DNA from: Bacteroidales bacterium
Lineage (GTDB): Bacteria > Bacteroidota > Bacteroidia > Bacteroidales > UBA7960
NCBI GenBank assembly: GCA_046261715.1
Contig: JBHEOF010000003.1
Span: 17,298-80,878, forward strand
DNA length: 63,581 bases
Direction of reading: 5' to 3'
The position numbers were made by a program, and so were the translations under genes. The notes below the pieces were generated by a model that did no database searches, was not told the origin of the DNA, and saw only the letters and a program-made list of their open reading frames with translations. Positions 1-63,581 of this stretch are shown piece after piece (the first letter of the stretch is position 1; the number at the start of each line of letters is the position of its first letter).

Positions 1-21
1 CCCACTATCTTACAATTTGAT

Positions 22-140
22 TCTGTATGAACGGGATTTCGAAACTTCGGTTTTTCATCATTTGACTTCATACATTTGACTCCGCATGGGCGGGATTTTA
101 AAACTTCGTTTCTCAGTCCCGTATGAACGGGATTTCGAAC
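22..140. repeat. Three degenerate direct copies of a ~24-nt hairpin-forming unit at the window edge
   Basis: The copies are 22-45 tctgtatgaacgggatttcgaaac, 81-104 tccgcatgggcgggattttaaaac and 117-140 tcccgtatgaacgggatttcgaac. Positions 25-43 and 121-139 are identical (19/19). Each copy can fold as a 4-5 bp stem around a 6-nt loop. Spacing is irregular (59 and 37 nt). The region is non-coding and lies downstream of the TBDR stop at 164. Confidence 0.4.
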
Positions 141-163
141 CTAAAGGTTCTCAACATCGGGCA

Positions 164-2152
164 TTAAATCCACGCTTCCACCCTAACAAAAAATCCCCTT
201 CCTGGCATGGGAAAACTTCTGATTACTTCGTATTGGTTGTCAAAAAGATTGTTTATTTCAAACTTAATTTGAAAAATTGTATTTGCAGCAGAAAATTGAT
301 AACCGGCCACAGCATCATGATGCCACCATGATGAAAGCATATTTTCATAAATATTTTCTGCCAGTACGTACCTGTGTCCGTTGAAAAGACTGTTAAATCC
401 CAGTGAGAAAGCACCATACCCGAAATTCATTCCCACTGAAAAACTTTCCCTGGGGATGTAAGGTATCTGATGCCGGTACCAGCTTGCATTATCAAGCGTA
501 ATATCAATGGCCCGTTGCATAGTATAATTGGCAAAAAACCCTGCTGAAAAATCCTTTTTCGAATGAAAATTGCCTTGAATTTGTAGCTCCAGCCCAGTGA
601 TATCGACCATTCCAATGTTTTGCATCGACCATACAAAGAGATTTTGCGTAGGGATGGCAACAATCTTATCTTTTACTGTATTATGAAAAATATCGGCACT
701 GCCTGAAAGAGAAAAAAAACCATTCTTGTCGTATCCTGCCATCATTCCTATGTTGAATTGTTGCGCATGTTCGGGCTTAAGATCAGGATTTCCCACCCGT
801 GCAAAATACAGGTCATTGAATGTGGGCATTCGGAATATGTTCTTATACATAAACCGCAGTCTGAGCAAAGGTTCGGAAGAAGTAAGCCTGTATGCCACAG
901 AGATTGACGGACTAAGTGCGTTTTCCGTTGCTGTTGATTGCAACTGCCGTGTTTGATCGCTTACTACAGTAGAAAGCAAATTTGCATGGGCATACAGTCG
1001 GTTTCGTTCATATTTGGCGCTTACATTTGTCAGCCACGAAAACCGCAAAGGTTCTGCAAATCCATGCAGATTGGTAACCAGTGAATTTATAAAAACATCC
1101 GAAGCTATGCTCACTTTAAAGTCAGCATGCAAAGGATAAGCCAGTGCCTGTGAGAAGTAATACTCCTGCTGGCTGTAAGTATTACTGATCTCTCCCTGCT
1201 GATTCAGATAGTCCTCTTCAAGATAATGCAACCATGCGTTTGAAAATCTGGCCAGGGAAAGCAATTGCAATTTTTCGGGATTTGAGTTCTCATACCGAAG
1301 ATTTAACGAAAAGTCTTTATTCCATAATCGCTGCGATGTGTGGGTGTTGTAAAGAATAACCGCACCCGGCAGTCCTCTTTCAGAATTATAATAATATGCA
1401 TCTAATTGCAGATACGAATATTCCTGTAAACGCTGTTGCAAAAAAGCGGATGCATTAACAGCCTCAATATCAGAATTTGTTCTTTTCTGGAGTTCACCGT
1501 TGAAAGGGTTTGTAAAGGAATACTCTCCATCTGCCCTTGTATAACTGAAGTTTAATCCCGCAATTGTATTTTCAGATATTCCGGCATTTGAACTGAAATA
1601 AGGGTTGATAATTCCAAATGAGCCGCTTCTTACACCTGCCTTTGTCCTTATATTATTGTCATCCGTGTTGAAAAATTTACTTCGGATATCAATCACATTG
1701 GCTGATACATAAAATCTTGCAGGTTGCAACAATTGCAAGGGTTGGCCCACGAAAAGGGATATACTTTCAAGATTTGTAAGTGAAATTTTCCCCAGATCGG
1801 TTTGTCCGGTTGCGGCATCATTCTGCGGCACTCCGTCAAGCATTACTGAAGTATGACTGGCCCCCAGACTGCGAACCATTACAGTTTTTAACCCACCGAT
1901 TCCACCGTAATCCTTGATCGTTACTCCACCAAAATTTTTTAATGCTTCGGCTGCTGAAGCTCCACTGATAGTTGCAATATCTTGTGAATTCATTTGTTGC
2001 ACGGGTACCGGTGAGCGTTCCTGCAAGCCGGGATGACTGGCAGTGATTACAACTTCCCCTAAACGAACAGTATCAACATTCTCCTGCCAGGCAAAAGCTT
2101 TTAAAAAGCCTGCAAGAAGAATCAATAATATGAGTAAATGTTTTGGAGTCAT
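164..2152 (-). CDS. btuB: TonB-dependent outer-membrane receptor, BtuB-like (probable corrinoid transporter)
   Basis: 662 aa with a signal peptide, an N-terminal plug with a TonB-box-like DTVRLGEVVITAS, beta-barrel-type sequence and an aromatic C-terminus. It is the second gene of a minus-strand operon headed by a cobalamin riboswitch. Its size is typical of BtuB. The substrate is inferred from the riboswitch only. Confidence 0.7.
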   Translation of the reverse strand: MTPKHLLILLILLAGFLKAFAWQENVDTVRLGEVVITASHPGLQERSPVPVQQMNSQDIATISGASAAEALKNFGGVTIKDYGGIGGLKTVMVRSLGASHTSVMLDGVPQNDAATGQTDLGKISLTNLESISLFVGQPLQLLQPARFYVSANVIDIRSKFFNTDDNNIRTKAGVRSGSFGIINPYFSSNAGISENTIAGLNFSYTRADGEYSFTNPFNGELQKRTNSDIEAVNASAFLQQRLQEYSYLQLDAYYYNSERGLPGAVILYNTHTSQRLWNKDFSLNLRYENSNPEKLQLLSLARFSNAWLHYLEEDYLNQQGEISNTYSQQEYYFSQALAYPLHADFKVSIASDVFINSLVTNLHGFAEPLRFSWLTNVSAKYERNRLYAHANLLSTVVSDQTRQLQSTATENALSPSISVAYRLTSSEPLLRLRFMYKNIFRMPTFNDLYFARVGNPDLKPEHAQQFNIGMMAGYDKNGFFSLSGSADIFHNTVKDKIVAIPTQNLFVWSMQNIGMVDITGLELQIQGNFHSKKDFSAGFFANYTMQRAIDITLDNASWYRHQIPYIPRESFSVGMNFGYGAFSLGFNSLFNGHRYVLAENIYENMLSSWWHHDAVAGYQFSAANTIFQIKFEINNLFDNQYEVIRSFPMPGRGFFVRVEAWI

Positions 2153-2191
2153 TGCAATAATACCTGCTAGCAGTAAACAGTTAGCAAAGGA

Positions 2192-3199
2192 TCAAATTTT
2201 TAATACTTTAAATATTTCAGTTTTGTTTTTATAGATAATCTGAACGATGTAATAACCCCTTTGTAAATCATTTATCTGCAAAGAGTTTCCGGTTAAAGAT
2301 TCATGTTTGATCTTTCTTCCGGTTAAGTCATATATTACAACATCGCTTCCTTCAGTTGCTTCTATAAACAATGTTTGATCGAAAGGATTGGGATAAACTT
2401 TCGGGGTGTGTGAATTATGGTAACCAACTGTTGTTGGGTTGAAAGGTTCACCGGCATTGATAATTCCTGCAGCTTCCAGGTCAAAACCCCCGGTGTGAAA
2501 TGGAGTAGGCCAGGGATCATTTATAATGTTGCCTTCTGTATCATGGGTTTCAAAACCACAATCAATGCATCCAACAGCATCTATTATGCGTACATACCGA
2601 ATGTCGTTGAAGTCGATACCTGTACTGTCAATCAGATCATCCAGGTCAAAAGGGGTGCCGTATCCTGCACGGTATTTCCCGGCAAAATTGTGGATAAAAG
2701 CAGGATCAAGGATTCCGAAGCTTTCAACCTGGGTTTCAGTTTGTGTGTAGGAATAAGACGGGAAACGCACAAAATTTTCACCGTCAGTGCTGATCGCTAC
2801 AAAGGCAAGTTCGAGAAAATTGTCGCCAAAGCCATTTTCAAAAACGGCAAAATCGGGGCCCGGACCGTTTATGATGGGTCGGTCGAACTGTAAGGTTGCC
2901 ATACCGCCATCGCCAAGGCTAATAACGTCGTTTGAATTGCCTGTAGCTTTGCCCAGAACATTTTGTGGCTCACCGAATGTTGCCCGGTTGTTTCCGTCAA
3001 TATATACTGTAGTGTCTGCAATGTTAATATATCCTCGTACCACTGCAATTTCTGTTGCCCAGCTAACAAAAGCACTTGAGTCCATATGTAAGGCAGTTGT
3101 TCCTTCCTCTCCTGCAGCAGGAGCAAAGGGGCCGTCTCCGCGAACCACCGGGTAAAATGCCATAAAACAAAATATTATTGCCAAAAATTTCCTGAACAT
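2192..3199 (-). CDS. Secreted protein of unknown function with a T9SS type-A C-terminal sorting domain; first gene after the cobalamin riboswitch
   Basis: 335 aa with an N-terminal signal peptide (MFRKFLAIIFCFMAFYPVVRG). The C-terminus (KVYPNPFDQTLFIE...GYYIVQIIYKNKTEIFKVLKI) matches the T9SS CTD pattern. I do not recognise the ~240-aa N-terminal domain (DFAVFENGFGDNFLELAFVAISTDGENFVRF). Confidence 0.75.
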   Translation of the reverse strand: MFRKFLAIIFCFMAFYPVVRGDGPFAPAAGEEGTTALHMDSSAFVSWATEIAVVRGYINIADTTVYIDGNNRATFGEPQNVLGKATGNSNDVISLGDGGMATLQFDRPIINGPGPDFAVFENGFGDNFLELAFVAISTDGENFVRFPSYSYTQTETQVESFGILDPAFIHNFAGKYRAGYGTPFDLDDLIDSTGIDFNDIRYVRIIDAVGCIDCGFETHDTEGNIINDPWPTPFHTGGFDLEAAGIINAGEPFNPTTVGYHNSHTPKVYPNPFDQTLFIEATEGSDVVIYDLTGRKIKHESLTGNSLQINDLQRGYYIVQIIYKNKTEIFKVLKI

Positions 3200-3309
3200 A
3201 ACCTGAGATTATTTTATCCATATAATTGATTCAGCTATTCAGGAAAAACCACGCCAGAAAAATAAAGATGAAAGATGTCTTTACTCTTCGCTTTTCACCC
3301 GAAAGCTAC

Positions 3310-3495
3310 GAATTGATTTTTGCAGGCAGGTCTTCTGGCTCGTCCGGGTACTTTCTTGACGCCTTCCCATCCCGATTGTTTCGGGACAGTGGCAGGAGAA
3401 TGTCAAAAACCTTCATGCGGACTTACAGCTACGGGGATAGCTCCCGGTTTGCACGGGATTCCCTTTTCACCTTTTACGGGTAATCGCAAAAGAAA
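3310..3495 (-). promoter_or_regulatory. Cobalamin (AdoCbl/B12) riboswitch
   Basis: The reverse complement reads GGTGAAAAGGGAATCCCGTGCAAACCGGGAGCTATCCCCGTAGCTGTAAG ... GCCACTGTCCCGAAACAATCGGGATGGGAAGGCG ... AGCCAGAAGACCTGCC. This contains the conserved cobalamin-riboswitch core, the GCCACTG element and the B12 box (3325-3340). It sits directly 5' of the 2192-3199 and 164-2152 genes. Exact ends are approximate. Confidence 0.85.
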
Positions 3496-3578
3496 CCTGT
3501 AAATTTCTGTGGCAAAGGTATAGGTTGTTTTTGAAATAAGATTGAAAAATTGATAGAAATGTAATGGAAAGTTTTGTT

Positions 3579-3854
3579 TTACTGTTCAGTCCGCTTTCTG
3601 AAAAAATACTCATTCACAGGCCACATCAGCACGGCATAGCCAATGATTCCGGATGCCACCCAAAATAAGCAGACTATAGCTGATCGTAAAGTCAGAAAAA
3701 CTTCTCCGAAGGGTTTTTCAAAAAGATTGTATATACCGGTAAAAAGAAAGAGGATCAGTCCAAAAATTAGTCCGTGAACAAAGGCATATTTCATGCGACC
3801 CATCTTACGGGTTTCTGCCCATTGCCGCACAAATCTCTGGTCGGATGGCTTCAT
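3579..3854 (-). CDS. Small two-TM membrane protein, hypothetical
   Basis: 91-aa ORF with an ATG start and two hydrophobic helices (FVHGLIFGLILFLFTGIY and IVCLFWVASGIIGYAVLMW). No recognisable motif. Confidence 0.5.
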   Translation of the reverse strand: MKPSDQRFVRQWAETRKMGRMKYAFVHGLIFGLILFLFTGIYNLFEKPFGEVFLTLRSAIVCLFWVASGIIGYAVLMWPVNEYFFRKRTEQ

Positions 3855-3974
3855 AGGTAAAGGATTGGTTTCGAAATCTTATTTCAAAAGTAAACTTTTT
3901 TACAAAACATTAAAAGCTTCTGAAACAATTGGCTGCAAATGGCTGTTGCTTATTCGTATGCATAAAGATTTTCC

Positions 3975-5297
3975 ATGACTCATTTCAAGGGACTTATCAT
4001 CAGAAAACTAATACACCTCATTACAGGATTATTGATTTTTATTCTCACCTTTCTATTGCAACGGGAAGTTTTGCTGTGGCTGATTGTTGCAGGCTCGCTT
4101 TTTTCTTTTCTGACCTTTAATTACAAAAAGTTTCAATTGCTGCACAAAACGACTGATGCAAGCGCGGGAACAATTTTTTACCCGCTTGGGATATTATCAT
4201 CTTATCTCATTCTTTATAACATGCCCATGTTGTATTTTCAGACCAGCTTGTTGGTTCTTTCCATTTCTGATACTGTGGCAAATTTTATCGGGCAGATAAA
4301 AAAAGGGAATGGAAGGGTGGTAATTCTTCACGATAGAAAAAGTATGCATGGCATTATGGGATACGTCTTTTCAGCACTTATTATTTTCTATATCTTTTTG
4401 CCTGCAAGACTTACCACTGATGTATTTTTCATGGCAACCCTTATTTTTCTGGCAGTGGTTTTTGAAGTGGCCTCATGGCGGGGTTCTGATAATTTTACCA
4501 TACCCGTTGGGTTGGCAATCGTATTGAAAGTTTCGCAAATTCAGCAGCCCGACTATTTGTTTTTATTTGGAGTGTTACTGTTTATGACAGCAGGAAGTTT
4601 TTTTCTTTTTAAGTGGCGCTTTCTCACCCGGCCCGGAAGCCTGGCTGCATGGTTACTGGGAGTTTATTTATTGGGTGTGATGGGTTGGAAATGGTTTGTG
4701 CCGGTGGTAATTTTCTTCATTACATCAGTGATTTTTACTAAAATTCATTCCGGAGTAAAGAAAAATAAAAAGGAATTTAACGTGCGCAACGCATGGCAGG
4801 TTATAGCCAATATACTTTGGGCGATCATCAGTTCGGCCCTTTTTCTACTAACGCAAAATGAGCTTTTCATTTACTTTTTCATTGCTTTCGTTGCGGCGGT
4901 TACGGCTGATACCTGGGCCAGTGAAATAGGACCCCTTTTGAATAAACGCAGCTTTTCTCTGGCAGATTTCCGCATGCATGAAGCAGGAATTACCGGAGGC
5001 ATTTCATTTTTTGGTACCCTGGCATCATTGTCAGGAGCAGTAGTTATTTCTGCAGTATCTTATTTTATATTTTTTGGTGTATGGAACTGGGCTGTAATTT
5101 TACTTATCTCATTTTCAGCATTTCTGGCATGCTTTGCCGATACCCTGCTGGGTACTTTTGTGGAAGGAAAGCTATTGAATATGACTTACTTTCAAAACAG
5201 GATATACCCCGAATCCTTGACACCCAATGATGTGGTAAATCTGGGCGGTTCATTTACCGCTTTTGTGTTTTTTATGTTGCTGGGATTTATTTTTTAG
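3975..5297 (+). CDS. Polytopic membrane protein: N-terminal dolichol/phytol-kinase-like (VTE5/SEC59-like) region fused to a C-terminal DUF92 (TMEM19/VTE6-like) domain
   Basis: 440 aa and highly hydrophobic throughout. The N-terminus carries RKLIHLITGLLIF, the RKxxH signature of CTP-dependent polyprenol kinases. The C-terminal half carries AAVTADTWASEIGPLL...GITGGISFFGTLASLSGA, typical of the DUF92 family. Confidence 0.55.
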   Translation: MTHFKGLIIRKLIHLITGLLIFILTFLLQREVLLWLIVAGSLFSFLTFNYKKFQLLHKTTDASAGTIFYPLGILSSYLILYNMPMLYFQTSLLVLSISDTVANFIGQIKKGNGRVVILHDRKSMHGIMGYVFSALIIFYIFLPARLTTDVFFMATLIFLAVVFEVASWRGSDNFTIPVGLAIVLKVSQIQQPDYLFLFGVLLFMTAGSFFLFKWRFLTRPGSLAAWLLGVYLLGVMGWKWFVPVVIFFITSVIFTKIHSGVKKNKKEFNVRNAWQVIANILWAIISSALFLLTQNELFIYFFIAFVAAVTADTWASEIGPLLNKRSFSLADFRMHEAGITGGISFFGTLASLSGAVVISAVSYFIFFGVWNWAVILLISFSAFLACFADTLLGTFVEGKLLNMTYFQNRIYPESLTPNDVVNLGGSFTAFVFFMLLGFIF

Positions 5298-5353
5298 TTG
5301 AATAAAGCTATAATACTTTTATAATAATTGTCTGCCTTCACCTACACTCTTTT

Positions 5354-6280
5354 CTAAATTAAATAAATCACAAATCCCACAATCAGAAGGAAAGAAAATG
5401 CTACATGGGTAAGCACGGTAAATTTTGCACCTTCCTTTAATCTATCCGGATTGTCATGATGTTTGAGAATAATGCCTGCCGCTTTTGGAAATACTAAAAC
5501 ATAGGGAATAAGGGCAAGAAGCAGGGGCCAGGAGTTACCCGGATAGTAGATGAAAAGCAAAATAACATTGGTAACTATGGCAAGTTGTACAAGCAGGTAT
5601 ATGACAGATGTGAAGCGTGTTCCCAGCCGGGATGCCACACCATGTTTGCCGCCGTCGCGGTCGGCATCCAGGTCAATCAGCTGACCGGCCAGCAGAATAG
5701 ACGATGTACTAAGTCCGGTAGCAGGCATCAGTAGTAATACCATGGGATGAAATCCTATACCCTGACCCACCGCAGCAATAAATATTGCCATGGGTCCAAA
5801 GGCAAACCAAACGGAAAATTCACCCAAACCCCGGTAAGACAGTTTGATCGGCGGAGCTGTGTAATATTTGCTGAAAAAGGCCGAAAGTAAAAACAATCCC
5901 CACAAATGTGGCCACAATTCACGGCTGATAAGGGGTGTAAGTGCAATGGTTCCGGCCAGTGCCATCACCAGACCCATACGAGCCAAAAAGTACATTTTAC
6001 CCATCAGCTCAGGATTATCAAGCAAAACTCCTGAACCACCGCTGGCTTCATTGCGGTGCACATTTACTTTGTCGGTACCCTGTATCGTATCGTAAATATC
6101 ATTATACACATTTGTGGCTACGTGCAGACCAATTCCTATAATCAACACAATTATAAAATTGATTACATCAAGGGAATCATTAATGTAAGCGCTTAATAAG
6201 GTACCCGCTAAAATCGGGGCAATAATGGAACTCAGGAACTGTGCCCTGACCATTTTTGCAATACTGGGTTTGGTGCTCAT
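5354..6280 (-). CDS. UbiA-family aromatic prenyltransferase (MenA-like)
   Basis: 308 aa with about 8-9 TM segments. It has two Asp-rich motifs, NVYNDIYDTIQGTD and LIDLDADRDGGKHGVASRLG, characteristic of UbiA/MenA prenyltransferases. Confidence 0.75.
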   Translation of the reverse strand: MSTKPSIAKMVRAQFLSSIIAPILAGTLLSAYINDSLDVINFIIVLIIGIGLHVATNVYNDIYDTIQGTDKVNVHRNEASGGSGVLLDNPELMGKMYFLARMGLVMALAGTIALTPLISRELWPHLWGLFLLSAFFSKYYTAPPIKLSYRGLGEFSVWFAFGPMAIFIAAVGQGIGFHPMVLLLMPATGLSTSSILLAGQLIDLDADRDGGKHGVASRLGTRFTSVIYLLVQLAIVTNVILLFIYYPGNSWPLLLALIPYVLVFPKAAGIILKHHDNPDRLKEGAKFTVLTHVAFSFLLIVGFVIYLI

Positions 6281-6431
6281 ATATCAAAGGTTATAGAATT
6301 AACAAAACTATAAACATGTGTTTATGGAAAAGAGTTCATTTACAGAAGAATTATCTTTGATAGTAGATGATTTTAAAAAGCCTGAACAAAAGTTCAGTAA
6401 AATAGAAAGAGAAGGGAAGTAGTATTTCAAT

Positions 6432-7145
6432 TCAAACGAGTTCCATACCAAATACCATGGCAATTTTTCCCTTAAGCTTATCTTTTATTGATTTTATATC
6501 CTGTTCCTGACCCAATTCTTTTTGCAAAGATGTAACAGCTTTATCTTTAAAACCACAAGGATTTATGTAAGCAAAATAATCAAGATTTGTATTTACATTA
6601 AAAGCAAAACCATGCATACTTACCCAGCGGCTGGTGCGCACACCAATAGCACATATTTTTCTTACCCGGGCAGTTCCTGTTTCCAGCCAAACGCCGGTTG
6701 CGCCATCCAATCGTTCTGATTTTATCCCAAAGTCTTTAAGTAATAAAATAACAGATTCTTCCAATTTATAAATGTAATCTCTTACGCCTGAAACAAAATA
6801 ATCAAGGTTAAGGATGGGATAACCCACAATCTGACCGGGTCCGTGGTAGGTTATATCTCCTCCGCGATCAATGTGGTAAAACTCGGCTTCATTTGCCTGA
6901 AGTTGAATTTGATTGAGAAGCAAATTGTCAGTCGAGCCACTTTTTCCTAAAGTATAAACATGTTTATGTTCACAGAATATCAGATAGTTATTGGTGGTTT
7001 TAAGATCCGTTTTCCCATCAGAAATTTCCCTTTTATGACTGACGATTTCATCAAAAAGCTTTTCCTGGTAATCCCATGCTTCTTTATATTGAATTAATCC
7101 TAAATCAATAAACTGTGTTTTCTTATTTTGAATTTTATCTGCCAT
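6432..7145 (-). CDS. lipB: Octanoyltransferase (lipoyl(octanoyl) transferase)
   Basis: Carries the RGGDITYHGPGQIVGYPI motif and a KICAIGV lysine region. It lies adjacent to lipA. The ATG at 7145 is preferred over the TTG at 7154. Confidence 0.9.
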   Translation of the reverse strand: MADKIQNKKTQFIDLGLIQYKEAWDYQEKLFDEIVSHKREISDGKTDLKTTNNYLIFCEHKHVYTLGKSGSTDNLLLNQIQLQANEAEFYHIDRGGDITYHGPGQIVGYPILNLDYFVSGVRDYIYKLEESVILLLKDFGIKSERLDGATGVWLETGTARVRKICAIGVRTSRWVSMHGFAFNVNTNLDYFAYINPCGFKDKAVTSLQKELGQEQDIKSIKDKLKGKIAMVFGMELV

Positions 7146-7202
7146 TAAAAACAATGATTTTTTGTTGAATAATAACCTTCAAAAGTGTGTTTTTCGGGGA
7201 AC

Positions 7203-8063
7203 TTAGATATTCGAAACTTTACCGAAATCTCCTTCAGCATGATAAGAAGAACGAACCAGCGGATTACTTTCAACAAGTTTAAATCCCATATTCATGCCTT
7301 CTTCCTTGTATCTGGCAAAAACATCGGGATGAATGTATTCAGCAACCGGCAAATGTGTATGGCTTGGCTGCAGGTATTGGCCTATCGTTATTATCTCACA
7401 TCCTGCCTTGCGAAGATCCTGCATGGTTTCTATTACCTCTTCAAATGTTTCACCAAGCCCGACCATGATCCCAGATTTTGTCTTAATACCTGAATTACTG
7501 ATCCACTCAATTACCTTCAGGCTACGTTCATACTTTGCAGCACTTCGGACATTTGGTGTCAGTCTTTTTATGGTTTCCAGGTTATGAGCGGCTACATCAG
7601 GAAGGGATTCGAGTACTTTTTCAAGATCTTCCTTTTTTCCCATGAAATCGGGCAGCAAAACTTCAACAGTTGTTTCAGGGTTTTCTTTTTTAACGGTATT
7701 TATGGTTTTTGCCCATATTTCAGCGCCTCCATCAGCAAGATCGTCCCGGTCAACAGAAGTTATAACACAATGCTTTAGCTTCATAAGTTTCACTGACCGG
7801 GCAACTTTCCCGGGCTCTTTTTCATCAACCGGCAGCGGCTTTCCGGTTTGTGTAGCACAGAATTTACATGAACGGGTGCATATTTCGCCAAGGATCATAA
7901 AAGTAGCTGTGCCCGAACCCCAGCATTCACCCATGTTAGGGCAGTTCCCGCTTTGGCAAATGGTATGAAGCTGATTATCATTGACCACTTTCTTTACTTT
8001 GCGGTAATTTTCTCCGCCTGAAAGTTTGATTTTCAACCAGGAAGGTTTACGTTTTATAAGCAT
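7203..8063 (-). CDS. lipA: Lipoyl synthase (radical SAM)
   Basis: 286 aa with an N-terminal CxxxxCxxxxxC cluster (ICQSGNCPNMGECW) and the radical-SAM CxxxCxxC motif (CTRSCKFC). Confidence 0.93.
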   Translation of the reverse strand: MLIKRKPSWLKIKLSGGENYRKVKKVVNDNQLHTICQSGNCPNMGECWGSGTATFMILGEICTRSCKFCATQTGKPLPVDEKEPGKVARSVKLMKLKHCVITSVDRDDLADGGAEIWAKTINTVKKENPETTVEVLLPDFMGKKEDLEKVLESLPDVAAHNLETIKRLTPNVRSAAKYERSLKVIEWISNSGIKTKSGIMVGLGETFEEVIETMQDLRKAGCEIITIGQYLQPSHTHLPVAEYIHPDVFARYKEEGMNMGFKLVESNPLVRSSYHAEGDFGKVSNI

Positions 8064-8159
8064 TTAGTCAATTATTATGTATTTGTTTTTCTGATGCAAA
8101 GGTATGAAACAAAAATGTTGAATTTCTGATTTTTGTCTCTGCATTCTTTCTTTAACTTT

Positions 8160-8167
8160 TAACTTTG
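8160..8167 (+). promoter_or_regulatory. Candidate Bacteroidota -7 promoter box (TAnnTTTG)
   Basis: TAACTTTG lies 21 nt upstream of the ATG at 8188. This is a motif match only. Confidence 0.35.
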
Positions 8168-8187
8168 CCCCTTAAAATCTTTACTAT

Positions 8188-10245
8188 ATGCTCAACCCAT
8201 CTGAAAAAGAAGAATGGCAGTATCTTGAATCCATAAAAGAAAAAATTAATCAGGCTCTCTCGCAAATTGATGAAAGCCTGCAAGAGCAGGCCAAAGATCT
8301 GCATGCTTCAAAAGAATATCTTTATGAGAATAAAGACGCCATGGACCGTATGGAAAAGGAAGCTGTACGCTATTCTATAACCAGTGGTGCCATAATCGGT
8401 GATGCATCTGTGCAAAAAAGAAAAAGGATTGAGAAACTTCTGGATTCACCTTATTTCGGACGTATTGATTTCAGTCGGGATAGTAAAAAAAAGACGGACC
8501 CAATCTATATAGGCATCTATTCATTTTATGACGAAAAAGAGAATTCTAATATCATACATGACTGGCGGGCGCCCATCTCTTCCATGTATTACGATTTTGA
8601 ACTGGGAAAGGCTTTCTATCAGGCGCCATCAGGAAAAATAAAAGGCAAAATTCTTTTAAAACGACAATACAGGATTCGCAACGGAAAGATGGAGTTCATG
8701 CTGGAAAATTCACTGAATATTCACGATAATATTCTTCAGGAAGAGTTGAGCAAGGCATCGGATGATAAGATGAAGAATATTGTTGCCACAATCCAGCGCG
8801 ACCAGAATGCCATAATCCGTAACGAAACATCAAGGGTGCTTATCATCCAGGGGGTGGCCGGCTCAGGTAAAACTTCCATTGCCCTGCACCGGATTGCTTT
8901 CCTTCTTTACCGTTTCCGGGAAAACCTTTCTTCCAATGAAATTCTTATCATATCGCCCAACAAAGTATTTGCCGATTATATTTCCAATGTACTCCCCGAA
9001 CTGGGAGAAGAACGTATCCCTGAAATGGGTATGGAAGAACTCGCAAATAAAGTTCTGGACAACAAATATAAATTCCAGACTTTTGCTGAGCAGGTAAACC
9101 GTTTATTGGAAAAACCCGATCAGGAATACATAAACCGCATAAGATTCAAAGCGAGCTTTAGCTTCCTGGGCAAGCTGGAGGAGTATGTGAATTATGTAAA
9201 CAGTAATTTCTTTCAACCATCAGACATTTGGATTAAAAAGAATTTTGTGCCTGATTGGTTTATTCGCGAGCGTTGGGAAGGTTATCACCGCCTGCCGCTC
9301 ATTAAGCGTTTCAACGAAATAACCCGTGATATTGAAGACAACATCCGTATCTATTACAAATATGAAATTGATGCGCAGGAAAGAAATGAAATCCGCAAGT
9401 CTGTTACCGGTATGTTTAGAACGACAAACATTCGCGAGCTGTACCGTGAGTTTTATAACTGGCTGGTAAAACCTGATTTGTTTAAAACCGCAAGTCGTTC
9501 GGTGATGGAATATGCTGATGTATTTCCACTTATCTACCTGAAAATCCGCTTGGAAGGATATAAAACCTTTGAAGATGTGAAGCACCTGCTGGTAGATGAA
9601 ATGCAGGATTATACCCCGTTGCAGTATGCAGTTTTGTCAAGACTTTTCCCTTGTAAGAAGACTATACTTGGTGATGCGGCACAATCGGTTAATCCTTTCA
9701 GCTCTTCATCGGCAGAAGAAATTCGCAGGGTTTTTCCCGAAGCCGACACTGTAAAATTGCTGAAAAGCTATCGCTCCACTTATGAGATTAGCCGGTTTGC
9801 GCAGAAAATTTCACCATCCGAAGAATTTGTAGCCATTGAAAGACATGGTGAAAGTCCTGTGTTGTTAGCCTGTAAGTCGGTTTCAGAAGAGTACGCACAA
9901 ATCCGGGCATGGGTGGAAGATTTCAGAAAGTCGGGCGAACATAAGTCACTGGGGATAATCTGCAAAACTCCAAAGCAAGCAGATAATTTATACACTACTC
10001 TATCCGAAAAAGGAATTGCGACGGCCTTAATAACATCTGAAAGTGCTGCCTTCAGCCAGGGTATTGTGATTACCACAGTACATATGTCGAAAGGCCTTGA
10101 GTTCGATTGGGTTATTGTGCCGCAGGCAAATGAATCAAATTATCATTCAGATGTTGATAAAAGCATGTTGTATATTGCCTGTACACGGGCTATGCACAGG
10201 CTTTTTGTATCCTGTACCGGAAACTTAACCGGATTTTTCACCTGA
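8188..10245 (+). CDS. helD: HelD-like superfamily-1 (UvrD-type) helicase / RNA polymerase recycling ATPase
   Basis: 685 aa. Walker A sits in VLIIQGVAGSGKTSIALHRIAFLLY, the DExQ box in LLVDEMQDYTPLQ, and the C-terminal helicase motifs in VHMSKGLEFDWVIV...YIACTRA. The N-terminal coiled/zinc-less arm is typical of HelD. Confidence 0.7.
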   Translation: MLNPSEKEEWQYLESIKEKINQALSQIDESLQEQAKDLHASKEYLYENKDAMDRMEKEAVRYSITSGAIIGDASVQKRKRIEKLLDSPYFGRIDFSRDSKKKTDPIYIGIYSFYDEKENSNIIHDWRAPISSMYYDFELGKAFYQAPSGKIKGKILLKRQYRIRNGKMEFMLENSLNIHDNILQEELSKASDDKMKNIVATIQRDQNAIIRNETSRVLIIQGVAGSGKTSIALHRIAFLLYRFRENLSSNEILIISPNKVFADYISNVLPELGEERIPEMGMEELANKVLDNKYKFQTFAEQVNRLLEKPDQEYINRIRFKASFSFLGKLEEYVNYVNSNFFQPSDIWIKKNFVPDWFIRERWEGYHRLPLIKRFNEITRDIEDNIRIYYKYEIDAQERNEIRKSVTGMFRTTNIRELYREFYNWLVKPDLFKTASRSVMEYADVFPLIYLKIRLEGYKTFEDVKHLLVDEMQDYTPLQYAVLSRLFPCKKTILGDAAQSVNPFSSSSAEEIRRVFPEADTVKLLKSYRSTYEISRFAQKISPSEEFVAIERHGESPVLLACKSVSEEYAQIRAWVEDFRKSGEHKSLGIICKTPKQADNLYTTLSEKGIATALITSESAAFSQGIVITTVHMSKGLEFDWVIVPQANESNYHSDVDKSMLYIACTRAMHRLFVSCTGNLTGFFT

Positions 10246-10439
10246 TAGTTTTGTTGAAATCGTTTTACTGGTAAGCAATAATAAGTTGTACTTCCATAAT
10301 AATCGCTATACTTTATTCTGCCTTTATAATCAATGGATAAGTGGCTGTAAAATTTTCCGGGTTATACCAGCTTCGCTGGTGATAAAAATTTCATTCTTAC
10401 AAATTCAAAAAGTAATGGTCTTTTGTGCTAATCATTCCA

Positions 10440-10447
10440 TAAATTTG
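10440..10447 (+). promoter_or_regulatory. Candidate -7 promoter box (TAnnTTTG)
   Basis: TAAATTTG lies 23 nt upstream of the ATG at 10470. Confidence 0.35.
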
Positions 10448-10469
10448 TATTGAAAACTCATTGATTTAT

Positions 10470-10931
10470 ATGGCAAAAAAAACACTCTTCAGGCTTGAAT
10501 TTGAAACGGATTTCCGTGTCGTGGGTGTTTTTTGTCCTGAAAAAGATTACAGGTTCTGCTGGCTTTTGAACAATAAGCTGGATTTTAACTTCCGCCGTGC
10601 AACCGATTTTACCGATATCACGGGCAAAAGTGAAAGTGCTGAACTGCATTCTGTTTACCTTTACGAAAGAGAATCTTTGCAGCGTACTTATTTCCTGGTA
10701 AATAACCGTTCTAATGAGGGCAGCAGGCTTTTTTCAAACCCTGCCGGACTTGATTTTTTACTGCTGGTAAAGGCCGATGATTCGCGGTTCAATTACAACC
10801 AGCTGCTGAAAAAAATACGCGCCCTGCCCCAGGTTACCGCGGCTTATATGCTCGACGATGCGCTTGGTAAAAATAAAGATGCTTTCCTGTATGATTTTGA
10901 AGTGTACCTTTCGCAGGAGCTGAAAATGTGA
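10470..10931 (+). CDS. Conserved hypothetical cytoplasmic protein (possibly the Bacteroidota IPExxxVDY-type family)
   Basis: 153 aa from the ATG. The N-terminal pattern FRVVGVFCPEKDYRFCWLLNNKL resembles a small Bacteroidota-specific family I recall only loosely. Function is unknown. Confidence 0.45.
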   Translation: MAKKTLFRLEFETDFRVVGVFCPEKDYRFCWLLNNKLDFNFRRATDFTDITGKSESAELHSVYLYERESLQRTYFLVNNRSNEGSRLFSNPAGLDFLLLVKADDSRFNYNQLLKKIRALPQVTAAYMLDDALGKNKDAFLYDFEVYLSQELKM

Positions 10932-10998
10932 AGGACCTTATCATATATCATAACCTGAGAAAGTATCAGGATAATCCTGAATCTGAAATTAATCTTAA

Positions 10999-12186
10999 TT
11001 ACCTCAGTACATTGCTTTCCTTGCCAAACCATTTGGCGCAGAAGACCACCGAAATAGCTGCCAGACCCACCAGAGAGACTACTGTAAGCAGGTAATGGGG
11101 CAGATGAATGGTTCCTGCAATGATCTCTTTCGTGGCGAGTGTAATGTTGACAATGGGCACAAGCGCAGTTACTGCATTGTATTCCATTCCGGGTATTAGC
11201 CCAAGGGCAGCGGGAATAATTATAATGAAAGTTAGCGGTGTAACAATGCTTTGAGCTTCCTTAAATGTTTTGGCATAGATGGTGAGCGGCACCAGTAAAC
11301 CGGCAAAAAATATGGTGAGAGGTATCAGCATAAGCAACAGGTAGATTACAAAGCTGAAGGTGAGAATCCCCATTACCACCGACATGATAAACTCGGGCAG
11401 TCCGGCAGAAACCTGCAGACCAACGAATAACCCGAGTATGGCCAGCATGGCAGAAATCAGTCCGGTAAGTGCAATTACAACCATTTTCCCTACCAGGATC
11501 TCGATGCGCGAAACCGGGGCTGTGAGTAATGTCTCCATTGTTCGGCGTTCTTTTTCGCCGGTAAAAAGATCAATGGCCGGGTACATAGCGCCTGTAAAGC
11601 AGAAGATGATGAAAAGGTAGGGCAGAAAACCACCGGCCAGCTTGCCGATCATTTCCTGATCTGTGGCAATATTAACTGATTCGGTGCGGAAGGGTTTGAT
11701 AAAGGATTGGGTGAGTTCTTTCTCCTGCAACCTTTCATTGATAATATTATTTTCATATTGGGCTAATAGTTGGTCAATACGGTCTTTACCCGTTAACCGT
11801 GTACCTGAAAAGTAAACTTTAAGTGAAGTTTCTCCCATATTATCAAGTGCAACGCCAAATCCCGCAGGAATAAATAGTCCGTATTGCAAACTGTCGGAGC
11901 GGATCAATGTTTCCAGTTCTCCGGCATCATCCATATACACCAGTTCAACTTTTTCCTGATTCTCAAGGAAATTATCAAGCCGGGTATCGTTATCTTCACT
12001 CACATATCCGATCTTTAAAGACCTTACCTGCTCGCGTTCCATTACCGACTCCTGCAGCCGGCTTGTGGCAATGAATATTACGGGAAAAACCAATACAGGC
12101 ACCAGCACCATTACTATGATGGTGCGTTTATCTCTAAGGGTATCCAGAGTTTCTTTTTTGATAATTGTGATGATATTTTTCAGCAT
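10999..12186 (-). CDS. ABC-2 type transporter permease (NatB-like)
   Basis: 395 aa with one N-terminal TM, a large periplasmic loop and five C-terminal TMs. It lies directly downstream of the ATPase gene. Confidence 0.75.
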   Translation of the reverse strand: MLKNIITIIKKETLDTLRDKRTIIVMVLVPVLVFPVIFIATSRLQESVMEREQVRSLKIGYVSEDNDTRLDNFLENQEKVELVYMDDAGELETLIRSDSLQYGLFIPAGFGVALDNMGETSLKVYFSGTRLTGKDRIDQLLAQYENNIINERLQEKELTQSFIKPFRTESVNIATDQEMIGKLAGGFLPYLFIIFCFTGAMYPAIDLFTGEKERRTMETLLTAPVSRIEILVGKMVVIALTGLISAMLAILGLFVGLQVSAGLPEFIMSVVMGILTFSFVIYLLLMLIPLTIFFAGLLVPLTIYAKTFKEAQSIVTPLTFIIIIPAALGLIPGMEYNAVTALVPIVNITLATKEIIAGTIHLPHYLLTVVSLVGLAAISVVFCAKWFGKESNVLR

Positions 12187-12235
12187 TTTTCGGTTGATTT
12201 CAAATTATTAATTGCGTTTTACGTGGCCTTACAAT

Positions 12236-13015
12236 TTAACCCTGCAAACTCTCTTCGCTTTGTGTAACAATATGAATAAACTCTTCGGTGAGATTATCCG
12301 TCTGCATGTGTTTGCGGAAGTTTACCATGGTATCATTGAAAAGAATTTTGCCGTTGTGTATGATCCCCAGATCATCACAAAGCAGGTCAACTTCGCTCAT
12401 GATATGAGAAGAGAAGATCACGGTTTTGCCCTGGTCTTTGCAGTCGCGGATGAGTTCAATGATATTTTTGGCAGTAATAACATCCAGTCCTGATGTGGGC
12501 TCGTCGAATACTACAACCTCAGGGTCGTGGATCATGGTGCGGGTAATGCTCACCTTCTGTTTCATGCCTGTAGATAGCTTTCCAATGCGCTTGTTGGCAA
12601 AATCGTGCATGCCCAGCAGGGTATAGAGCCGGTCCTTACGGTCCTCAATAAGTTTGTCGTCCATGCCGTTAAGCTTCCCGAAATACTTCACCATTTCATT
12701 GGGTGTAAGTCTTTCGTAGAGGCCGGTTGTTCCCGTAAGGAAACCCATTTTAGCCCTGGCTTTGGAAGGGTTTTCACACAGATCAATACCGCACACTTTT
12801 ACACTGCCCGATGTAGCTCGCAAAATGGTGGCTATGATACGTAATGTAGTAGTTTTACCGGCACCATTAGGACCTAACAGACTGTAAATTCTGCCCGGTT
12901 TACAAGAAAAACTAACATCATGCAGTACTTTCAGTGATTTTTCTTCTACACCGATCTCCTGCCTTTGTTTCTTGTTAAGTGGAAATTCCTTAATAAGGTT
13001 ACTAACTTCGATCAT
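12236..13015 (-). CDS. ABC transporter ATP-binding protein (NatA-like)
   Basis: Walker A is GPNGAGKTT, the signature is LSTGMKQK and Walker B is VVVFDEPTSGLD. Confidence 0.9.
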   Translation of the reverse strand: MIEVSNLIKEFPLNKKQRQEIGVEEKSLKVLHDVSFSCKPGRIYSLLGPNGAGKTTTLRIIATILRATSGSVKVCGIDLCENPSKARAKMGFLTGTTGLYERLTPNEMVKYFGKLNGMDDKLIEDRKDRLYTLLGMHDFANKRIGKLSTGMKQKVSITRTMIHDPEVVVFDEPTSGLDVITAKNIIELIRDCKDQGKTVIFSSHIMSEVDLLCDDLGIIHNGKILFNDTMVNFRKHMQTDNLTEEFIHIVTQSEESLQG

Positions 13016-13117
13016 TTTATCAGTTTAATTGATGAGATAAAATTTTATTACTCCGAAGTTAGTCGCAGCAATTAAAGATTTGTTACAAATGAAAAGAAGA
13101 TTTTAAAACTGACATCA

Positions 13118-13900
13118 TCACCCCTTCCCTTCCATCTTCTTAGCCTCATTCCAGAACACATCCATTTCGTTGAGCGACATTTTTTTCATATCCTTTTTGG
13201 AAGCATTGGTTTGGGCTTCAAGGTATTCGAACCGGCGAATGAATTTCTTGTTGGTCCGCTCGAGAGCACTTTCGGGGTTTATATCAATGAATCGTGAATA
13301 GTTTATCAATGCAAAAATCAGGTCACCGAATTCCTGTTCAATTTTTTCGTGTGGAGCGTTATTATCAACTTCGTATTTAAGTTCGTTGAGTTCTTCCTGC
13401 ACTTTATCCCATACCTGATGGGGCTTTTCCCAGTCAAAACCTACACCGCGGGCCTTATCCTGTATGCGGTAAGCTTTTACCATGGCAGGGAGTGATGTGG
13501 GAACTCCTGACAGGACTTTCTTTTTCCCTTCACGCAGTTTGATCTTTTCCCAGTTTTCCTTTACCTGTTCATCGTTTTCGGCAACGGTATCGCCGTAAAT
13601 GTGCGGATGACGGCGAATAAGCTTTTCATTGATATTCTCAATAACATCCTTTATATCAAAAGCGCCTTTTTCCTGTCCGATTTTGGCGTAAAAAACAATA
13701 TGCAGTAACAGATCGCCCAGCTCTTTTTTGATTTCATCCAGATCATTCTCAAGTATGGCATCGGCGAGTTCATAGGTTTCTTCTATTGTAAGATGCCGGA
13801 GACTTTCAAGGGTTTGTTTTTTATCCCAGGGGCATTTGGCCCTGAGTTCGTCCATGATATCAAGCAATTGCTGAAAGGCTTGCAGTGTAGAATTTTCCAT
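13118..13900 (-). CDS. mazG: Nucleoside triphosphate pyrophosphohydrolase MazG
   Basis: Tandem MazG domains with the EExxE motifs (TIEETYELADA and ELGDLLLHIVF; second copy VQEELNELKYE and EFGDLIFALIN). The ATG at 13900 is preferred over the TTG at 13918. Confidence 0.88.
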   Translation of the reverse strand: MENSTLQAFQQLLDIMDELRAKCPWDKKQTLESLRHLTIEETYELADAILENDLDEIKKELGDLLLHIVFYAKIGQEKGAFDIKDVIENINEKLIRRHPHIYGDTVAENDEQVKENWEKIKLREGKKKVLSGVPTSLPAMVKAYRIQDKARGVGFDWEKPHQVWDKVQEELNELKYEVDNNAPHEKIEQEFGDLIFALINYSRFIDINPESALERTNKKFIRRFEYLEAQTNASKKDMKKMSLNEMDVFWNEAKKMEGKG

Positions 13901-13999
13901 CAGAATAATTTTTGGCAAAGGTAAGAAACAAATAAGTTTTTGTTTACCATGCGCAAAATATCTGTTAAAAAGAAATTTCGGGAGAAATAATTTGATTCA

Positions 14000-16900
14000 T
14001 CAGGGTGCATCAGGCAGGGTGAGTCTGATCCAGAATTCGGCACCCTTCATATATTCACTGTTTACTCCAATGGTACCTCCCATGAGTTCAATGAGTTCTT
14101 TGCTGATGGCAAGCCCTATTCCTGCACCTTCGTGCTCGCGGGTGTAAGAGCTGTCGGCCTGGGTAAACCTATCAAAAAGAATAGGTATTTTTTCATTGGG
14201 AATGCCTATGCCGGTGTCTTTTATACTTATTTTCATTTCGGTGGCGTTGCCGGGCATATGGTTTGCGATTACCGAAACAGTAACATTGCCGCCGGATGTA
14301 GTAAATTTTATAGCATTGGCTAAAAGGTTGGTTAATATTTGTTGCAGCCTGAACTCATCTCCCAGTAAACGGATGTTTCTGATTTCTTCATAATTGGGGA
14401 TCAGACTGATTTCTTTTTGTAAAGCGGCTGCTCTGAAAATACCCAGGGTTTTATCTATTAAGCTGCTTAACACGAAAGGTTCTTTACGAATTATAATACC
14501 ATGGGATTCAATGGCTGAAAGCTGATGTATGTTACTGATCAGTTCCAGCAGGCTATCAGATGATTCCTTAACAACCTTCATTAATTCAGCTTGTCTGGAG
14601 GTAAGTCCCGAACGCATCAGTATATCAGTCATGCCAATTATACCACTCAAAGGAGTGCGCATTTCATGGCTCATGTTATCTAAAAATAACTCCTTGGCTT
14701 TATTTGCCCTGTTTCTTATTTCTTCTTGTTTTTCTCTTTCCTGTTTTTCCTTTTCAAGGGTAATATCTTTAAATATGCGGCAAAGATATTTGCGATTGTT
14801 ATCATTGAACACAAAACTGGTAACCGTAAGGTACTTTAACTCTCCTTCTTTTGTTTTCATGGAAATATCGCGGGCCACCGGTTTTTTGCTTTCATCTTTG
14901 TCGAAGAAACGGAAAAAGTGTTTCCTGAATTTATCTTTTGGGTATTCGGTAAACTCTTCTTTTTCAGAAGGTTTAAAGGTTATTTCCGATTCAATATCCC
15001 AAATATATTTACCAATAGCATTTTCGGCTGAAATACCTGAGAGTTTTTCGCAACTGGTGTTCCATTCGGTAATATGACCATCATCCTGTATTACTATTAT
15101 GGGATCAAGAGATTGTTTGATCAGGTTGCGGAATTTTACTTCACTTTCTTTCAGACTTTTCTCCGCTTCCCTGATGTTACTAATATCCTGCGCAATACCC
15201 ATAATTTTACCATCGCCCTGCACAACACCCCTGGTATACAGGTGCAAAGGAGTTTTATCCTTTCTGATAAACTCCCATTCCATATCAACCGTGAAATTAA
15301 CGTTTCTGATATTTTGTGAAGCCAGATCAAGCTTTTCCCTGATCATCTTCTGCTGGTCGGGAGATGTATATCTTTGTAAGAACCGGTCGATGGGGATTAC
15401 GATCTTATCATCACTTTCCGTTGTGTTGAAATCCTTAAGTATGCTTTTGTCAATGATCAACCTGCGCGAACAAATGTCATATTTCCAATAGCCCAGCCGG
15501 GCAATAGCTGCAGCATTCCACAAAGCCGATTTGGTATCCTGCAATTTGGCTCCCATCTTTATTCCATGCAGAGCCTTTGATGCCAGTTGCGAGAATGTTT
15601 CAAAGATATAAGGATGCAAAAAGCCATCGGCAGGAAGCAGAAAGGACATAGTGCCGTAAAGGTTTCCATCAGCAAACAAACCACATCCGTAGTATTTTCC
15701 TGTTCCCAGTATTGCTTCCAGCTTACGGCAAACAGGTATGGAGATGGTTCCTAATGATAATTCATTTATACCACCTTTTATTTCCCTCAGACGTGAACTG
15801 GTGTACTCATGATAAAAATGGCTGTTTTTATCCAACGGGTATTTTTTGTGTAAAGGGTGTTTCCCTATCAGTTTGGTTATCTTTTCAGAGGGAAAATCTT
15901 TACCCTGTATTATTCTGGGTTTGAGATAACCCTGCTCTTTGTTGTAGCTTTTCACAATAACCAGGGCATTTCCTGTAACAAGAGAGTAAGCTGTTTCGCC
16001 AATAAATCTGTAAATATCTTCATCTTTTATGGAAAGAAGTTTTATAGCTGCCTCCGAAAGGATTTTCAACTGATTGCTCAGGGTTTTTTCATTCTTTTCG
16101 AAGTTAACAATAGGAGTAATATCATACAGATTCATTGTTAACCATGATGAGCCAGCCACAGGTATTACCGCTCCGCTTAAATATTTCTGATTGATAAAAA
16201 CTGAGAAATCCTGTGAAAGATTAAAATTCTCCCGGTAAAAAAAATCTGACGGACGATAGCCATTCTCTGAAAAATAACGAAAAACAGTTTCTTTGTTTAA
16301 CTGACCGGGTTCTTTTAAGCCCAGCAACTGCATGCATTTTGAGTTGCTGAAAACAAAATCTCCTGCATCCGGGTCAAATATGGCTATCCCAAATTCAAGG
16401 CTTTCCAGTATATTGTTATGCATGGAGCCTGTGATAATTTTTGCCTGCGATTTTGCCTGTTTCTCATAATGGTTTGTAATCTCCTGGTTTTTTAATAATG
16501 CCTGAATAAGCCGGCAAGTGTTTACCAGAAAATTTACATCTTCTTTTTCCCAGCTGACGTTTTCTTTGGATGAAGAAACAATAAGGAATCCTGTTAATTC
16601 TTCGCCAAACAGCAAAGGACTCTGCAAAAATGCTTTGGAGCCTATGTTTGCAAGTAATTCTTTACAATGTGAATAAATATCAGGGATGTTGGCAATATTT
16701 GAGATATGGAAAATCCGTCTTTGCACAGCAAACTTTTCCCATAGGGGATATTGACTGAATTTCAGATCTTTTAAAATGCCGGCCAGTGGAGCTGATTGGG
16801 TGTCATGCCATTCAAGAGACGCTGAAAATGTATCATTATCAGGTTTGGTCGAAAACAGGATGACCCTGTTTGCACCAAATATCTGACCCAGTGTTTTCAG

Positions 16901-17005
16901 TGAATCCGTAATAACATTCCTGATCTTTGCCGCATCTGTTTCTGAAAGATGAGCTGAAATGTTCAGGATGAGCCTGTCTTTCAGGCCTTGCATAACATTT
17001 TCCAA
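14000..17005 (-). CDS. Multi-domain sensor histidine kinase (GAF/PAS repeats, HisKA, HATPase_c), no receiver domain
   Basis: The H-box is NMSHEMRTPLSGI. The ATPase N/G boxes are LTNLLANAIKF, DTGIGI and GAGIGLAISKEL. The upstream ~750 aa contain PAS/GAF-like repeats. The first codon in the track is TTG; the ATG at 16993 is an alternative start. Confidence 0.85.
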   Translation of the reverse strand: MENVMQGLKDRLILNISAHLSETDAAKIRNVITDSLKTLGQIFGANRVILFSTKPDNDTFSASLEWHDTQSAPLAGILKDLKFSQYPLWEKFAVQRRIFHISNIANIPDIYSHCKELLANIGSKAFLQSPLLFGEELTGFLIVSSSKENVSWEKEDVNFLVNTCRLIQALLKNQEITNHYEKQAKSQAKIITGSMHNNILESLEFGIAIFDPDAGDFVFSNSKCMQLLGLKEPGQLNKETVFRYFSENGYRPSDFFYRENFNLSQDFSVFINQKYLSGAVIPVAGSSWLTMNLYDITPIVNFEKNEKTLSNQLKILSEAAIKLLSIKDEDIYRFIGETAYSLVTGNALVIVKSYNKEQGYLKPRIIQGKDFPSEKITKLIGKHPLHKKYPLDKNSHFYHEYTSSRLREIKGGINELSLGTISIPVCRKLEAILGTGKYYGCGLFADGNLYGTMSFLLPADGFLHPYIFETFSQLASKALHGIKMGAKLQDTKSALWNAAAIARLGYWKYDICSRRLIIDKSILKDFNTTESDDKIVIPIDRFLQRYTSPDQQKMIREKLDLASQNIRNVNFTVDMEWEFIRKDKTPLHLYTRGVVQGDGKIMGIAQDISNIREAEKSLKESEVKFRNLIKQSLDPIIVIQDDGHITEWNTSCEKLSGISAENAIGKYIWDIESEITFKPSEKEEFTEYPKDKFRKHFFRFFDKDESKKPVARDISMKTKEGELKYLTVTSFVFNDNNRKYLCRIFKDITLEKEKQEREKQEEIRNRANKAKELFLDNMSHEMRTPLSGIIGMTDILMRSGLTSRQAELMKVVKESSDSLLELISNIHQLSAIESHGIIIRKEPFVLSSLIDKTLGIFRAAALQKEISLIPNYEEIRNIRLLGDEFRLQQILTNLLANAIKFTTSGGNVTVSVIANHMPGNATEMKISIKDTGIGIPNEKIPILFDRFTQADSSYTREHEGAGIGLAISKELIELMGGTIGVNSEYMKGAEFWIRLTLPDAP

Positions 17006-17293
17006 ATCTTCAATGTTGAATTTTTCCTTTTTGTCTATACCTTTGGATGCAATAGCACAGCAATATGATCTGTGTTTCTGATCAAAATGGTTTTAGTAAC
17101 TTTCAAATATAGGGAATTAGCATAGGTGAAGACTTGGTGTTTTTACCAATTTTGAATAAGGTAAAACCACCTAAAATAAATTTGTTCGTTCTGATACATT
17201 AATTGACCGCCAGCGGACACTAAAAAGTTGTTTCAGAAAAACATGATTATTCAACCAATTGAATATTAAATCAATACGGTAGTTGGCATAAAG

Positions 17294-17313
17294 TTGGCAA
17301 CGTAATTTGCCAA
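17294..17313. promoter_or_regulatory. Candidate operator: perfect 7-bp inverted repeat TTGGCAA-N6-TTGCCAA
   Basis: Read directly from the sequence. An extra half-site GTTGGCAT lies at 17283-17290. The repeat sits 20 nt upstream of the HlyD-family gene start (17333), in the divergent region shared with the histidine kinase. Confidence 0.4.
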
Positions 17314-17332
17314 AAATTATAAGAATATTAGT

Positions 17333-18583
17333 ATGGATCGCATTATTAAAAAGAAAAAGTGGAACAGTACCCGAATAACACTAACGGTTCTTGGTACTTT
17401 ACTGGTGCTGTTTATCGCTTATCTTGTTTTTTTTCGCGAAAATGGTAGCCGTCTTTATGTGGATAAAGAAAAGATGACCATTTCAACTGTTCAGCAAGGC
17501 AGTTTCCAGGAATTTATTCCTGTAGATGGCTCCGTTCAACCCATTGTAACAATTTATGTTGATGCTGTATTTGGCGGCAGGGTAGAAGAAATTTTTGTTC
17601 GCGATGGAGCTTTTGTGGAAGAAGGTGATCCTATAGTGCGTTTGTCTAATGCAAGTATAGAAATGGATTACATGTATCGGGAAAACAATCTGCTCGAAGT
17701 TTTAAATAATTATCAGAATACAAGGCTAAGTCTTGAAAGGAATAAATTTACGCTTGAGCGGCAGATGGCTGATCTGGAATATCAGAAAGATATTGCCACC
17801 AAAGACTTTAACAGAAAAAAGGTATATTATGATTCGGGTCATATTTCAGAGGAAGATTACGAGAATGCCGAACGTGAATATAATATTGCCCGAAAAAGAT
17901 ATGATATAGCCTACAGGGCCATGCAGCATGATTCTGTTTACACCGAAACCCAGATGATACAGATCAAGGAATCTATAGATCGCATGGAAGATAATTTGAA
18001 TATGCTTAACCGCAATCTTGAGAACCTTATCATTACGGCACCCATCAGTGGTCAGCTTTCATCGTTTAATGCCGAGCGCGGAGAAACAAAACAATCAGGT
18101 GAAAATCTAGGTCAGATTGATGTACTGGATGGTTTTAAGCTTCGTGCACGTATTGATGAGCGTTATGTTAACCGCACTTTTGTTGGGCAGAAGGCCCAGT
18201 TCGACTATGCAGGGAATAATTATCAGCTCGAAATCCATAAGATTTACAGTAATATTACCGGAGGAGCCTTTGAAGTAGATCTTCATTTTATGGGCGAAAT
18301 ACCCGAAGGTATTAGAAGAGGCCAAACTATACAGCTCAGATTGGAATTTAGCGGAGTAGCTGATGCTATTATCATTCCGCGTGGTGGCTTTTACCAGGAA
18401 ACCGGAGGTAACTGGATATATGTACTTGATCCTTCCGGCAGCCAGGCCACCAAAAGAAGCATTCGCATAGGACGTCAAAATATTCATCATTATGAAGTGC
18501 TCGAGGGCCTTGAGCCTGGCGAAAGAGTAATTACTTCTTCGTATGATGCCTTTGGTGGAAAGGACAGACTTATATTCAGATAA
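17333..18583 (+). CDS. HlyD-family efflux periplasmic adaptor (MacA-like)
   Basis: 416 aa with an N-terminal TM anchor, a lipoyl-like motif (GGRVEEIFVRDGAFVEEGDPIVRL), a long coiled-coil and a beta-barrel C-terminus. It precedes ABC/FtsX genes. Confidence 0.8.
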   Translation: MDRIIKKKKWNSTRITLTVLGTLLVLFIAYLVFFRENGSRLYVDKEKMTISTVQQGSFQEFIPVDGSVQPIVTIYVDAVFGGRVEEIFVRDGAFVEEGDPIVRLSNASIEMDYMYRENNLLEVLNNYQNTRLSLERNKFTLERQMADLEYQKDIATKDFNRKKVYYDSGHISEEDYENAEREYNIARKRYDIAYRAMQHDSVYTETQMIQIKESIDRMEDNLNMLNRNLENLIITAPISGQLSSFNAERGETKQSGENLGQIDVLDGFKLRARIDERYVNRTFVGQKAQFDYAGNNYQLEIHKIYSNITGGAFEVDLHFMGEIPEGIRRGQTIQLRLEFSGVADAIIIPRGGFYQETGGNWIYVLDPSGSQATKRSIRIGRQNIHHYEVLEGLEPGERVITSSYDAFGGKDRLIFR

Positions 18584-18640
18584 TTAATGATTAAATTATT
18601 ATAAAAGCAGGATTTGTTTACATAATTAAAAAACTCAACC

Positions 18641-19345
18641 ATGATTAAAACAGTTAATTTAACGAAAGTTTTCCGTACAGAAGAAGTGGAAACCACTGCC
18701 CTGAACAATGTGTCTTTTGAGATAGAAGAAGGTGAATTTGTAGCCATTATGGGCCCGTCAGGATGCGGTAAGTCTACCTTGCTGAACATCCTTGGATTGC
18801 TTGACAATCCCACAAACGGAGATTACTATTTTCTTCAAAACGAAGTTTCAGATTTTTCCGAAAAGCAAAGGGCGAATCTTAGAAAGAAGAACATTGGTTT
18901 TGTTTTTCAGAATTTTAACCTGATCGATGAACTCAGTGTATATGAAAATGTTGAATTGCCGTTGATTTATCTGGGATACAGTTCATCAGAAAGGAAAAAA
19001 CGGGTTGAGGAGGTATTAACTCAGATGCAGATCATGCACCGAAAAAATCACTTCCCACTTCAACTTTCAGGAGGTCAGCAGCAGAGGGTAGCTGTATGTC
19101 GTGCCGTTGTTGCCCGTCCGCACATTATCCTTGCCGATGAGCCCACAGGTAACCTAGATTCAACCCATGGTGACGAGGTAATGAATTTGCTGGAAGAGCT
19201 CAATAAAAATGGTACAACCATAATTATGGTTACACACTCGCAGCGTGATGCATCATATGCACAAAGAATCATCAGGTTGTTTGACGGACAAATTGTTACT
19301 GAAGATAAAACTACCGAGTTCGTTCTCACATCTGTAGCCAAATAA
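18641..19345 (+). CDS. ABC transporter ATP-binding protein (MacB/LolD type)
   Basis: Walker A is GPSGCGKST, the signature is LSGGQQQRVAVCRA and Walker B is ILADEPTGNLD. Confidence 0.92.
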   Translation: MIKTVNLTKVFRTEEVETTALNNVSFEIEEGEFVAIMGPSGCGKSTLLNILGLLDNPTNGDYYFLQNEVSDFSEKQRANLRKKNIGFVFQNFNLIDELSVYENVELPLIYLGYSSSERKKRVEEVLTQMQIMHRKNHFPLQLSGGQQQRVAVCRAVVARPHIILADEPTGNLDSTHGDEVMNLLEELNKNGTTIIMVTHSQRDASYAQRIIRLFDGQIVTEDKTTEFVLTSVAK

Positions 19346-19462
19346 AGTAAAATAAAGAATCTTAAGGTTTTTACCTCTGTATTTTATATAAGGTAAGAGC
19401 CGGCATCAGGAGCAGTCACTGCTCCTGAAAAAATCCTGAATCCGGATTAAAACCAGCGGGTT

Positions 19463-21880
19463 ATGATAAAAAACTACATACTTACAGCCTGGCGGAATAT
19501 GATGCGCAATAAGCTATATACGCTTATTAACATCTTTTGCCTGTCGGTAGGTATTTCCGGGGCTATTCTTATTTCACTTTTTGTGCATCATGAGTTGTCA
19601 TACGATACTTTTCATGACAATCACGAACAGATATTTCGTGTTGAAGGAATATACTCCATCGCCGGTAGTGACAATCATCTTGCAATCACTGCATTTCCAT
19701 TGGGCAAAGCTCTAAAGGAGGAATACAGTGCGGTAAATGAATATGTCAGGTTTTTTTACCAGGATGATGTTTTGGTAAATATTGATGATAAAAGATTCCT
19801 GGAAGATTATATGGCTTTTACCGATTCAACGGTATTTGACGTTTTCAGTTTTCGTTTTATTCATGGTAATCCGCAAGGAGCTTTATCAGAACCTAATACA
19901 GTGGTTTTAACAGAATCATTGGCTGAAAAATATTTCCCGGGAGAAAATCCGGTTGGTAAAACCATCAGGATCATGGAAGATAATTTCATGATTACCGCAG
20001 TTATTGAGGATATACCACCAAACAGTCATATGAAGCTGAAAGGTTTTATGTCAATTAACACACTTGACAATGAAACTGTTTATTCACTTGATCCCGGATT
20101 GTTCTGGTCAATCAATACCAACTATACTTATTTGCTGATGCATCCTGAAGCTGATGTAAATGATGTATTTGATGATATGACGGCATTTCACGAGAAGTAT
20201 ACATTGCCCCTGGGCCAGCACATTGGGGGTCAATGCCAGTTTACTTTCACACCATTAGAAAATGTTCGCTTCAGTGATGTTCTGTTTTCACCTGAATCTG
20301 CTTCGGCAACTACCCTGAAGGTTTTGATTATTGTGGCTGTGTTTTTAATAATTATTGCAGCAGTCAATTACACCAATCTTGCCACAGCAAGAGCATCTGT
20401 AAGATCAATGGAGATCGGTGTAAGGAAAGCCAATGGTGCAACACGCCTGCAGATCTTTGCTCAGTTTTTATCAGAATCAATCTTTTTGGCGATCATTTCA
20501 CTTGTACTTTCGCTGTTATTAATTGAATTTCTCTTACCGGGGTTTAATCAATTGGCTGAAAAATCTTTTCATTTGTTTGATTTACTTCAATGGCCATTTG
20601 TATTATATATACCACTAATTGTAATAATTACAGGGTTTCTTGCCGGTGCCTATCCGGCTGTTTTTGTGAGCAGTATGAGGCCGGCTGAAATTTTGAAAGG
20701 AAGTAAGGGATTTAATGCAGGTGGTTCTTCAATGCTAAGGAAAGCACTGGTTATATTCCAGTTTGTTATTTCTATAATGCTGATCACAGGAACACTGTTC
20801 GTAGAACAACAGCTTAAGTTTCTTCAAAATAAAGATCTGGGACTTGAAACACAAAACAGGGCAGTAGTTCGTTTGCAAAATGAAGAAGTAAGAAGCAGAA
20901 TCCGCAGCCTTGAAAACCTCGTAAAGCAAAGTCCTGATGTAATGGCCACAACCAAATCTTTATCTGTACCCGGACGGGGGTTTAACAAATACGCCATACT
21001 GGTGCAGTCGGGCAATGAAATGGCTGAAGCAACCATTACAGCCAACTATATTGATGAACAATTTTTTGACCTGTTTGGAATTGAGATTAATGATGGACGT
21101 AATTTTTATGAAAACACATCAGCTGATGCAGAAAATTCTGTAATTATAAACCAAACTGCTGCCAGCTTTTTCGGTTGGAATGACAATGCTTTGGGTCAGC
21201 TTATCCAATGGGATTTTGACAGGGAAGGAAACCCTACTTTATCGGCCAGGGTTGTGGGGGTTGTTGAAGATCATAATCTTCTCAACCTTAATCATCCCAT
21301 TGAGCCTGTAATGTATATTCTGCCTGATGACTCAGCCAATGTATACCATCATCTTATTGTGCATTACAGACAAGACAAGGAACAGGAGATCATGAATTAT
21401 CTGGAAGAGACTTTGATAGAATTTGATCCCGAAAATTTTCCTGTTATCAGTTTTGTTGATAAAGGTTACCATGAACAATTTGAAGCTGAAGAAAGACTGG
21501 GAACCATTTTTGCCGTATTTGCCATCGTGTGTATCATTATTTCTTTTCTGGGGTTATTTGGTTTATCATCATTCCTTACTGAACAAAGGAAGCGGGAAAT
21601 AGGAGTAAGAAAAGTGCTGGGTTCATCCACATTGAATATCCTTGGTATTTTTTATAAAGAGTTTTCTTTACTGATATTACTTGCCACAATAATAGCTATT
21701 CCCTTTACATGGTTCCTGCTCGACAGGTGGTTGCAGGAATTCGTTTACCGGATAGATATTACCTTTCTACCTTTTGTAGTTTCTGCTGCTCTGGCCCTTT
21801 TTGTTGCTATTATTACTGTAAGTTATCATACTATTAAAGCTGCCGGGATTAATCCTGCCGATATACTTAGGGCAGAATAG
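19463..21880 (+). CDS. FtsX-like ABC permease (MacB-type, duplicated 4-TM module)
   Basis: 805 aa. The N-terminus MIKNYILTAWRNMMRNKLYTLINI is typical of the Bacteroidota FtsX/MacB permease family. It has two FtsX modules with large periplasmic domains. Confidence 0.85.
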   Translation: MIKNYILTAWRNMMRNKLYTLINIFCLSVGISGAILISLFVHHELSYDTFHDNHEQIFRVEGIYSIAGSDNHLAITAFPLGKALKEEYSAVNEYVRFFYQDDVLVNIDDKRFLEDYMAFTDSTVFDVFSFRFIHGNPQGALSEPNTVVLTESLAEKYFPGENPVGKTIRIMEDNFMITAVIEDIPPNSHMKLKGFMSINTLDNETVYSLDPGLFWSINTNYTYLLMHPEADVNDVFDDMTAFHEKYTLPLGQHIGGQCQFTFTPLENVRFSDVLFSPESASATTLKVLIIVAVFLIIIAAVNYTNLATARASVRSMEIGVRKANGATRLQIFAQFLSESIFLAIISLVLSLLLIEFLLPGFNQLAEKSFHLFDLLQWPFVLYIPLIVIITGFLAGAYPAVFVSSMRPAEILKGSKGFNAGGSSMLRKALVIFQFVISIMLITGTLFVEQQLKFLQNKDLGLETQNRAVVRLQNEEVRSRIRSLENLVKQSPDVMATTKSLSVPGRGFNKYAILVQSGNEMAEATITANYIDEQFFDLFGIEINDGRNFYENTSADAENSVIINQTAASFFGWNDNALGQLIQWDFDREGNPTLSARVVGVVEDHNLLNLNHPIEPVMYILPDDSANVYHHLIVHYRQDKEQEIMNYLEETLIEFDPENFPVISFVDKGYHEQFEAEERLGTIFAVFAIVCIIISFLGLFGLSSFLTEQRKREIGVRKVLGSSTLNILGIFYKEFSLLILLATIIAIPFTWFLLDRWLQEFVYRIDITFLPFVVSAALALFVAIITVSYHTIKAAGINPADILRAE

Positions 21881-21936
21881 CTGTATTGTGATAAGTGAAA
21901 TCTTTCTACGGTTATTTTTAAAAAATAAATAGTATA

Positions 21937-24336
21937 ATGATCAGAAACTACTTGAAAATTGCCTGGCGTAATATTACAAGACAAAAAGGTTTCAGTTTTA
22001 TCAATATTTTTGGCCTTGCCATTGCCATGGCAGCTTCAATAATGCTTTTTTTGTACGTGAAACATGAGAGCAGTTATGATCATTTTCACAGCGAGGGAGA
22101 AAAAATTTACAGGGTAACATCAGCTTTTGGGGGTGAGGTAACTGATATTCTTCCACGTACCTTGCCGGGTGTGGCTGAATTAATCCGTGAACAGTCACCA
22201 TTGGTAACAGAAGCCACAAGGATAAAACCGGAAAGTTATAGCATAAGATTTGGAGACCAGATTTTTGAAACAGAACGGTTTTTACTTACAGATCCATCTT
22301 TTGTTGATATTTTTAGTTTCGGAGTAAAATCTGGAGATTTGCGGCAAACTCTTTCCGATATTTCGGCAGTGGCAATTTCTGTTGATTTGGCAGAAAAAAT
22401 TTTTGGTGATCAGGACCCACTGAATCAGGTTATTGAGGTGGAGCAATATTATATTGATCCTGACATCAGACGTCTTACATCGCGTTATATCCCGGTAAGG
22501 GTTGGGGCTATTCTTGAATCTCTACCTATACATACACATTTAAATTTTTCAGTACTGCAATCCTTTGAAACGTATGACCCATTATATGCTTCAGGATTTT
22601 CAAATGACGTATTTGTATACTTTAAAACCAATGAATTACTTACATCCGACCAAAAGGAAACCATTGAATCATTGATTAATGAATACGTGCTTTCATTATT
22701 TGGTGAAGATTTCAGAGATATTATAAGTTACCACTTACAGGCATTACACGATATTCACTTCGGCCCGCGATACGGATACGATATGGGTAGAAAGGGTAAT
22801 ATTGAATTGATTTATGTGTTTTCGGCCGTGGCTTTTTTCATCCTTTTCATAGCAATTATTAACTTCGTTAACCTTGTAACGGCCCGTTCTGAAAAAAGGG
22901 GCATTGAGGCCGCCATTAGAAAGGTGTCGGGAGCCGGGAGAACCAATATTTTTTTCCAGTTTCTGGGTGAGGCCATCTTGTTAAGTGTAATTTCACTTAT
23001 TATTGCGCTGGTACTTGCAGAAATTTTTGTGGGACCTTTTTCAAGACTCCTCGGGCGCGAACTCAGCTTAACTGATCAACTTACCCCGGTTAATTTGATT
23101 ATTCTTGTTTTGTTTGCTCCATTGGTAGGATTACTGGCCGGGGTTTATCCATCTGTAATGTTTTCGCGTTTTCATCCGGCAGAGATTCTTCGTGGAAAAG
23201 CAAAGGGTGGAGGCAGAAACCCACTGCTCAGGATCATTCTTGTGGTAATTCAGTTCTCCATTTCAGTAGTTCTGATTGTTTCCATAACAGTTTTCAACCA
23301 GCAGATAAACTATATGAAAAAATCTGATCTGGGCTTTTCACCGGAAAATGTTCTGGTTTATTCTGGGCTAAGTAACAGACTTATCGGTTCTTTCGATGCA
23401 ATAAAGTCTGAGCTGCTTCAACATCCAAACATACAAAGTGTTACTGCATCACATGCTTATCCGGGTTCATCGGGGAGTGGTATGTCGCTCAGAAAAGCCG
23501 AAGATGACCTGGGAGTAGATATTTCCATTACTGAATACAGAGTGTATGAAGACTTTAACAAAACCTTTGGCTTAAAAATAAAGGATGGCCGTTGGTTTGA
23601 TTTTGAAAGTGAGACTGACAGACAAAATTTTATTATCAATGAAACAGCAGCCAATGCATTGGGACTTAAAAATCCTGTGGGGCAGGATGTGGTAATGTGG
23701 CAACGAAGCGGAAGTATTATTGGCGTGGTGGAAGACTTTCATATCGGATCACTTGTAAGTAAAATCAGCCCTTTAATTCTTTCGGCATATTCTTCTCAGT
23801 TTTATTTTATTTCAGTAAAGCTTAATGGGCAAAACCACCAAAATGCCATTGATCATATCCATGAAACATTAAGTGGCTTTGATCCTAACTATAAATCTGA
23901 TGACTTTTATCTTGAAAGTTATTTCCAAAACCTTTACAGGCAGGAAGAAAGTAATAATAAGATTCTTAATTATGCATCACTGCTTGCTGTAATTATTGCT
24001 ATGCTTGGTGTTTTGGGTTTGTCATCGTACATGGTTATGGCGCGTAAGAAGGAGATTGGAATAAGAAAGATCATGGGGGCATCGGGGATGCAGGTTTCCT
24101 GGGTCCTGCTTCGCGATATCATTCGATGGGTAATACTTGCCAATATTATAGCATGGCCGGTTGCCTGGTATATTATGGATATGTGGCTGCAAAAGTTTCC
24201 TTACAGGATTCAAATGTCGGTAGCTTATTTGCTGATAGCCGGTGGAGTATCCCTCCTTATTGCAATTATAACTATTTCGGGTCAAACCATTCAGGCAGCT
24301 AAAAGTAATCCGGTTGATGCGCTTAAAGGCGAATAG
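21937..24336 (+). CDS. FtsX-like ABC permease, paralog of the preceding gene
   Basis: 799 aa with the same N-terminal signature (MIRNYLKIAWRNITRQKGFSFINI) and the same architecture. Confidence 0.85.
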   Translation: MIRNYLKIAWRNITRQKGFSFINIFGLAIAMAASIMLFLYVKHESSYDHFHSEGEKIYRVTSAFGGEVTDILPRTLPGVAELIREQSPLVTEATRIKPESYSIRFGDQIFETERFLLTDPSFVDIFSFGVKSGDLRQTLSDISAVAISVDLAEKIFGDQDPLNQVIEVEQYYIDPDIRRLTSRYIPVRVGAILESLPIHTHLNFSVLQSFETYDPLYASGFSNDVFVYFKTNELLTSDQKETIESLINEYVLSLFGEDFRDIISYHLQALHDIHFGPRYGYDMGRKGNIELIYVFSAVAFFILFIAIINFVNLVTARSEKRGIEAAIRKVSGAGRTNIFFQFLGEAILLSVISLIIALVLAEIFVGPFSRLLGRELSLTDQLTPVNLIILVLFAPLVGLLAGVYPSVMFSRFHPAEILRGKAKGGGRNPLLRIILVVIQFSISVVLIVSITVFNQQINYMKKSDLGFSPENVLVYSGLSNRLIGSFDAIKSELLQHPNIQSVTASHAYPGSSGSGMSLRKAEDDLGVDISITEYRVYEDFNKTFGLKIKDGRWFDFESETDRQNFIINETAANALGLKNPVGQDVVMWQRSGSIIGVVEDFHIGSLVSKISPLILSAYSSQFYFISVKLNGQNHQNAIDHIHETLSGFDPNYKSDDFYLESYFQNLYRQEESNNKILNYASLLAVIIAMLGVLGLSSYMVMARKKEIGIRKIMGASGMQVSWVLLRDIIRWVILANIIAWPVAWYIMDMWLQKFPYRIQMSVAYLLIAGGVSLLIAIITISGQTIQAAKSNPVDALKGE

Positions 24337-24403
24337 CCTGCTTACTCATCAACCGGATTGCAAACCCAAAGATCCCTGAAAAGAATTAATGGATTTGATA
24401 CGA

Positions 24404-27400
24404 CTACTCCACAATGATCCTGGTGTAATATACCTTACCAGTGCTTTGAGCTTTTATAAAGTAAATTCCACTATTCAGATCAGAAACATCAAGCATTATA
24501 GGCGATTCAGCTATTGTTTCAAAATAGCTTTCTGTCATTATTTGTCCGGTAACTGCTATAACCTGGATATTCCACGATCCGTTATTTGGTAAAACAACGT
24601 TTATATTATTGTCCGCAGGAACAGGAAATACTCTCAGCACGTCTTCCTGTGAAATTTCATCTGTAGCTGTGGGATAGTAAAAGTAAGCCGTTGCTTCAAT
24701 GTCTAAAGTCATGATAATTTCAATTTCCGGCTGGGTAAACTCTTCATCGTTAATTACCCATTTTTCAAACAACCATGGCGTAGTTGGTGTAGCAACCAGT
24801 GTTACATCTTCATTGTATTCGAAATTATATTCTCCCGGTTGCGGATTTGTGGTACCTTCTCCTTCAACAGAAATATTTAATGCAGGTAAGAATTCTTCAA
24901 AAACAGCTTTAAGTTCAAGATCTTCGCTAAGTATAAACTCCAGAAGGGGATCATCAGAAATTGGTATGTCGTCATTGTCAACTTCCCTTGTCCAGTGTTT
25001 GAATTTCCAGCCGGGTTCCGGTGTTGCAGTCAGTAAAATTTGTTCCCCTGCTCCGAAAGTTCCTGCTCCGGCTACTGATCCCGTGCCTTCGGGTTCAACT
25101 TCTACATTTACAGTAAACTCACGTGCTTCGAGAATTGCCGTAAATTGCTGATCCTGTAAAATCTGAATTGTGGTTTCAGACCGGGTTGAAACTATCTGAT
25201 CATTTGACAGCCAGTGAAGGAAAATGTATCCCACTGCAGGAATTGCTGAAATAGTGATGTTTTCACCATGATCATAAATCCCTGCTCCCTCAAGTGCTAC
25301 GACAGCTTCTTCGGGTTCAGCGTTAAGGATAATTTCCCACGTGTCAACTTCAAAAATTGCTTCAACACTGGTATCTTCCTGCAAGGTTATTTGAATAGAA
25401 TCATTATTTCCTGCATCTGTTCCATTTATAAGCCATTGCGTCAAAGTCCAGTTTTCATTTGCGGTGGCATGAATAATAATTTCACTTCCGGGGCTGAACA
25501 GATGATCTCCCAAAGGAACACTCAGTATTCCTTCTCCGGTAACAGAAACTGATAACGTATATTCATTGCCCAGGGATTCGATTGCCACTGTTACTTCATT
25601 GGAAGGAACGATAAGTTCTCCGTCGGGTCTGCGACCTGCTACGTAATATGTATATGAACCTACGGGCAAGGGACCGTCCTGATATTCGTTTTGCTCAATA
25701 TCTGATCCTTCAAAAACTAACTGGTCGTTTCGGTATACGTTGATACCGGCACCGGTTATTTCGTTTTTATCAGGGCCGTTATCTTCATACACGTTTTCCC
25801 AAGAGAGATCGATAAAGTTATCATTTACAACACTATAGGAAAGGTTAACAGGATTGGGTATATCTTCAGCAAACTGGGCAAAAACTTCTACCTGATCAAG
25901 TGATATACCTCTGCCTCTGTTACCTTCTGCTTCGAAAGCAATCTGGGTTTCGGAAGAGAGTTCCGGCAAATCAAGGATAACATTGGCCCATGAAAACTGA
26001 TTGAAGTCGAGTGTTTCCAGCAATTGCCATTCCCCTTCAGGTTGGGTGCGGTAAAATACTCTTAAAATATCCTGATTGCTGGACAGGGCAGGGTTTGCAT
26101 AAAAGAATGATAATTGTGCAGAACCGTAAACATCAAGGTCCATAACAGGACCAATAAGTTTTGTTTTACTTCCGTTTAATGCAACGTTTTCAACCCTGTA
26201 ATATACATTGTTGCTACCCTCGTGGGTTGAAAAGGGGTATCCGTCATTATTGCCTACTCCCACCAGCCAGTCAACTTCGTTAACTATGAACTCCTGCTGC
26301 CAGCATGGTGATATTTCTTCGGTATTGAATCCTTCAAAAAAGGGAAATACGGTAATTGCCTCACATGTTGTAAATGCATCAGCATCAATACCTGTTGAAT
26401 ATTCAGGTCCGGGGTGTGCATATGACCATATCCGGTAAAAATATTGTGTGGAAGATTCAAGATCACCATGAATAAAGCTTTCACCTTTACCCATATAAAT
26501 CACAGTTCCGCCATCATCAATGTCATCTCCTGTTGCATAAGGGCCAAAAGGTATACCGAATTCTTCGGAATCATTTGCAGCAATCATAACAAAATCTTCT
26601 TCTTCATTAAGCTGCCATTGCAGATCAATTTCCATCGAAGAAACGGTTGATGCACTGAAGTTGAGTGGGTCGCTTACTGCCGAGCTAAAAGGATCAAGGC
26701 CACCGAGAGCCTCTACATTTGATCCTGTTGGATCAAGCCACTCGCTTAAACGTGTAGTTGCACTTCCGCCACCATTCCAGGAGATTCCGAAACGACCGTA
26801 CCAATCGGGTTGTGTATTACCGCAGGCGGCATAGCCACCATGCAGCTGCCCAAGGATGCGACCCTGCGCATCGAAAATGGGTGAGCCACTTGAGCCAGGC
26901 TCAGTAGTTGTACCACCGCTCCATACAATGCGCCAGTGTGTACTTCCTGAACCGGGGCTTCCAAGGTAACTTGCCGACTGTACCCCTCCATCAGCGTAGC
27001 TGAATTTTTTAATATCACCTCTGGGGTGATGAACACCAATAATGGTTTCATTCAATACGCTTTCAAGGTTACGGTTCCAACCTGCATAATAAGGATTGTA
27101 CTCATCGGGTATGGGTTGGTTTAACTCCATAAGCCAGAAATCAGAAGAAGAATTCCGGGAAATTTGTGTGGCCCCTGACATGGAATTGTAAGGAGGAACA
27201 GATGGCGGGTTTGCACATTCTTCACTTTGCCAGTTAAACCAGAATACTACGGTTGATGGATTGCGGTAACAATGGTTGGCTGAAAGGACATAAGGTGTTT
27301 GATCCTGCTGGGTATTATTGATGGTGGCACCTGTGCAAAAGCCATTTCCTCCGGTTACAAGCATAACCACTGAGCGTACCTGTTGCTGCCAGTCATCAGC

Positions 27401-28039
27401 TTCAGTGCAGGCTACATTCAGATTACATGAGCCACTGTCGCCAAATCCTTTGGCAAACTCAAATGGATCGCGATAGGCGTGGGTAACCATTTCAATGCTA
27501 AGCTCTCCGGGAAAGTTTACATTGGAAGGCTCAAAATATTCAACGGTAATGTGGTCGCCTTCAACCAAAGTGGTGGCAAAATACCCGTCGTCCTGGTTGT
27601 TGTATTCGGTAAACGCGCCAAGCACTCTGCTGCGTTCCCGGTTATACACATAAAGTTCGGCACCCGGAGGGAGCTTATACTTATCGAAAGTAAGGTTGAT
27701 GGTATATGCGCCCTCAGATTCAATGGATGCTCTCCAGATTTTGTCACCATTTTCCAGAATATCCCATATACCTGAATTTTCAGGAGTAATATCTACGTAA
27801 AGATTATCTCCAAATCTCCATGGGATATCTTTTATTGTATCAAAAATCATATCTTCCTGTAAAAGAGCTTCCACATCTACCTTTTCCATGGGTATGACAG
27901 GCACATTCTCTGAAAGATCGGTTTTAAGGAAACTTGGAGGAGTACCGGGTTGAGATATTTGTGCAAAAATACCGGTATGTAAAGAGATTAAAGAAAAGGA
28001 TAAAAGAACTTTAAACAAAAGTGTAGATTTCTTTTTCAT
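24404..28039 (-). CDS. Large T9SS-secreted multidomain S1 (trypsin/lysyl-endopeptidase-like) serine protease
   Basis: 1211 aa from the ATG at 28039, with a signal peptide. The catalytic His context is CTGATINN...YVLSANHC and the Ser context is GSSGSPIFDAQGRILGQLHGG. These are followed by an FN3-like domain, a MAM-like domain, a second FN3-like domain and four ~80-aa repeats resembling divergent InlB B-repeats (e.g. GTGSVAGAGTFGAGEQILLTATPEPGWKFKHW). It ends in a T9SS CTD (VFPVPADNNINV...GIYFIKAQSTGKVYYTRIIVE). Confidence 0.8.
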   Translation of the reverse strand: MKKKSTLLFKVLLSFSLISLHTGIFAQISQPGTPPSFLKTDLSENVPVIPMEKVDVEALLQEDMIFDTIKDIPWRFGDNLYVDITPENSGIWDILENGDKIWRASIESEGAYTINLTFDKYKLPPGAELYVYNRERSRVLGAFTEYNNQDDGYFATTLVEGDHITVEYFEPSNVNFPGELSIEMVTHAYRDPFEFAKGFGDSGSCNLNVACTEADDWQQQVRSVVMLVTGGNGFCTGATINNTQQDQTPYVLSANHCYRNPSTVVFWFNWQSEECANPPSVPPYNSMSGATQISRNSSSDFWLMELNQPIPDEYNPYYAGWNRNLESVLNETIIGVHHPRGDIKKFSYADGGVQSASYLGSPGSGSTHWRIVWSGGTTTEPGSSGSPIFDAQGRILGQLHGGYAACGNTQPDWYGRFGISWNGGGSATTRLSEWLDPTGSNVEALGGLDPFSSAVSDPLNFSASTVSSMEIDLQWQLNEEEDFVMIAANDSEEFGIPFGPYATGDDIDDGGTVIYMGKGESFIHGDLESSTQYFYRIWSYAHPGPEYSTGIDADAFTTCEAITVFPFFEGFNTEEISPCWQQEFIVNEVDWLVGVGNNDGYPFSTHEGSNNVYYRVENVALNGSKTKLIGPVMDLDVYGSAQLSFFYANPALSSNQDILRVFYRTQPEGEWQLLETLDFNQFSWANVILDLPELSSETQIAFEAEGNRGRGISLDQVEVFAQFAEDIPNPVNLSYSVVNDNFIDLSWENVYEDNGPDKNEITGAGINVYRNDQLVFEGSDIEQNEYQDGPLPVGSYTYYVAGRRPDGELIVPSNEVTVAIESLGNEYTLSVSVTGEGILSVPLGDHLFSPGSEIIIHATANENWTLTQWLINGTDAGNNDSIQITLQEDTSVEAIFEVDTWEIILNAEPEEAVVALEGAGIYDHGENITISAIPAVGYIFLHWLSNDQIVSTRSETTIQILQDQQFTAILEAREFTVNVEVEPEGTGSVAGAGTFGAGEQILLTATPEPGWKFKHWTREVDNDDIPISDDPLLEFILSEDLELKAVFEEFLPALNISVEGEGTTNPQPGEYNFEYNEDVTLVATPTTPWLFEKWVINDEEFTQPEIEIIMTLDIEATAYFYYPTATDEISQEDVLRVFPVPADNNINVVLPNNGSWNIQVIAVTGQIMTESYFETIAESPIMLDVSDLNSGIYFIKAQSTGKVYYTRIIVE

Positions 28040-28074
28040 ATTATCAGGTTTGGTTTTTGAACAAAAAGTAAAAC

Positions 28075-28103
28075 ACAAAAAAAGGCCGGAATGTTCCGGC
28101 CTT
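28075..28103 (-). terminator. Rho-independent terminator after the 28124-28870 gene
   Basis: On the minus strand, AAGGCCGGAACATTCCGGCCTT (9-bp GC-rich stem) is followed by a run of about seven Ts. Confidence 0.8.
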
Positions 28104-28123
28104 GCATTATTTTGTTAAAAAAA

Positions 28124-28870
28124 TCAGTTTGTTACAACCATCCTTTTGCTTTCAACCACCTGGTTGTCAACAATGAGTGAATAGATGTATATACCGTTAT
28201 TAAAATTTTGTGTATTAATACGAATGCGGTTGTTGTTGCCAAAATTAAGGTTTTCTGTATACACCTGTTTTCCCAGCAGATTTCTGATTACGATTTGTGC
28301 ATTTCTGCTTTGGGGCGGAACGGAATAGTCAATCCAGGTAAAACCACGGGCAGGATTGGGTTGGGGATTGGATAATGCCCATCGTGCTAATTCAGGCTGA
28401 AAAACAGATGTTTGATCATCTGTAATTACAAATTTTATAATCACACTTACTTCATTAAATGAATCACGATCATTAAAAAACTCGAACTCTACATATGATG
28501 TTCCTTCGATACCCATTGGATAAAAATCTGAATAAAAGTCTGTTGAACTGGATGTTTCACCGGGTTCAATAGTAATAGGGTCTTCGACTTCAAAAAAAGT
28601 TGGAGAAAAGCAATAATCTTCCCAGCAAAAAGTGCATTCACTGCCATCTACAATATCATGTTCTATTTTTCTTACGAAAACTTCATGTGTTTCGTTGGAA
28701 TCATTTGTGAAGTATACCTGGGCTTTTATATAATCCTGGTTTGTAAAACCATCAACAACAAGCGTGTCATTTGTAATATTATTTCCGACTTCGTCGGAAA
28801 GAATTATTTGTGCTACTGACATCAATGAGAATGAAATCGCGATAGCTATACTTAGTATTAGTTTTTTCAT
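28124..28870 (-). CDS. Small secreted protein with T9SS C-terminal sorting domain; unknown function
   Basis: 248 aa with a signal peptide, a ~150-aa Ig-like region carrying a C-x2-C-x4-C motif (SECTFCWEDYC) and a T9SS CTD (NPQPNPARGFTWIDY...GIYIYSLIVDNQVVESKRMVVTN). Confidence 0.75.
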   Translation of the reverse strand: MKKLILSIAIAISFSLMSVAQIILSDEVGNNITNDTLVVDGFTNQDYIKAQVYFTNDSNETHEVFVRKIEHDIVDGSECTFCWEDYCFSPTFFEVEDPITIEPGETSSSTDFYSDFYPMGIEGTSYVEFEFFNDRDSFNEVSVIIKFVITDDQTSVFQPELARWALSNPQPNPARGFTWIDYSVPPQSRNAQIVIRNLLGKQVYTENLNFGNNNRIRINTQNFNNGIYIYSLIVDNQVVESKRMVVTN

Positions 28871-29114
28871 AATCTGAATTTTTTAAAACAATAATGCGAT
28901 GTTTCAGGAAATCGCATAAAGCACATTTTTATAGTACAAAATTAATCAAAAACTGAACCAAACCCGAATGAAGTAACTAAAAATTCAAAAAGATACATAT
29001 GTACAAGTGTATTTGTGAACAGATATATCTATTTGCTCTGAAAAGTTGTTATCAAGTGCAAACATCTTTAACAGAACTCCCAAAAGCTTTTTTATATGTA
29101 AAAAAATAAATGTT

Positions 29115-29122
29115 TAAATTTG
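29115..29122 (+). promoter_or_regulatory. Candidate -7 promoter box (TAnnTTTG)
   Basis: TAAATTTG lies 60 nt upstream of the ATG at 29182. Confidence 0.3.
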
Positions 29123-29181
29123 TAACAAATATAATACAGTTATCTAAAGTCAAACCAGGCTTAATTAAAACTTACACTATT

Positions 29182-31647
29182 ATGAAAAGAACTTTACTTT
29201 TAACAACTATCCTTTTTATTTCCGGCTTTTTAAGTCCTGCACAAGTTTTACTTGAAGAAAATTTCAGCAGTGGCACATTTCCTCCGGCAGGCTGGAGCAT
29301 TTCAGCCCACACGGCCAACTGGTCAGCTGCAGCTACTTCCAATGCCGGCGGGCAGGCCCCCGAAGCACGTTTTACCTGGACACCTCAGTTTAATGCTGTT
29401 AGTCGTCTTGAAAGCCTTTCACTTGACTTATCTTCCAATGAATCAGGGGTTGTTTCCATCAGTTTTCGACATATGGTTGACCACTACGGAGGAACTTTTC
29501 AGATCGGGCTTGCATACAGTGATAATGGCGGGGAGTGGCAAAATATATGGACTGTAAGCCCTTCTGCGAACATTCCTGCTCAAACCATTTCATTACAATT
29601 GGATACAGATGATTTTCCTGTGAACTCAGATGATGTGAGAATTGGATTTTTCTTTTCCGGAGCCAGTTTTAACATTAATGACTGGTATATCGATGATTTG
29701 AAAATTGTTGTGCCCCTGGCCTTTGATCTTGCCATGAAAGAAATACTTGTTCCTGATTTCTTTGTTGAAGATGTTCCTGTAACTGGTGTTGTGGAAAATC
29801 TTGGTATGGATGAAATTACATCATTTGATATTAACTGGCAACTTAATGATGGAGCTGTTAACACAGAAAGTTTTTCAGAACTTTCCATTCCTTTTGGGTC
29901 AACTTATTTCATTGAAACCGAAGGTTTGATTGAAAATGAACCCGGCACATACACTCTAGCTGTTTTTGTTTCCAATGTAAATGGCCAGGAATCTGATGAC
30001 AATCCTGATAATGATATGCTGGAAAAAACTATCTCTGTTCCTTCAGGATCAGTTGTTTACAGGCCATTGTTTGAGTCTTTTTCTTCTTCAACTTGTCCGC
30101 CCTGTGCACCATTTAATACAAATGTAATGAATCCGTTTATTGAAAACAATATAAATGATCTTTCAATAATAAAGTATCAAATGAACTGGCCTGGAAGTGG
30201 AGATCCTTATTATACGCCTGAGGGTGGCGAAAGAAGATTTTATTATGGTATTTCTGCTGTACCATCCCTGTTTGTAGATGGAAATTCTGTGGCTACCACT
30301 GCGGTAGCTGTAAATAATGCTTTTCAGGAAGGGATTAGCCGTCAGGCCTTTATGGAATTGACTGGTACTAGCAGCATCGACGGAACTACCATTACAGTTG
30401 ATGCTGAAATATTGCCATATCTTACAATTTCAGATCTTCGCCTGCATGTGGTTGTGGTTGAGAAAACTACTTACGACAACGCAACCTCCAACGGTGAAAC
30501 AGAGTTTCATTATGTAATGATGAAAATGATTCCTGATGCTGAAGGCACAACAATAAATCTTACAGATGGCGAAATATACAGTAACAGTTTTACTATCGAT
30601 CTGTCAAATACAAATATTGAAGAGTTTGATGATCTTGCCGTGGTTTTATTTATACAGGATTACCCAAGCAGAATGGTTTTTCAGTCAGCATTTACTTTTC
30701 ATGAAGAAACTATTGCAATTGATTTTGATGTAGAAGACCTTAGCGAAGGTATAGAACTTGACGGGATTGTGAATGTGAGTTTTAGTTCGCCTGTTACATT
30801 TACTGATGGATTAGAAATTACCAATGAAAATGTTCACGAACTGGTTACATATACAATCTTTGATAAGCAGGGTGAAACGGTTGCTTTTACTGCAGCAATT
30901 TCAGATGATAAAAAGAATATTACCATTACACCTGACGAATTACTTGATTTTAATACTCAGTATTTTGTTGAAATTGCTTCGGTTATGGGCCCAGGTGGTA
31001 CCATCACCGAACCCGTAAGCATCGTCTTCACCACCCGTACAACCTACGGTGCACCGGTGGCCACCTTTGATGTGATTGATGAAAGTACAGATGTGCCTGT
31101 TGATCATACTTTCACTGTTGAGTTTAATCAGCCTGTGCGTCATGCCGATGGTTCTGAGATAACCTTCCTGAATATAGGTCAGCTTATTACTTTCCGTAAA
31201 GATAACCTGGATGGTGATGTAGTAAATTTATCTTCAGCTATTAACGAAGATAAAACTGTCATAACCCTTAATCCACTGGCAGATCTGCTGCCCGATCAGC
31301 AATATGTTTTGGGTATTGGCGAGCTTATGGGTCTTGATGATGAAATCAGTGAACCCGTATACGTTACCTTTACTGCGGCTGATGCACTTTCTGCAGGAAC
31401 CTTTGATCTTGCAGAAATCAATATTTATCCCAATCCTGCCAGCAATAAATTTTTCATTGATCTGCCCTCAGGTTCGGGTGAAATGCATTTGCGGTTATAT
31501 GATATCAGCGGTAAATTGCTTTTCAGTAAAACAACCAAAGCTCAACAGGAAGTTGTTGATATTGAAAATTTGAAGTCAGGTGTCTACTTTGTAGAAATCA
31601 TTTCCAATGATTATACTGTAAGAAAAAAAATCGCTGTAACCGATTAA
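29182..31647 (+). CDS. T9SS-secreted multidomain protein with an Omp28-like thioredoxin-fold CxxC domain
   Basis: 821 aa from the ATG at 29182, with a signal peptide. The N-terminal LLEENFSSGTFPPAGWS module is MAM/choice-of-anchor-J-like and is followed by a CARDB-like module. The segment RPLFESFSSSTCPPCAPFN carries a CPPC motif (30094-30105). Two Ig-like (SbsA/Big_5-like) repeats follow, then a T9SS CTD (IYPNPASNKFFIDL...GVYFVEIISNDYTVRKKIAVTD). Confidence 0.7.
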   Translation: MKRTLLLTTILFISGFLSPAQVLLEENFSSGTFPPAGWSISAHTANWSAAATSNAGGQAPEARFTWTPQFNAVSRLESLSLDLSSNESGVVSISFRHMVDHYGGTFQIGLAYSDNGGEWQNIWTVSPSANIPAQTISLQLDTDDFPVNSDDVRIGFFFSGASFNINDWYIDDLKIVVPLAFDLAMKEILVPDFFVEDVPVTGVVENLGMDEITSFDINWQLNDGAVNTESFSELSIPFGSTYFIETEGLIENEPGTYTLAVFVSNVNGQESDDNPDNDMLEKTISVPSGSVVYRPLFESFSSSTCPPCAPFNTNVMNPFIENNINDLSIIKYQMNWPGSGDPYYTPEGGERRFYYGISAVPSLFVDGNSVATTAVAVNNAFQEGISRQAFMELTGTSSIDGTTITVDAEILPYLTISDLRLHVVVVEKTTYDNATSNGETEFHYVMMKMIPDAEGTTINLTDGEIYSNSFTIDLSNTNIEEFDDLAVVLFIQDYPSRMVFQSAFTFHEETIAIDFDVEDLSEGIELDGIVNVSFSSPVTFTDGLEITNENVHELVTYTIFDKQGETVAFTAAISDDKKNITITPDELLDFNTQYFVEIASVMGPGGTITEPVSIVFTTRTTYGAPVATFDVIDESTDVPVDHTFTVEFNQPVRHADGSEITFLNIGQLITFRKDNLDGDVVNLSSAINEDKTVITLNPLADLLPDQQYVLGIGELMGLDDEISEPVYVTFTAADALSAGTFDLAEINIYPNPASNKFFIDLPSGSGEMHLRLYDISGKLLFSKTTKAQQEVVDIENLKSGVYFVEIISNDYTVRKKIAVTD

Positions 31648-31803
31648 TCTGCATTAAATGAAAAAGATCAGGGATTTGATTAAGATGGATTTTCTTAGTA
31701 ACTTCAAGGTAGTCTACAATAAATCAAATTTCTGTTAATACGGTCCGGAGCAATGTAATGCTATGCTGCATTGCTCCGTGCCATCTTTTTCAAATCTAAT
31801 ATT

Positions 31804-33183
31804 ATGAAAAAAATTTTATTACCTGTTCTTTCATCATTAATCATTTCTTTTTTCCCTTTTTCAGAAGTTTTTGCAGATGGAAAGTCATCGATTATCAGGA
31901 TTGATAATTTTTTTAGCGGTCCCATCCACAAAACTCTTGATGATTATCAATTAAAGGGAGAAATAGTTTATATGGGTAATGATACAGTCCAATCATTAAT
32001 TGTCAATTACAAAATCGGGGATGATTTCACAGGGTCAGAAACACTTGCTGATATCGAAATTCTTCCTTATTATCCTTTCAGATATGTAGTTGATGAAACA
32101 TGGCCACCGGAAAATGAAGGAAGTTATGAAGTAAGTATATGGTTTTCCGGTCTCAATGGGAGTGATCCTGACGAAGCAGTAAGCGACACCATGAAAGTAA
32201 ACGTGGATGTGTATGACGAGCTTGCAGAAAGACAAATGGCTTTGCTGGAGAGTTTTTCAAGCATCAATTGCGGCAGTTGTGCTGCGGTAACACCACATCT
32301 CAGAAAAATTGTAGATGAGAATCCGGATTCCTTTGCAATGATTTATTATCATCCTTTACATTATGAAAATAGTCCGCTCCATACCTTCAATCCGAAAGAT
32401 CAGCTTACCAGACGCGATTACTACGAAGTATTTTACACTCCCTATTCTGTAATAGGAAACCTATATGAAGGAGGCAGCGAAGGAGTAACAGATGAATTGA
32501 TGGAACTTGAAATCATTAAATGGTCGGGCTTTTCTGTTGAAGGAACATGGTATGTTGAAGATGATACTCTTCATATTTTCGCTGAAGGCGAAATTTTTGT
32601 AAATACCCAGGATAAGGATTACAGGTTAATGCTTGCAGGAACACAGGAAAGTGTACATTTTGATGATCCGCCGGGTTCAAACGGTGAAAAGGATTTTTAT
32701 CACGTAATGCGATTTTTTGCTCCGGATGCTCAGGGCACAAAGCTCTTGGGAGAAGAAGATAAAACAACTTTTTCATATCAAATTAGCATGCCATGGTATG
32801 AAACACTTGATCCGGAAAATATGACGATGATTGCTTTTATTCAGGAATTGAATACATCTGAAATTTCGCAGGTAGTAAGATTAGATTATCAGGCACCTGA
32901 TGATGATGACGATGATGATACCACATATATTTCAGAACTTTCTGATGATAAAAATCCGTTTCTTATTTATCCCAATCCTGCCAATCAATACATAAGGCTT
33001 AAGGGAGATTATTTGGGAATGCAGCCCCAACAAATAATGCTTTTTGATTTACAGGGGAGGCTGATTAAAACCCAAAGTTTCAATGATCATGTGGACATCA
33101 GTGACATTTCTGCAGGAATTTACTATCTGTACATTCAAACAGGAGATCATACATTCACGGAAAAGATTTCCATTGTAAGATAA
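31804..33183 (+). CDS. T9SS-secreted protein with a CARDB-like module and an Omp28-like CxxC domain; paralog of the preceding gene
   Basis: 459 aa from the ATG at 31804, with a signal peptide. LLESFSSINCGSCAAVTP carries a CGSC motif (32269-32280). A hepta-Asp linker (32899-32919) precedes the T9SS CTD (IYPNPANQYIRL...GIYYLYIQTGDHTFTEKISIVR). Confidence 0.7.
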   Translation: MKKILLPVLSSLIISFFPFSEVFADGKSSIIRIDNFFSGPIHKTLDDYQLKGEIVYMGNDTVQSLIVNYKIGDDFTGSETLADIEILPYYPFRYVVDETWPPENEGSYEVSIWFSGLNGSDPDEAVSDTMKVNVDVYDELAERQMALLESFSSINCGSCAAVTPHLRKIVDENPDSFAMIYYHPLHYENSPLHTFNPKDQLTRRDYYEVFYTPYSVIGNLYEGGSEGVTDELMELEIIKWSGFSVEGTWYVEDDTLHIFAEGEIFVNTQDKDYRLMLAGTQESVHFDDPPGSNGEKDFYHVMRFFAPDAQGTKLLGEEDKTTFSYQISMPWYETLDPENMTMIAFIQELNTSEISQVVRLDYQAPDDDDDDDTTYISELSDDKNPFLIYPNPANQYIRLKGDYLGMQPQQIMLFDLQGRLIKTQSFNDHVDISDISAGIYYLYIQTGDHTFTEKISIVR

Positions 33184-33218
33184 ACTAAAATCTTAAAACC
33201 AATCAACCCATACAAAAC

Positions 33219-33734
33219 ATGCATACAAAATTCAGAATGATCTTTACCGGGATAGTCTTAATGTTGCTTATAAGCAATGGTTTTTCTCAGGGAACAGGTG
33301 CACGCACTATCCCTGACCACACTATTAAAACACTTGATGGGCGGAACTTTCAAACATCAGGCTTTGAAAATAACGGTAAGCCTTATGTTTTGAGTTTCTG
33401 GGCCACCTGGTGCCGCCCCTGCCTGAAGGAACTCAACGCCATAGCTGAAATTTATGACGATTGGCAGGACATGGGCTTCAAGGTCATTGCCGTTAGCACC
33501 GATGATGCCCGCACCCGCGCCAATATTCTTCCTATGGTTAACGGGCGTGGCTGGGAATATGAGTTTTATCATGATGAAAACGGCGATTTTCGTCGTACCA
33601 TGGGTGTAAATATGGTACCCCATACCTTCATAGTTGATGGGAATGGCGAAATTGTTAGCCAGCATACTTCCTTTGCCGATGGTATGGAATGGGAAATGTT
33701 TGATAAATTGATGGAACTTCTTGAAAAAGAATAA
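33219..33734 (+). CDS. TlpA/ResA-like periplasmic thiol:disulfide oxidoreductase (thioredoxin fold)
   Basis: 171 aa with a signal peptide. The active-site motif SFWATWCRPCLKELN carries a CRPC motif (33411-33422). The size and layout are typical of the TlpA/AhpC-TSA family. Confidence 0.85.
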   Translation: MHTKFRMIFTGIVLMLLISNGFSQGTGARTIPDHTIKTLDGRNFQTSGFENNGKPYVLSFWATWCRPCLKELNAIAEIYDDWQDMGFKVIAVSTDDARTRANILPMVNGRGWEYEFYHDENGDFRRTMGVNMVPHTFIVDGNGEIVSQHTSFADGMEWEMFDKLMELLEKE

Positions 33735-33738
33735 AAGC

Positions 33739-35400
33739 ATGACAACAAAAGGGAGATTTGTGTTACTGACCATGCTGGTTGGTTTATTATTTAGTGCCCC
33801 GGTATTATCACAGGATTTGCTGCCGGGGGCAAGGGTTTGGGGAAATTTTCAGATGGATGCCCAGTATTATCAAAATGATTCTTTGATTGGAGCACCCGAA
33901 GTACCTGAAAAGATTTTAATGAATGCCTTTGCCAATATCAATGCCGAGTATAAGGGTTTTACCGTTGGATTGAGATATGAAAGTTATCAGAACCCTTTGC
34001 TGGGGTTCGATACCCGCTATCGTGGTAATGGCATCCCTTATCGCTTTGTAAATTACACACAGGATAATCTGGAGGTGACTTTGGGTAATTTCTACGAACA
34101 ATATGGAAACGGACTGGTATTGCGGAGCTATGTGGAACCCAATCTGGGCCTTGATAATTCGTTTGACGGTGTAAGGTTACTTTATCGTCCGGTTGATGGT
34201 ATTACCTTGCGCACTCTGATAGGTCAGCAACGCTTTTACTGGGAAAAAGGCCCCGGGATTGTCAGAGGAGCTGATGCTGAAATTAACCTTAACCAGGTTT
34301 TCAAAAGTTTCTCAGAATTACAGAGTCAATGGATATTGGGCCTGAGTGGTGTAAGCAAGTTTCAGCGGGATCAGGATCCCATTTATATATTGCCCCAAAA
34401 TGTTGCTGCGTTTGCAGGCAGGGTAAATTTCTCCAGAGGCGGGATCAATATCAATTCTGAGTATGCCTGGAAGGCCAATGATCCATCGTCGGAAAATAAT
34501 TTCATATATCGCCATGGTGAAGCTTTGATTGTAAATACATCGTACTCATTCAGTGGATTTGGATTGCTTCTTTCGGCCAAAAGAATTGATAATATGGGTT
34601 TCCGGTCTAACCGCAGTGCTACAGGGAATGACCTGCAAATCAATTACCTTCCGGCTATGACACGTCAACACCTTTACAGCCTTACGGGTATGTATCCTTA
34701 TGCCACCCAGCCCACCGGAGAAATGGGAGCACAGGCTGAACTCACTTTCAGGTTGCCCCGTAAATCTTTGTTTGGCGGACCTTTTGGCACAACTGTTACC
34801 ATCAATTCAAGTATTGCAAATTCAATTGACAAACAACCCCTTAACGACACCACAGCTATCGGGCAAACCGGAACAGATGGTTATACATCCCGGTTTTTTG
34901 CAGCAGGTGATGAAAAGTACTTTCAGGACCTGAATGTAGAGATCAGCCGACGATTCAACAGAAATCTGAAAGGTACTTTTACTTACATGAACCTGTTTTA
35001 CAACCAGAATGTGATTGAAGGATATCAGGACAGGGAGAACATAAAAGCACATATTTTTGTAGCTGACATGACACTCAGGTTGCAACGCAGAAGATCATTG
35101 CGCTGGGAAATTCAGCATCTGACAACTGCACAGGACAACGGCAACTGGGCCATGTTGCTTCTGGAATATAATATTGCTCCCAGTTGGTTTTTTGCCGTGT
35201 CAGATCAATACAACTATGGCAATGAAAATGAGGATATGCAGGTTCATTATTATACATTCAATGTGGGTTACAATAAAAATGCAAACCGTTTTGTATTGGG
35301 CTGGGGTCGTCAGCGTGAAGGTATCATATGTGTTGGGGGTGTTTGCCGGGTGGTACCTGCATCAAACGGATTTACAATTGGTGTTACCAGTAGTTTTTAA
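33739..35400 (+). CDS. Outer-membrane beta-barrel protein (porin-like, uncharacterised; possibly DUF6029-type)
   Basis: 553 aa from the ATG at 33739, four nt after the TlpA stop. It has a signal peptide, alternating amphipathic beta-strand patterns and the C-terminal ...GFTIGVTSSF ending in Phe, as in OMPs. Confidence 0.65.
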   Translation: MTTKGRFVLLTMLVGLLFSAPVLSQDLLPGARVWGNFQMDAQYYQNDSLIGAPEVPEKILMNAFANINAEYKGFTVGLRYESYQNPLLGFDTRYRGNGIPYRFVNYTQDNLEVTLGNFYEQYGNGLVLRSYVEPNLGLDNSFDGVRLLYRPVDGITLRTLIGQQRFYWEKGPGIVRGADAEINLNQVFKSFSELQSQWILGLSGVSKFQRDQDPIYILPQNVAAFAGRVNFSRGGININSEYAWKANDPSSENNFIYRHGEALIVNTSYSFSGFGLLLSAKRIDNMGFRSNRSATGNDLQINYLPAMTRQHLYSLTGMYPYATQPTGEMGAQAELTFRLPRKSLFGGPFGTTVTINSSIANSIDKQPLNDTTAIGQTGTDGYTSRFFAAGDEKYFQDLNVEISRRFNRNLKGTFTYMNLFYNQNVIEGYQDRENIKAHIFVADMTLRLQRRRSLRWEIQHLTTAQDNGNWAMLLLEYNIAPSWFFAVSDQYNYGNENEDMQVHYYTFNVGYNKNANRFVLGWGRQREGIICVGGVCRVVPASNGFTIGVTSSF

Positions 35401-35417
35401 CGAAAAGACTTAAATAA

Positions 35418-36263
35418 ATGAAAATACTCAGCAGGTTTATTCCGGTTTTAATAATGGTCTGGTTCACTTTTTCCGGATGCGATAAAATTGAACCACCTTA
35501 CATGACCAATACCGATCAGGATGGGGGCAACGGGGAAACAGTCCGTAAATTTTTACTTGAAGAATTTACAGGACATCGTTGCCCCAATTGCCCTGCCGGA
35601 ACAGAAGTGGCAAAAACCTTGAAGACATTCTATGGCGACAGGCTGGTGATTGTTACAATACACGCAGGGTTTTTTGCCATGCCAATGAGTGATCCTTTCC
35701 AATATGATTTCAGAACGCCGGAAGGAACAGCTTTGAATGATTATTTCGGTATTACACAAAATCCTGTGGGACTTGTAAACCGTAATGAATTTGAAGGTGC
35801 TTTGCTGCTGACCCCCGGGGCATGGGGTTCGGCAATGCAGGTGCTGGAAGATTTTCAACCCGATGTCAGACTGGATATAGGCCTAACCCGGATGTCGGGT
35901 AACGAAAATTTCAGACTTGATGCAGGTATTACATCACTGAAAGATCAGGAAGTGGAATTGTATCTTGTTGCATTGCTAGTAGAAGACGGAATTATTAAAC
36001 CCCAAAAAACAAATGATCCTGATTATCCTGATGGTGTTATTTTGGATTATGAGCATAATCATATACTGAGAATGGGTATTACAGATATTTGGGGAGAAAA
36101 GATCAGCGAAGGATTATTTGGTTTTGATGATGCCCAGCATCGGAATTATGATTTTCAGATTGACTCAGGATGGGTTAAGGAAAATTGTTCTGTTGTTGTT
36201 TATGTAATGAATTCGGATATGGAAATTTTGCAGGTTGAGCAAAAGAAACTCCCATCTAATTAA
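35418..36263 (+). CDS. Omp28-family outer-membrane lipoprotein with a CxxC motif
   Basis: 281 aa with a lipobox (WFTFSGC). FLLEEFTGHRCPNCPAG carries a CPNC motif (35580-35591). The mature size of about 28 kDa fits the P. gingivalis Omp28 family. Confidence 0.65.
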   Translation: MKILSRFIPVLIMVWFTFSGCDKIEPPYMTNTDQDGGNGETVRKFLLEEFTGHRCPNCPAGTEVAKTLKTFYGDRLVIVTIHAGFFAMPMSDPFQYDFRTPEGTALNDYFGITQNPVGLVNRNEFEGALLLTPGAWGSAMQVLEDFQPDVRLDIGLTRMSGNENFRLDAGITSLKDQEVELYLVALLVEDGIIKPQKTNDPDYPDGVILDYEHNHILRMGITDIWGEKISEGLFGFDDAQHRNYDFQIDSGWVKENCSVVVYVMNSDMEILQVEQKKLPSN

Positions 36264-36332
36264 TCGATTACAACTTCTTAGTTACTTATTTAAGTTATCT
36301 GAAAATTAAGGTATAAAAACTGATTGTTAATT

Positions 36333-36995
36333 ATGAAAACCGCACTGATTGCTGGAGCCACCGGCCTGGTTGGTTCCTTTTTGGTAAGAATGCTTCTGAA
36401 AGATGGTTATTATGACAAGGTGAAAATCCTGGTAAGAAAACCCGTTGATATGGGTCATCCAGCCCTGGAGCAGATTATATATGATTATGATGACCCGGAT
36501 TTTGACCAGCTGAAAGCCGATGATGTTTTTTGCTGTTTGGGTACAACCATAAAAAAGGCGGGCTCTAAAGAAGCATTCAGAAAAGTAGATCATGATTATC
36601 CGCTTCAACTGGCAAAGGCTTCCCATAAAAATGGTTCGCAAAACTTCAGTATAATCACTGCAATTGGCTCAAACAGTAAGTCTTCCTTTTTCTACAACAA
36701 GGTGAAGGGCGAAATTGAAGAAAACCTGAAAGAAATTCCGTTTCATTCTTTGCAAATTTTCCATCCTTCTATGCTACTGGGTCCCCGTAAGGAAAATCGA
36801 ACCGGAGAAAAAATTGCCAAGCTGTTTTTTCAAAACCTTGGGTTTCTTTTTCCCAAACGCTACAGGGGTATACATGCATCTCAGGTAGCCGGTTGCATGA
36901 TAGATACAATGAAGAAAGCGAAACCTGGCGTGCATATTATTGAGTCAGAATTATTGCACAACTGGCCTTTAGAAAGAAGAATTGATATTCAGTAG
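36333..36995 (+). CDS. NAD(P)H-binding Rossmann-fold oxidoreductase (HTATIP2/atypical SDR-like)
   Basis: The N-terminus is ALIAGATGLVGSFLV (GxxGxxG). Length is ~220 aa. The ATG at 36333 is preferred over the TTG at 36324. Confidence 0.7.
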   Translation: MKTALIAGATGLVGSFLVRMLLKDGYYDKVKILVRKPVDMGHPALEQIIYDYDDPDFDQLKADDVFCCLGTTIKKAGSKEAFRKVDHDYPLQLAKASHKNGSQNFSIITAIGSNSKSSFFYNKVKGEIEENLKEIPFHSLQIFHPSMLLGPRKENRTGEKIAKLFFQNLGFLFPKRYRGIHASQVAGCMIDTMKKAKPGVHIIESELLHNWPLERRIDIQ

Positions 36996-36996
36996 T

Positions 36997-37353
36997 TTAA
37001 CGCTTTTCCTTACCTGTTTTATAGAGCAACACTTCTGCTGTTTCAGTTGTTACAAGGCATCCGTATCGAATTGATTCCATGATGGGATTAATGCTGTCAT
37101 AAAAAGCAAGTACTTTATCTTTTTCATCAATGATTTCGATGATTACAGGCAGCTTTTCAGTTACTTCCCAGAATTTATAGGAATGTATTACCGAACTTGC
37201 TCCATACCCGAGAATGCCTTTGGTAACGGTTGCTCCTGCAAGACCATAATCTTTCGCTTTAAATACGATGGTTTCGTACAGTAGCTTTCCTTCATATTTA
37301 TCCGTTGAACTGATAAATATTTTCAGCGACAATGCTTTCGACTTCTTTTTCAT
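36997..37353 (-). CDS. DUF190 (PII-like fold) protein, co-transcribed with crcB
   Basis: 118 aa. The pattern LKIFISSTDKYEGKLLYETIVFKAKDYGLAGATV is typical of DUF190. It starts one nt after the crcB stop. Confidence 0.7.
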   Translation of the reverse strand: MKKKSKALSLKIFISSTDKYEGKLLYETIVFKAKDYGLAGATVTKGILGYGASSVIHSYKFWEVTEKLPVIIEIIDEKDKVLAFYDSINPIMESIRYGCLVTTETAEVLLYKTGKEKR

Positions 37354-37354
37354 C

Positions 37355-37732
37355 TCAAATCAATTTTATCAGGGATCTGCCTGCAAAAACAGCCATGATG
37401 CCCAGAAAAAAACTTAAGCTCATATAGCTTGCAAACCGCAGGAGTTCTTTGCTTTGCAGCAGTAAGAAAGCATCATTAGATACAGTTGAAAAGGTAGTAA
37501 AGCCGCCACAAAAACCTAAGGTTAAAAACACACGCCATTCCTGCGACATGATATTATTCTTTTCGAAGATACCAAAGAAGATACCTATCAGGAAGCTTCC
37601 GGCAATATTAACAACTATGGTTCCCCAGGGGAAGACAGAATCATAGGCGAGCTGAAAATATCTTAAAACAATAAACCGTAAAACTGTACCCAGAAATCCA
37701 CCGAAACCTGCAATCAATAAAAGTTTTACCAT
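37355..37732 (-). CDS. crcB: Fluoride ion channel CrcB/FluC
   Basis: 125 aa with four TM segments. It carries the motifs GGFLGTVLR and GFCGGFTTFST and is preceded by a fluoride riboswitch. Confidence 0.92.
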   Translation of the reverse strand: MVKLLLIAGFGGFLGTVLRFIVLRYFQLAYDSVFPWGTIVVNIAGSFLIGIFFGIFEKNNIMSQEWRVFLTLGFCGGFTTFSTVSNDAFLLLQSKELLRFASYMSLSFFLGIMAVFAGRSLIKLI

Positions 37733-37758
37733 AAATGTACTGGTTTGAATTATATTAT

Positions 37759-37816
37759 GGTAGAAGTCATCAGCCGTTGATTAACATGGCGGTTAAAGGC
37801 AGACCTCATTGCCCGG
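37759..37816 (-). promoter_or_regulatory. Fluoride riboswitch (crcB motif)
   Basis: The reverse complement reads CCGGGCAATGAGGTCTGCCTTTAACCGCCATGTTAATCAACGGCTGATGACTTCTACC. This matches the crcB-motif layout (GGnGAUGnnGUUCnnCC ... AACCGCC ... GCUGAUGAnnnCUAC). It lies directly 5' of crcB. Confidence 0.85.
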
Positions 37817-37862
37817 ATGCAAATGTAACAATCTTTAAGGTAGGTTTTAATAAATGACTTTT

Positions 37863-38750
37863 TTACTCTTCTGCCTTACTATGATAATACCTGGCTTTGC
37901 TTTTATCATCAAAACGCAGATAAATATTTCCAATAAACCTTGCATATTCGGGTTTTGGATCTTTTTTGTAAAGGCGTAAGAAATAATTCAGCGATTTATG
38001 AAAATCTGCATTGAGGACCTCAAAAGCACGAAGCAGCTGTGCATATTGCCTGTGTGTGCGGTTTTTTTCATAAGCTTCCATTTCCGATTGATACCGGTTT
38101 TCGGCCCTCCAGAAATATTTTTCGGCCATATGGGAAAGGGCATCTGTATTATCGGGGTTCAGTAATAAAAGATCTTCTGCAATATCATCAAGGCGAGATT
38201 CATTTTCAAGAGCCTGATTTACATGAAAGAACCTGTTTAACATATCTTCATCATTTCGGACCTTGCTTTCAATCTCCTCCCAGATGTTAAATGCTTTTTC
38301 GTAATTTCTGCTTTCGGTATACGTAACAAAAAGCCTTTGCTTCATTGCATCTGCTTTTTTACCTTCGTTTTGCTTTTCTAAGAACATTTCAATAGCAGTA
38401 ATTTCGCGCGATAGATTATCAATTTCCCGGTTTAGTTTGGCCAATATATAATGCGCATCTGCATCTGCCGTTTCCGAATGCCGGATAAGATTAAGATAGT
38501 TGAGTGCTTTTTCTGATTGCCCGAGATGATAAGCGGAAAGGCCGGCCCCGCTGTAAATGCTGTCAGGTATAGCAGCTACATCATTACTGTGCTGAGAAAT
38601 AAATTCCTCATAAAGTTGCAGAGCGGCGGCATAATCTTCTTCCTGATACGCTTTTGTTGCATTATTGCTTAACTCTGTTAACTGTCGTGAGCCCGAACAT
38701 GCCGCTGCAAAGAGAATAAGTATGAATATTATTTTAGAAAGATTTTTCAT
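37863..38750 (-). CDS. TPR-repeat lipoprotein, unknown function
   Basis: 295 aa with a signal peptide and lipobox (LFAAACSG). It has repeated Ala/Tyr/Leu-rich helical TPR-like units. Confidence 0.6.
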   Translation of the reverse strand: MKNLSKIIFILILFAAACSGSRQLTELSNNATKAYQEEDYAAALQLYEEFISQHSNDVAAIPDSIYSGAGLSAYHLGQSEKALNYLNLIRHSETADADAHYILAKLNREIDNLSREITAIEMFLEKQNEGKKADAMKQRLFVTYTESRNYEKAFNIWEEIESKVRNDEDMLNRFFHVNQALENESRLDDIAEDLLLLNPDNTDALSHMAEKYFWRAENRYQSEMEAYEKNRTHRQYAQLLRAFEVLNADFHKSLNYFLRLYKKDPKPEYARFIGNIYLRFDDKSKARYYHSKAEE

Positions 38751-38904
38751 ATAGGATAAGCAAAAAATTAGGGAAACTTTTCACTGAAAGGTTTCCCTGA
38801 ACAACTTTCATTAACTGCTGCAAAGGTAACAATTATGAAGGTTTGATAAAGTCAAAATTTGTGAACGTGTAAAAAACTATAATTACATTTCATAAAATGA
38901 TCTT

Positions 38905-39519
38905 TCACAAATTTAAAAGGGTTTTTGCTTTATTAATTTCCTCTAACTGGATGGTATGTGGCCGTCCCGGAAAGATCTCTTTGGTAACTTCTGCACCAAG
39001 ATCCTTCATTATTTTGTAAGTTTCTTCCGTGCGTTCCAGCGGAATATGGGGGTCGTTATCGCCATTGCTTAAGTAAACGGGGGTACCATTAAAATTTCCT
39101 TTGTAATCATTACCATTGGGTTCGGCACCAATTAAACCACCTGTAAAAATTCCTATTCCAGAAAATCTTCGTGCATTTCTTGATGTAACTTCCGCCGTAA
39201 GGCACGCTCCCTGAGAAAATCCTATTATATAAATTTTTTCTGTGGGGATGTATTCTTCAATATTACTGATCAGTTTATTAATGTTCTTCAGCGCACTGTC
39301 AAGCCATGGCTGGTTTTGTTCTTGCGGAGCCAGAAAACTCAGGGGGTACCAAACATACTTGTTTGCCTCCGGGGCCACCACATAGGTATTATGGGTTTCA
39401 AAAAAATCGGCCAGCGAGAGAATATCATCCGGGGGAGCACCCCTGCCGTGTATGAGTATTATGGCTTTTTCTGCCTCTTTCAATGGTGTTCCCCTTTCAA
39501 CGATATTATAACTATGCAT
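38905..39519 (-). CDS. Phospholipase/carboxylesterase-family alpha/beta hydrolase
   Basis: 204 aa with the nucleophile elbow GFSQGA and downstream Asp/His (NGDNDPHIP and GRPHTI), as in the Abhydrolase_2 family. Confidence 0.75.
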   Translation of the reverse strand: MHSYNIVERGTPLKEAEKAIILIHGRGAPPDDILSLADFFETHNTYVVAPEANKYVWYPLSFLAPQEQNQPWLDSALKNINKLISNIEEYIPTEKIYIIGFSQGACLTAEVTSRNARRFSGIGIFTGGLIGAEPNGNDYKGNFNGTPVYLSNGDNDPHIPLERTEETYKIMKDLGAEVTKEIFPGRPHTIQLEEINKAKTLLNL

Positions 39520-39701
39520 TTGCAGGTGAATTATGAATTGAAACTAACTTTATTTACTAATATTCCAACAAGCTTTTACGGCAAAGGTTTAGTAAGGAGT
39601 CTGGTTATTAAATGCACTAAAAAATATTATTTTATTATGATACATTAACAATATTTTAGAAATCATGACCGTTATTATATAAAAGACCGGATTTTATCGC
39701 T

Positions 39702-39715
39702 CTTTGTGCACAAAG
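39702..39715. promoter_or_regulatory. Perfect 14-bp palindrome CTTTGTGCACAAAG upstream of tonB-like gene (candidate operator)
   Basis: Read directly from the sequence, 47 nt upstream of the ATG at 39762. Confidence 0.35.
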
Positions 39716-39761
39716 TGTTGATTAGCATTCATAATTGATTTATAAACCAAAATCTGAAGCT

Positions 39762-40439
39762 ATGGACACAAAAAAATCTCCCCGTAAAAACCTGGAAAAC
39801 AAGAGGAGCTTGTTTCTGGAAGTCGGTTTTGTGCTGGTACTGGCATTCGTACTGCTTGCCTTTCAGTATAGGGTAACCGAAAGATCAAAAATTATAATTC
39901 CGGATAGCGGGCAAAACTGGGTTGATCATGATTATATACCACCCAATATTCCCAAGCCTCCTCCGCCACCTCCGCCGGAGTCCCATGAAATTATAACTGC
40001 TCCGGATGATCTGGTAAATGATGATTATTTTCCTAAGGTGGATATTGATGCTTTTCCTGATGTTGTTGTGCCTGATTATCCGCAAATTGAAATTATTGAT
40101 GAAAAGCCAGATCCAACTGATGATGTCTTTGTCTTTGTGGAAGTAATGCCCGAATTTCCTGGAGGAGAGACAGAACTCTTCAGATATTTCAGACAAACTA
40201 TTCGTTATCCCAGAATGGCACAGGAAGTTGGGCTCGAAGGAATCGTTATAATTGGTTTTATTGTGGAAAGGGATGGAAGTATAAGCAATGTTCATGTAAA
40301 GAGAGGAATTGGTGGGGGTTGTGATGAAGAGGCACTCAGGGCAGTAAAAAACATGCCAAACTGGATTCCGGGCCGTCAAGGTACACAAGCTGTAAGGGTA
40401 AGATATACTGTGCCGGTGACTTTCAGACTGAACAGATAA
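39762..40439 (+). CDS. tonB: Energy transducer TonB-family protein
   Basis: It has an N-terminal TM anchor, a Pro-rich spacer (PPNIPKPPPPPPPE) and a C-terminal TonB domain (MPEFPGGETELFRYFRQTIRYPRMAQEVGLEGIVIIGFIVERDGSISNVHV). The ATG at 39762 is preferred over the TTG at 39735. Confidence 0.88.
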   Translation: MDTKKSPRKNLENKRSLFLEVGFVLVLAFVLLAFQYRVTERSKIIIPDSGQNWVDHDYIPPNIPKPPPPPPPESHEIITAPDDLVNDDYFPKVDIDAFPDVVVPDYPQIEIIDEKPDPTDDVFVFVEVMPEFPGGETELFRYFRQTIRYPRMAQEVGLEGIVIIGFIVERDGSISNVHVKRGIGGGCDEEALRAVKNMPNWIPGRQGTQAVRVRYTVPVTFRLNR

Positions 40440-40467
40440 TTAACATTCTTCATAGTTTAGAAAAAGG

Positions 40468-40499
40468 AAAGGCTGCAATTCTTCATGAATGCAGCCTTT
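40468..40499. terminator. Bidirectional stem-loop terminator between convergent genes
   Basis: AAAGGCTGCA-N12-TGCAGCCTTT forms a 10-bp stem. A-rich sequence lies 5' of it and T-rich sequence 3' of it. Confidence 0.6.
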
Positions 40500-40523
40500 C
40501 TGTCTTTTATGAAAGCATTGTTT

Positions 40524-42557
40524 CTACATCAAATACCTCTCCAGCCAGTTATGTAACTCTTCATACCAGTAAATGGAATTTTGCGGAGTGAGTATCCAGT
40601 GGCTTTCATCGGGGTAATAAACCAGGCGGGCATCCAGGCCCATTCCTTTATAAATGCCGTAAACCAGCAAGCCGTGCGCAACAGATACCCTGTAATCCCT
40701 TTCGCCATGAATTACCAGCATGGGTGTTTTGAAATTGTGGGCAAACTGCGAAGGATTCTGAGAGTTCAGGATATCAAAATTTTCCCAGGGGGTGCCGCCA
40801 TACTGATATCCTCTGTTGCCTGAATAATCTGAAGCAAACTGCAGGTGCAGATCATAAACTCCCGCATGATTAACCAATGCCGCATATCTGTCGGTATGGC
40901 CGGCAATCCAGCTTACCATATAGCCACCATAACTGCCTCCGGTCGCTGCCATACGGGTTTCATCAATAAAGCCACGTTCAATCATATAATCAGTGCCCTT
41001 CATTATATCCATGAAGGGTTTGTTGGCATGCTCCCCATGAATGGAGATAGCAAAATTTTGTCCGAATGTTGTTGATCCGTGGAAGTTGGGCATAGCCACA
41101 ACATAACCCGGTGCAGCAAAAAGGTGTGCATTCCAGCGGTAATGCCAGAAATTTCCAAAAGTTCCGTGCGGCCCGCCATGAATCATAAGCACAAGGGGAT
41201 ATTTTTTGTTGGGATCAAAATCGGGAGGATATACAATGAACATTTGCACATCGGCACCGTCAGCTCCTTTATAGGTTACATCTTCAACCCGGCCAAAGTT
41301 AATATCAGCAAGGCGTTCTTCGTTGAATCGGGTAAGTTGCGTGAGATTGCGACCGCGGTTATCTATCTTGTAAATTTCAGTGGGCTGATCGAGATTATGA
41401 TGCGCAAAAACCAGATCGCGGCCACGATTCCCGGCAATACTAACATTGCCGTTGGTGCCATCGCCGAAAATCATTGTATGCTCCCCTCCACTGGCAGGTA
41501 TACTGAAAATAGCGTTTTGTGCATTAAGGCCTGCGTGGAAGTAAATGGTTTTTCCATCGCTCGACCATTTCCAGTTGGAGAATGAAAGGTCAATATCTGA
41601 TGAAAGATTGGTAAAGGCTCCGTTGCTGCGGTTGTATTTTACCAATTCAACCTTATCGGCATAAAAATGATAGATATTTTGTTTCCCGTAAAGGATAAAG
41701 TTTCCGTCAGGACTGTAAACGGGGTTAAGATCATTGGCTGGATTATCCGCTGTAATATTTGTTAATCTGCCACTTCCATCTGCAGTAAGAAGAAAAATTG
41801 CATAATTGGTGTTGTCGTATGGGGGTTCTGTTGAATTCATGCTAACGGCAATTTCTTTTCCATCCGGAGAAATATCATAACTAACCCCACCCATCATGTT
41901 GAAATAATTTACAGTATTGGGCATAAGGTCAGTTACCTCTTTGCTGTTTACATCTACGCTGAAAAGCCTTGGGTAGTAGCCATCAGTAAGCCAGCGATCC
42001 CAAAAGCGGTACATGGTATTTTCGGTTACTTTGGCTGTTACCTTGCTTTCTTTTTTGTCATCTATCAGCTTTTTGAGTTTTTCGAAATCGCCATCATAGT
42101 CAGGCAGAATATTGGCAGCAAAAGCAATCCGGTCACCCGTGGGAAACCATTTTAGGGAAAATACTCCAACCGGCAAATCGGTAATCTTCCGGGCTTCGCC
42201 ACCTTTTTCCAGATTCATTATGTAAACCTGTCCGGGTCCATCGTGCCGGCGCGACACAAAAGCAATTTCTTCACCATCGGGGCTCCATACCGGAGAACCT
42301 TCTTTACCTGAGTAAGTAATCTGCCGGGTTGTACCCTCATCAATATTCAGCAGGAAAAGGTCGGTAGTTGATGTGTTTTTGTCAATTTCATACTCTGTAA
42401 CAGGAAAAACAGCATATTTTCCATCGGGTGATACATCAAAACTGCCGACACGCTCCATCTGCCACATTTTTTCAGCGGTAAATGTTTGCGACTGCGCACC
42501 TGCTAAAATGGAAATGCAGGCTAATACCAGGGTAAGAAAACTTTTCATCTTATTCAT
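40524..42557 (-). CDS. S9-family serine peptidase (prolyl oligopeptidase/acylaminoacyl-peptidase type) with N-terminal beta-propeller
   Basis: 677 aa with a signal peptide and TolB/WD40-like propeller repeats (SPDGK...). The catalytic Ser lies in GGSYGGYM, with Asp/His in the C-terminus (HGERDYRV and DESHWI). Confidence 0.88.
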   Translation of the reverse strand: MNKMKSFLTLVLACISILAGAQSQTFTAEKMWQMERVGSFDVSPDGKYAVFPVTEYEIDKNTSTTDLFLLNIDEGTTRQITYSGKEGSPVWSPDGEEIAFVSRRHDGPGQVYIMNLEKGGEARKITDLPVGVFSLKWFPTGDRIAFAANILPDYDGDFEKLKKLIDDKKESKVTAKVTENTMYRFWDRWLTDGYYPRLFSVDVNSKEVTDLMPNTVNYFNMMGGVSYDISPDGKEIAVSMNSTEPPYDNTNYAIFLLTADGSGRLTNITADNPANDLNPVYSPDGNFILYGKQNIYHFYADKVELVKYNRSNGAFTNLSSDIDLSFSNWKWSSDGKTIYFHAGLNAQNAIFSIPASGGEHTMIFGDGTNGNVSIAGNRGRDLVFAHHNLDQPTEIYKIDNRGRNLTQLTRFNEERLADINFGRVEDVTYKGADGADVQMFIVYPPDFDPNKKYPLVLMIHGGPHGTFGNFWHYRWNAHLFAAPGYVVAMPNFHGSTTFGQNFAISIHGEHANKPFMDIMKGTDYMIERGFIDETRMAATGGSYGGYMVSWIAGHTDRYAALVNHAGVYDLHLQFASDYSGNRGYQYGGTPWENFDILNSQNPSQFAHNFKTPMLVIHGERDYRVSVAHGLLVYGIYKGMGLDARLVYYPDESHWILTPQNSIYWYEELHNWLERYLM

Positions 42558-42727
42558 TTTTTCAGATTTTGTGTATATAATGACATTAAATTAACTTTGG
42601 ATCTCAGTGCATTGAAATTCAAATCAATCAAAGGCAGCAAAGAAAAACCATTGTGTCCTGATTTCCAAGAAAAAGAAGGCAATTTGATTTTTTTAAGAAA
42701 CAGAAATTCCAACATTGACCAGTTGTC

Positions 42728-43492
42728 CTATTTTTCCAGAAAATTCCTAACGATTTTCAGAAATTCATCCGGTTTTTCTGCATGCAGCCAATGTGATGCA
42801 TCATCAATCGTTTCTATTTCAAAATCCGAAAAAAGTTCTTCTATCCTGGGTATATGCACATCAGTAATATAAGGGCTGTCGGCGCCGCGGATAAAAAGTG
42901 CAGGTTTTTCAAAGGGCTTGTCAGAATCAAGAGCGCGGAAAATTTCCGGTAAGTTTTCATGTATAACCTCCAGGTTGGCCTTCCAGCCAAGCGATGAGCG
43001 GTCTTTCCAGTAAAGATTCTTCAGGAGAAACTGGCGAATACGCGGATTATCAATCTTTTCTTTAAGGTCTTTGTCAACTTCTGATCGTGAGCTGTATTTT
43101 GAAAGATCAACCGACAACATGGCTTCAATGAGCTTATCATGCTTATGGTTATATTCATCGGGACTGATATCGGCTATAATCAGTTTGTCAACTTTTTCAG
43201 GATAATCGAAACTGAACTGCATAGCAGTTTTACCACCCATGCTATGCCCGAGTAGGTAAGCACTTTCCATCTCAAGGGTATCCATAAACTCCAGCAGATC
43301 GTCGACCATGGCGTGGTAGTTGAAAATTTCATGTCTGTGCGAACGCCCATGGTTGCGCTGGTCAACAGCATATACCGAGAACTTATCTGCAAGTTTGCGC
43401 GATATACTAATCCAGTTATCGAGCATGCCAAATAATCCATGCAGAATAATTAAAGGGTGCCCCGAACCTTCATGCTGATAGTTCAATTCCAT
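42728..43492 (-). CDS. Alpha/beta-fold hydrolase (YbfF-like esterase)
   Basis: 254 aa with LIILHGLFGMLDNW, DQRNHGRS, the nucleophile elbow GHSMGG and a C-terminal ASHWLH. Confidence 0.8.
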   Translation of the reverse strand: MELNYQHEGSGHPLIILHGLFGMLDNWISISRKLADKFSVYAVDQRNHGRSHRHEIFNYHAMVDDLLEFMDTLEMESAYLLGHSMGGKTAMQFSFDYPEKVDKLIIADISPDEYNHKHDKLIEAMLSVDLSKYSSRSEVDKDLKEKIDNPRIRQFLLKNLYWKDRSSLGWKANLEVIHENLPEIFRALDSDKPFEKPALFIRGADSPYITDVHIPRIEELFSDFEIETIDDASHWLHAEKPDEFLKIVRNFLEK

Positions 43493-43554
43493 AAATTAAT
43501 TGTTTAGAATCATCGGAAACCAACTTTTCCTCAATCTCAATCTCAACCTTAATC

Positions 43555-44280
43555 TTAAACTCCTCCAGCCTTCAATTCCCTCAAATACATTTGAATCGTA
43601 TTCTCCAGACCAAAATACAGCGCATCTGAAATGAGTGCGTGACCGATGGAAACTTCAAGCAGATTGGGAATGTTATGTGCAAAATATTTCAGATTATCGA
43701 GGTTCAGGTCATGCCCCGCATTGATTCCCAATCCGGCTTCTGTTGCGGCTTCAGCTGCCATGATAAATGGTTCAATGGCTTGCTCCTTGTTTTTAGAGAA
43801 ATTAGCAGCATATGGTTCGGTGTAAAGTTCTACCCGGTTGGTGCCGGTTTCAGCTGCTTTGAAAATTCTTTCAGGATCAGTTTCAATAAAAATGGATGTT
43901 CTGATATTATTTGCCTGGAATTCAGCAATTACTTCTTTAAGTAAATCAAAATGCTTTATGGTATCCCAACCGGCATTGGATGTAAGTGCATTGGGTGGAT
44001 CGGGAACGAGAGTAACCTGTGCAGGTTGCACTTCAATTACAAGGTTCATAAACTTACTTGTTGGGTAACCCTCAATATTAAACTCAGTAGTTAGAACAGG
44101 CTTCAGATCATACACATCCTTACGGCGTATGTGCCTTTCATCGGGACGGGGGTGCACTGTTATGCCTTGTGCGCCAAATCTTTCACAATCAATAGCTGCT
44201 TTTACAACATCAGGTATATTTCCGCCCCTTGCATTGCGGATTGTTGCTATTTTATTTAAATTTACACTTAATCGGGTCAT
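43555..44280 (-). CDS. pdxJ: Pyridoxine 5'-phosphate synthase
   Basis: The N-terminus is [21 protein letters not shown], followed by [12 protein letters not shown] and [13 protein letters not shown]. The ATG at 44280 gives 241 aa. Confidence 0.92.
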
Positions 44281-44491
44281 CAGGATGTTTTTTATACATT
44301 TACACAAAGCTAAGAAACATTCATGATAATTTGTTTATCGAAACTTCATCTGTAAATTATTTTTCAGGAAGTGAACGTTGTGAATAAAAATTTCGTTTAT
44401 AAGATATAGAAGTACTGACATGCAGGAAGAATCTACATTATTGTTCAGGTAGATATTTCTTAAAAACCTGCTTATAAGTCAGGCAAAACAT

Positions 44492-44499
44492 TAATTTTG
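44492..44499 (+). promoter_or_regulatory. Candidate -7 promoter box (TAnnTTTG)
   Basis: TAATTTTG lies 21 nt upstream of the ATG at 44520. Confidence 0.35.
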
Positions 44500-44519
44500 T
44501 AGAATAAATAAGATATTTT

Positions 44520-45185
44520 ATGTTAGCTAATGAGCTCATAAGTGATATTATAATGCCACTTCGTACATCAGATACCGGCAATACCGCACTCAACTGGATG
44601 GATGAGTTGCGTATTTCTCATTTGCCAATTGTTAATAATGAAAATTTCCTGGGTCTTGTTTCTGAAAAAGATATTTTTGAATTGAATGATCCTGATGAAC
44701 CCATCGGAAACTATCAATTGTCGCTGGTGCGGCCCTATGTGTATAATGATCAGCATCTTTATGAAGTGATAAGAGTAATGTCAGCCCTGGAATTATCTTT
44801 GGTGCCGGTTCTCGATGAACATGATAACTATCTTGGGTGTATTACCCAGGCCAGTTTGCTAAAGGAAATAGCCCAGGCGGGATCCATTGATCAGCCCGGT
44901 GGTATTATTGTTCTGCAAATGAATGTTGCCGATTATTCTTTGCATGAAATATCAAGAATCGTTGAATCAAACGATGCTAAAATTCTAAGCTGCGGAATTC
45001 GTACTTTTGGCGAGAGTAATATGATTGAAGTTACACTTAAGCTGAATAAAATAGATGTGTCTCCGGTTCTTCAGACTTTTAACCGCTATGAGTACCAGAT
45101 TTCCGCATCATTTTCTGAGGAAAATAACTATGATGATTTGCTAAAAGAGCGGTTTGGCGCATTAATGAACTATTTGAATATTTGA
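44520..45185 (+). CDS. CBS-domain pair protein
   Basis: 221 aa with two CBS-like units (LPIVNNENFLGLVSEKDI and LVPVLDEHDNYLGCITQASLL) and a C-terminal ACT-like region. Confidence 0.7.
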   Translation: MLANELISDIIMPLRTSDTGNTALNWMDELRISHLPIVNNENFLGLVSEKDIFELNDPDEPIGNYQLSLVRPYVYNDQHLYEVIRVMSALELSLVPVLDEHDNYLGCITQASLLKEIAQAGSIDQPGGIIVLQMNVADYSLHEISRIVESNDAKILSCGIRTFGESNMIEVTLKLNKIDVSPVLQTFNRYEYQISASFSEENNYDDLLKERFGALMNYLNI

Positions 45186-45203
45186 TATAACCAAAACAAA
45201 AAC

Positions 45204-46682
45204 ATGATATCCCGTACCATTTTTTACATTTTTCTGGTCGGGTTTAATTTAACCGGTCTTTTTGCCCAGGTGCACCTTGCAGCTCTTGAGCATGGGTCAT
45301 TTATGAAACGATACGACTTTCATGAAGCCATACCCGATGACCTTATATCTTCTGATTATATTGTTATCCAGGATATAGAATTTGAAGGCAATAATGCCAC
45401 CCGTCAGCATATTTTGTCTCGCGAACTGGTTTTTTCACCGGGAGATACTATAGCCAAAGAAGATCTTTCACTTTTACTGGAGCAAAGTCGCGAAAACTTA
45501 CTGAATACCTCTCTGTTTAATTTCGTAAATGTATCTTTATTTGTTCATGACTTTTTGCCTGCAGCCAATGTAAGGTTTACATTCGTAGAACGCTGGTACA
45601 TATGGCCTTTCCCTATCTTTGAAGTTGCCGAACGAAATTTAAATGACTGGATCAGTAATCCATCTTTCTATCGAACCAACTATGGGGCTTATATCGTAAA
45701 AGAAAACTTCAGGGGGCGCATGGAACGATTAAGCATCCTGGCGCGTGCCGGTTACCGGCAGAACTACAGTATAAATTATATTATTCCTTACATCAACCAG
45801 GCACAGAAACTGGGGCTGGCATTCAATGTAGGTATAAACCTGCGCAATGAAATTGAATATCTTACCCAGGATAACATACAGTTGTTTTACTCAGAAGATG
45901 GAGTAAATGCGCTAAGCCACTTTTATGCCAATTCAAGAATTTTATACAGGGATGGTATTCATCATACACACAATTTAAGTCTCGGGTATAACGATTTTCG
46001 TTTCGCTGATTCATTACTGGTGCTCAATCCACAGTTCTCTCCCGGTTCCGAAACCCGTGCCCCGTTTTTTTCAATAGGGTATGAATTTAAAAATGATCAC
46101 CGAGATATCAGGGCATATCCATTACGTGGGTATTACTTTGACATTCGTCTTCAAAGACAAGGCTTAGGGTTGCTTAGAAATGAGAAGATGGATATGACAA
46201 CTGCAGAATCGTCAATTCGCAGATTCTGGGAAATAAGTCCACGATGGTTCTTTGCTGCCGGCGTAAATGCCAAGGTATCTTTTGGTGATTTCCAACCCTA
46301 TTATCTGCAAAGAGGGTTGGGATTTAAAGGAGATATTGTAAGAGGCTATGAAAATTTTGTTATTGACGGACAGCATTTTGCAGTGCTTAAGTCCAATTTT
46401 AAATACTCTTTAATTCCCAATACAGTTACTCGAATAGGCTTCATTAATAATGAAAAGTTTTCATTGATACATTATGCTTTGTATGTAAACTTTTTTGCTG
46501 ATATTGGTTTTGTGCGCGACACTTATTTTTTCCAGGGAAATCCCTACTCCAATACTCCTTTGGGTGGTGCCGGTATAGGCCTTGACCTGGTTACTTATTA
46601 CGACAAAGTTTTCAGAACCGAGTTTTCTGTTACCCGCCATGGCGATGTAGGGGTTTACCTGCATCTGATTGCCCCCATTTGA
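45204..46682 (+). CDS. BamA/TamA-family outer-membrane protein (POTRA + surface-antigen beta-barrel)
   Basis: 492 aa with a signal peptide. The POTRA-like segment is IQDIEFEGNNATRQHILSRELVFSPGDT. The C-terminal half is beta-barrel-like. Confidence 0.65.
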   Translation: MISRTIFYIFLVGFNLTGLFAQVHLAALEHGSFMKRYDFHEAIPDDLISSDYIVIQDIEFEGNNATRQHILSRELVFSPGDTIAKEDLSLLLEQSRENLLNTSLFNFVNVSLFVHDFLPAANVRFTFVERWYIWPFPIFEVAERNLNDWISNPSFYRTNYGAYIVKENFRGRMERLSILARAGYRQNYSINYIIPYINQAQKLGLAFNVGINLRNEIEYLTQDNIQLFYSEDGVNALSHFYANSRILYRDGIHHTHNLSLGYNDFRFADSLLVLNPQFSPGSETRAPFFSIGYEFKNDHRDIRAYPLRGYYFDIRLQRQGLGLLRNEKMDMTTAESSIRRFWEISPRWFFAAGVNAKVSFGDFQPYYLQRGLGFKGDIVRGYENFVIDGQHFAVLKSNFKYSLIPNTVTRIGFINNEKFSLIHYALYVNFFADIGFVRDTYFFQGNPYSNTPLGGAGIGLDLVTYYDKVFRTEFSVTRHGDVGVYLHLIAPI

Positions 46683-46794
46683 TTCTTGTCTCAAAAAATT
46701 TACATTTTTTATTACCTGGTCAAAATGGGTTTATATTCTTTTGAAAAAAATTCAAAAGAACATATATATTTTTTTTGTGGCTGAAAAAAACCAT

Positions 46795-46802
46795 TAATTT
46801 TG
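46795..46802 (+). promoter_or_regulatory. Candidate -7 promoter box (TAnnTTTG) giving a ~180-nt leader
   Basis: TAATTTTG lies 186 nt upstream of the MFS gene ATG at 46988. Confidence 0.3.
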
Positions 46803-46862
46803 AAGCTCTTTAAAAATCAAATGTTTTACTCTTTTCAAAAAAAAACATTTGTAAGCAGTGCC

Positions 46863-46907
46863 CTGAAGTTTCTGTTTAAATGAATCTAAAATGCTTCAGT
46901 TTTTTTT
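46863..46907 (+). terminator. Terminator-like hairpin plus U-tract inside the MFS-gene leader (possible attenuator or sRNA 3' end)
   Basis: CTGAAG-N25-CTTCAG is followed by TTTTTTTT. The stem is only 6 bp and the loop is large, so this is weak evidence. Confidence 0.3.
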
Positions 46908-46987
46908 GTTATTGCAGCTGCATCACCCCGAATTGTGGTTTGCCTGAATATTGGAACTAAAAGGATTTTTAATTTTATCTCACAAGA

Positions 46988-48772
46988 ATGAAAACCAGAC
47001 CTCGCCTAAGTTTTTGGCAAATTTGGAATATGAGTTTTGGATTTTTAGGAATTCAGTTCGGATTTGCCCTTCAGAATGCCAATGTCAGTAGAATTTTTGA
47101 AACTCTCGGTGCCCAGGTGGAAGCCATCCCGGTTCTTTGGATTGCAGCTCCTGTAACCGGACTGATTATTCAACCCATAGTGGGTTATACGAGTGACAAT
47201 ACCTGGACCCGGTTAGGACGACGAAGGCCGTTTTTCCTTTTTGGTGCCATTGGTGCGGCTATTGCCCTTGTGTTGCTGCCCAATGCTCCGCTGTTGTGGA
47301 TAGCTGTGGGTATTTTCTGGATTTTGGGTGCCAGCATCGACATGTGTATGGAACCTTTCAGAGCCTTTGTAGGTGATATGCTCCCACCTGAACAGCGAAA
47401 CAGGGGTTTTGCCATGCAGAGTTTTTTTATTGGCACAGGCTCAATTGTTGCATCGATATTACCCTGGCTTCTAACCAATGTATTAAACGTAGCAAATATA
47501 TCACCTGAAGGAAAGGTTCCTCCATCGGTTACCATATCATTTCTCATTGGAGGGGCAGTGCTTCTGGGCGCTATACTTGTAACGGTAACCCGCACAAAGG
47601 AATACACTCCCGAGCAATTAAAAGAATTCGAAGAGCTTGAAAAAGGAGCCGACAGAGTAAAAGAAGATCACAAGTCAAGCGAAGTACTTCCATACCATAA
47701 ATTCAGTAATCCCTCAGTTTACTGGATTATCCTGGGAGCAGTGCTTACATTTTTGGTGGCCAGGTACGATTTTATCCGTGCTGATCTTTACATTCTGGGT
47801 ATTGGTTTTATCTTTTTTGGTGTTATTCAGTTCATCGCCGGGCAATTGATTCGCAGAAATAAAACTGATAATGGCTTTGTGGTTGTTTTAAATGATTTGT
47901 TTCGTATGCCCAAAACAATGGGGCAGCTTGCTGTAGTGCAGTTTTTTTCATGGGTGGGCTTGTTTACACTATGGACATTTGCTACCCCGGGCATTACCAG
48001 CCATCATTATGATATGAAACTATCGCCAAATGAAGTAATGACCCTTGCATCTTCACTGGATCAGGTTGATGCGATCGGGGACGAAGATCTCAGTCAGCGT
48101 GCCCAGGCCATTCAAAATGATCTTGATTTCTATATGGAACAGATTGAAGAGGGCAAACCGGAAATTGTAATTTCGATGCGTGTGGTAAGGTTCTTTCAGC
48201 GCTTCAAAGACGACCTGTTTCTGCCAGCTACTATTCAGCATGAACTTATGCGGGTTGATGAAGAATACAATCGCGGTGCCAACTGGGTGGGATTTTCCTT
48301 TGCCATATACAATGGTATTGCAGCATTATTTGCTTTTCTGATTCCTTTCCTTGCCCGTTGGACAAACCGCAGATATACGCATGCTATGGCACTTACAATG
48401 GGTTCCCTGGGTTATTTGTCAATCCTTATTGTTCCTAACCCAACCTGGATTATTGCTTCAATGATAGGTGTGGGTATTGCCTGGGCCAGTATTCTGGCTA
48501 TGCCTTATGCTATCCTTACCGGGTCGCTGCCATCACATAAAATGGGAACTTACATGGGGTTATTCAATATCTTTATTGTGATGCCACAAATTGTTGCTGC
48601 CAGTGTGCTGGGATCATTTATAAGTATTGTTGCCAAAGGGCAGCCCATTTACGGGTTGGTATTTGGCGGGGTTTCTCTTTTCATTGGCGCAATCATGATG
48701 ATCTTTGTGGTGCATGATCCTGATGAGGAGATGATTAAAAAACGTTATGAAGAGCTTGATGCGGGCATCTGA
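46988..48772 (+). CDS. MFS/GPH-type sugar:H+ symporter (SLC45/sucrose-maltose transporter-like)
   Basis: 594 aa. The N-terminus is FWQIWNMSFGFLGIQFGFALQ...GYTSDNTWTRLGRRRPFFLFG (the RRRPF motif of the SLC45/SUT family). It has about 12 TMs plus a ~95-aa hydrophilic insert. It is adjacent to malQ. Confidence 0.75.
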   Translation: MKTRPRLSFWQIWNMSFGFLGIQFGFALQNANVSRIFETLGAQVEAIPVLWIAAPVTGLIIQPIVGYTSDNTWTRLGRRRPFFLFGAIGAAIALVLLPNAPLLWIAVGIFWILGASIDMCMEPFRAFVGDMLPPEQRNRGFAMQSFFIGTGSIVASILPWLLTNVLNVANISPEGKVPPSVTISFLIGGAVLLGAILVTVTRTKEYTPEQLKEFEELEKGADRVKEDHKSSEVLPYHKFSNPSVYWIILGAVLTFLVARYDFIRADLYILGIGFIFFGVIQFIAGQLIRRNKTDNGFVVVLNDLFRMPKTMGQLAVVQFFSWVGLFTLWTFATPGITSHHYDMKLSPNEVMTLASSLDQVDAIGDEDLSQRAQAIQNDLDFYMEQIEEGKPEIVISMRVVRFFQRFKDDLFLPATIQHELMRVDEEYNRGANWVGFSFAIYNGIAALFAFLIPFLARWTNRRYTHAMALTMGSLGYLSILIVPNPTWIIASMIGVGIAWASILAMPYAILTGSLPSHKMGTYMGLFNIFIVMPQIVAASVLGSFISIVAKGQPIYGLVFGGVSLFIGAIMMIFVVHDPDEEMIKKRYEELDAGI

Positions 48773-48892
48773 TGTGAATTTAAAAATAATTACAGAGTGC
48801 AAAGAATGATCAGGTAATGATACATACACCTGAATAATTATTCTTTGGTAATCAGTCGAAGATCATTTAACTATAAAACGGATTAAAATATT

Positions 48893-50374
48893 ATGAAAAG
48901 AAGTAGCGGAATTTTATTGCACATCACTTCACTTCCCGGCAAGTATGGAATCGGAACCATGGGCCGGGAAGCTTATAATTTTGTGGATTTTCTCGTAAAA
49001 TCAGGTCAGAAGACCTGGCAGATCCTGCCTTTGGGTCATACGGGCTATGGCGATTCGCCTTATCAATGTTACTCAGCTTTTGCCGGGAACCCCCTTCTTA
49101 TCGACCTGGAAAAACTTACCAATGACGGATTACTTGAAAAAGATGATCTTCCCGAGAATCTTTATTTTGATGAAGAATATGTGGACTATGGTAAGGTACA
49201 TGAGATTAAATATCCTCTTCTTCACAAAGCATATGAAAATCACAAAAAACAGAAAAACAAACTCAGAACTATACGTTTTGAGAATTTTTGCATGAAAAAT
49301 GTCAGGTGGCTTGATGATTATGCTTTCTTTATGGCTATAAAAAAGCACTTTAAAGGACTTGCCTGGACTGAATGGGATGAGGATATTAAAATGAAGCGTG
49401 ATGATTCCATGAATTATTATCGCGAGCACCTGAAAGATGATATAAATTATTTCAGGTTCATTCAATACCTGTTTTATTCGCAGTGGCTGGAGCTAAAAGC
49501 TTATGCAAATCTTAATGAAATAAGTATTATTGGTGATATTCCGTTATATGTGGCTTTCGACAGTTCTGATGCCTGGGCCAATCCCGGGATTTTTGATTTT
49601 GATGAACACATGAACCCGGTTAACGTAGCCGGTGTACCACCGGATTATTTCAGCGAAACCGGTCAGTTGTGGGGCAATCCGCTTTACAACTGGGATAAAC
49701 TGAAAGAGGATGAATACCAATGGTGGATTGACCGGATTGATGCCAACTTTACACTTTACGACATACTTCGCATTGATCATTTCAGGGGTCTTGCAGCGTT
49801 CTGGGCTGTTCCTTACGGAGAAGAAACCGCAATCAACGGCCGTTGGATAGAGGCACCGGGCGGAGAAATGCTTCAAACAGTATTTGATGCTCTCGGGCCA
49901 TTGCCGATTATTGCAGAAGACCTGGGAGTTATTACACCCGATGTAGTGGAGCTGCGCAATCGTTTTGGTCTGCCCGGAATGAAAATTCTGCAATTTGCTT
50001 TTGATTCGGGTGAAGAAAATGATTTTATGCCGCACACATACGATAAGAATTACGTTGTATATACCGGTACACATGACAATGACACCACCCTTGGACAGTT
50101 TAAGCAGAGCAACAAATCTGATGTTGAACTTATGCACGACTATTTCGGTGTGGATAAAAAAGATCCCGCATGGTCATTTATCCGTTTGGCCTGGTCAACC
50201 GTAGGAGATGTGGCAATTGCTCCCCTTCAGGATTTACTAAGGCTTGATACTGCTGCAAGAATGAATTTCCCGGGAAAAGCATCAGGTTTCTGGAAATGGA
50301 GATTTACCAAAGACATGCTCACCGAAAAACATGAAGATGAGCTTATGAAGATAACAAAACTTTACGGCAGGTAA
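48893..50374 (+). CDS. malQ: 4-alpha-glucanotransferase (amylomaltase, GH77)
   Basis: The N-terminus is RSSGILLHITSLPGKYGIGTMG, followed by SPYQCYSAFAGNPLLID, LRIDHFRGL, IIAEDLG and YTGTHDN. Confidence 0.93.
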   Translation: MKRSSGILLHITSLPGKYGIGTMGREAYNFVDFLVKSGQKTWQILPLGHTGYGDSPYQCYSAFAGNPLLIDLEKLTNDGLLEKDDLPENLYFDEEYVDYGKVHEIKYPLLHKAYENHKKQKNKLRTIRFENFCMKNVRWLDDYAFFMAIKKHFKGLAWTEWDEDIKMKRDDSMNYYREHLKDDINYFRFIQYLFYSQWLELKAYANLNEISIIGDIPLYVAFDSSDAWANPGIFDFDEHMNPVNVAGVPPDYFSETGQLWGNPLYNWDKLKEDEYQWWIDRIDANFTLYDILRIDHFRGLAAFWAVPYGEETAINGRWIEAPGGEMLQTVFDALGPLPIIAEDLGVITPDVVELRNRFGLPGMKILQFAFDSGEENDFMPHTYDKNYVVYTGTHDNDTTLGQFKQSNKSDVELMHDYFGVDKKDPAWSFIRLAWSTVGDVAIAPLQDLLRLDTAARMNFPGKASGFWKWRFTKDMLTEKHEDELMKITKLYGR

Positions 50375-50477
50375 TAATTTGGTAGAGTATAAGTACTTTT
50401 ATTTTCATGAAAGTATTCATATCTTTAAGCCCTTTAGTATTTTTTTAATCAGGTTTAATAAGGAAAAAACGGATAAT

Positions 50478-51581
50478 ATGGGACAAACAGAAATTATTAA
50501 AAACGCAGTTGAGAAGCTAGGCAAGTTTGATGATAAGAAGCATCTTCTGGTGGGTTTTGATGGGTTTGTTGATGAAATCATCCATATGGTTGATCAACGA
50601 AAAAATGATAAGGAATACGATCGTATTTCGGATATAAAAGCTTTTGCTGAACGTATTGCCCAGGTAGCAGGATTAAGTGCAAACATTGAAAAAGTACCTA
50701 TTCAAACCAAACTTGGTGGCAACGGGCCTATCATGGGTAATGCCGTTATTGCCCAGGGGCATGAAGTTACGTATATAGGTGCATTGGGAAAGCATTTTAT
50801 CCAACCTGTATTTCGTGAATTTGCTGATTCCTGTAAGAATGTATACTCTCTTACCGAACCCGGTTATACTGATGCCCTTGAGTTTTTCGATGGAAAAATT
50901 ATGATGGGCAAAATGAATAACCTGGTTGAAGTAAACTTTGAGAACCTTCTTGAAAAGCTGCCACTACCTGAACTTAAGAAACTTCTTTCAGATGTAGATT
51001 TGATTGCTTTTACCAATTGGACCATGCTATCACGTCTTAATGAAATAATAACTGAGTTCAACAAGATCATATCAAAATTAAAAGATAAACCCTTGATATT
51101 TATTGATCTTGCCGATCCCAAAAAAAGAACCAAGGCAGATATAAAAGAAGTGCTTTCTATCATTTCAGGATTAAAGACTGAAACTATTCTTAGCATGAAC
51201 CTGAGTGAGTCTACCATTATTTCATTGAACCTTGGTATTAAAGAAGATGAAATACTTACCCGCGCTATTTTAATCAGGGAGCAGCTGGGTATAGCAGGTG
51301 TAGTGATTCATCCTACTAATGGAGCTGCTATTGCCACTGATACACAGTGTAAATGGGTTGATGGGCCTTATACTGCCCGGCCTGCACTTACCACCGGAGC
51401 CGGCGATAATTTTAATGCAGGGTTTTGCACAGGCTGGCTGGCAGGCATGGAGCCGGCTGAATGTCTGGCAATGGGTGTTTGCTCGTCAGGCTTCTATGTG
51501 CGAAACTCCCGATCAGCTTCCCGTGATGACTTGCATGACTTTATGAAGAAATGGGCTGATGTAAACTGCGGGACTATTTGA
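50478..51581 (+). CDS. Ribokinase-superfamily (PfkB / ADP-dependent-kinase-like) carbohydrate kinase
   Basis: 367 aa from the ATG at 50478. It carries KLGGNGPIMGNA and the C-terminal catalytic motif TTGAGDNFNAGF. The substrate is unknown. Confidence 0.6.
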   Translation: MGQTEIIKNAVEKLGKFDDKKHLLVGFDGFVDEIIHMVDQRKNDKEYDRISDIKAFAERIAQVAGLSANIEKVPIQTKLGGNGPIMGNAVIAQGHEVTYIGALGKHFIQPVFREFADSCKNVYSLTEPGYTDALEFFDGKIMMGKMNNLVEVNFENLLEKLPLPELKKLLSDVDLIAFTNWTMLSRLNEIITEFNKIISKLKDKPLIFIDLADPKKRTKADIKEVLSIISGLKTETILSMNLSESTIISLNLGIKEDEILTRAILIREQLGIAGVVIHPTNGAAIATDTQCKWVDGPYTARPALTTGAGDNFNAGFCTGWLAGMEPAECLAMGVCSSGFYVRNSRSASRDDLHDFMKKWADVNCGTI

Positions 51582-51617
51582 TATTTTATTCAGAAAAGAT
51601 ATAAAACCGGGAGTGTC

Positions 51618-52037
51618 TTATTCAATCCCGGTTTTTTTATTCACTTTTTCAATGTATTGTTTCCAGATCTTAATGTCAGCTTCCGACCATTTAAAATCAG
51701 GAAAATTTTTCTGGCTAACCCATGAAATTTTTTTATGCTCTTCAGGGGTTACTTTCCCTCCTGAGTAATTGCAAATAAAAGGGATTAATGTAATACTCTT
51801 ATCAGGGTAATGATGAACTACAGGCTCAAGCTTGTCGGTGATAAATATATTAATGGAAAGTTCTTCACGAATTTCCCTTATCAAACATTCTTCTGCTGTT
51901 TCTGTTTTTTCCTGTTTACCTCCGGGAAACTCCCAGTGATCTGCATTGCTTACACGTGAGTTTCTTTGTGCAATTAAAACTTTACCCTTGTGTTCAATAA
52001 TGGCGCAACAAACAGGGATGAGTTCGGGATCATTCAT
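51618..52037 (-). CDS. NUDIX hydrolase (MutT-like)
   Basis: The Nudix box is WEFPGGKQEKTETAEECLIREIREEL. The start is either ATG 52037 or ATG 52061; both overlap the pth 3' end. Confidence 0.85.
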   Translation of the reverse strand: MNDPELIPVCCAIIEHKGKVLIAQRNSRVSNADHWEFPGGKQEKTETAEECLIREIREELSINIFITDKLEPVVHHYPDKSITLIPFICNYSGGKVTPEEHKKISWVSQKNFPDFKWSEADIKIWKQYIEKVNKKTGIE

Positions 52038-52722
52038 TTTCCAAAGGTTTGTCAGATGCATTATCTTCGTTTTGCTTCTTTTTTTCTGCTTTGGTTTTGG
52101 TGTTGAAAAAATTCATGGTTCTTTCAATACCAATGGTTGCAAAACTGGTTATCAGATCTCCACATTTCTGAATCACCGGTTGTATGATCTCCAGTTCCCA
52201 GGGTTCCCATTTACCCAGCACATAATGTACCTGGGCTCCCTTCGGGAAGTCATCACCAATTCCGAAACGCAGTCTGGGAAACTGATTTGTACCTAAAACA
52301 GAAATGATACTTGCCAGTCCATTATGACCACCGTCACTGCCTTTTGCCTTTAATCGAATTGTTCCCAGTGGCAATGCAACATCATCAACAATAACCATTA
52401 GTTTTTCAATAGGGATCTTTTCTTTGGTGAGCCAGTAATGAATGGCTTTACCACTCAGGTTCATATACGTACTGGGTTTTATCAGAATAAAAGTACGTCC
52501 TTTAAATCTGAAAGTAGCTTTGTCGCCATAACGGGCGGGTTCAAAGCCCACATTATTTTCACGGGCAATATGATCTAATACCATAAAACCAATATTGTGC
52601 CGTGTGTTTTCATAATCGGGGCCAATGTTTCCCAGCCCCACAATCAGGTATTTCACTTCATCAGTTTGCTTGGGCTTTTGAGATTTGCTCTTTCCCAAAA
52701 GGCGGTTAAGGATTTTCAACAT
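52030..52722 (-). CDS. pth: Peptidyl-tRNA hydrolase with short N- and C-terminal extensions
   Basis: YLIVGLGNIGPDYENTRHNIGFMVLD and GSDGGHNGL. At 230 aa it is longer than the usual ~190 aa. Confidence 0.9.
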   Translation of the reverse strand: MLKILNRLLGKSKSQKPKQTDEVKYLIVGLGNIGPDYENTRHNIGFMVLDHIARENNVGFEPARYGDKATFRFKGRTFILIKPSTYMNLSGKAIHYWLTKEKIPIEKLMVIVDDVALPLGTIRLKAKGSDGGHNGLASIISVLGTNQFPRLRFGIGDDFPKGAQVHYVLGKWEPWELEIIQPVIQKCGDLITSFATIGIERTMNFFNTKTKAEKKKQNEDNASDKPLENE

Positions 52723-52734
52723 TTAAGCTTCAGT

Positions 52735-52774
52735 TAAAAAAAGCAAGGCATAAAGATAAAACCTTTATGCCTTG
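52735..52774 (-). terminator. Rho-independent terminator between rplY and pth
   Basis: On the minus strand, CAAGGCATAAAG-GTTTTAT-CTTTATGCCTTG forms a 12-bp perfect stem and is followed by CTTTTTTT. Confidence 0.8.
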
Positions 52775-52806
52775 TATTGCAAATGACCGTAAGGTCAAAA
52801 TAAAAC

Positions 52807-53484
52807 CTATTCTGATTTTTCTTCTTTGGTTTCACCGCCTTCAGCAGCTCCTTCTTCTCCTTCAGCACCTTCTTCTCCTTCGGCACCTTCTTCAGTACCT
52901 TCTCCTTCTTCCTCTTCAGCATCAACGGGTGCCATCATTACGGACCTTGCTGATTTCACAATTACCACAACTGCATTATGGGGATTAAGGAATTCAATAT
53001 CCTTATATTCAAGTTCACCAACCTGCACAGAGTCACCGATTTCCAGTTTTGAAATATCAATAGTTATTCTGTCGGGAAGCGCGTCCATAAGACCTTTTAT
53101 CCTGAGTTTACGAAGCTTGGTAATGAGTTTCCCACCTTTAATAACGCCGGGTGAATCACCCTTAAGTTCAATAGGAATATCAATTTTTACAGGCTTATCG
53201 TCAAAAACCTGAAGGAAATCGCAATGGATAACCCGGTCGGTTACAGGATGGAATTGTGCATCCTGAAGGATTACATCGTACTTTTTTCCATCAATATCCA
53301 GATTCACGATGCATGAATCGGGCGTGTAAATAATGTCTCTAAAGGCCAGTAAAGGAAGAGAAAAAGCAATTTGTTTTTCACCACCATATAGCACACAGGG
53401 AACAAGTCCCTCGCGGCGTAGCGCCTTAGCATCTTTTTTCCCTACGTTCTCTCTGAGAGAACCGCTCACAGATACTTTTTTCAT
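52807..53484 (-). CDS. rplY: 50S ribosomal protein L25 / general stress protein Ctc, with an acidic Glu/Gly/Ala-rich C-terminal tail
   Basis: RENVGKKDAKALRREGLVPCVLYGG... (L25/Ctc N-domain). The ~40-aa tail is EEEEGEGTEEGAEGEEGAEGEEGAAEGGETKEEKSE. Confidence 0.9.
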   Translation of the reverse strand: MKKVSVSGSLRENVGKKDAKALRREGLVPCVLYGGEKQIAFSLPLLAFRDIIYTPDSCIVNLDIDGKKYDVILQDAQFHPVTDRVIHCDFLQVFDDKPVKIDIPIELKGDSPGVIKGGKLITKLRKLRIKGLMDALPDRITIDISKLEIGDSVQVGELEYKDIEFLNPHNAVVVIVKSARSVMMAPVDAEEEEGEGTEEGAEGEEGAEGEEGAAEGGETKEEKSE

Positions 53485-53528
53485 TTGTTATTGATTTTTA
53501 GATGAATAATAATGGAATTGCTTTATGC

Positions 53529-53567
53529 AAAACCGGCTGCAAAGGTAATACTTTACAGCCGGTTTTT
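53529..53567 (-). terminator. Stem-loop terminator between prs and rplY
   Basis: AAAACCGGCTG-N16-CAGCCGGTTTT forms a 10-11 bp stem with T-runs on both strands. Confidence 0.55.
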
Positions 53568-53590
53568 AAGAAATATTTTTTTAAAAATAA

Positions 53591-54535
53591 TTACTGGATG
53601 GTTGTAAACTGAAAGTGTGAACTAATAGACTCATGGTTATTCACACGCTTGATTACATCGGCAAACAATTTTGCGGTTGACAGTACTTTAATTTTGGGAC
53701 TTTCTTTGCGCAAAGGAATTGTGTCTGTTACGATGAGTTCATCAAAGCAGCTCTTTTCTATTCTTTCATACGCTTTGCCCGAAAGAATAGGATGAGTGCA
53801 CATTGCCCTCACCGAAGTTGCCCCATGATCCATCATCATTTTAGCTGCTTTTGTAATGGTACCTGCAGTATCAATGATGTCATCAACAAGCACAACATCT
53901 TTTCCTTTCACATCACCTATTAAAACCATTCTTTCCACTTCATTGGCCTTTATTCTTTGCTTATAGCAAATAACCATTTCACAATTGAGAAATTTGGCAT
54001 AAGCGGCTGCTCTTCTGGTACCGCCGGTGTCGGGTGATGCCATTACAAGATTTGGCAGGTTCAGGCTTTTAACGTAGGGAACAAATACAGAAGATGCATA
54101 CATATGGTCTACCGGTACATCAAAAAATCCCTGGATCTGATCAGCATGAAGATCCATTGTAATTACCCTGTCAACGCCGGCGGCGGTCAGTAAATTGGCA
54201 ATAAGTTTTGCTCCTATGGGAACCCGTGGTTTATCTTTTCGGTCCTGACGAGCAAACCCAAAGTAAGGTATTACTGCTACCACCTGTTTTGATGATGCCC
54301 GTTTGGCAGCATCTATCATTAAAAGCAACTCCATAAGATTGTCGGAAGGAGCAAATGTACTTTGAATGATAAATACGTCACTTCCTCTGATGGTTTCCTC
54401 AAAAGATGGTTGGAACTCCCCGTCACTGAACTTGGCAACAATCTCATTTCCAAGTGATTTTCCGTATTCGTTGGCAATTTCCTGTGCAAGGTAGCGGGAT
54501 GCTGATCCGGAGAAGATATTTACAGTGCAGGACAT
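53591..54535 (-). CDS. prs: Ribose-phosphate pyrophosphokinase
   Basis: 314 aa from the ATG at 54535. It carries IFSGSASRYLAQEIA, FSDGE, the PRPP loop VLVDDIIDTAGT and YFGFARQDRK. Confidence 0.93.
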   Translation of the reverse strand: MSCTVNIFSGSASRYLAQEIANEYGKSLGNEIVAKFSDGEFQPSFEETIRGSDVFIIQSTFAPSDNLMELLLMIDAAKRASSKQVVAVIPYFGFARQDRKDKPRVPIGAKLIANLLTAAGVDRVITMDLHADQIQGFFDVPVDHMYASSVFVPYVKSLNLPNLVMASPDTGGTRRAAAYAKFLNCEMVICYKQRIKANEVERMVLIGDVKGKDVVLVDDIIDTAGTITKAAKMMMDHGATSVRAMCTHPILSGKAYERIEKSCFDELIVTDTIPLRKESPKIKVLSTAKLFADVIKRVNNHESISSHFQFTTIQ

Positions 54536-54685
54536 GAGGCAGTTGTTTAATGGGTTTGCAATCAATCAGGCACAAAATTAGAAAATTAAAACTATAATAA
54601 AACCCCAATAAGGGTAAAATACATTTTTTTTTGCCGTACCGAAATAATGTATAAATTTGCACTCACAAAAAAATGCTCATTACAT

Positions 54686-54769
54686 GCCCAGGTGGCGGAA
54701 TTGGTAGACGCGCTGGTCTCAAACACCAGTGATAGCAATATCGTGCCGGTTCGACCCCGGCCCTGGGTA
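54686..54769 (+). tRNA. tRNA-Leu (anticodon CAA)
   Basis: 84 nt that folds by hand into a cloverleaf. The acceptor stem is GCCCAGG/CCTGGGT. The anticodon stem is CTGGT/ACCAG with loop CTCAAAC (CAA at 54720-54722). It has a long variable arm, a T-arm GCCGG-TTCGACC-CCGGC and discriminator A. No CCA is encoded. Confidence 0.9.
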
Positions 54770-54777
54770 CATATAAA

Positions 54778-54905
54778 GAAAAGGCTGTCTCAAAAGTGTT
54801 TTCTGGTCGTTGAGCCTGTCGAAACGACTGCTAAATATCAGCAAGATAACCGACTCGACAAGCTCAGCGTCCAGGTTAAGTTCTGCTTATGAGACAGCTT
54901 TTTTT
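54778..54905. other. Structured ~125-nt element: 9-bp GC-containing closing stem with A/T extensions enclosing ~97 nt with internal hairpins
   Basis: GCTGTCTCA (54784-54792) pairs with TGAGACAGC (54890-54898). It is flanked by an A-run 5' and T7 3'. Internal pairings are GTCGTT/AACGAC (54806-54828) or alternatively GAGCCTGTCGA/TCGACAAGCTC (10 of 11 bp), plus TGCT/AGCA. It lies between tRNA-Leu and the 3' end of a convergent gene. Confidence 0.4.
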
Positions 54906-54957
54906 AGTATATTTTCATCAGAAAAGCATTATTCCCGGCAAATTTCCCATCCATTTA

Positions 54958-56079
54958 TCAAAGTTCTTTCCTGTAGCACCTTGCTCTTTTATGCTGCCGC
55001 ACTTCATAGCCGGCCCATAATTGCTGTACCTTATGGTTATTTTCCAATTCACGGGTGGTTTCTACCTGTTTTATTCCTTTACGAATAAAAGTTTGTCCGA
55101 TCTTACTGAAGATAAGCGCATGAATTCCTTTGTTCTGATAATCGGGTCTTACTCCAATTAACAGCATATCAACAGTATCATTGAAATGCAATGCATAAAG
55201 AATATGCAAAATTCCAAAAGGATACAGCTTCCCTTTGGCTTTTTTCATTGCTTTGGCCAGGGAAGGCATAACAATTCCGAATGCAACCACTTCATCTTTT
55301 TCATTAAGAATAACGGAAATATAATCGGGGTGCATCATGGAAAGAAAATCTTCTTTAAGGAGTTTCTTCTGAGCCTCACTAAGGGTAGAGAAATATTTAA
55401 TTTCTTTATATACTGTGTTCAGCAATTCAAAAACTTCACTTGCATATTTACTGATGTCCTTTTTATTTCTCAGTGAAGCATTTTTCACCGAGTAACGTTT
55501 TGCTATTAGTTTGGCCGCAGTGAGCAACTTTGGGGGTAGCTTTTCAGGTATTTTAATAATAAATTCTACCCAATCAATATCTTTTTTATAGCCTGCGTTT
55601 TGCAACATTTTATCGTAATACGGGAAATTATAACGGCCGAATGATGTTGGCCATTCATTAAAACCTTCGATCAATACTCCGGATGCATCAAAGGTGGTAA
55701 ATCCCAACGGACCATTAATATACTTCATTTCTTTTTCCCTGGCCCAGGATTCTGCCTGATTAAGCAAAGCCTGAAGTACATTCTTATCTTCAATAAAATC
55801 GAGCCAGCCAAATCGCATTTGAGCAGTTTTTTGCTCCTGGTTATACCGATGGTTGATAATACCGGCAATTCGGCCAACGATCTGTTCTCCTGAAAATGCG
55901 AGCCAGTAAAGTGCTTCGCAGTGCTCAAATGCGGGGTTTTTTTCCGGCGAAAGGGTTGCGTATTGGTTACTGTGAAGTGCCGGAACATAATAATGGCTTT
56001 CTTTGTAAAGCCGGTCAGGAAATAGAATAAAATCATCAAACTCCTTTTTATCTGTTACCTCTTTTATTGTAATTTCCAT
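54958..56079 (-). CDS. Uncharacterised GNAT-fold acyltransferase-like protein
   Basis: 373 aa. The C-terminal half carries a GNAT motif-A-like segment (LLIGVRPDYQNKGIHALIF). The N-terminal half resembles a second degenerate GNAT fold. Function is unknown. Confidence 0.45.
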   Translation of the reverse strand: MEITIKEVTDKKEFDDFILFPDRLYKESHYYVPALHSNQYATLSPEKNPAFEHCEALYWLAFSGEQIVGRIAGIINHRYNQEQKTAQMRFGWLDFIEDKNVLQALLNQAESWAREKEMKYINGPLGFTTFDASGVLIEGFNEWPTSFGRYNFPYYDKMLQNAGYKKDIDWVEFIIKIPEKLPPKLLTAAKLIAKRYSVKNASLRNKKDISKYASEVFELLNTVYKEIKYFSTLSEAQKKLLKEDFLSMMHPDYISVILNEKDEVVAFGIVMPSLAKAMKKAKGKLYPFGILHILYALHFNDTVDMLLIGVRPDYQNKGIHALIFSKIGQTFIRKGIKQVETTRELENNHKVQQLWAGYEVRQHKRARCYRKEL

Positions 56080-56308
56080 AATGAATTTTCAATAATAAGT
56101 TTCAAAAAGTTTTGAAAGCATACCAAATTACAATATTTTTTTTTAATCTATATATTAAGAAATTATATTTTGTACGGAATTAAAGGAAGATTACTTTTTA
56201 TATTGGTTCTGAAAAACCTTATTTTTGATAAACTAAGATAAAAATTGTTTTTGGTTACTGATAATTGTTTGAGGTTGAAAAATACATGAAAATCAAAATA
56301 TTTTTATT

Positions 56309-57394
56309 ATGAAAAGCAGATACTCATTGCATCTTGGCAGACCTTTCGGAATAAGAGTTTCAGTTCACTGGTCTTTTACTTTGCTTATTGCATGGATCGT
56401 TTTTATTAGCCTGAACCGGGGGCTTGAAACAATGCAAATTGTAATGCATATTATTTTTGTACTGACACTTTTTGTTTGTGTTGTTTTACATGAGTTTGGT
56501 CACTCCCTTGTTGCCATAAAGTTTGGGGGTAAGGTAGAAAGCATTACACTGCTACCCATTGGGGGCATGGCAAATATGTCGAAGATGCCTGAAAAGCCGC
56601 GTGAAGAATTTCTGGTGTCGGCTGCGGGTCCGGCAGTAAATATTGTAATTGCTATTTTGCTATGGCTTTACCTGCATTTTTTTCATCCGGTGGAAATGGA
56701 TGACATGAGTTTTGAAGCCATAACAGTTCAGAATTTTCCGCCGATGCTGCTGTCTGCTAACCTTTTTATAGTCATCTTCAACCTTATTCCTGCTTTTCCC
56801 ATGGATGGCGGCAGGCTTTTCCGCTCAGCACTATCCATGAAAATGAGCAGACTCAAAGCCACCCGGATCGCAAGAGACATCGGACAGGTATTTGCCGTGC
56901 TTTTTATCATTGCAGGATTATTCATAAACCCGTTTCTGATCATTATCGGTTTCTTTGTATTACTCGGAGCAAAAGGTGAACATGAAATGATCAAATACCA
57001 GGATATCCTGAAAAATTATACCGTTGAAGATGTATTAAAGAAGGATTATGCCGGACTGGATGCAGAAGATACCCTTGGCAAAGCAGCAGAAGATCTGGTG
57101 CATATCTCCGACCGGGGATTTGTAGTAACAACCGATGGCGATTATGCCGGAATTCTTACCCGCAATGATCTGGTAAAAGGATTAAGCACTAACGGCAGAG
57201 ACGGTCTTGTAAAAGAAGTTATGAGTACAGATCCGGAACATGTAGATGCTGAATTGCCCCTTTTTGAAGCCTATGTAAATCTGCGAAAAAGTCGTCTTGA
57301 GATTGTACCTGTTATGAAAAATGAAGAATTTGCAGGCATTCTGGACCTTGAAAATGTAAATGACTTTTTGTTGATTCAGAAAGCAGTACAATAA
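56309..57394 (+). CDS. Site-2 protease family (M50) zinc metalloprotease with a C-terminal CBS pair
   Basis: The HExxH motif lies in VVLHEFGHSLVA. The second metal-binding motif is NLIPAFPMDGGR. Two CBS units occupy the last ~130 aa. Confidence 0.88.
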   Translation: MKSRYSLHLGRPFGIRVSVHWSFTLLIAWIVFISLNRGLETMQIVMHIIFVLTLFVCVVLHEFGHSLVAIKFGGKVESITLLPIGGMANMSKMPEKPREEFLVSAAGPAVNIVIAILLWLYLHFFHPVEMDDMSFEAITVQNFPPMLLSANLFIVIFNLIPAFPMDGGRLFRSALSMKMSRLKATRIARDIGQVFAVLFIIAGLFINPFLIIIGFFVLLGAKGEHEMIKYQDILKNYTVEDVLKKDYAGLDAEDTLGKAAEDLVHISDRGFVVTTDGDYAGILTRNDLVKGLSTNGRDGLVKEVMSTDPEHVDAELPLFEAYVNLRKSRLEIVPVMKNEEFAGILDLENVNDFLLIQKAVQ

Positions 57395-57490
57395 TAAAAA
57401 GATTTTGTTTCAATTCACCCGCCTGATGTATATTTGCAGTACATACAGGTTGCAAAGAGAGTAATATATTTATAACAATAAAAAAACAGA

Positions 57491-59356
57491 ATGATGACAG
57501 GAAAAACCGGAATTAAAAGTAAGATATTGCTGCTGGCGATAATATTGTTGATATCGGTGCAGGGGATTGCACAGGATATTCCCGAAAAGGTGGAGCCACC
57601 ATTCTGGTGGGCCGATATGTACCATAATGAACTTCAGATTATGGTGCATGGCGAAGAAATTGGACTTACCCGTGTGTTAATTGATCATCCGGGGGTAAAA
57701 CTGAAGCAGGCGATAGCTGTCGACAGCCCCAATTACCTGTTTCTTTATCTGGACATTACCGATGCTCAGCCCGGAAGGTTTGATATCAGTTTTTTGAGTG
57801 GAAGACGTGTTAAGTATATTTACAACTATGAACTTCGTCAGCGGGACGAAAATGCCCGGTACAGACAAGGGTTTAACAACTCCGATGCTATTTACCTTTT
57901 GATGCCCGACCGCTTTGCCAACGGAAATCCTGAGCTGGATAATGTGCCCGGAATGCTTGAAAATGTGGATCGTACCAACCCCGATGCCCGCCAGGGGGGC
58001 GACATACAGGGTATAATCAACCATCTCGATCATATTGCCGGTATGGGCTTTACATCCATTTGGATAAATCCGCTGCTTGAAAATAACCAGCCCCGGTATT
58101 CATACCATGGTTATGCAATTACCGATTTCTACAATATTGATGCCCGCTTTGGGGGAAATGAAGATTATGCCCGCCTTGTCAGGGAAGCTGAAAATAAAGG
58201 TCTGAAGATCATTAAGGATATGATCTTTAATCACTGCGGCCATCACCACTGGTGGATGAAAGATCTGCCTGCGGCAGACTGGCTGAACCAATGGGACGAA
58301 TTTACGCGCACATCTTACCGTATGACAACTATTATGGATCCGTATTTCGCCCAGGCCGATTATGAGCGTATGATGAACGGTTGGTTCGATACCAATATGC
58401 CCGACCTGAACCAACGTAACCCTTTGCTGGCAACCTATCTCATTCAGAACAGTGTATGGTGGATTGAATATGCAGGCATACACGGTATACGCATGGACAC
58501 CCAACCCTATGCCGATAAATACTTTATGGCCGATTGGGGTGCCTATGTATTGGCCGAATATCCCAATTTTAATATTGTGGGCGAAGCATGGAGTGGCCTA
58601 CCTGCACTCACCAGTTATTTTCAGGGTGGAAGAATGCAGCATGACGGATATGATTCTAACATACCAACCGTTTTTGATTTTGCACTCTACGATGCCATTG
58701 GGCTTGCCTTCCAGGAGGAGCAGGGCTGGAGCTCAGGTATGATGCGGTTATACAATACCATTGCACAGGACTTTTTGTATGCTAATCCCTACAACCTGGT
58801 AATTTTTGGCGACAATCATGATACCGACAGGTTTTTTACACGGATTGGTGAAGATATGGATAAACTGAAAATGGCCATTGCATTTCTTTTAACCACACGT
58901 GGAATTCCCCAGTTCTATACCGGTATTGAAATCCTTGAATCGGCGCGTGAGTATGAAGGGCACGGAAAACTCAGGGCCACTTTCCCCGGTGGCTGGCCCG
59001 ATGACTCTGTAAATGCTTTTACACGAGAAGGGCGCACAGCAGAACAAAATGAAATTGTGGATTACCTTACCAAACTTCTTAATTATCGTAAAGACAAAGA
59101 AATTTTCCATTACGGATGGCTCAGGCATTTTGTACCTGAAGACAATGTGTATGTATATTTCCGCTACAATGAAGAAGAAACAATTATGGTAGTTCTCAAT
59201 AACAATAACCGTGAAATGGATCTCAATACCCGTCGTTTTGAGGAAGCTACCAATGGGTTCAACATGGCGCGCAATATAATAAGTGATCAGGTTTTTCGGG
59301 GTTTCAGCACCTGGAAGATACCCGCCAATTCGGCGTTGATACTGGAGCTGGAATAA
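57491..59356 (+). CDS. GH13 alpha-amylase-family enzyme (cyclomaltodextrinase/neopullulanase-like), secreted
   Basis: 621 aa with a signal peptide. The GH13 conserved regions are DMIFNHCG, GIRMDT, VGEAW and FGDNHD. It also has an N-terminal cyclomaltodextrinase-type domain. Confidence 0.88.
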   Translation: MMTGKTGIKSKILLLAIILLISVQGIAQDIPEKVEPPFWWADMYHNELQIMVHGEEIGLTRVLIDHPGVKLKQAIAVDSPNYLFLYLDITDAQPGRFDISFLSGRRVKYIYNYELRQRDENARYRQGFNNSDAIYLLMPDRFANGNPELDNVPGMLENVDRTNPDARQGGDIQGIINHLDHIAGMGFTSIWINPLLENNQPRYSYHGYAITDFYNIDARFGGNEDYARLVREAENKGLKIIKDMIFNHCGHHHWWMKDLPAADWLNQWDEFTRTSYRMTTIMDPYFAQADYERMMNGWFDTNMPDLNQRNPLLATYLIQNSVWWIEYAGIHGIRMDTQPYADKYFMADWGAYVLAEYPNFNIVGEAWSGLPALTSYFQGGRMQHDGYDSNIPTVFDFALYDAIGLAFQEEQGWSSGMMRLYNTIAQDFLYANPYNLVIFGDNHDTDRFFTRIGEDMDKLKMAIAFLLTTRGIPQFYTGIEILESAREYEGHGKLRATFPGGWPDDSVNAFTREGRTAEQNEIVDYLTKLLNYRKDKEIFHYGWLRHFVPEDNVYVYFRYNEEETIMVVLNNNNREMDLNTRRFEEATNGFNMARNIISDQVFRGFSTWKIPANSALILELE

Positions 59357-59380
59357 TATTTTTTATTCACAATATACACA

Positions 59381-59416
59381 AAAGGGTTGGCCGGAATTTT
59401 ACCGGGCAACCCTTTT
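59381..59416 (+). terminator. Rho-independent terminator after the GH13 gene
   Basis: AAAGGGTTGGCCGG-AATTTTA-CCGGGCAACCCTTT is followed by T. Confidence 0.6.
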
Positions 59417-59486
59417 CCAATTGCTTTCCCCAAATAATATGAATAACTTTGTTTAACATGTATTTTTTATCTTAAAACTTTGCGAA

Positions 59487-61694
59487 ATGAATAAAACACT
59501 ACGCTTTTTAATAATTATGCTTGCCATCATGCTTATTGCTCCTGTTGCAAAGGCGCAATATACAACACCCGGCAACAACCTGAGCCTGACTCTCGATGAC
59601 CTGGTTACCCTGTCGGGAGGCGTGGTTACTACCTCTGATGGTGACTATTTTGTGAATAACACCTTGATCATTTCTGCAACCGATACGCTGAAAATTTTAC
59701 AGCCGGAAATCATCCGTGTGGCTGCTACCATAAGGATTGAGGTATCCGGAAAGTTTATTTCTGATCCAGCCGATGGCCAGGTGGTTCTTACAGCACAGGA
59801 TACTACGGCTACTGCAAATAACTTCCGGGGCTTTCGTTTTGAGGATGCTGATACTGCTGTATTCCGTAATACAGTTGTAAAATACGGTGGCGGAATTCAG
59901 CTCATTGGCACCGAAGCTTTGTTTGAATACTGTGTGATACGAAACAATGGTTCATCCAATGTGTCAGGTGCCGTAAATTACAGTGGTTGCAGTCCGGTGA
60001 TCAGGTATTGCGAGTTCCGCGAAAATGCCCGTGCTGCCATAGCATCAGGTGCAAATGTAACCGGATCTCCACAAATCATGCATAATACTTTTATCCACAA
60101 TACTATGGACAATACCAACCGCCCGCAGATCAATATCGGCCCGGGTATGTCCGACACCATTTACATTGCAGGCAATTACATTGAGGGCTTAAATGATAAT
60201 GCCGGAGGAATTGGTCTCAGCAATCTTTTAGGCGGTGCAAACACCCTTGCCTTGATTGCCGAAAATACCATTATCAATAACCGCTATGGATATGCTCAAA
60301 CGGGTAATAATATCAGTTCCCTGATCCGTGATAATCTCATTATGGATAATGATATCCAGGGTAGCCCCATGTTGGGCGGCAGTGGTTTAAATTTTTTGGG
60401 AAATACCAATAACTTCTCAGTAGTAAGAAACAACCTGATATCAGGTAATTTGTGGGGTGTTACCATACAAAATTCAGCTCAACCGGAGTTTGGTACTGCC
60501 GATGACCCTGGTGGTAATGTTTTGTATAACAACGGAAATACCGGCCAGACATATGCTTTATATAACAACACAGCCAATCCTGTTAGTGCTATTGGTAATT
60601 ACTGGGGTGACAATGATGCTGAAACTGCAGAGTCCTATATTTTTCACCAGCCCGATGATGGAAGCCTCGGACTGGTTACCTATGAACCCATAATGCTTCT
60701 GCATCCCGAAATCCTTTCATTTAAATTTACCCAGGCTTTAAACCCCGGTCTGGATGACGATTATGAAGGTGTTTTTGATGAGGAGAACCAGCAAATTTAT
60801 TTTCTCTTTCCTGAAGAAACAGATGTAACCGCATTGGTACCATCCATTGAATTGCCCCTGGGTGTTGCAGTTGATCCTGCCGGAAGTGTACAGCAGGATT
60901 TTACCGAACCGGTTGAGTATACCGTTAGCGTGCCTCATGGCGATGAGCAGATATGGACTGTTGTTGTGGAAGTGGAAACTCCTGATATTTACACAGTAAT
61001 TTTTGTTGTTACCGATGAAGATGAGAATGAACTTACCGATGCTGTGATTACTTTTGACGGAGTTACCAATGATGCCGGTGATTATGTGTTTGAGAGTGTT
61101 ACGCCGGGCACATACGATTATACGGTTACTTTATTTGGTTATCAAACTGCAGAAGGCAGCATAGAAGTTACAGATCAGAATGTAACAGAAACAGTTATCC
61201 TGGAGCAGATCACCTATACCCTTACTTTTATCATCCAGGATGAGGAAGAGCAGTTGATTGAAGATGCAGTAATCGTTTTTGAAGGGGAAGAATTTGAACC
61301 GGGGCATTACGTGTTTGAAGATCTTGTGCCGGGTGTATATAATTATGTAATTTATGCCGGGTCATACAATGATTTTGATGGTTCCATTGAAATTACCGAT
61401 GCTGATGTTGAACTGTATGTTATGCTGGAGCCTGAATTATCAGTGCAGAATATTGCTTTAACTGAAATTCAAATATACCCAAACCCCGCATCAAATCATT
61501 TCATGGCTGATTTTACCGGTTCAGAATCTGTACTGCTGACAATTACCGATCTCACCGGCCGGATCATGCTTCAACGAAGCCTGGAAACAGGAACCACACG
61601 TATTGAAACCACACAATTGCCTTCAGGTATTTTTATTGTAAGTTTCAGAAATGCAAATCAAACTGTTGTAAGGAAATTGAATATTAGCAGGTAA
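59487..61694 (+). CDS. T9SS-secreted right-handed beta-helix (pectate-lyase-fold) protein with carboxypeptidase-regulatory-like repeats
   Basis: 735 aa with a signal peptide. It has parallel beta-helix repeat patterns (NNTLIIS..., IRNNGSSN, IHNTMDN, IINNRYG, IMDNDIQG, ISGNLWG) and three ~75-aa repeats (YTVIFVVTDEDENELTDAVITFDG...). The T9SS CTD is IQIYPNPASNHF...GIFIVSFRNANQTVVRKLNISR. Confidence 0.7.
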   Translation: MNKTLRFLIIMLAIMLIAPVAKAQYTTPGNNLSLTLDDLVTLSGGVVTTSDGDYFVNNTLIISATDTLKILQPEIIRVAATIRIEVSGKFISDPADGQVVLTAQDTTATANNFRGFRFEDADTAVFRNTVVKYGGGIQLIGTEALFEYCVIRNNGSSNVSGAVNYSGCSPVIRYCEFRENARAAIASGANVTGSPQIMHNTFIHNTMDNTNRPQINIGPGMSDTIYIAGNYIEGLNDNAGGIGLSNLLGGANTLALIAENTIINNRYGYAQTGNNISSLIRDNLIMDNDIQGSPMLGGSGLNFLGNTNNFSVVRNNLISGNLWGVTIQNSAQPEFGTADDPGGNVLYNNGNTGQTYALYNNTANPVSAIGNYWGDNDAETAESYIFHQPDDGSLGLVTYEPIMLLHPEILSFKFTQALNPGLDDDYEGVFDEENQQIYFLFPEETDVTALVPSIELPLGVAVDPAGSVQQDFTEPVEYTVSVPHGDEQIWTVVVEVETPDIYTVIFVVTDEDENELTDAVITFDGVTNDAGDYVFESVTPGTYDYTVTLFGYQTAEGSIEVTDQNVTETVILEQITYTLTFIIQDEEEQLIEDAVIVFEGEEFEPGHYVFEDLVPGVYNYVIYAGSYNDFDGSIEITDADVELYVMLEPELSVQNIALTEIQIYPNPASNHFMADFTGSESVLLTITDLTGRIMLQRSLETGTTRIETTQLPSGIFIVSFRNANQTVVRKLNISR

Positions 61695-61715
61695 ATATAT
61701 AACAAAACCTATTTT

Positions 61716-61749
61716 AATCCCCCGGAGAATTGGGTTTTTCCGGGGGATT
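61716..61749 (+). terminator. Rho-independent terminator
   Basis: AATCCCCCGGA-N12-TCCGGGGGATT forms an 11-bp stem and is followed by T-rich sequence. Confidence 0.65.
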
Positions 61750-61848
61750 TATTACAGGTTAAATTTGGGTTTATTACATAATAATCTTAAATCCTGCTCC
61801 CTTTACAAGCATATAATTGATAAAAAGTTATATTACAGGATTATTGAT

Positions 61849-61856
61849 TAATTTTG
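61849..61856 (+). promoter_or_regulatory. Candidate -7 promoter box (TAnnTTTG)
   Basis: TAATTTTG lies 58 nt upstream of the GTG at 61914. Confidence 0.35.
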
Positions 61857-61913
61857 CAAGGGGTTAAGGTTATCCAATTGGATAGTTGGGAGCACCTAAA
61901 ATTGAATACTCAA

Positions 61914-63581
61914 GTGAAATTATCCACATCCGTTTTTATTATTCACGTTATCATTACGGCATCTTTGTCCTTTCTGCCGGTGGTTTCGTATACCCAAACT
62001 CTTTCCATTAACGAATTCATGGCTTCTAATGGTTCAACTATCGCCGATGAAAATGGTGATTTTGAAGACTGGATAGAACTCCATAATTATGGCGATGAGT
62101 CTATTCATCTTGAAGGCTGGTTTCTATCCGATGATTTGTCAGATCCCTACAAATGGCTGTTCCCTGATACTGTTATTCACCCTGCTGAATTTCTTTTGGT
62201 ATGGGCTTCAGGTAAAGACCGTATTGAGAATACTTTGCATACCAATTTTAGTATAGATGCTTCCGGAGAAGAACTGCTGCTTGTGCACCCCTTGGGTAAC
62301 TGGGTTGATGTTGTAAATCCAATCGCTGTGCCTAGAGATATATCCTATGGTCGCAAGCCTGATGGTGCGGGAGGCTGGTTTTATTTTGATGAGCCTACAC
62401 CACAATTACCCAATGTTACAGAAGGGTTTTATGGTATTCTTCCACCCCCGGAATTTTCTCATCCCGGAGGTTTTTATGATGAAGAGTTTTTGCTTGAGAT
62501 AATGCATTCTGATAGTGAAGCTGTTATTTATTATACGCTTGATGGTTCGGAGCCTGATGCGGGAAATACTGCCGGTACGACATATGTTTTTAAAAATCAA
62601 TATCCTGAAAATCCCGGAGATACTCCCGGAGAATTTCTCACAGCAAGTTTTACATCCCACATTTTTGAACAATCATTAAGTATAAAAAACAGAAGTCCTG
62701 AAGCTGATAGTCTTACGCAAATATCTTCAACATGGCATTTCAATCCCGGTTATTTCCCCGAACAACCTGTTACAAAGGGAACTGTTGTTAGAGCAAGAGC
62801 AGTTAAAGATGGTTTTTTGGCAAGCCCTGTGATTACCCATACTTTTTTTGTTAAAAATCCGGGAAAAAATTATTACTCATTGCCGGTTTTGTCTTTAAGT
62901 ACAAATGAAGCTAATTTATTTGATTACGAACAAGGAGTATATGTGGCAGGCGTTGATTTTGACACATGGAGATTAAATAATCCTGATACGGAACCCAATT
63001 GGAATATAGGTGCAAATTTTAACCGGTCCGGGGTAGACTGGGAATTTACATGTCATATAGAATTTTTTGAAAACAATGGAAGCTTAGGATTCAACCAGGA
63101 TATTGGATTTAGAATACATGGAGGGTCATCAAGAACTTTACCTGCCAAATCTTTCCGATTATATGCGCGTAATAGATACGGGAATGAATTGATCAATTAT
63201 CCGGTTTTTAAAGAAGAAAAATTAGATTCTTTTAAACGATTGATATTACGAAATTCTGGTCAGGATTGGCAAAGTGCATTATTCCGTGATCCAGCAATAC
63301 AGCATATCGTAAAACATTTAAAATTTGATACACAGGCTCATCGCCCACTAATTCTTTTTATTAATGGCGAGTACTGGGGCATTTTTAATTTTCGGGAAAG
63401 ATATGACAAGCACTATCTTGCCAGGGTTCACGATGTTGACGAAAATAACCTGGATATAGTTACCAATTATTACACTGCTGATGAAGGAGATATGGAAAAT
63501 ATCAATGCATTGTTTGATTATTTTGATGAACACGATTTTTCATTGAATGAAAACTATGCCTTTGCTAAATCACATATAGAT
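61914..63581 (+). CDS. CotH-kinase-family protein with an N-terminal lamin-tail domain (partial; runs off the window)
   Basis: This ORF is absent from the ORF track, which lists no ORF for this frame; it has no stop codon in the window. My own translation from the GTG at 61914 gives VKLSTSVFIIHVIITASLSFLPVVSYTQTLSINEFMASNGSTIADENGDFEDWIELHNYGDESIHLEGWFLSDD... (LTD). Further on it gives ...LRNSGQDWQSALFRDPAIQHIV...LILFINGEYWGIFNFRERYDKHYL (CotH hallmarks). The frame is open to 63581. The start codon is uncertain. Confidence 0.75.
   Translation, partial: MKLSTSVFIIHVIITASLSFLPVVSYTQTLSINEFMASNGSTIADENGDFEDWIELHNYGDESIHLEGWFLSDDLSDPYKWLFPDTVIHPAEFLLVWASGKDRIENTLHTNFSIDASGEELLLVHPLGNWVDVVNPIAVPRDISYGRKPDGAGGWFYFDEPTPQLPNVTEGFYGILPPPEFSHPGGFYDEEFLLEIMHSDSEAVIYYTLDGSEPDAGNTAGTTYVFKNQYPENPGDTPGEFLTASFTSHIFEQSLSIKNRSPEADSLTQISSTWHFNPGYFPEQPVTKGTVVRARAVKDGFLASPVITHTFFVKNPGKNYYSLPVLSLSTNEANLFDYEQGVYVAGVDFDTWRLNNPDTEPNWNIGANFNRSGVDWEFTCHIEFFENNGSLGFNQDIGFRIHGGSSRTLPAKSFRLYARNRYGNELINYPVFKEEKLDSFKRLILRNSGQDWQSALFRDPAIQHIVKHLKFDTQAHRPLILFINGEYWGIFNFRERYDKHYLARVHDVDENNLDIVTNYYTADEGDMENINALFDYFDEHDFSLNENYAFAKSHID

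What the first reader, a model, noticed from the sequence alone, without database searches (positions are those of the whole stretch)
29182..36263. Candidate undescribed cell-surface thiol-redox module: three Omp28-like CxxC paralogs, a TlpA-like thioredoxin and an OM beta-barrel in one co-directional cluster
Five same-strand genes sit with very short gaps (4 nt between the TlpA stop and the barrel start, 17 nt between the barrel and the lipoprotein).

Three of them share an (E/L)ESFSS/EEFTG-x-x-C-x-x-C segment:
- CPPC at 30094-30105
- CGSC at 32269-32280
- CPNC at 35580-35591

This segment sits at the position expected for a thioredoxin-fold active site. It matches my memory of the function-unknown Omp28 family of Porphyromonas.

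Two paralogs carry CARDB-like modules and T9SS sorting tails, so they should be displayed outside the outer membrane. The third has a lipobox. Between them lie a canonical periplasmic TlpA-type reductase (WCRPC at 33411-33422) and a 553-aa OMP ending in Phe.

Periplasmic reductase, barrel and surface CxxC proteins together suggest a route for reducing equivalents, or for a thiol-reactive substrate, across the outer membrane. I know of no characterised system with this composition.
Basis: partly seen in the sequence, partly recalled or inferred. Interest (0 to 1): 0.72.

Follow-up and report, generated by a model that had tools for sequence, protein, structure and literature searches.

The report
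Conserved Bacteroidota outer-membrane thiol-redox gene module
The five genes are one copy of a gene module found across the phylum Bacteroidota, made of a periplasmic thiol reductase, a large uncharacterised outer-membrane barrel and a thioredoxin-fold lipoprotein; it is also present but unstudied in the gum pathogen Porphyromonas gingivalis, next to a known secretion regulator, and probably handles thiol/disulfide chemistry at the cell surface.

Summary

- **Domain assignments.** g3 is TlpA/ResA-like, g4 is DUF6029 (E 2e-185), and g5 is an Omp28 lipoprotein. g1 and g2 are T9SS-tailed proteins with an Omp28-type domain.
- **Fold.** The g5 model (pLDDT 92.7) best matches P. gingivalis HBP35. 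HBP35 is a T9SS surface protein with CxxC-dependent disulfide-reductase activity in vitro and hemin binding.
- **Synteny.** TlpA→DUF6029→Omp28 occurs in 64 of 66 evaluable DUF6029 loci. DUF6029 sits directly upstream in 71 of 72 Omp28 loci. All three Cys motifs are conserved, including the barrel's only Cys pair (C-x4-C).
- **P. gingivalis.** The same cluster is PG2175–PG2174–Omp28 (PG2173)–PorA (PG2172). A PorA-like gene lies at 28124-28870 (−) in the window and in 33 of 80 loci.
- **Accessory cargo.** T9SS CxxC proteins accompany the core in about 40% of loci.

The best reading is an envelope and surface thiol-redox module that has not been described as a system. Its parts are partly known.

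Electron or protein passage through the barrel is inferred, not shown.

The "CARDB-like" modules were not confirmed.

The parts
28124..28870 (-). PorA-like small T9SS-CTD protein (248 aa). It is divergent from g1 and has a conserved Cys cluster (ECTFCWEDYC).
   Evidence: Pfam Por_Secre_tail at 3.4e-10. BLASTP against P. gingivalis PorA gives 23% identity over 222 aa, E 2e-5. A profile of the N-domains (CTD removed) of 32 locus-linked homologues hits this protein at 5e-50 and the P. gingivalis PorA N-domain at about 1e-15. PorA-like genes occur in 33 of 80 DUF6029 loci.
29182..31647 (+). g1: 821-aa T9SS cargo. Domain order is an N-terminal unassigned region, an Omp28/HBP35-type thioredoxin-like domain (about residues 285-505, CPPC at 305-308, nt 30094-30105), two Big_5 Ig-like domains and the T9SS CTD.
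   Evidence: Searches give the CTD (4.5e-18) and Big_5 (6e-13). One search gives Omp28 at 9.9e-11, 42.2 bits, above the gathering cutoff, for the domain scanned alone. One search shows the profile of g5 orthologues aligning to residues 288-501. One search shows only two Cys in the protein.
31804..33183 (+). g2: 459-aa T9SS cargo with an Omp28/HBP35-type domain (about residues 135-360, CGSC at 156-159, nt 32269-32280) and a T9SS CTD.
   Evidence: One search gives the CTD (3.5e-12) and Omp28 at 2.5e-4, below the cutoff. One search gives NF045500 (Omp28-related selenoprotein) at 9e-10 over the CxxC region. One search gives 1.7e-7 with the g5-family profile. In one search the L001 orthologue scores 5e-47 with the iterated family profile. 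One search shows only two Cys.
33219..33734 (+). g3: 171-aa secreted TlpA/ResA/CcmG-like thiol:disulfide oxidoreductase, with WCRPC at nt 33408-33422.
   Evidence: AhpC-TSA 6e-21, Redoxin 6e-18, ResA subfamily 1.6e-21 (below its cutoff). The protein has an N-terminal signal peptide. It is 42% identical to the P. gingivalis protein in the same position. WCxPC is present in 75 of 75 orthologues.
33739..35400 (+). g4: 553-aa DUF6029 outer-membrane beta-barrel that ends in Phe. Its only two Cys form CVGGVC at nt 35329-35346 (C531 and C536).
   Evidence: PF19494 at 2e-185. AF2 model with pLDDT 76.4 and about 24-26 strands; only generic large-barrel matches. C-x4-C is present in 80 of 80 loci and in 126 of 128 diverse family representatives.
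35418..36263 (+). g5: 281-aa Omp28-family lipoprotein. It has a lipobox Cys21 (nt 35478-35480), a conserved CDKIEPPY tether, a thioredoxin-like domain with CPNC (nt 35580-35591) and a C-terminal beta-sandwich with a YEHNH motif.
   Evidence: Omp28 at 1e-28 and NF033782 at 2e-41. AF2 pLDDT 92.7. Foldseek top hit HBP35 (5y1a), E 4e-13; profile hits to 2r2c (7e-29) and 5y1a (1.7e-4); invariant C21, E48, G52, C55, C58, H82, P116 and H213.

Best explanation
The cluster is one instance of a module conserved across Bacteroidota.

**Composition**
- The invariant core is a tlpA-like reductase gene, then a DUF6029 barrel gene, then an Omp28 lipoprotein gene.
- In about 40-50% of loci the core is extended. 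The extensions are T9SS-anchored thioredoxin-type CxxC proteins (g1 and g2 here, which are HBP35-like) and a PorA-like T9SS protein (28124-28870, minus strand here).

**Proposed mechanism**
1. The secreted TlpA-like protein is recharged by a CcdA/DsbD-type membrane protein encoded elsewhere. It is the dedicated periplasmic reductant of the CxxC sites of Omp28/HBP35-family proteins.
2. The Omp28 lipoprotein and the DUF6029 barrel form an outer-membrane pair. The lipoprotein's conserved, disordered N-terminal tether docks on or threads through the large barrel. The barrel's only Cys pair sits in its last extracellular hairpin.
3. Thiol-disulfide oxidoreductase activity is thereby placed at the cell surface. 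There it acts together with the T9SS-anchored paralogues, which are surface thioredoxins with a beta-sandwich ligand domain that binds hemin in HBP35.

**Shown**
- Gene order and its conservation.
- The motifs and their conservation.
- The folds, and the homology to HBP35 and Omp28.
- The same cluster in P. gingivalis.

**Taken from the literature**
- The redox and hemin activities of HBP35.
- The biology of PorA.

**Inferred**
- That TlpA's clients are the Omp28-family CxxC sites.
- That barrel and lipoprotein form a complex.
- The orientation of the lipoprotein.
- Any redox or protein passage through the barrel.
For: **Synteny**
- TlpA upstream and the Omp28 lipoprotein downstream, on the same strand, occur in 64 of 66 evaluable DUF6029 loci. 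These come from Bacteroidales, Flavobacteriales, Chitinophaga, Hymenobacter, Sphingobacteriaceae, Lentimicrobium and Vicingaceae.
- In the reverse direction, 71 of 72 Omp28-lipoprotein loci in metagenomes have DUF6029 immediately upstream, and 51 of 55 have TlpA before the barrel.
- In the window the gaps are 4 and 17 nt.

**Motif conservation**
- WCxPC is present in 75 of 75 TlpA orthologues.
- The Omp28 CxxC (mostly CxNC) and the lipobox are conserved.
- The barrel's C-x4-C is present in 80 of 80 loci and in 126 of 128 representatives that share less than 50% identity. The median mature barrel has 2 Cys.

**Fold**
- The g5 model has pLDDT 92.7 with a beta-CxxC-alpha-beta ... cis-Pro(P116)-beta arrangement followed by a beta-sandwich.
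- Its best PDB match is HBP35 (5y1a), E 4e-13, TM 0.63. The next is the thioredoxin-like 2axo.
- The alignment of g1, g2, g5, P. gingivalis Omp28 and HBP35 keeps E-x-F, C-x-x-C and the Pro.

**Literature on the homologue**
- HBP35 has C48/C51-dependent insulin reductase activity, complements E. coli dsbA, binds hemin in residues 135-344, and is T9SS-displayed (PMC2907840).

**Neighbourhood theme**
- 31 extra Omp28/HBP35-like ORFs occur in 26 loci. All 31 have a T9SS CTD and 30 of 31 have CxxC.
- Eight further T9SS-CTD proteins have an N-terminal WCxxC redoxin-like motif.
- Among 52 loci with at least 6 kb of upstream sequence, 21 have such cargo and 26 have a PorA-like gene. These co-occur: 19 of 21 against 7 of 31, Fisher p = 2e-6.

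**P. gingivalis**
- The order is TlpA-like, DUF6029, Omp28 (PG2173), PorA (PG2172). Identities to g3, g4 and g5 are 42%, 39% and 27%.

**Other**
- NCBIfam holds an 'Omp28-related selenoprotein' model, which g2 and g5 hit weakly.
- The barrel is large, about 24-26 strands. Its nearest structural matches are barrels that house a protein partner: FimD/PapC, MtrB and LptD.
Against: - No experiment or computation here shows an interaction between TlpA and Omp28, or between Omp28 and the barrel.
- The barrel model is only of moderate confidence (pLDDT 76). Its structural matches are generic, with TM below 0.5.
- Placing the Cys hairpin outside the cell rests on standard OMP topology, not on inspected coordinates.
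- The lipoprotein's N-terminus (C-D-K-I-E) only partly fits the Bacteroidota surface-export signal C-x-K-(D/E)2 (PMC5080379). Its orientation is therefore open.
- No CcdA or DsbD gene was found among the 38 larger window ORFs scanned out of 48 of at least 150 aa.
- T9SS CxxC cargo accompanies the core in only about 40% of loci. The core must therefore function without adjacent cargo.
- In P. gingivalis, mutating PorA's four cysteines did not affect its signalling role (PMC12152298).
- A conserved C-x4-C in a beta-hairpin can be a purely structural disulfide.
Confidence: 0.45

Rival explanations
1. Protein-export reading. DUF6029 is a dedicated outer-membrane translocon or anchor that carries the Omp28 lipoprotein, and where present PorA, to the cell surface independently of the T9SS. 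TlpA only keeps their cysteines reduced, and so export-competent, in the periplasm. No redox relay crosses the membrane.
For: [quoted passage not shown] Its route is unknown (PMC7712824).
- porA lies directly after DUF6029-Omp28 in P. gingivalis, and PorA-like genes accompany the module in 33 of 80 loci.
- The barrel is large (about 24-26 strands). Its best structural neighbours are protein-conducting or protein-housing barrels: FimD/PapC ushers and LptD.
- Omp28 has a conserved tether motif (CDKIExPY) followed by a disordered linker.
Against: - About half of the loci with long flanks lack a PorA-like gene nearby.
- This reading gives no reason for the invariant Cys pair in the barrel or for the CxxC active site in Omp28.
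- Small CTD proteins may escape by other routes; PMC7712824 discusses Fjoh_0547 in this context.
- No interaction data exist.
Confidence: 0.2
2. Ligand-capture reading. Omp28/HBP35-family proteins are primarily haem- or metal-binding proteins, and the barrel is the uptake channel. The CxxC plus TlpA keep ligand-binding thiols reduced, or reduce the ligand, by analogy with ResA/CcmG in cytochrome c maturation or TlpA-Sco in copper delivery.
For: - HBP35 binds hemin through its Omp28-like C-terminal part, and hbp35 mutants grow poorly when hemin is limited (PMC2907840).
- Invariant His residues (H82, H213) and nearly invariant ones (H53, H215) sit beside the CxxC in the lipoprotein family.
- The beta-sandwich resembles NPC2/PDE-delta type ligand-binding sandwiches.
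- g3's best named NCBIfam hits are ResA, DsbE and TlpA.
- Cytochrome oxidase genes lie within 5-8 kb in 8 loci, and they lie next to a lone DUF6029 with a Sco-like ORF in L049.
Against: - The HxH motif is not kept in g1 or g2.
- The module occurs in many non-auxotrophic aerobes.
- The barrel has no plug or TonB-box region.
- The cox linkage is confined to one set of Flavobacteriales-like loci and may reflect shared ancestry.
- HBP35 still binds hemin when its CxxC is mutated to serines (PMC2907840).
Confidence: 0.15
3. Assembly-factor reading. TlpA is a folding or isomerisation catalyst for the barrel's own disulfide, and Omp28 is an LptE-like plug. The module is then a structural outer-membrane complex of unrelated function, and g1 and g2 are merely neighbouring paralogues.
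For: - The barrel's Cys pair is invariant.
- LptD-LptE is a precedent for a large barrel with a lipoprotein plug whose disulfides need periplasmic oxidoreductases (established knowledge). LptDE structures are among the Foldseek matches.
Against: - This reading does not explain the strictly conserved thioredoxin-type active site (CxxC plus cis-Pro) in the lipoprotein.
- It does not explain the selenoprotein relatives.
- It does not explain the repeated recruitment of two different kinds of T9SS-displayed CxxC proteins to the locus.
- TlpA-type WCxPC proteins are reductants rather than oxidants (established knowledge).
Confidence: 0.1

Closest known systems
HBP35 of Porphyromonas gingivalis (PG0616; PDB 5y1a)
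   Same: It has a thioredoxin-like N-terminal part with CxxC followed by an Omp28-type beta-sandwich. It is the best structural match of the g5 model and a profile hit. Like g1 and g2, it carries a T9SS C-terminal domain and is displayed on the surface. Its CxxC-dependent disulfide reductase activity and hemin binding were shown in vitro (PMC2907840).
   Different: Sequence identity is only about 20-25%. g1 and g2 have extra N-terminal and Ig-like domains. g5 is a lipoprotein without a CTD. No activity has been measured for any window protein.
P. gingivalis Omp28 (PG2173; PDB 2r2c) and its locus PG2175-PG2172
   Same: The gene order is the same: TlpA-like, DUF6029, Omp28 lipoprotein, with 42%, 39% and 27% identity to g3, g4 and g5. 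The EEFTG-x-x-C-x-N-C-P motif, the lipobox and the barrel's C-x4-C-RVVP tail are all shared. A PorA gene is adjacent, as a PorA-like gene is in the window.
   Different: In P. gingivalis porA follows omp28 on the same strand; here it is divergent upstream. There are no T9SS Omp28 paralogues in the P. gingivalis locus. The P. gingivalis TlpA-like motif is NCKPC rather than WCRPC. In the papers I could search, Omp28 has no assigned function and the locus has not been described as a unit.
TlpA / ResA / CcmG periplasmic reductases fed by CcdA/DsbD
   Same: g3 has the Redoxin/AhpC-TSA fold, a signal peptide and a WCxPC active site. It is encoded next to its presumptive clients, as ResA and CcmG are.
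   Different: It scores below the curated cutoffs of every named equivalog or subfamily: ResA 77 against 170, DsbE 57.7 against 123, TlpA 52.6 against 230. The presumptive clients are outer-membrane and surface thioredoxin-fold proteins, not apocytochromes or Sco/CoxB. No CcdA or DsbD is encoded nearby.
Large barrel plus lipoprotein outer-membrane complexes (LptD-LptE; MtrB-MtrA-MtrC)
   Same: The barrel has about 24-26 strands and its gene is adjacent to that of an outer-membrane lipoprotein. MtrCAB is the precedent for moving electrons across an outer membrane through a barrel-sheathed protein, and LptDE for a lipoprotein plug with redox-controlled assembly. Both appear among the Foldseek matches.
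   Different: Similarity is generic only (TM below 0.5, about 8-10% identity). There are no haem motifs, and no LptD N-terminal domain was detected. A thiol-based relay across an outer membrane has no precedent that I know of.
[quoted passage not shown]
   Same: The window protein at 28124-28870(-) shares the size, the N-domain (profile E about 1e-15 to PorA), the C-x(2-4)-C pair and the T9SS CTD. It also shares the genomic linkage to DUF6029-Omp28.
   Different: Identity is only 23%. PorA's regulatory role has been shown only in P. gingivalis, and its authors found BLAST homologues only in Porphyromonas (PMC7712824). Function outside that genus is untested.

Membership tests
Omp28 family (Pfam PF11551 / NCBIfam NF033782 lipoprotein) | HMM score at or above the curated cutoff | tested here: met
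   g5 scores 100.7 bits on PF11551 against a cutoff of 34.9. The g1 middle domain scores 42.2 bits against 34.9. Two scores fall short: g5 on NF033782 is 142 bits against a cutoff of 150, and g2 on PF11551 is about 22 bits, below the cutoff. g2's membership therefore rests on profile searches.
Omp28 family (Pfam PF11551 / NCBIfam NF033782 lipoprotein) | N-terminal lipobox (lipoprotein) | tested here: met
   g5 has FSG-C21. Cys21 is invariant in 65 homologues, and the lipobox is present in 75 of 75 orthologues. g1 and g2 are not lipoproteins; they have a signal peptide plus a T9SS CTD.
Omp28 family (Pfam PF11551 / NCBIfam NF033782 lipoprotein) | Fold like the solved Omp28 or HBP35 structures | tested here: met
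   The profile hit to 2r2c is 7e-29. Foldseek matches the g5 model to 5y1a at E 4e-13, TM 0.63. No structure was predicted for g1 or g2.
HBP35-like T9SS surface thioredoxins | Thioredoxin-type CxxC and cis-Pro placed N-terminal to the Omp28-type sandwich | tested here: met
   The alignment of g1, g2, g5, P. gingivalis Omp28 and HBP35 has E, F, C, C and P invariant. CxxC is present in 30 of 31 locus-linked T9SS paralogues.
HBP35-like T9SS surface thioredoxins | T9SS C-terminal sorting domain | tested here: met
   g1 scores 4.5e-18 and g2 3.5e-12 on PF18962. g5 has none.
HBP35-like T9SS surface thioredoxins | Disulfide reductase activity and hemin binding | not testable with these tools
   Known only for HBP35 itself (PMC2907840). 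Testing needs insulin or DTNB assays and haem-binding assays on purified domains.
TlpA/ResA/DsbE-type periplasmic thiol:disulfide oxidoreductase | Redoxin/AhpC-TSA fold with a WCxxC active site and a signal peptide | tested here: met
   g3 scores 75.1 bits on PF00578 and 65.5 bits on PF08534. WCRPC was confirmed, and WCxPC is present in 75 of 75 orthologues.
TlpA/ResA/DsbE-type periplasmic thiol:disulfide oxidoreductase | Orthology to a named enzyme (score at or above the NCBIfam curated cutoff) | tested here: not met
   ResA 77 against 170, DsbE 57.7 against 123.15, TlpA 52.6 against 230, StoA 52.7 against 210. g3 is TlpA-like, not a member of any named orthologous group.
TlpA/ResA/DsbE-type periplasmic thiol:disulfide oxidoreductase | Electron supply from CcdA or DsbD | tested here: inconclusive
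   No CcdA or DsbD domain was found in the 38 window ORFs scanned. ORFs from 52807 to 61694 were not scanned, and the rest of the genome is unavailable.
DUF6029 (PF19494) | HMM score at or above the curated cutoff, full length | tested here: met
   618 bits against a cutoff of 27, covering profile positions 9-538 of 538.
DUF6029 (PF19494) | Outer-membrane beta-barrel with a C-terminal aromatic residue | tested here: met
   The AF2 model is nearly all beta with about 24-26 strands. Foldseek hits are exclusively outer-membrane barrels. The terminal residue is F in 117 of 128 representatives. Whether the lumen is open or plugged could not be read from the output.
PorA family (T9SS regulator ligand) | Homology of the non-CTD domain to P. 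gingivalis PorA | tested here: met
   The profile of 32 locus-linked N-domains hits P. gingivalis PorA at about 1e-15 and the window protein at 5e-50. Pairwise BLASTP gives E 2e-5.
PorA family (T9SS regulator ligand) | Binding to PorY and activation of PorXY-SigP | not testable with these tools
   Shown only in P. gingivalis (PMC12152298).
Trans-membrane thiol relay (DsbD/CcdA-like) - considered for 'works like' only | Homology to DsbD/CcdA, or a membrane-embedded Cys pair | tested here: not met
   g4 hits only DUF6029. Its Cys pair lies in a hairpin beyond the last two membrane strands, not inside the membrane. The module is therefore not a member; any relay would be of a new type.

The most novel reading that the evidence does not exclude
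The DUF6029 barrel together with the Omp28 lipoprotein is a previously unrecognised outer-membrane conduit. It could work in either of two ways. It could be a thiol-disulfide relay that passes reducing equivalents from periplasmic TlpA to cell-surface thioredoxin-fold proteins, an outer-membrane counterpart of DsbD. Or it could be the missing T9SS-independent route by which PorA and Omp28 reach the surface. Either way it would tie envelope redox state to the PorA-PorXY control of type IX secretion.
Probability: 0.2. Interest if true: 0.9.

Novelty: new variant of a known kind. Interest (0 to 1): 0.68.

Why it matters
**For the field**
- Bacteroidota display many cysteine-dependent proteins on their surface, such as gingipains, the PorU sortase and HBP35. 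No mechanism is known for controlling thiol redox state beyond the periplasm.
- This module is tightly conserved: 64 of 66 loci in one direction and 71 of 72 in the other. It gives DUF6029, a family with no experimentally assigned role (427 clusters at 50% identity with E of at most 1e-30), and the long-known antigen Omp28 a concrete, testable context.

**Why it is testable now**
- The same operon is present in P. gingivalis, which is genetically tractable. There it abuts porA, whose T9SS-independent export route is an open question in the published literature.
- Clear experiments are therefore possible: gene deletions, thiol trapping and surface-exposure assays.

**A correction to the literature**
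- The results suggest that PorA-like proteins are widespread in the phylum rather than confined to Porphyromonas, as the literature states.

Tried and rejected
- **Chance adjacency.** Rejected by the two censuses.
- **Known porin.** Rejected. The barrel hits only DUF6029. Foldseek gives generic matches with TM below 0.5. The only literature mention of DUF6029 is an HHpred resemblance to the Wzi barrel (PMC9603273), and no polysaccharide-export (OPX) genes were seen among the recurrent neighbours of the 80 loci.
- **CARDB modules in g1 and g2.** Not found even at E up to 1.
- **Single-sequence PDB searches with g1 and g2.** These gave only CTD hits and marginal thioredoxin or tryparedoxin hits. 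Profile methods were needed.
- **Promoter and terminator scan.** The counts equal those of shuffled sequence, so it is uninformative. A TAnnTTTG-like element (TAAATTTG, 29115-29122) lies about 60 nt before g1.
- **Other conserved neighbours.** Candidates were a small OM beta-barrel-like ORF, UbiX, mannose-6-P isomerase, QueG, RuvB and cox genes; most were named from sequence recognition only. Each is confined to a subset of lineages, so I treated them as inherited synteny, not as parts of the module.
- **Profile drift.** A third iteration of the Omp28 profile drifted into TlpA-type thioredoxins (107 to 178 hits). I discarded it and used the two-round profile.
- **Surface-export signal of g5.** It matches the canonical signal only partly, so this is inconclusive.
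- **Literature searches on the P. gingivalis locus tags.** PG2172-2175 and PGN_0120-0126 returned nothing on function for the TlpA-like, DUF6029 or Omp28 genes.
- **Model coordinates.** They could not be inspected, so the lumen state and Cys-Cys distances were not measured.

Full report
**1. The observation**

The region holds five co-directional ORFs, exactly as described:

| Gene | Coordinates | Length | Notes |
|---|---|---|---|
| g1 | 29182-31647 | 821 aa | |
| g2 | 31804-33183 | 459 aa | |
| g3 | 33219-33734 | 171 aa | |
| g4 | 33739-35400 | 553 aa | last residue Phe |
| g5 | 35418-36263 | 281 aa | lipobox FSG-C21 |

- The gaps are 156, 35, 4 and 17 nt.
- CPPC, CGSC and CPNC are at the stated coordinates.
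- The coordinates given for 'WCRPC' cover only CRPC. The full motif is 33408-33422.
- The CxxC pair supplies the only cysteines in the whole of g1 and of g2.

**2. What the five proteins are**

- **g3** is a secreted Redoxin/AhpC-TSA protein. Its best named relatives are ResA, DsbE, StoA and TlpA, and all score below their curated cutoffs. It is TlpA-like but is not an orthologue of a named enzyme.
- **g4** is a full-length DUF6029 protein (618 bits).
- **g5** is an Omp28-family lipoprotein: PF11551 at 100.7 bits, and NF033782 at 142 bits against a cutoff of 150.
- **g1 and g2** carry T9SS C-terminal sorting domains.
  - g1's central domain passes the Pfam Omp28 threshold when scanned alone (42.2 bits).
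  - g2 is recognised only by profiles: 1.7e-7 with a profile of g5 orthologues, and 5e-47 for its L001 orthologue with the iterated family profile.
- No CARDB domain was found. g1 has Big_5 Ig-like domains.

**3. Fold of the Omp28-type domain**

An AlphaFold2 model of g5, built on 65 homologues, is confident (pLDDT 92.7).
- After the lipid-anchor Cys comes a conserved CDKIEPPY motif and a disordered linker.
- Next comes a reduced thioredoxin-like unit: a beta strand, C55-x-x-C58 at the start of a helix, a second beta strand, and then invariant P116 at the position expected for the thioredoxin cis-Pro, before a further strand.
- A beta-sandwich follows.

Foldseek against the PDB puts HBP35 of P. 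gingivalis (5y1a) first (E 4e-13, TM 0.63). The thioredoxin-like 2axo is second.

A sequence profile finds Omp28 (2r2c, 7e-29) and HBP35 (1.7e-4).

An alignment of g1, g2, g5, P. gingivalis Omp28 and HBP35 keeps E-x-F, C-x-x-C and the Pro invariant. The YEHNH motif is shared by the lipoproteins and HBP35 but is degenerate in g1 and g2.

HBP35 is a T9SS cargo protein. According to PMC2907840:
- The recombinant form reduces insulin faster than E. coli thioredoxin, and this depends on C48 and C51.
- The gene complements E. coli dsbA.
- The C-terminal part (residues 135-344) binds hemin.

The 'function-unknown' label is therefore only partly right. g1 and g2 are best described as HBP35-like surface thioredoxin-fold proteins.

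NCBIfam also contains an 'Omp28-related selenoprotein' model, hit weakly by g2 and g5. By name, it implies relatives that carry selenocysteine. That would point to a catalytic redox role, although the model does not show which residue is replaced.

**4. The barrel**

- The DUF6029 model has moderate confidence (pLDDT 76.4) and is all-beta, with about 24-26 strands.
- Foldseek returns only generic large barrels: FimD/PapC ushers, MOMP, MtrB, LptD and TonB-dependent receptors. All have TM below 0.5.
- The only literature mention I found is an HHpred resemblance to the Wzi barrel (PMC9603273).
- The two cysteines of g4 (C531 and C536, CVGGVC, nt 35329-35346) lie on a short hairpin between the last two membrane strands.
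- OMP termini are periplasmic, so this hairpin should project on the extracellular side.
- The C-x4-C is present in 80 of 80 genome loci and in 126 of 128 full-length representatives of the family that are less than 50% identical to each other. Most mature proteins have exactly two Cys.
- The family has 427 clusters at 50% identity with E of at most 1e-30.

**5. Synteny**

*Census starting from DUF6029.* I fetched 80 loci, one species each, spanning Bacteroidales, Flavobacteriales, Chitinophaga, Hymenobacter, Sphingobacteriaceae, Lentimicrobium, Vicingaceae and Marinilabiliales.
- A TlpA-like gene lies immediately upstream in 72 of 74 evaluable loci.
- An Omp28 lipoprotein gene lies immediately downstream in 68 of 70.
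- Both are present in 64 of 66, always on the same strand.
- The two exceptions are L049 and L071. In L049 the barrel is followed by ORFs resembling cytochrome oxidase subunit III and Sco.

*Reverse census starting from the Omp28 lipoprotein, in metagenome contigs.*
- DUF6029 lies directly upstream in 71 of 72 loci.
- TlpA lies before the barrel in 51 of 55. The misses have unusually late barrel-ORF starts, which may mean split ORFs.

No other neighbour is conserved beyond lineage-restricted housekeeping genes.

**6. Accessory genes**

- Twenty-six of the 80 loci carry 31 additional Omp28/HBP35-like ORFs, nearly all directly upstream of tlpA on the same strand. All 31 have a T9SS CTD, and 30 of 31 keep CxxC.
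- Eight further T9SS-CTD proteins next to the core have a different domain: an N-terminal WCxxC (mostly WCGPC) redoxin-like region.
- The locus therefore repeatedly recruits surface-displayed thiol-oxidoreductase-type proteins of two unrelated thioredoxin subfamilies.

**7. The P. gingivalis connection and PorA**

- I took the Omp28 sequence of PDB 2r2c, found P. gingivalis Omp28, and then fetched its genome context.
- The order there is TlpA-like (160 aa), DUF6029 (581 aa), Omp28 (PG2173) and PorA (PG2172). Identities to g3, g4 and g5 are 42%, 39% and 27%.
- P. gingivalis Omp28 has the same EEFTGQKCLNCP motif, and its barrel ends ...CSGGVCRVVPE....
- PorA is a small T9SS-CTD protein that activates the PorXY-SigP cascade controlling T9SS genes (PMC7712824, PMC12152298).
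- The 248-aa CTD protein encoded divergently at 28124-28870 in the window is PorA-like. BLASTP gives E 2e-5. A profile built from the non-CTD domains of 32 locus-linked homologues hits it at 5e-50 and the P. gingivalis PorA N-domain at about 1e-15, aligning the C92/C96 pair with a conserved fCwgnC motif.
- PorA-like genes occur in 33 of 80 loci.
- Among 52 loci with at least 6 kb of upstream sequence, 26 have a PorA-like gene and 21 have T9SS CxxC cargo. The two co-occur in 19 (Fisher p = 2e-6, not corrected for phylogeny).
- Two published statements bear on this. [quoted passage not shown] Second, porA homologues were reported only in Porphyromonas, which the profile result contradicts.
- The PorA papers do not mention the neighbouring genes. 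Full-text searches on the locus tags found nothing functional.
- One proteomic table lists Omp28 among proteins seen only in vesicles from H2O2-treated P. gingivalis (PMC12937337). This is suggestive at most.

**8. Interpretation**

*Shown:* a very tightly linked three-gene core in which each product has a conserved Cys pair.
- A TlpA-type WCxPC.
- An extracellular-hairpin C-x4-C, which supplies the only cysteines in most of these barrels.
- A thioredoxin-type CxxC in a lipoprotein homologous to a protein with demonstrated disulfide reductase activity.
- In addition, T9SS-displayed CxxC proteins and PorA are frequently recruited to the locus.

*Best explanation (confidence about 0.45):* an envelope and surface thiol-redox module.
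- TlpA is the dedicated periplasmic reductant of Omp28/HBP35-family active sites.
- Omp28 works as a pair with the barrel at the outer membrane.

*Open:*
- Whether reducing equivalents, or the proteins themselves, pass through the barrel.
- The orientation of the lipoprotein. The N-terminal C-D-K-I-E of g5 only partly matches the Bacteroidota lipoprotein export signal C-x-K-(D/E)2 (PMC5080379).
- The electron source for TlpA. No CcdA or DsbD is encoded among the window ORFs scanned.

*Rivals:*
- A T9SS-independent translocon or anchor for Omp28 and PorA (0.2).
- A haem or metal capture and uptake system (0.15).
- An LptDE-like structural complex with TlpA as a folding factor (0.1).

**9. Novelty and verdict**

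- The parts are partly known: the partial Omp28 structure, HBP35's activity, the TlpA-like family and PorA.
- The module as a unit, the role of DUF6029, the link to PorA and the wide distribution of PorA-like proteins were not found in the searchable literature.
- I rate it a new variant of a known kind, namely TlpA-type envelope thiol pathways extended to an outer-membrane barrel and lipoprotein pair with surface-displayed clients.
- There is about a 20% chance that it is something categorically new: an outer-membrane thiol relay or a new protein conduit.
Its interpretation is partly supported.

Noticed in passing
window 28124-28870 (-): A small T9SS-CTD protein just outside the finding's coordinates belongs to the PorA family, the ligand of the PorXY system that regulates the T9SS. 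PorA-like genes accompany the module in 33 of 80 loci and directly follow Omp28 in P. gingivalis. This contradicts the published statement that porA homologues exist only in Porphyromonas (PMC7712824).
   Followed up: yes
window 24404-28078 (-): A 1224-aa T9SS cargo protein with a trypsin-like serine peptidase domain, a MAM / choice-of-anchor-J domain and four InlB B-repeat-like domains lies next to the PorA-like gene.
   Followed up: no
window 3308-3515 (-), with ORFs 2192-3199 (-) and 164-2152 (-): A cobalamin riboswitch (111.6 bits) lies upstream of a 335-aa T9SS-CTD protein, which is followed by a TonB-dependent receptor. This may be a B12-regulated operon that includes a T9SS-secreted protein, perhaps a surface B12-capture protein.
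   Followed up: no
window 37754-37822 (-), with ORFs 37355-37732 (-) and 36997-37353 (-): A fluoride riboswitch (51.4 bits) lies upstream of crcB and a DUF190 gene. This is an ordinary fluoride-resistance unit immediately downstream of the module, on the opposite strand.
   Followed up: no
L049:7923-11464; also L018, L026, L030, L045, L058, L067, L076, L077: L049 has a DUF6029 gene without the TlpA and Omp28 partners. It is followed by ORFs that look like cytochrome c oxidase subunit III and a Sco1/SenC-like protein; I recognised these by eye and did not run them against Pfam. Eight other loci have ORFs that look like cytochrome oxidase subunits I and II, 5-8 kb downstream of the module. This could be a copper or cytochrome-oxidase link, or lineage-specific synteny.
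   Followed up: partly
L034:5051-6769, L041:5548-7251(-) and 2907-4571(-), L051:5652-7415, L057:3611-5116, L061:1440-2909, L072:5241-7304, L075:2694-5306: T9SS-CTD proteins of about 490-870 aa with an N-terminal WCxxC redoxin-like region (SATWCGPCW-like where sequences were read) sit beside the core module. They form a second, unrelated class of presumably surface-displayed thioredoxin-type proteins.
   Followed up: partly
23 of the 80 genome loci, e.g. L018:10550-11720, L045:10483-11698: A ~207-aa ORF that looks like a small outer-membrane beta-barrel protein and a UbiX-like gene directly follow omp28 in 22-23 loci, mostly Flavobacteriales/Vicingaceae-type. Both were named by eye from their sequences. 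I treated them as inherited synteny, but the small barrel protein was not examined.
   Followed up: no
window 17333-24336 (+): A HlyD-family adaptor, an ABC ATPase and two MacB-like FtsX permeases form a MacAB-type efflux or export cluster upstream of the T9SS protease gene.
   Followed up: no
L082:5698-6180 (P. gingivalis): The P. gingivalis TlpA-like protein of the module has NCKPC instead of the WCxPC found in 75 of 75 other orthologues.
   Followed up: no
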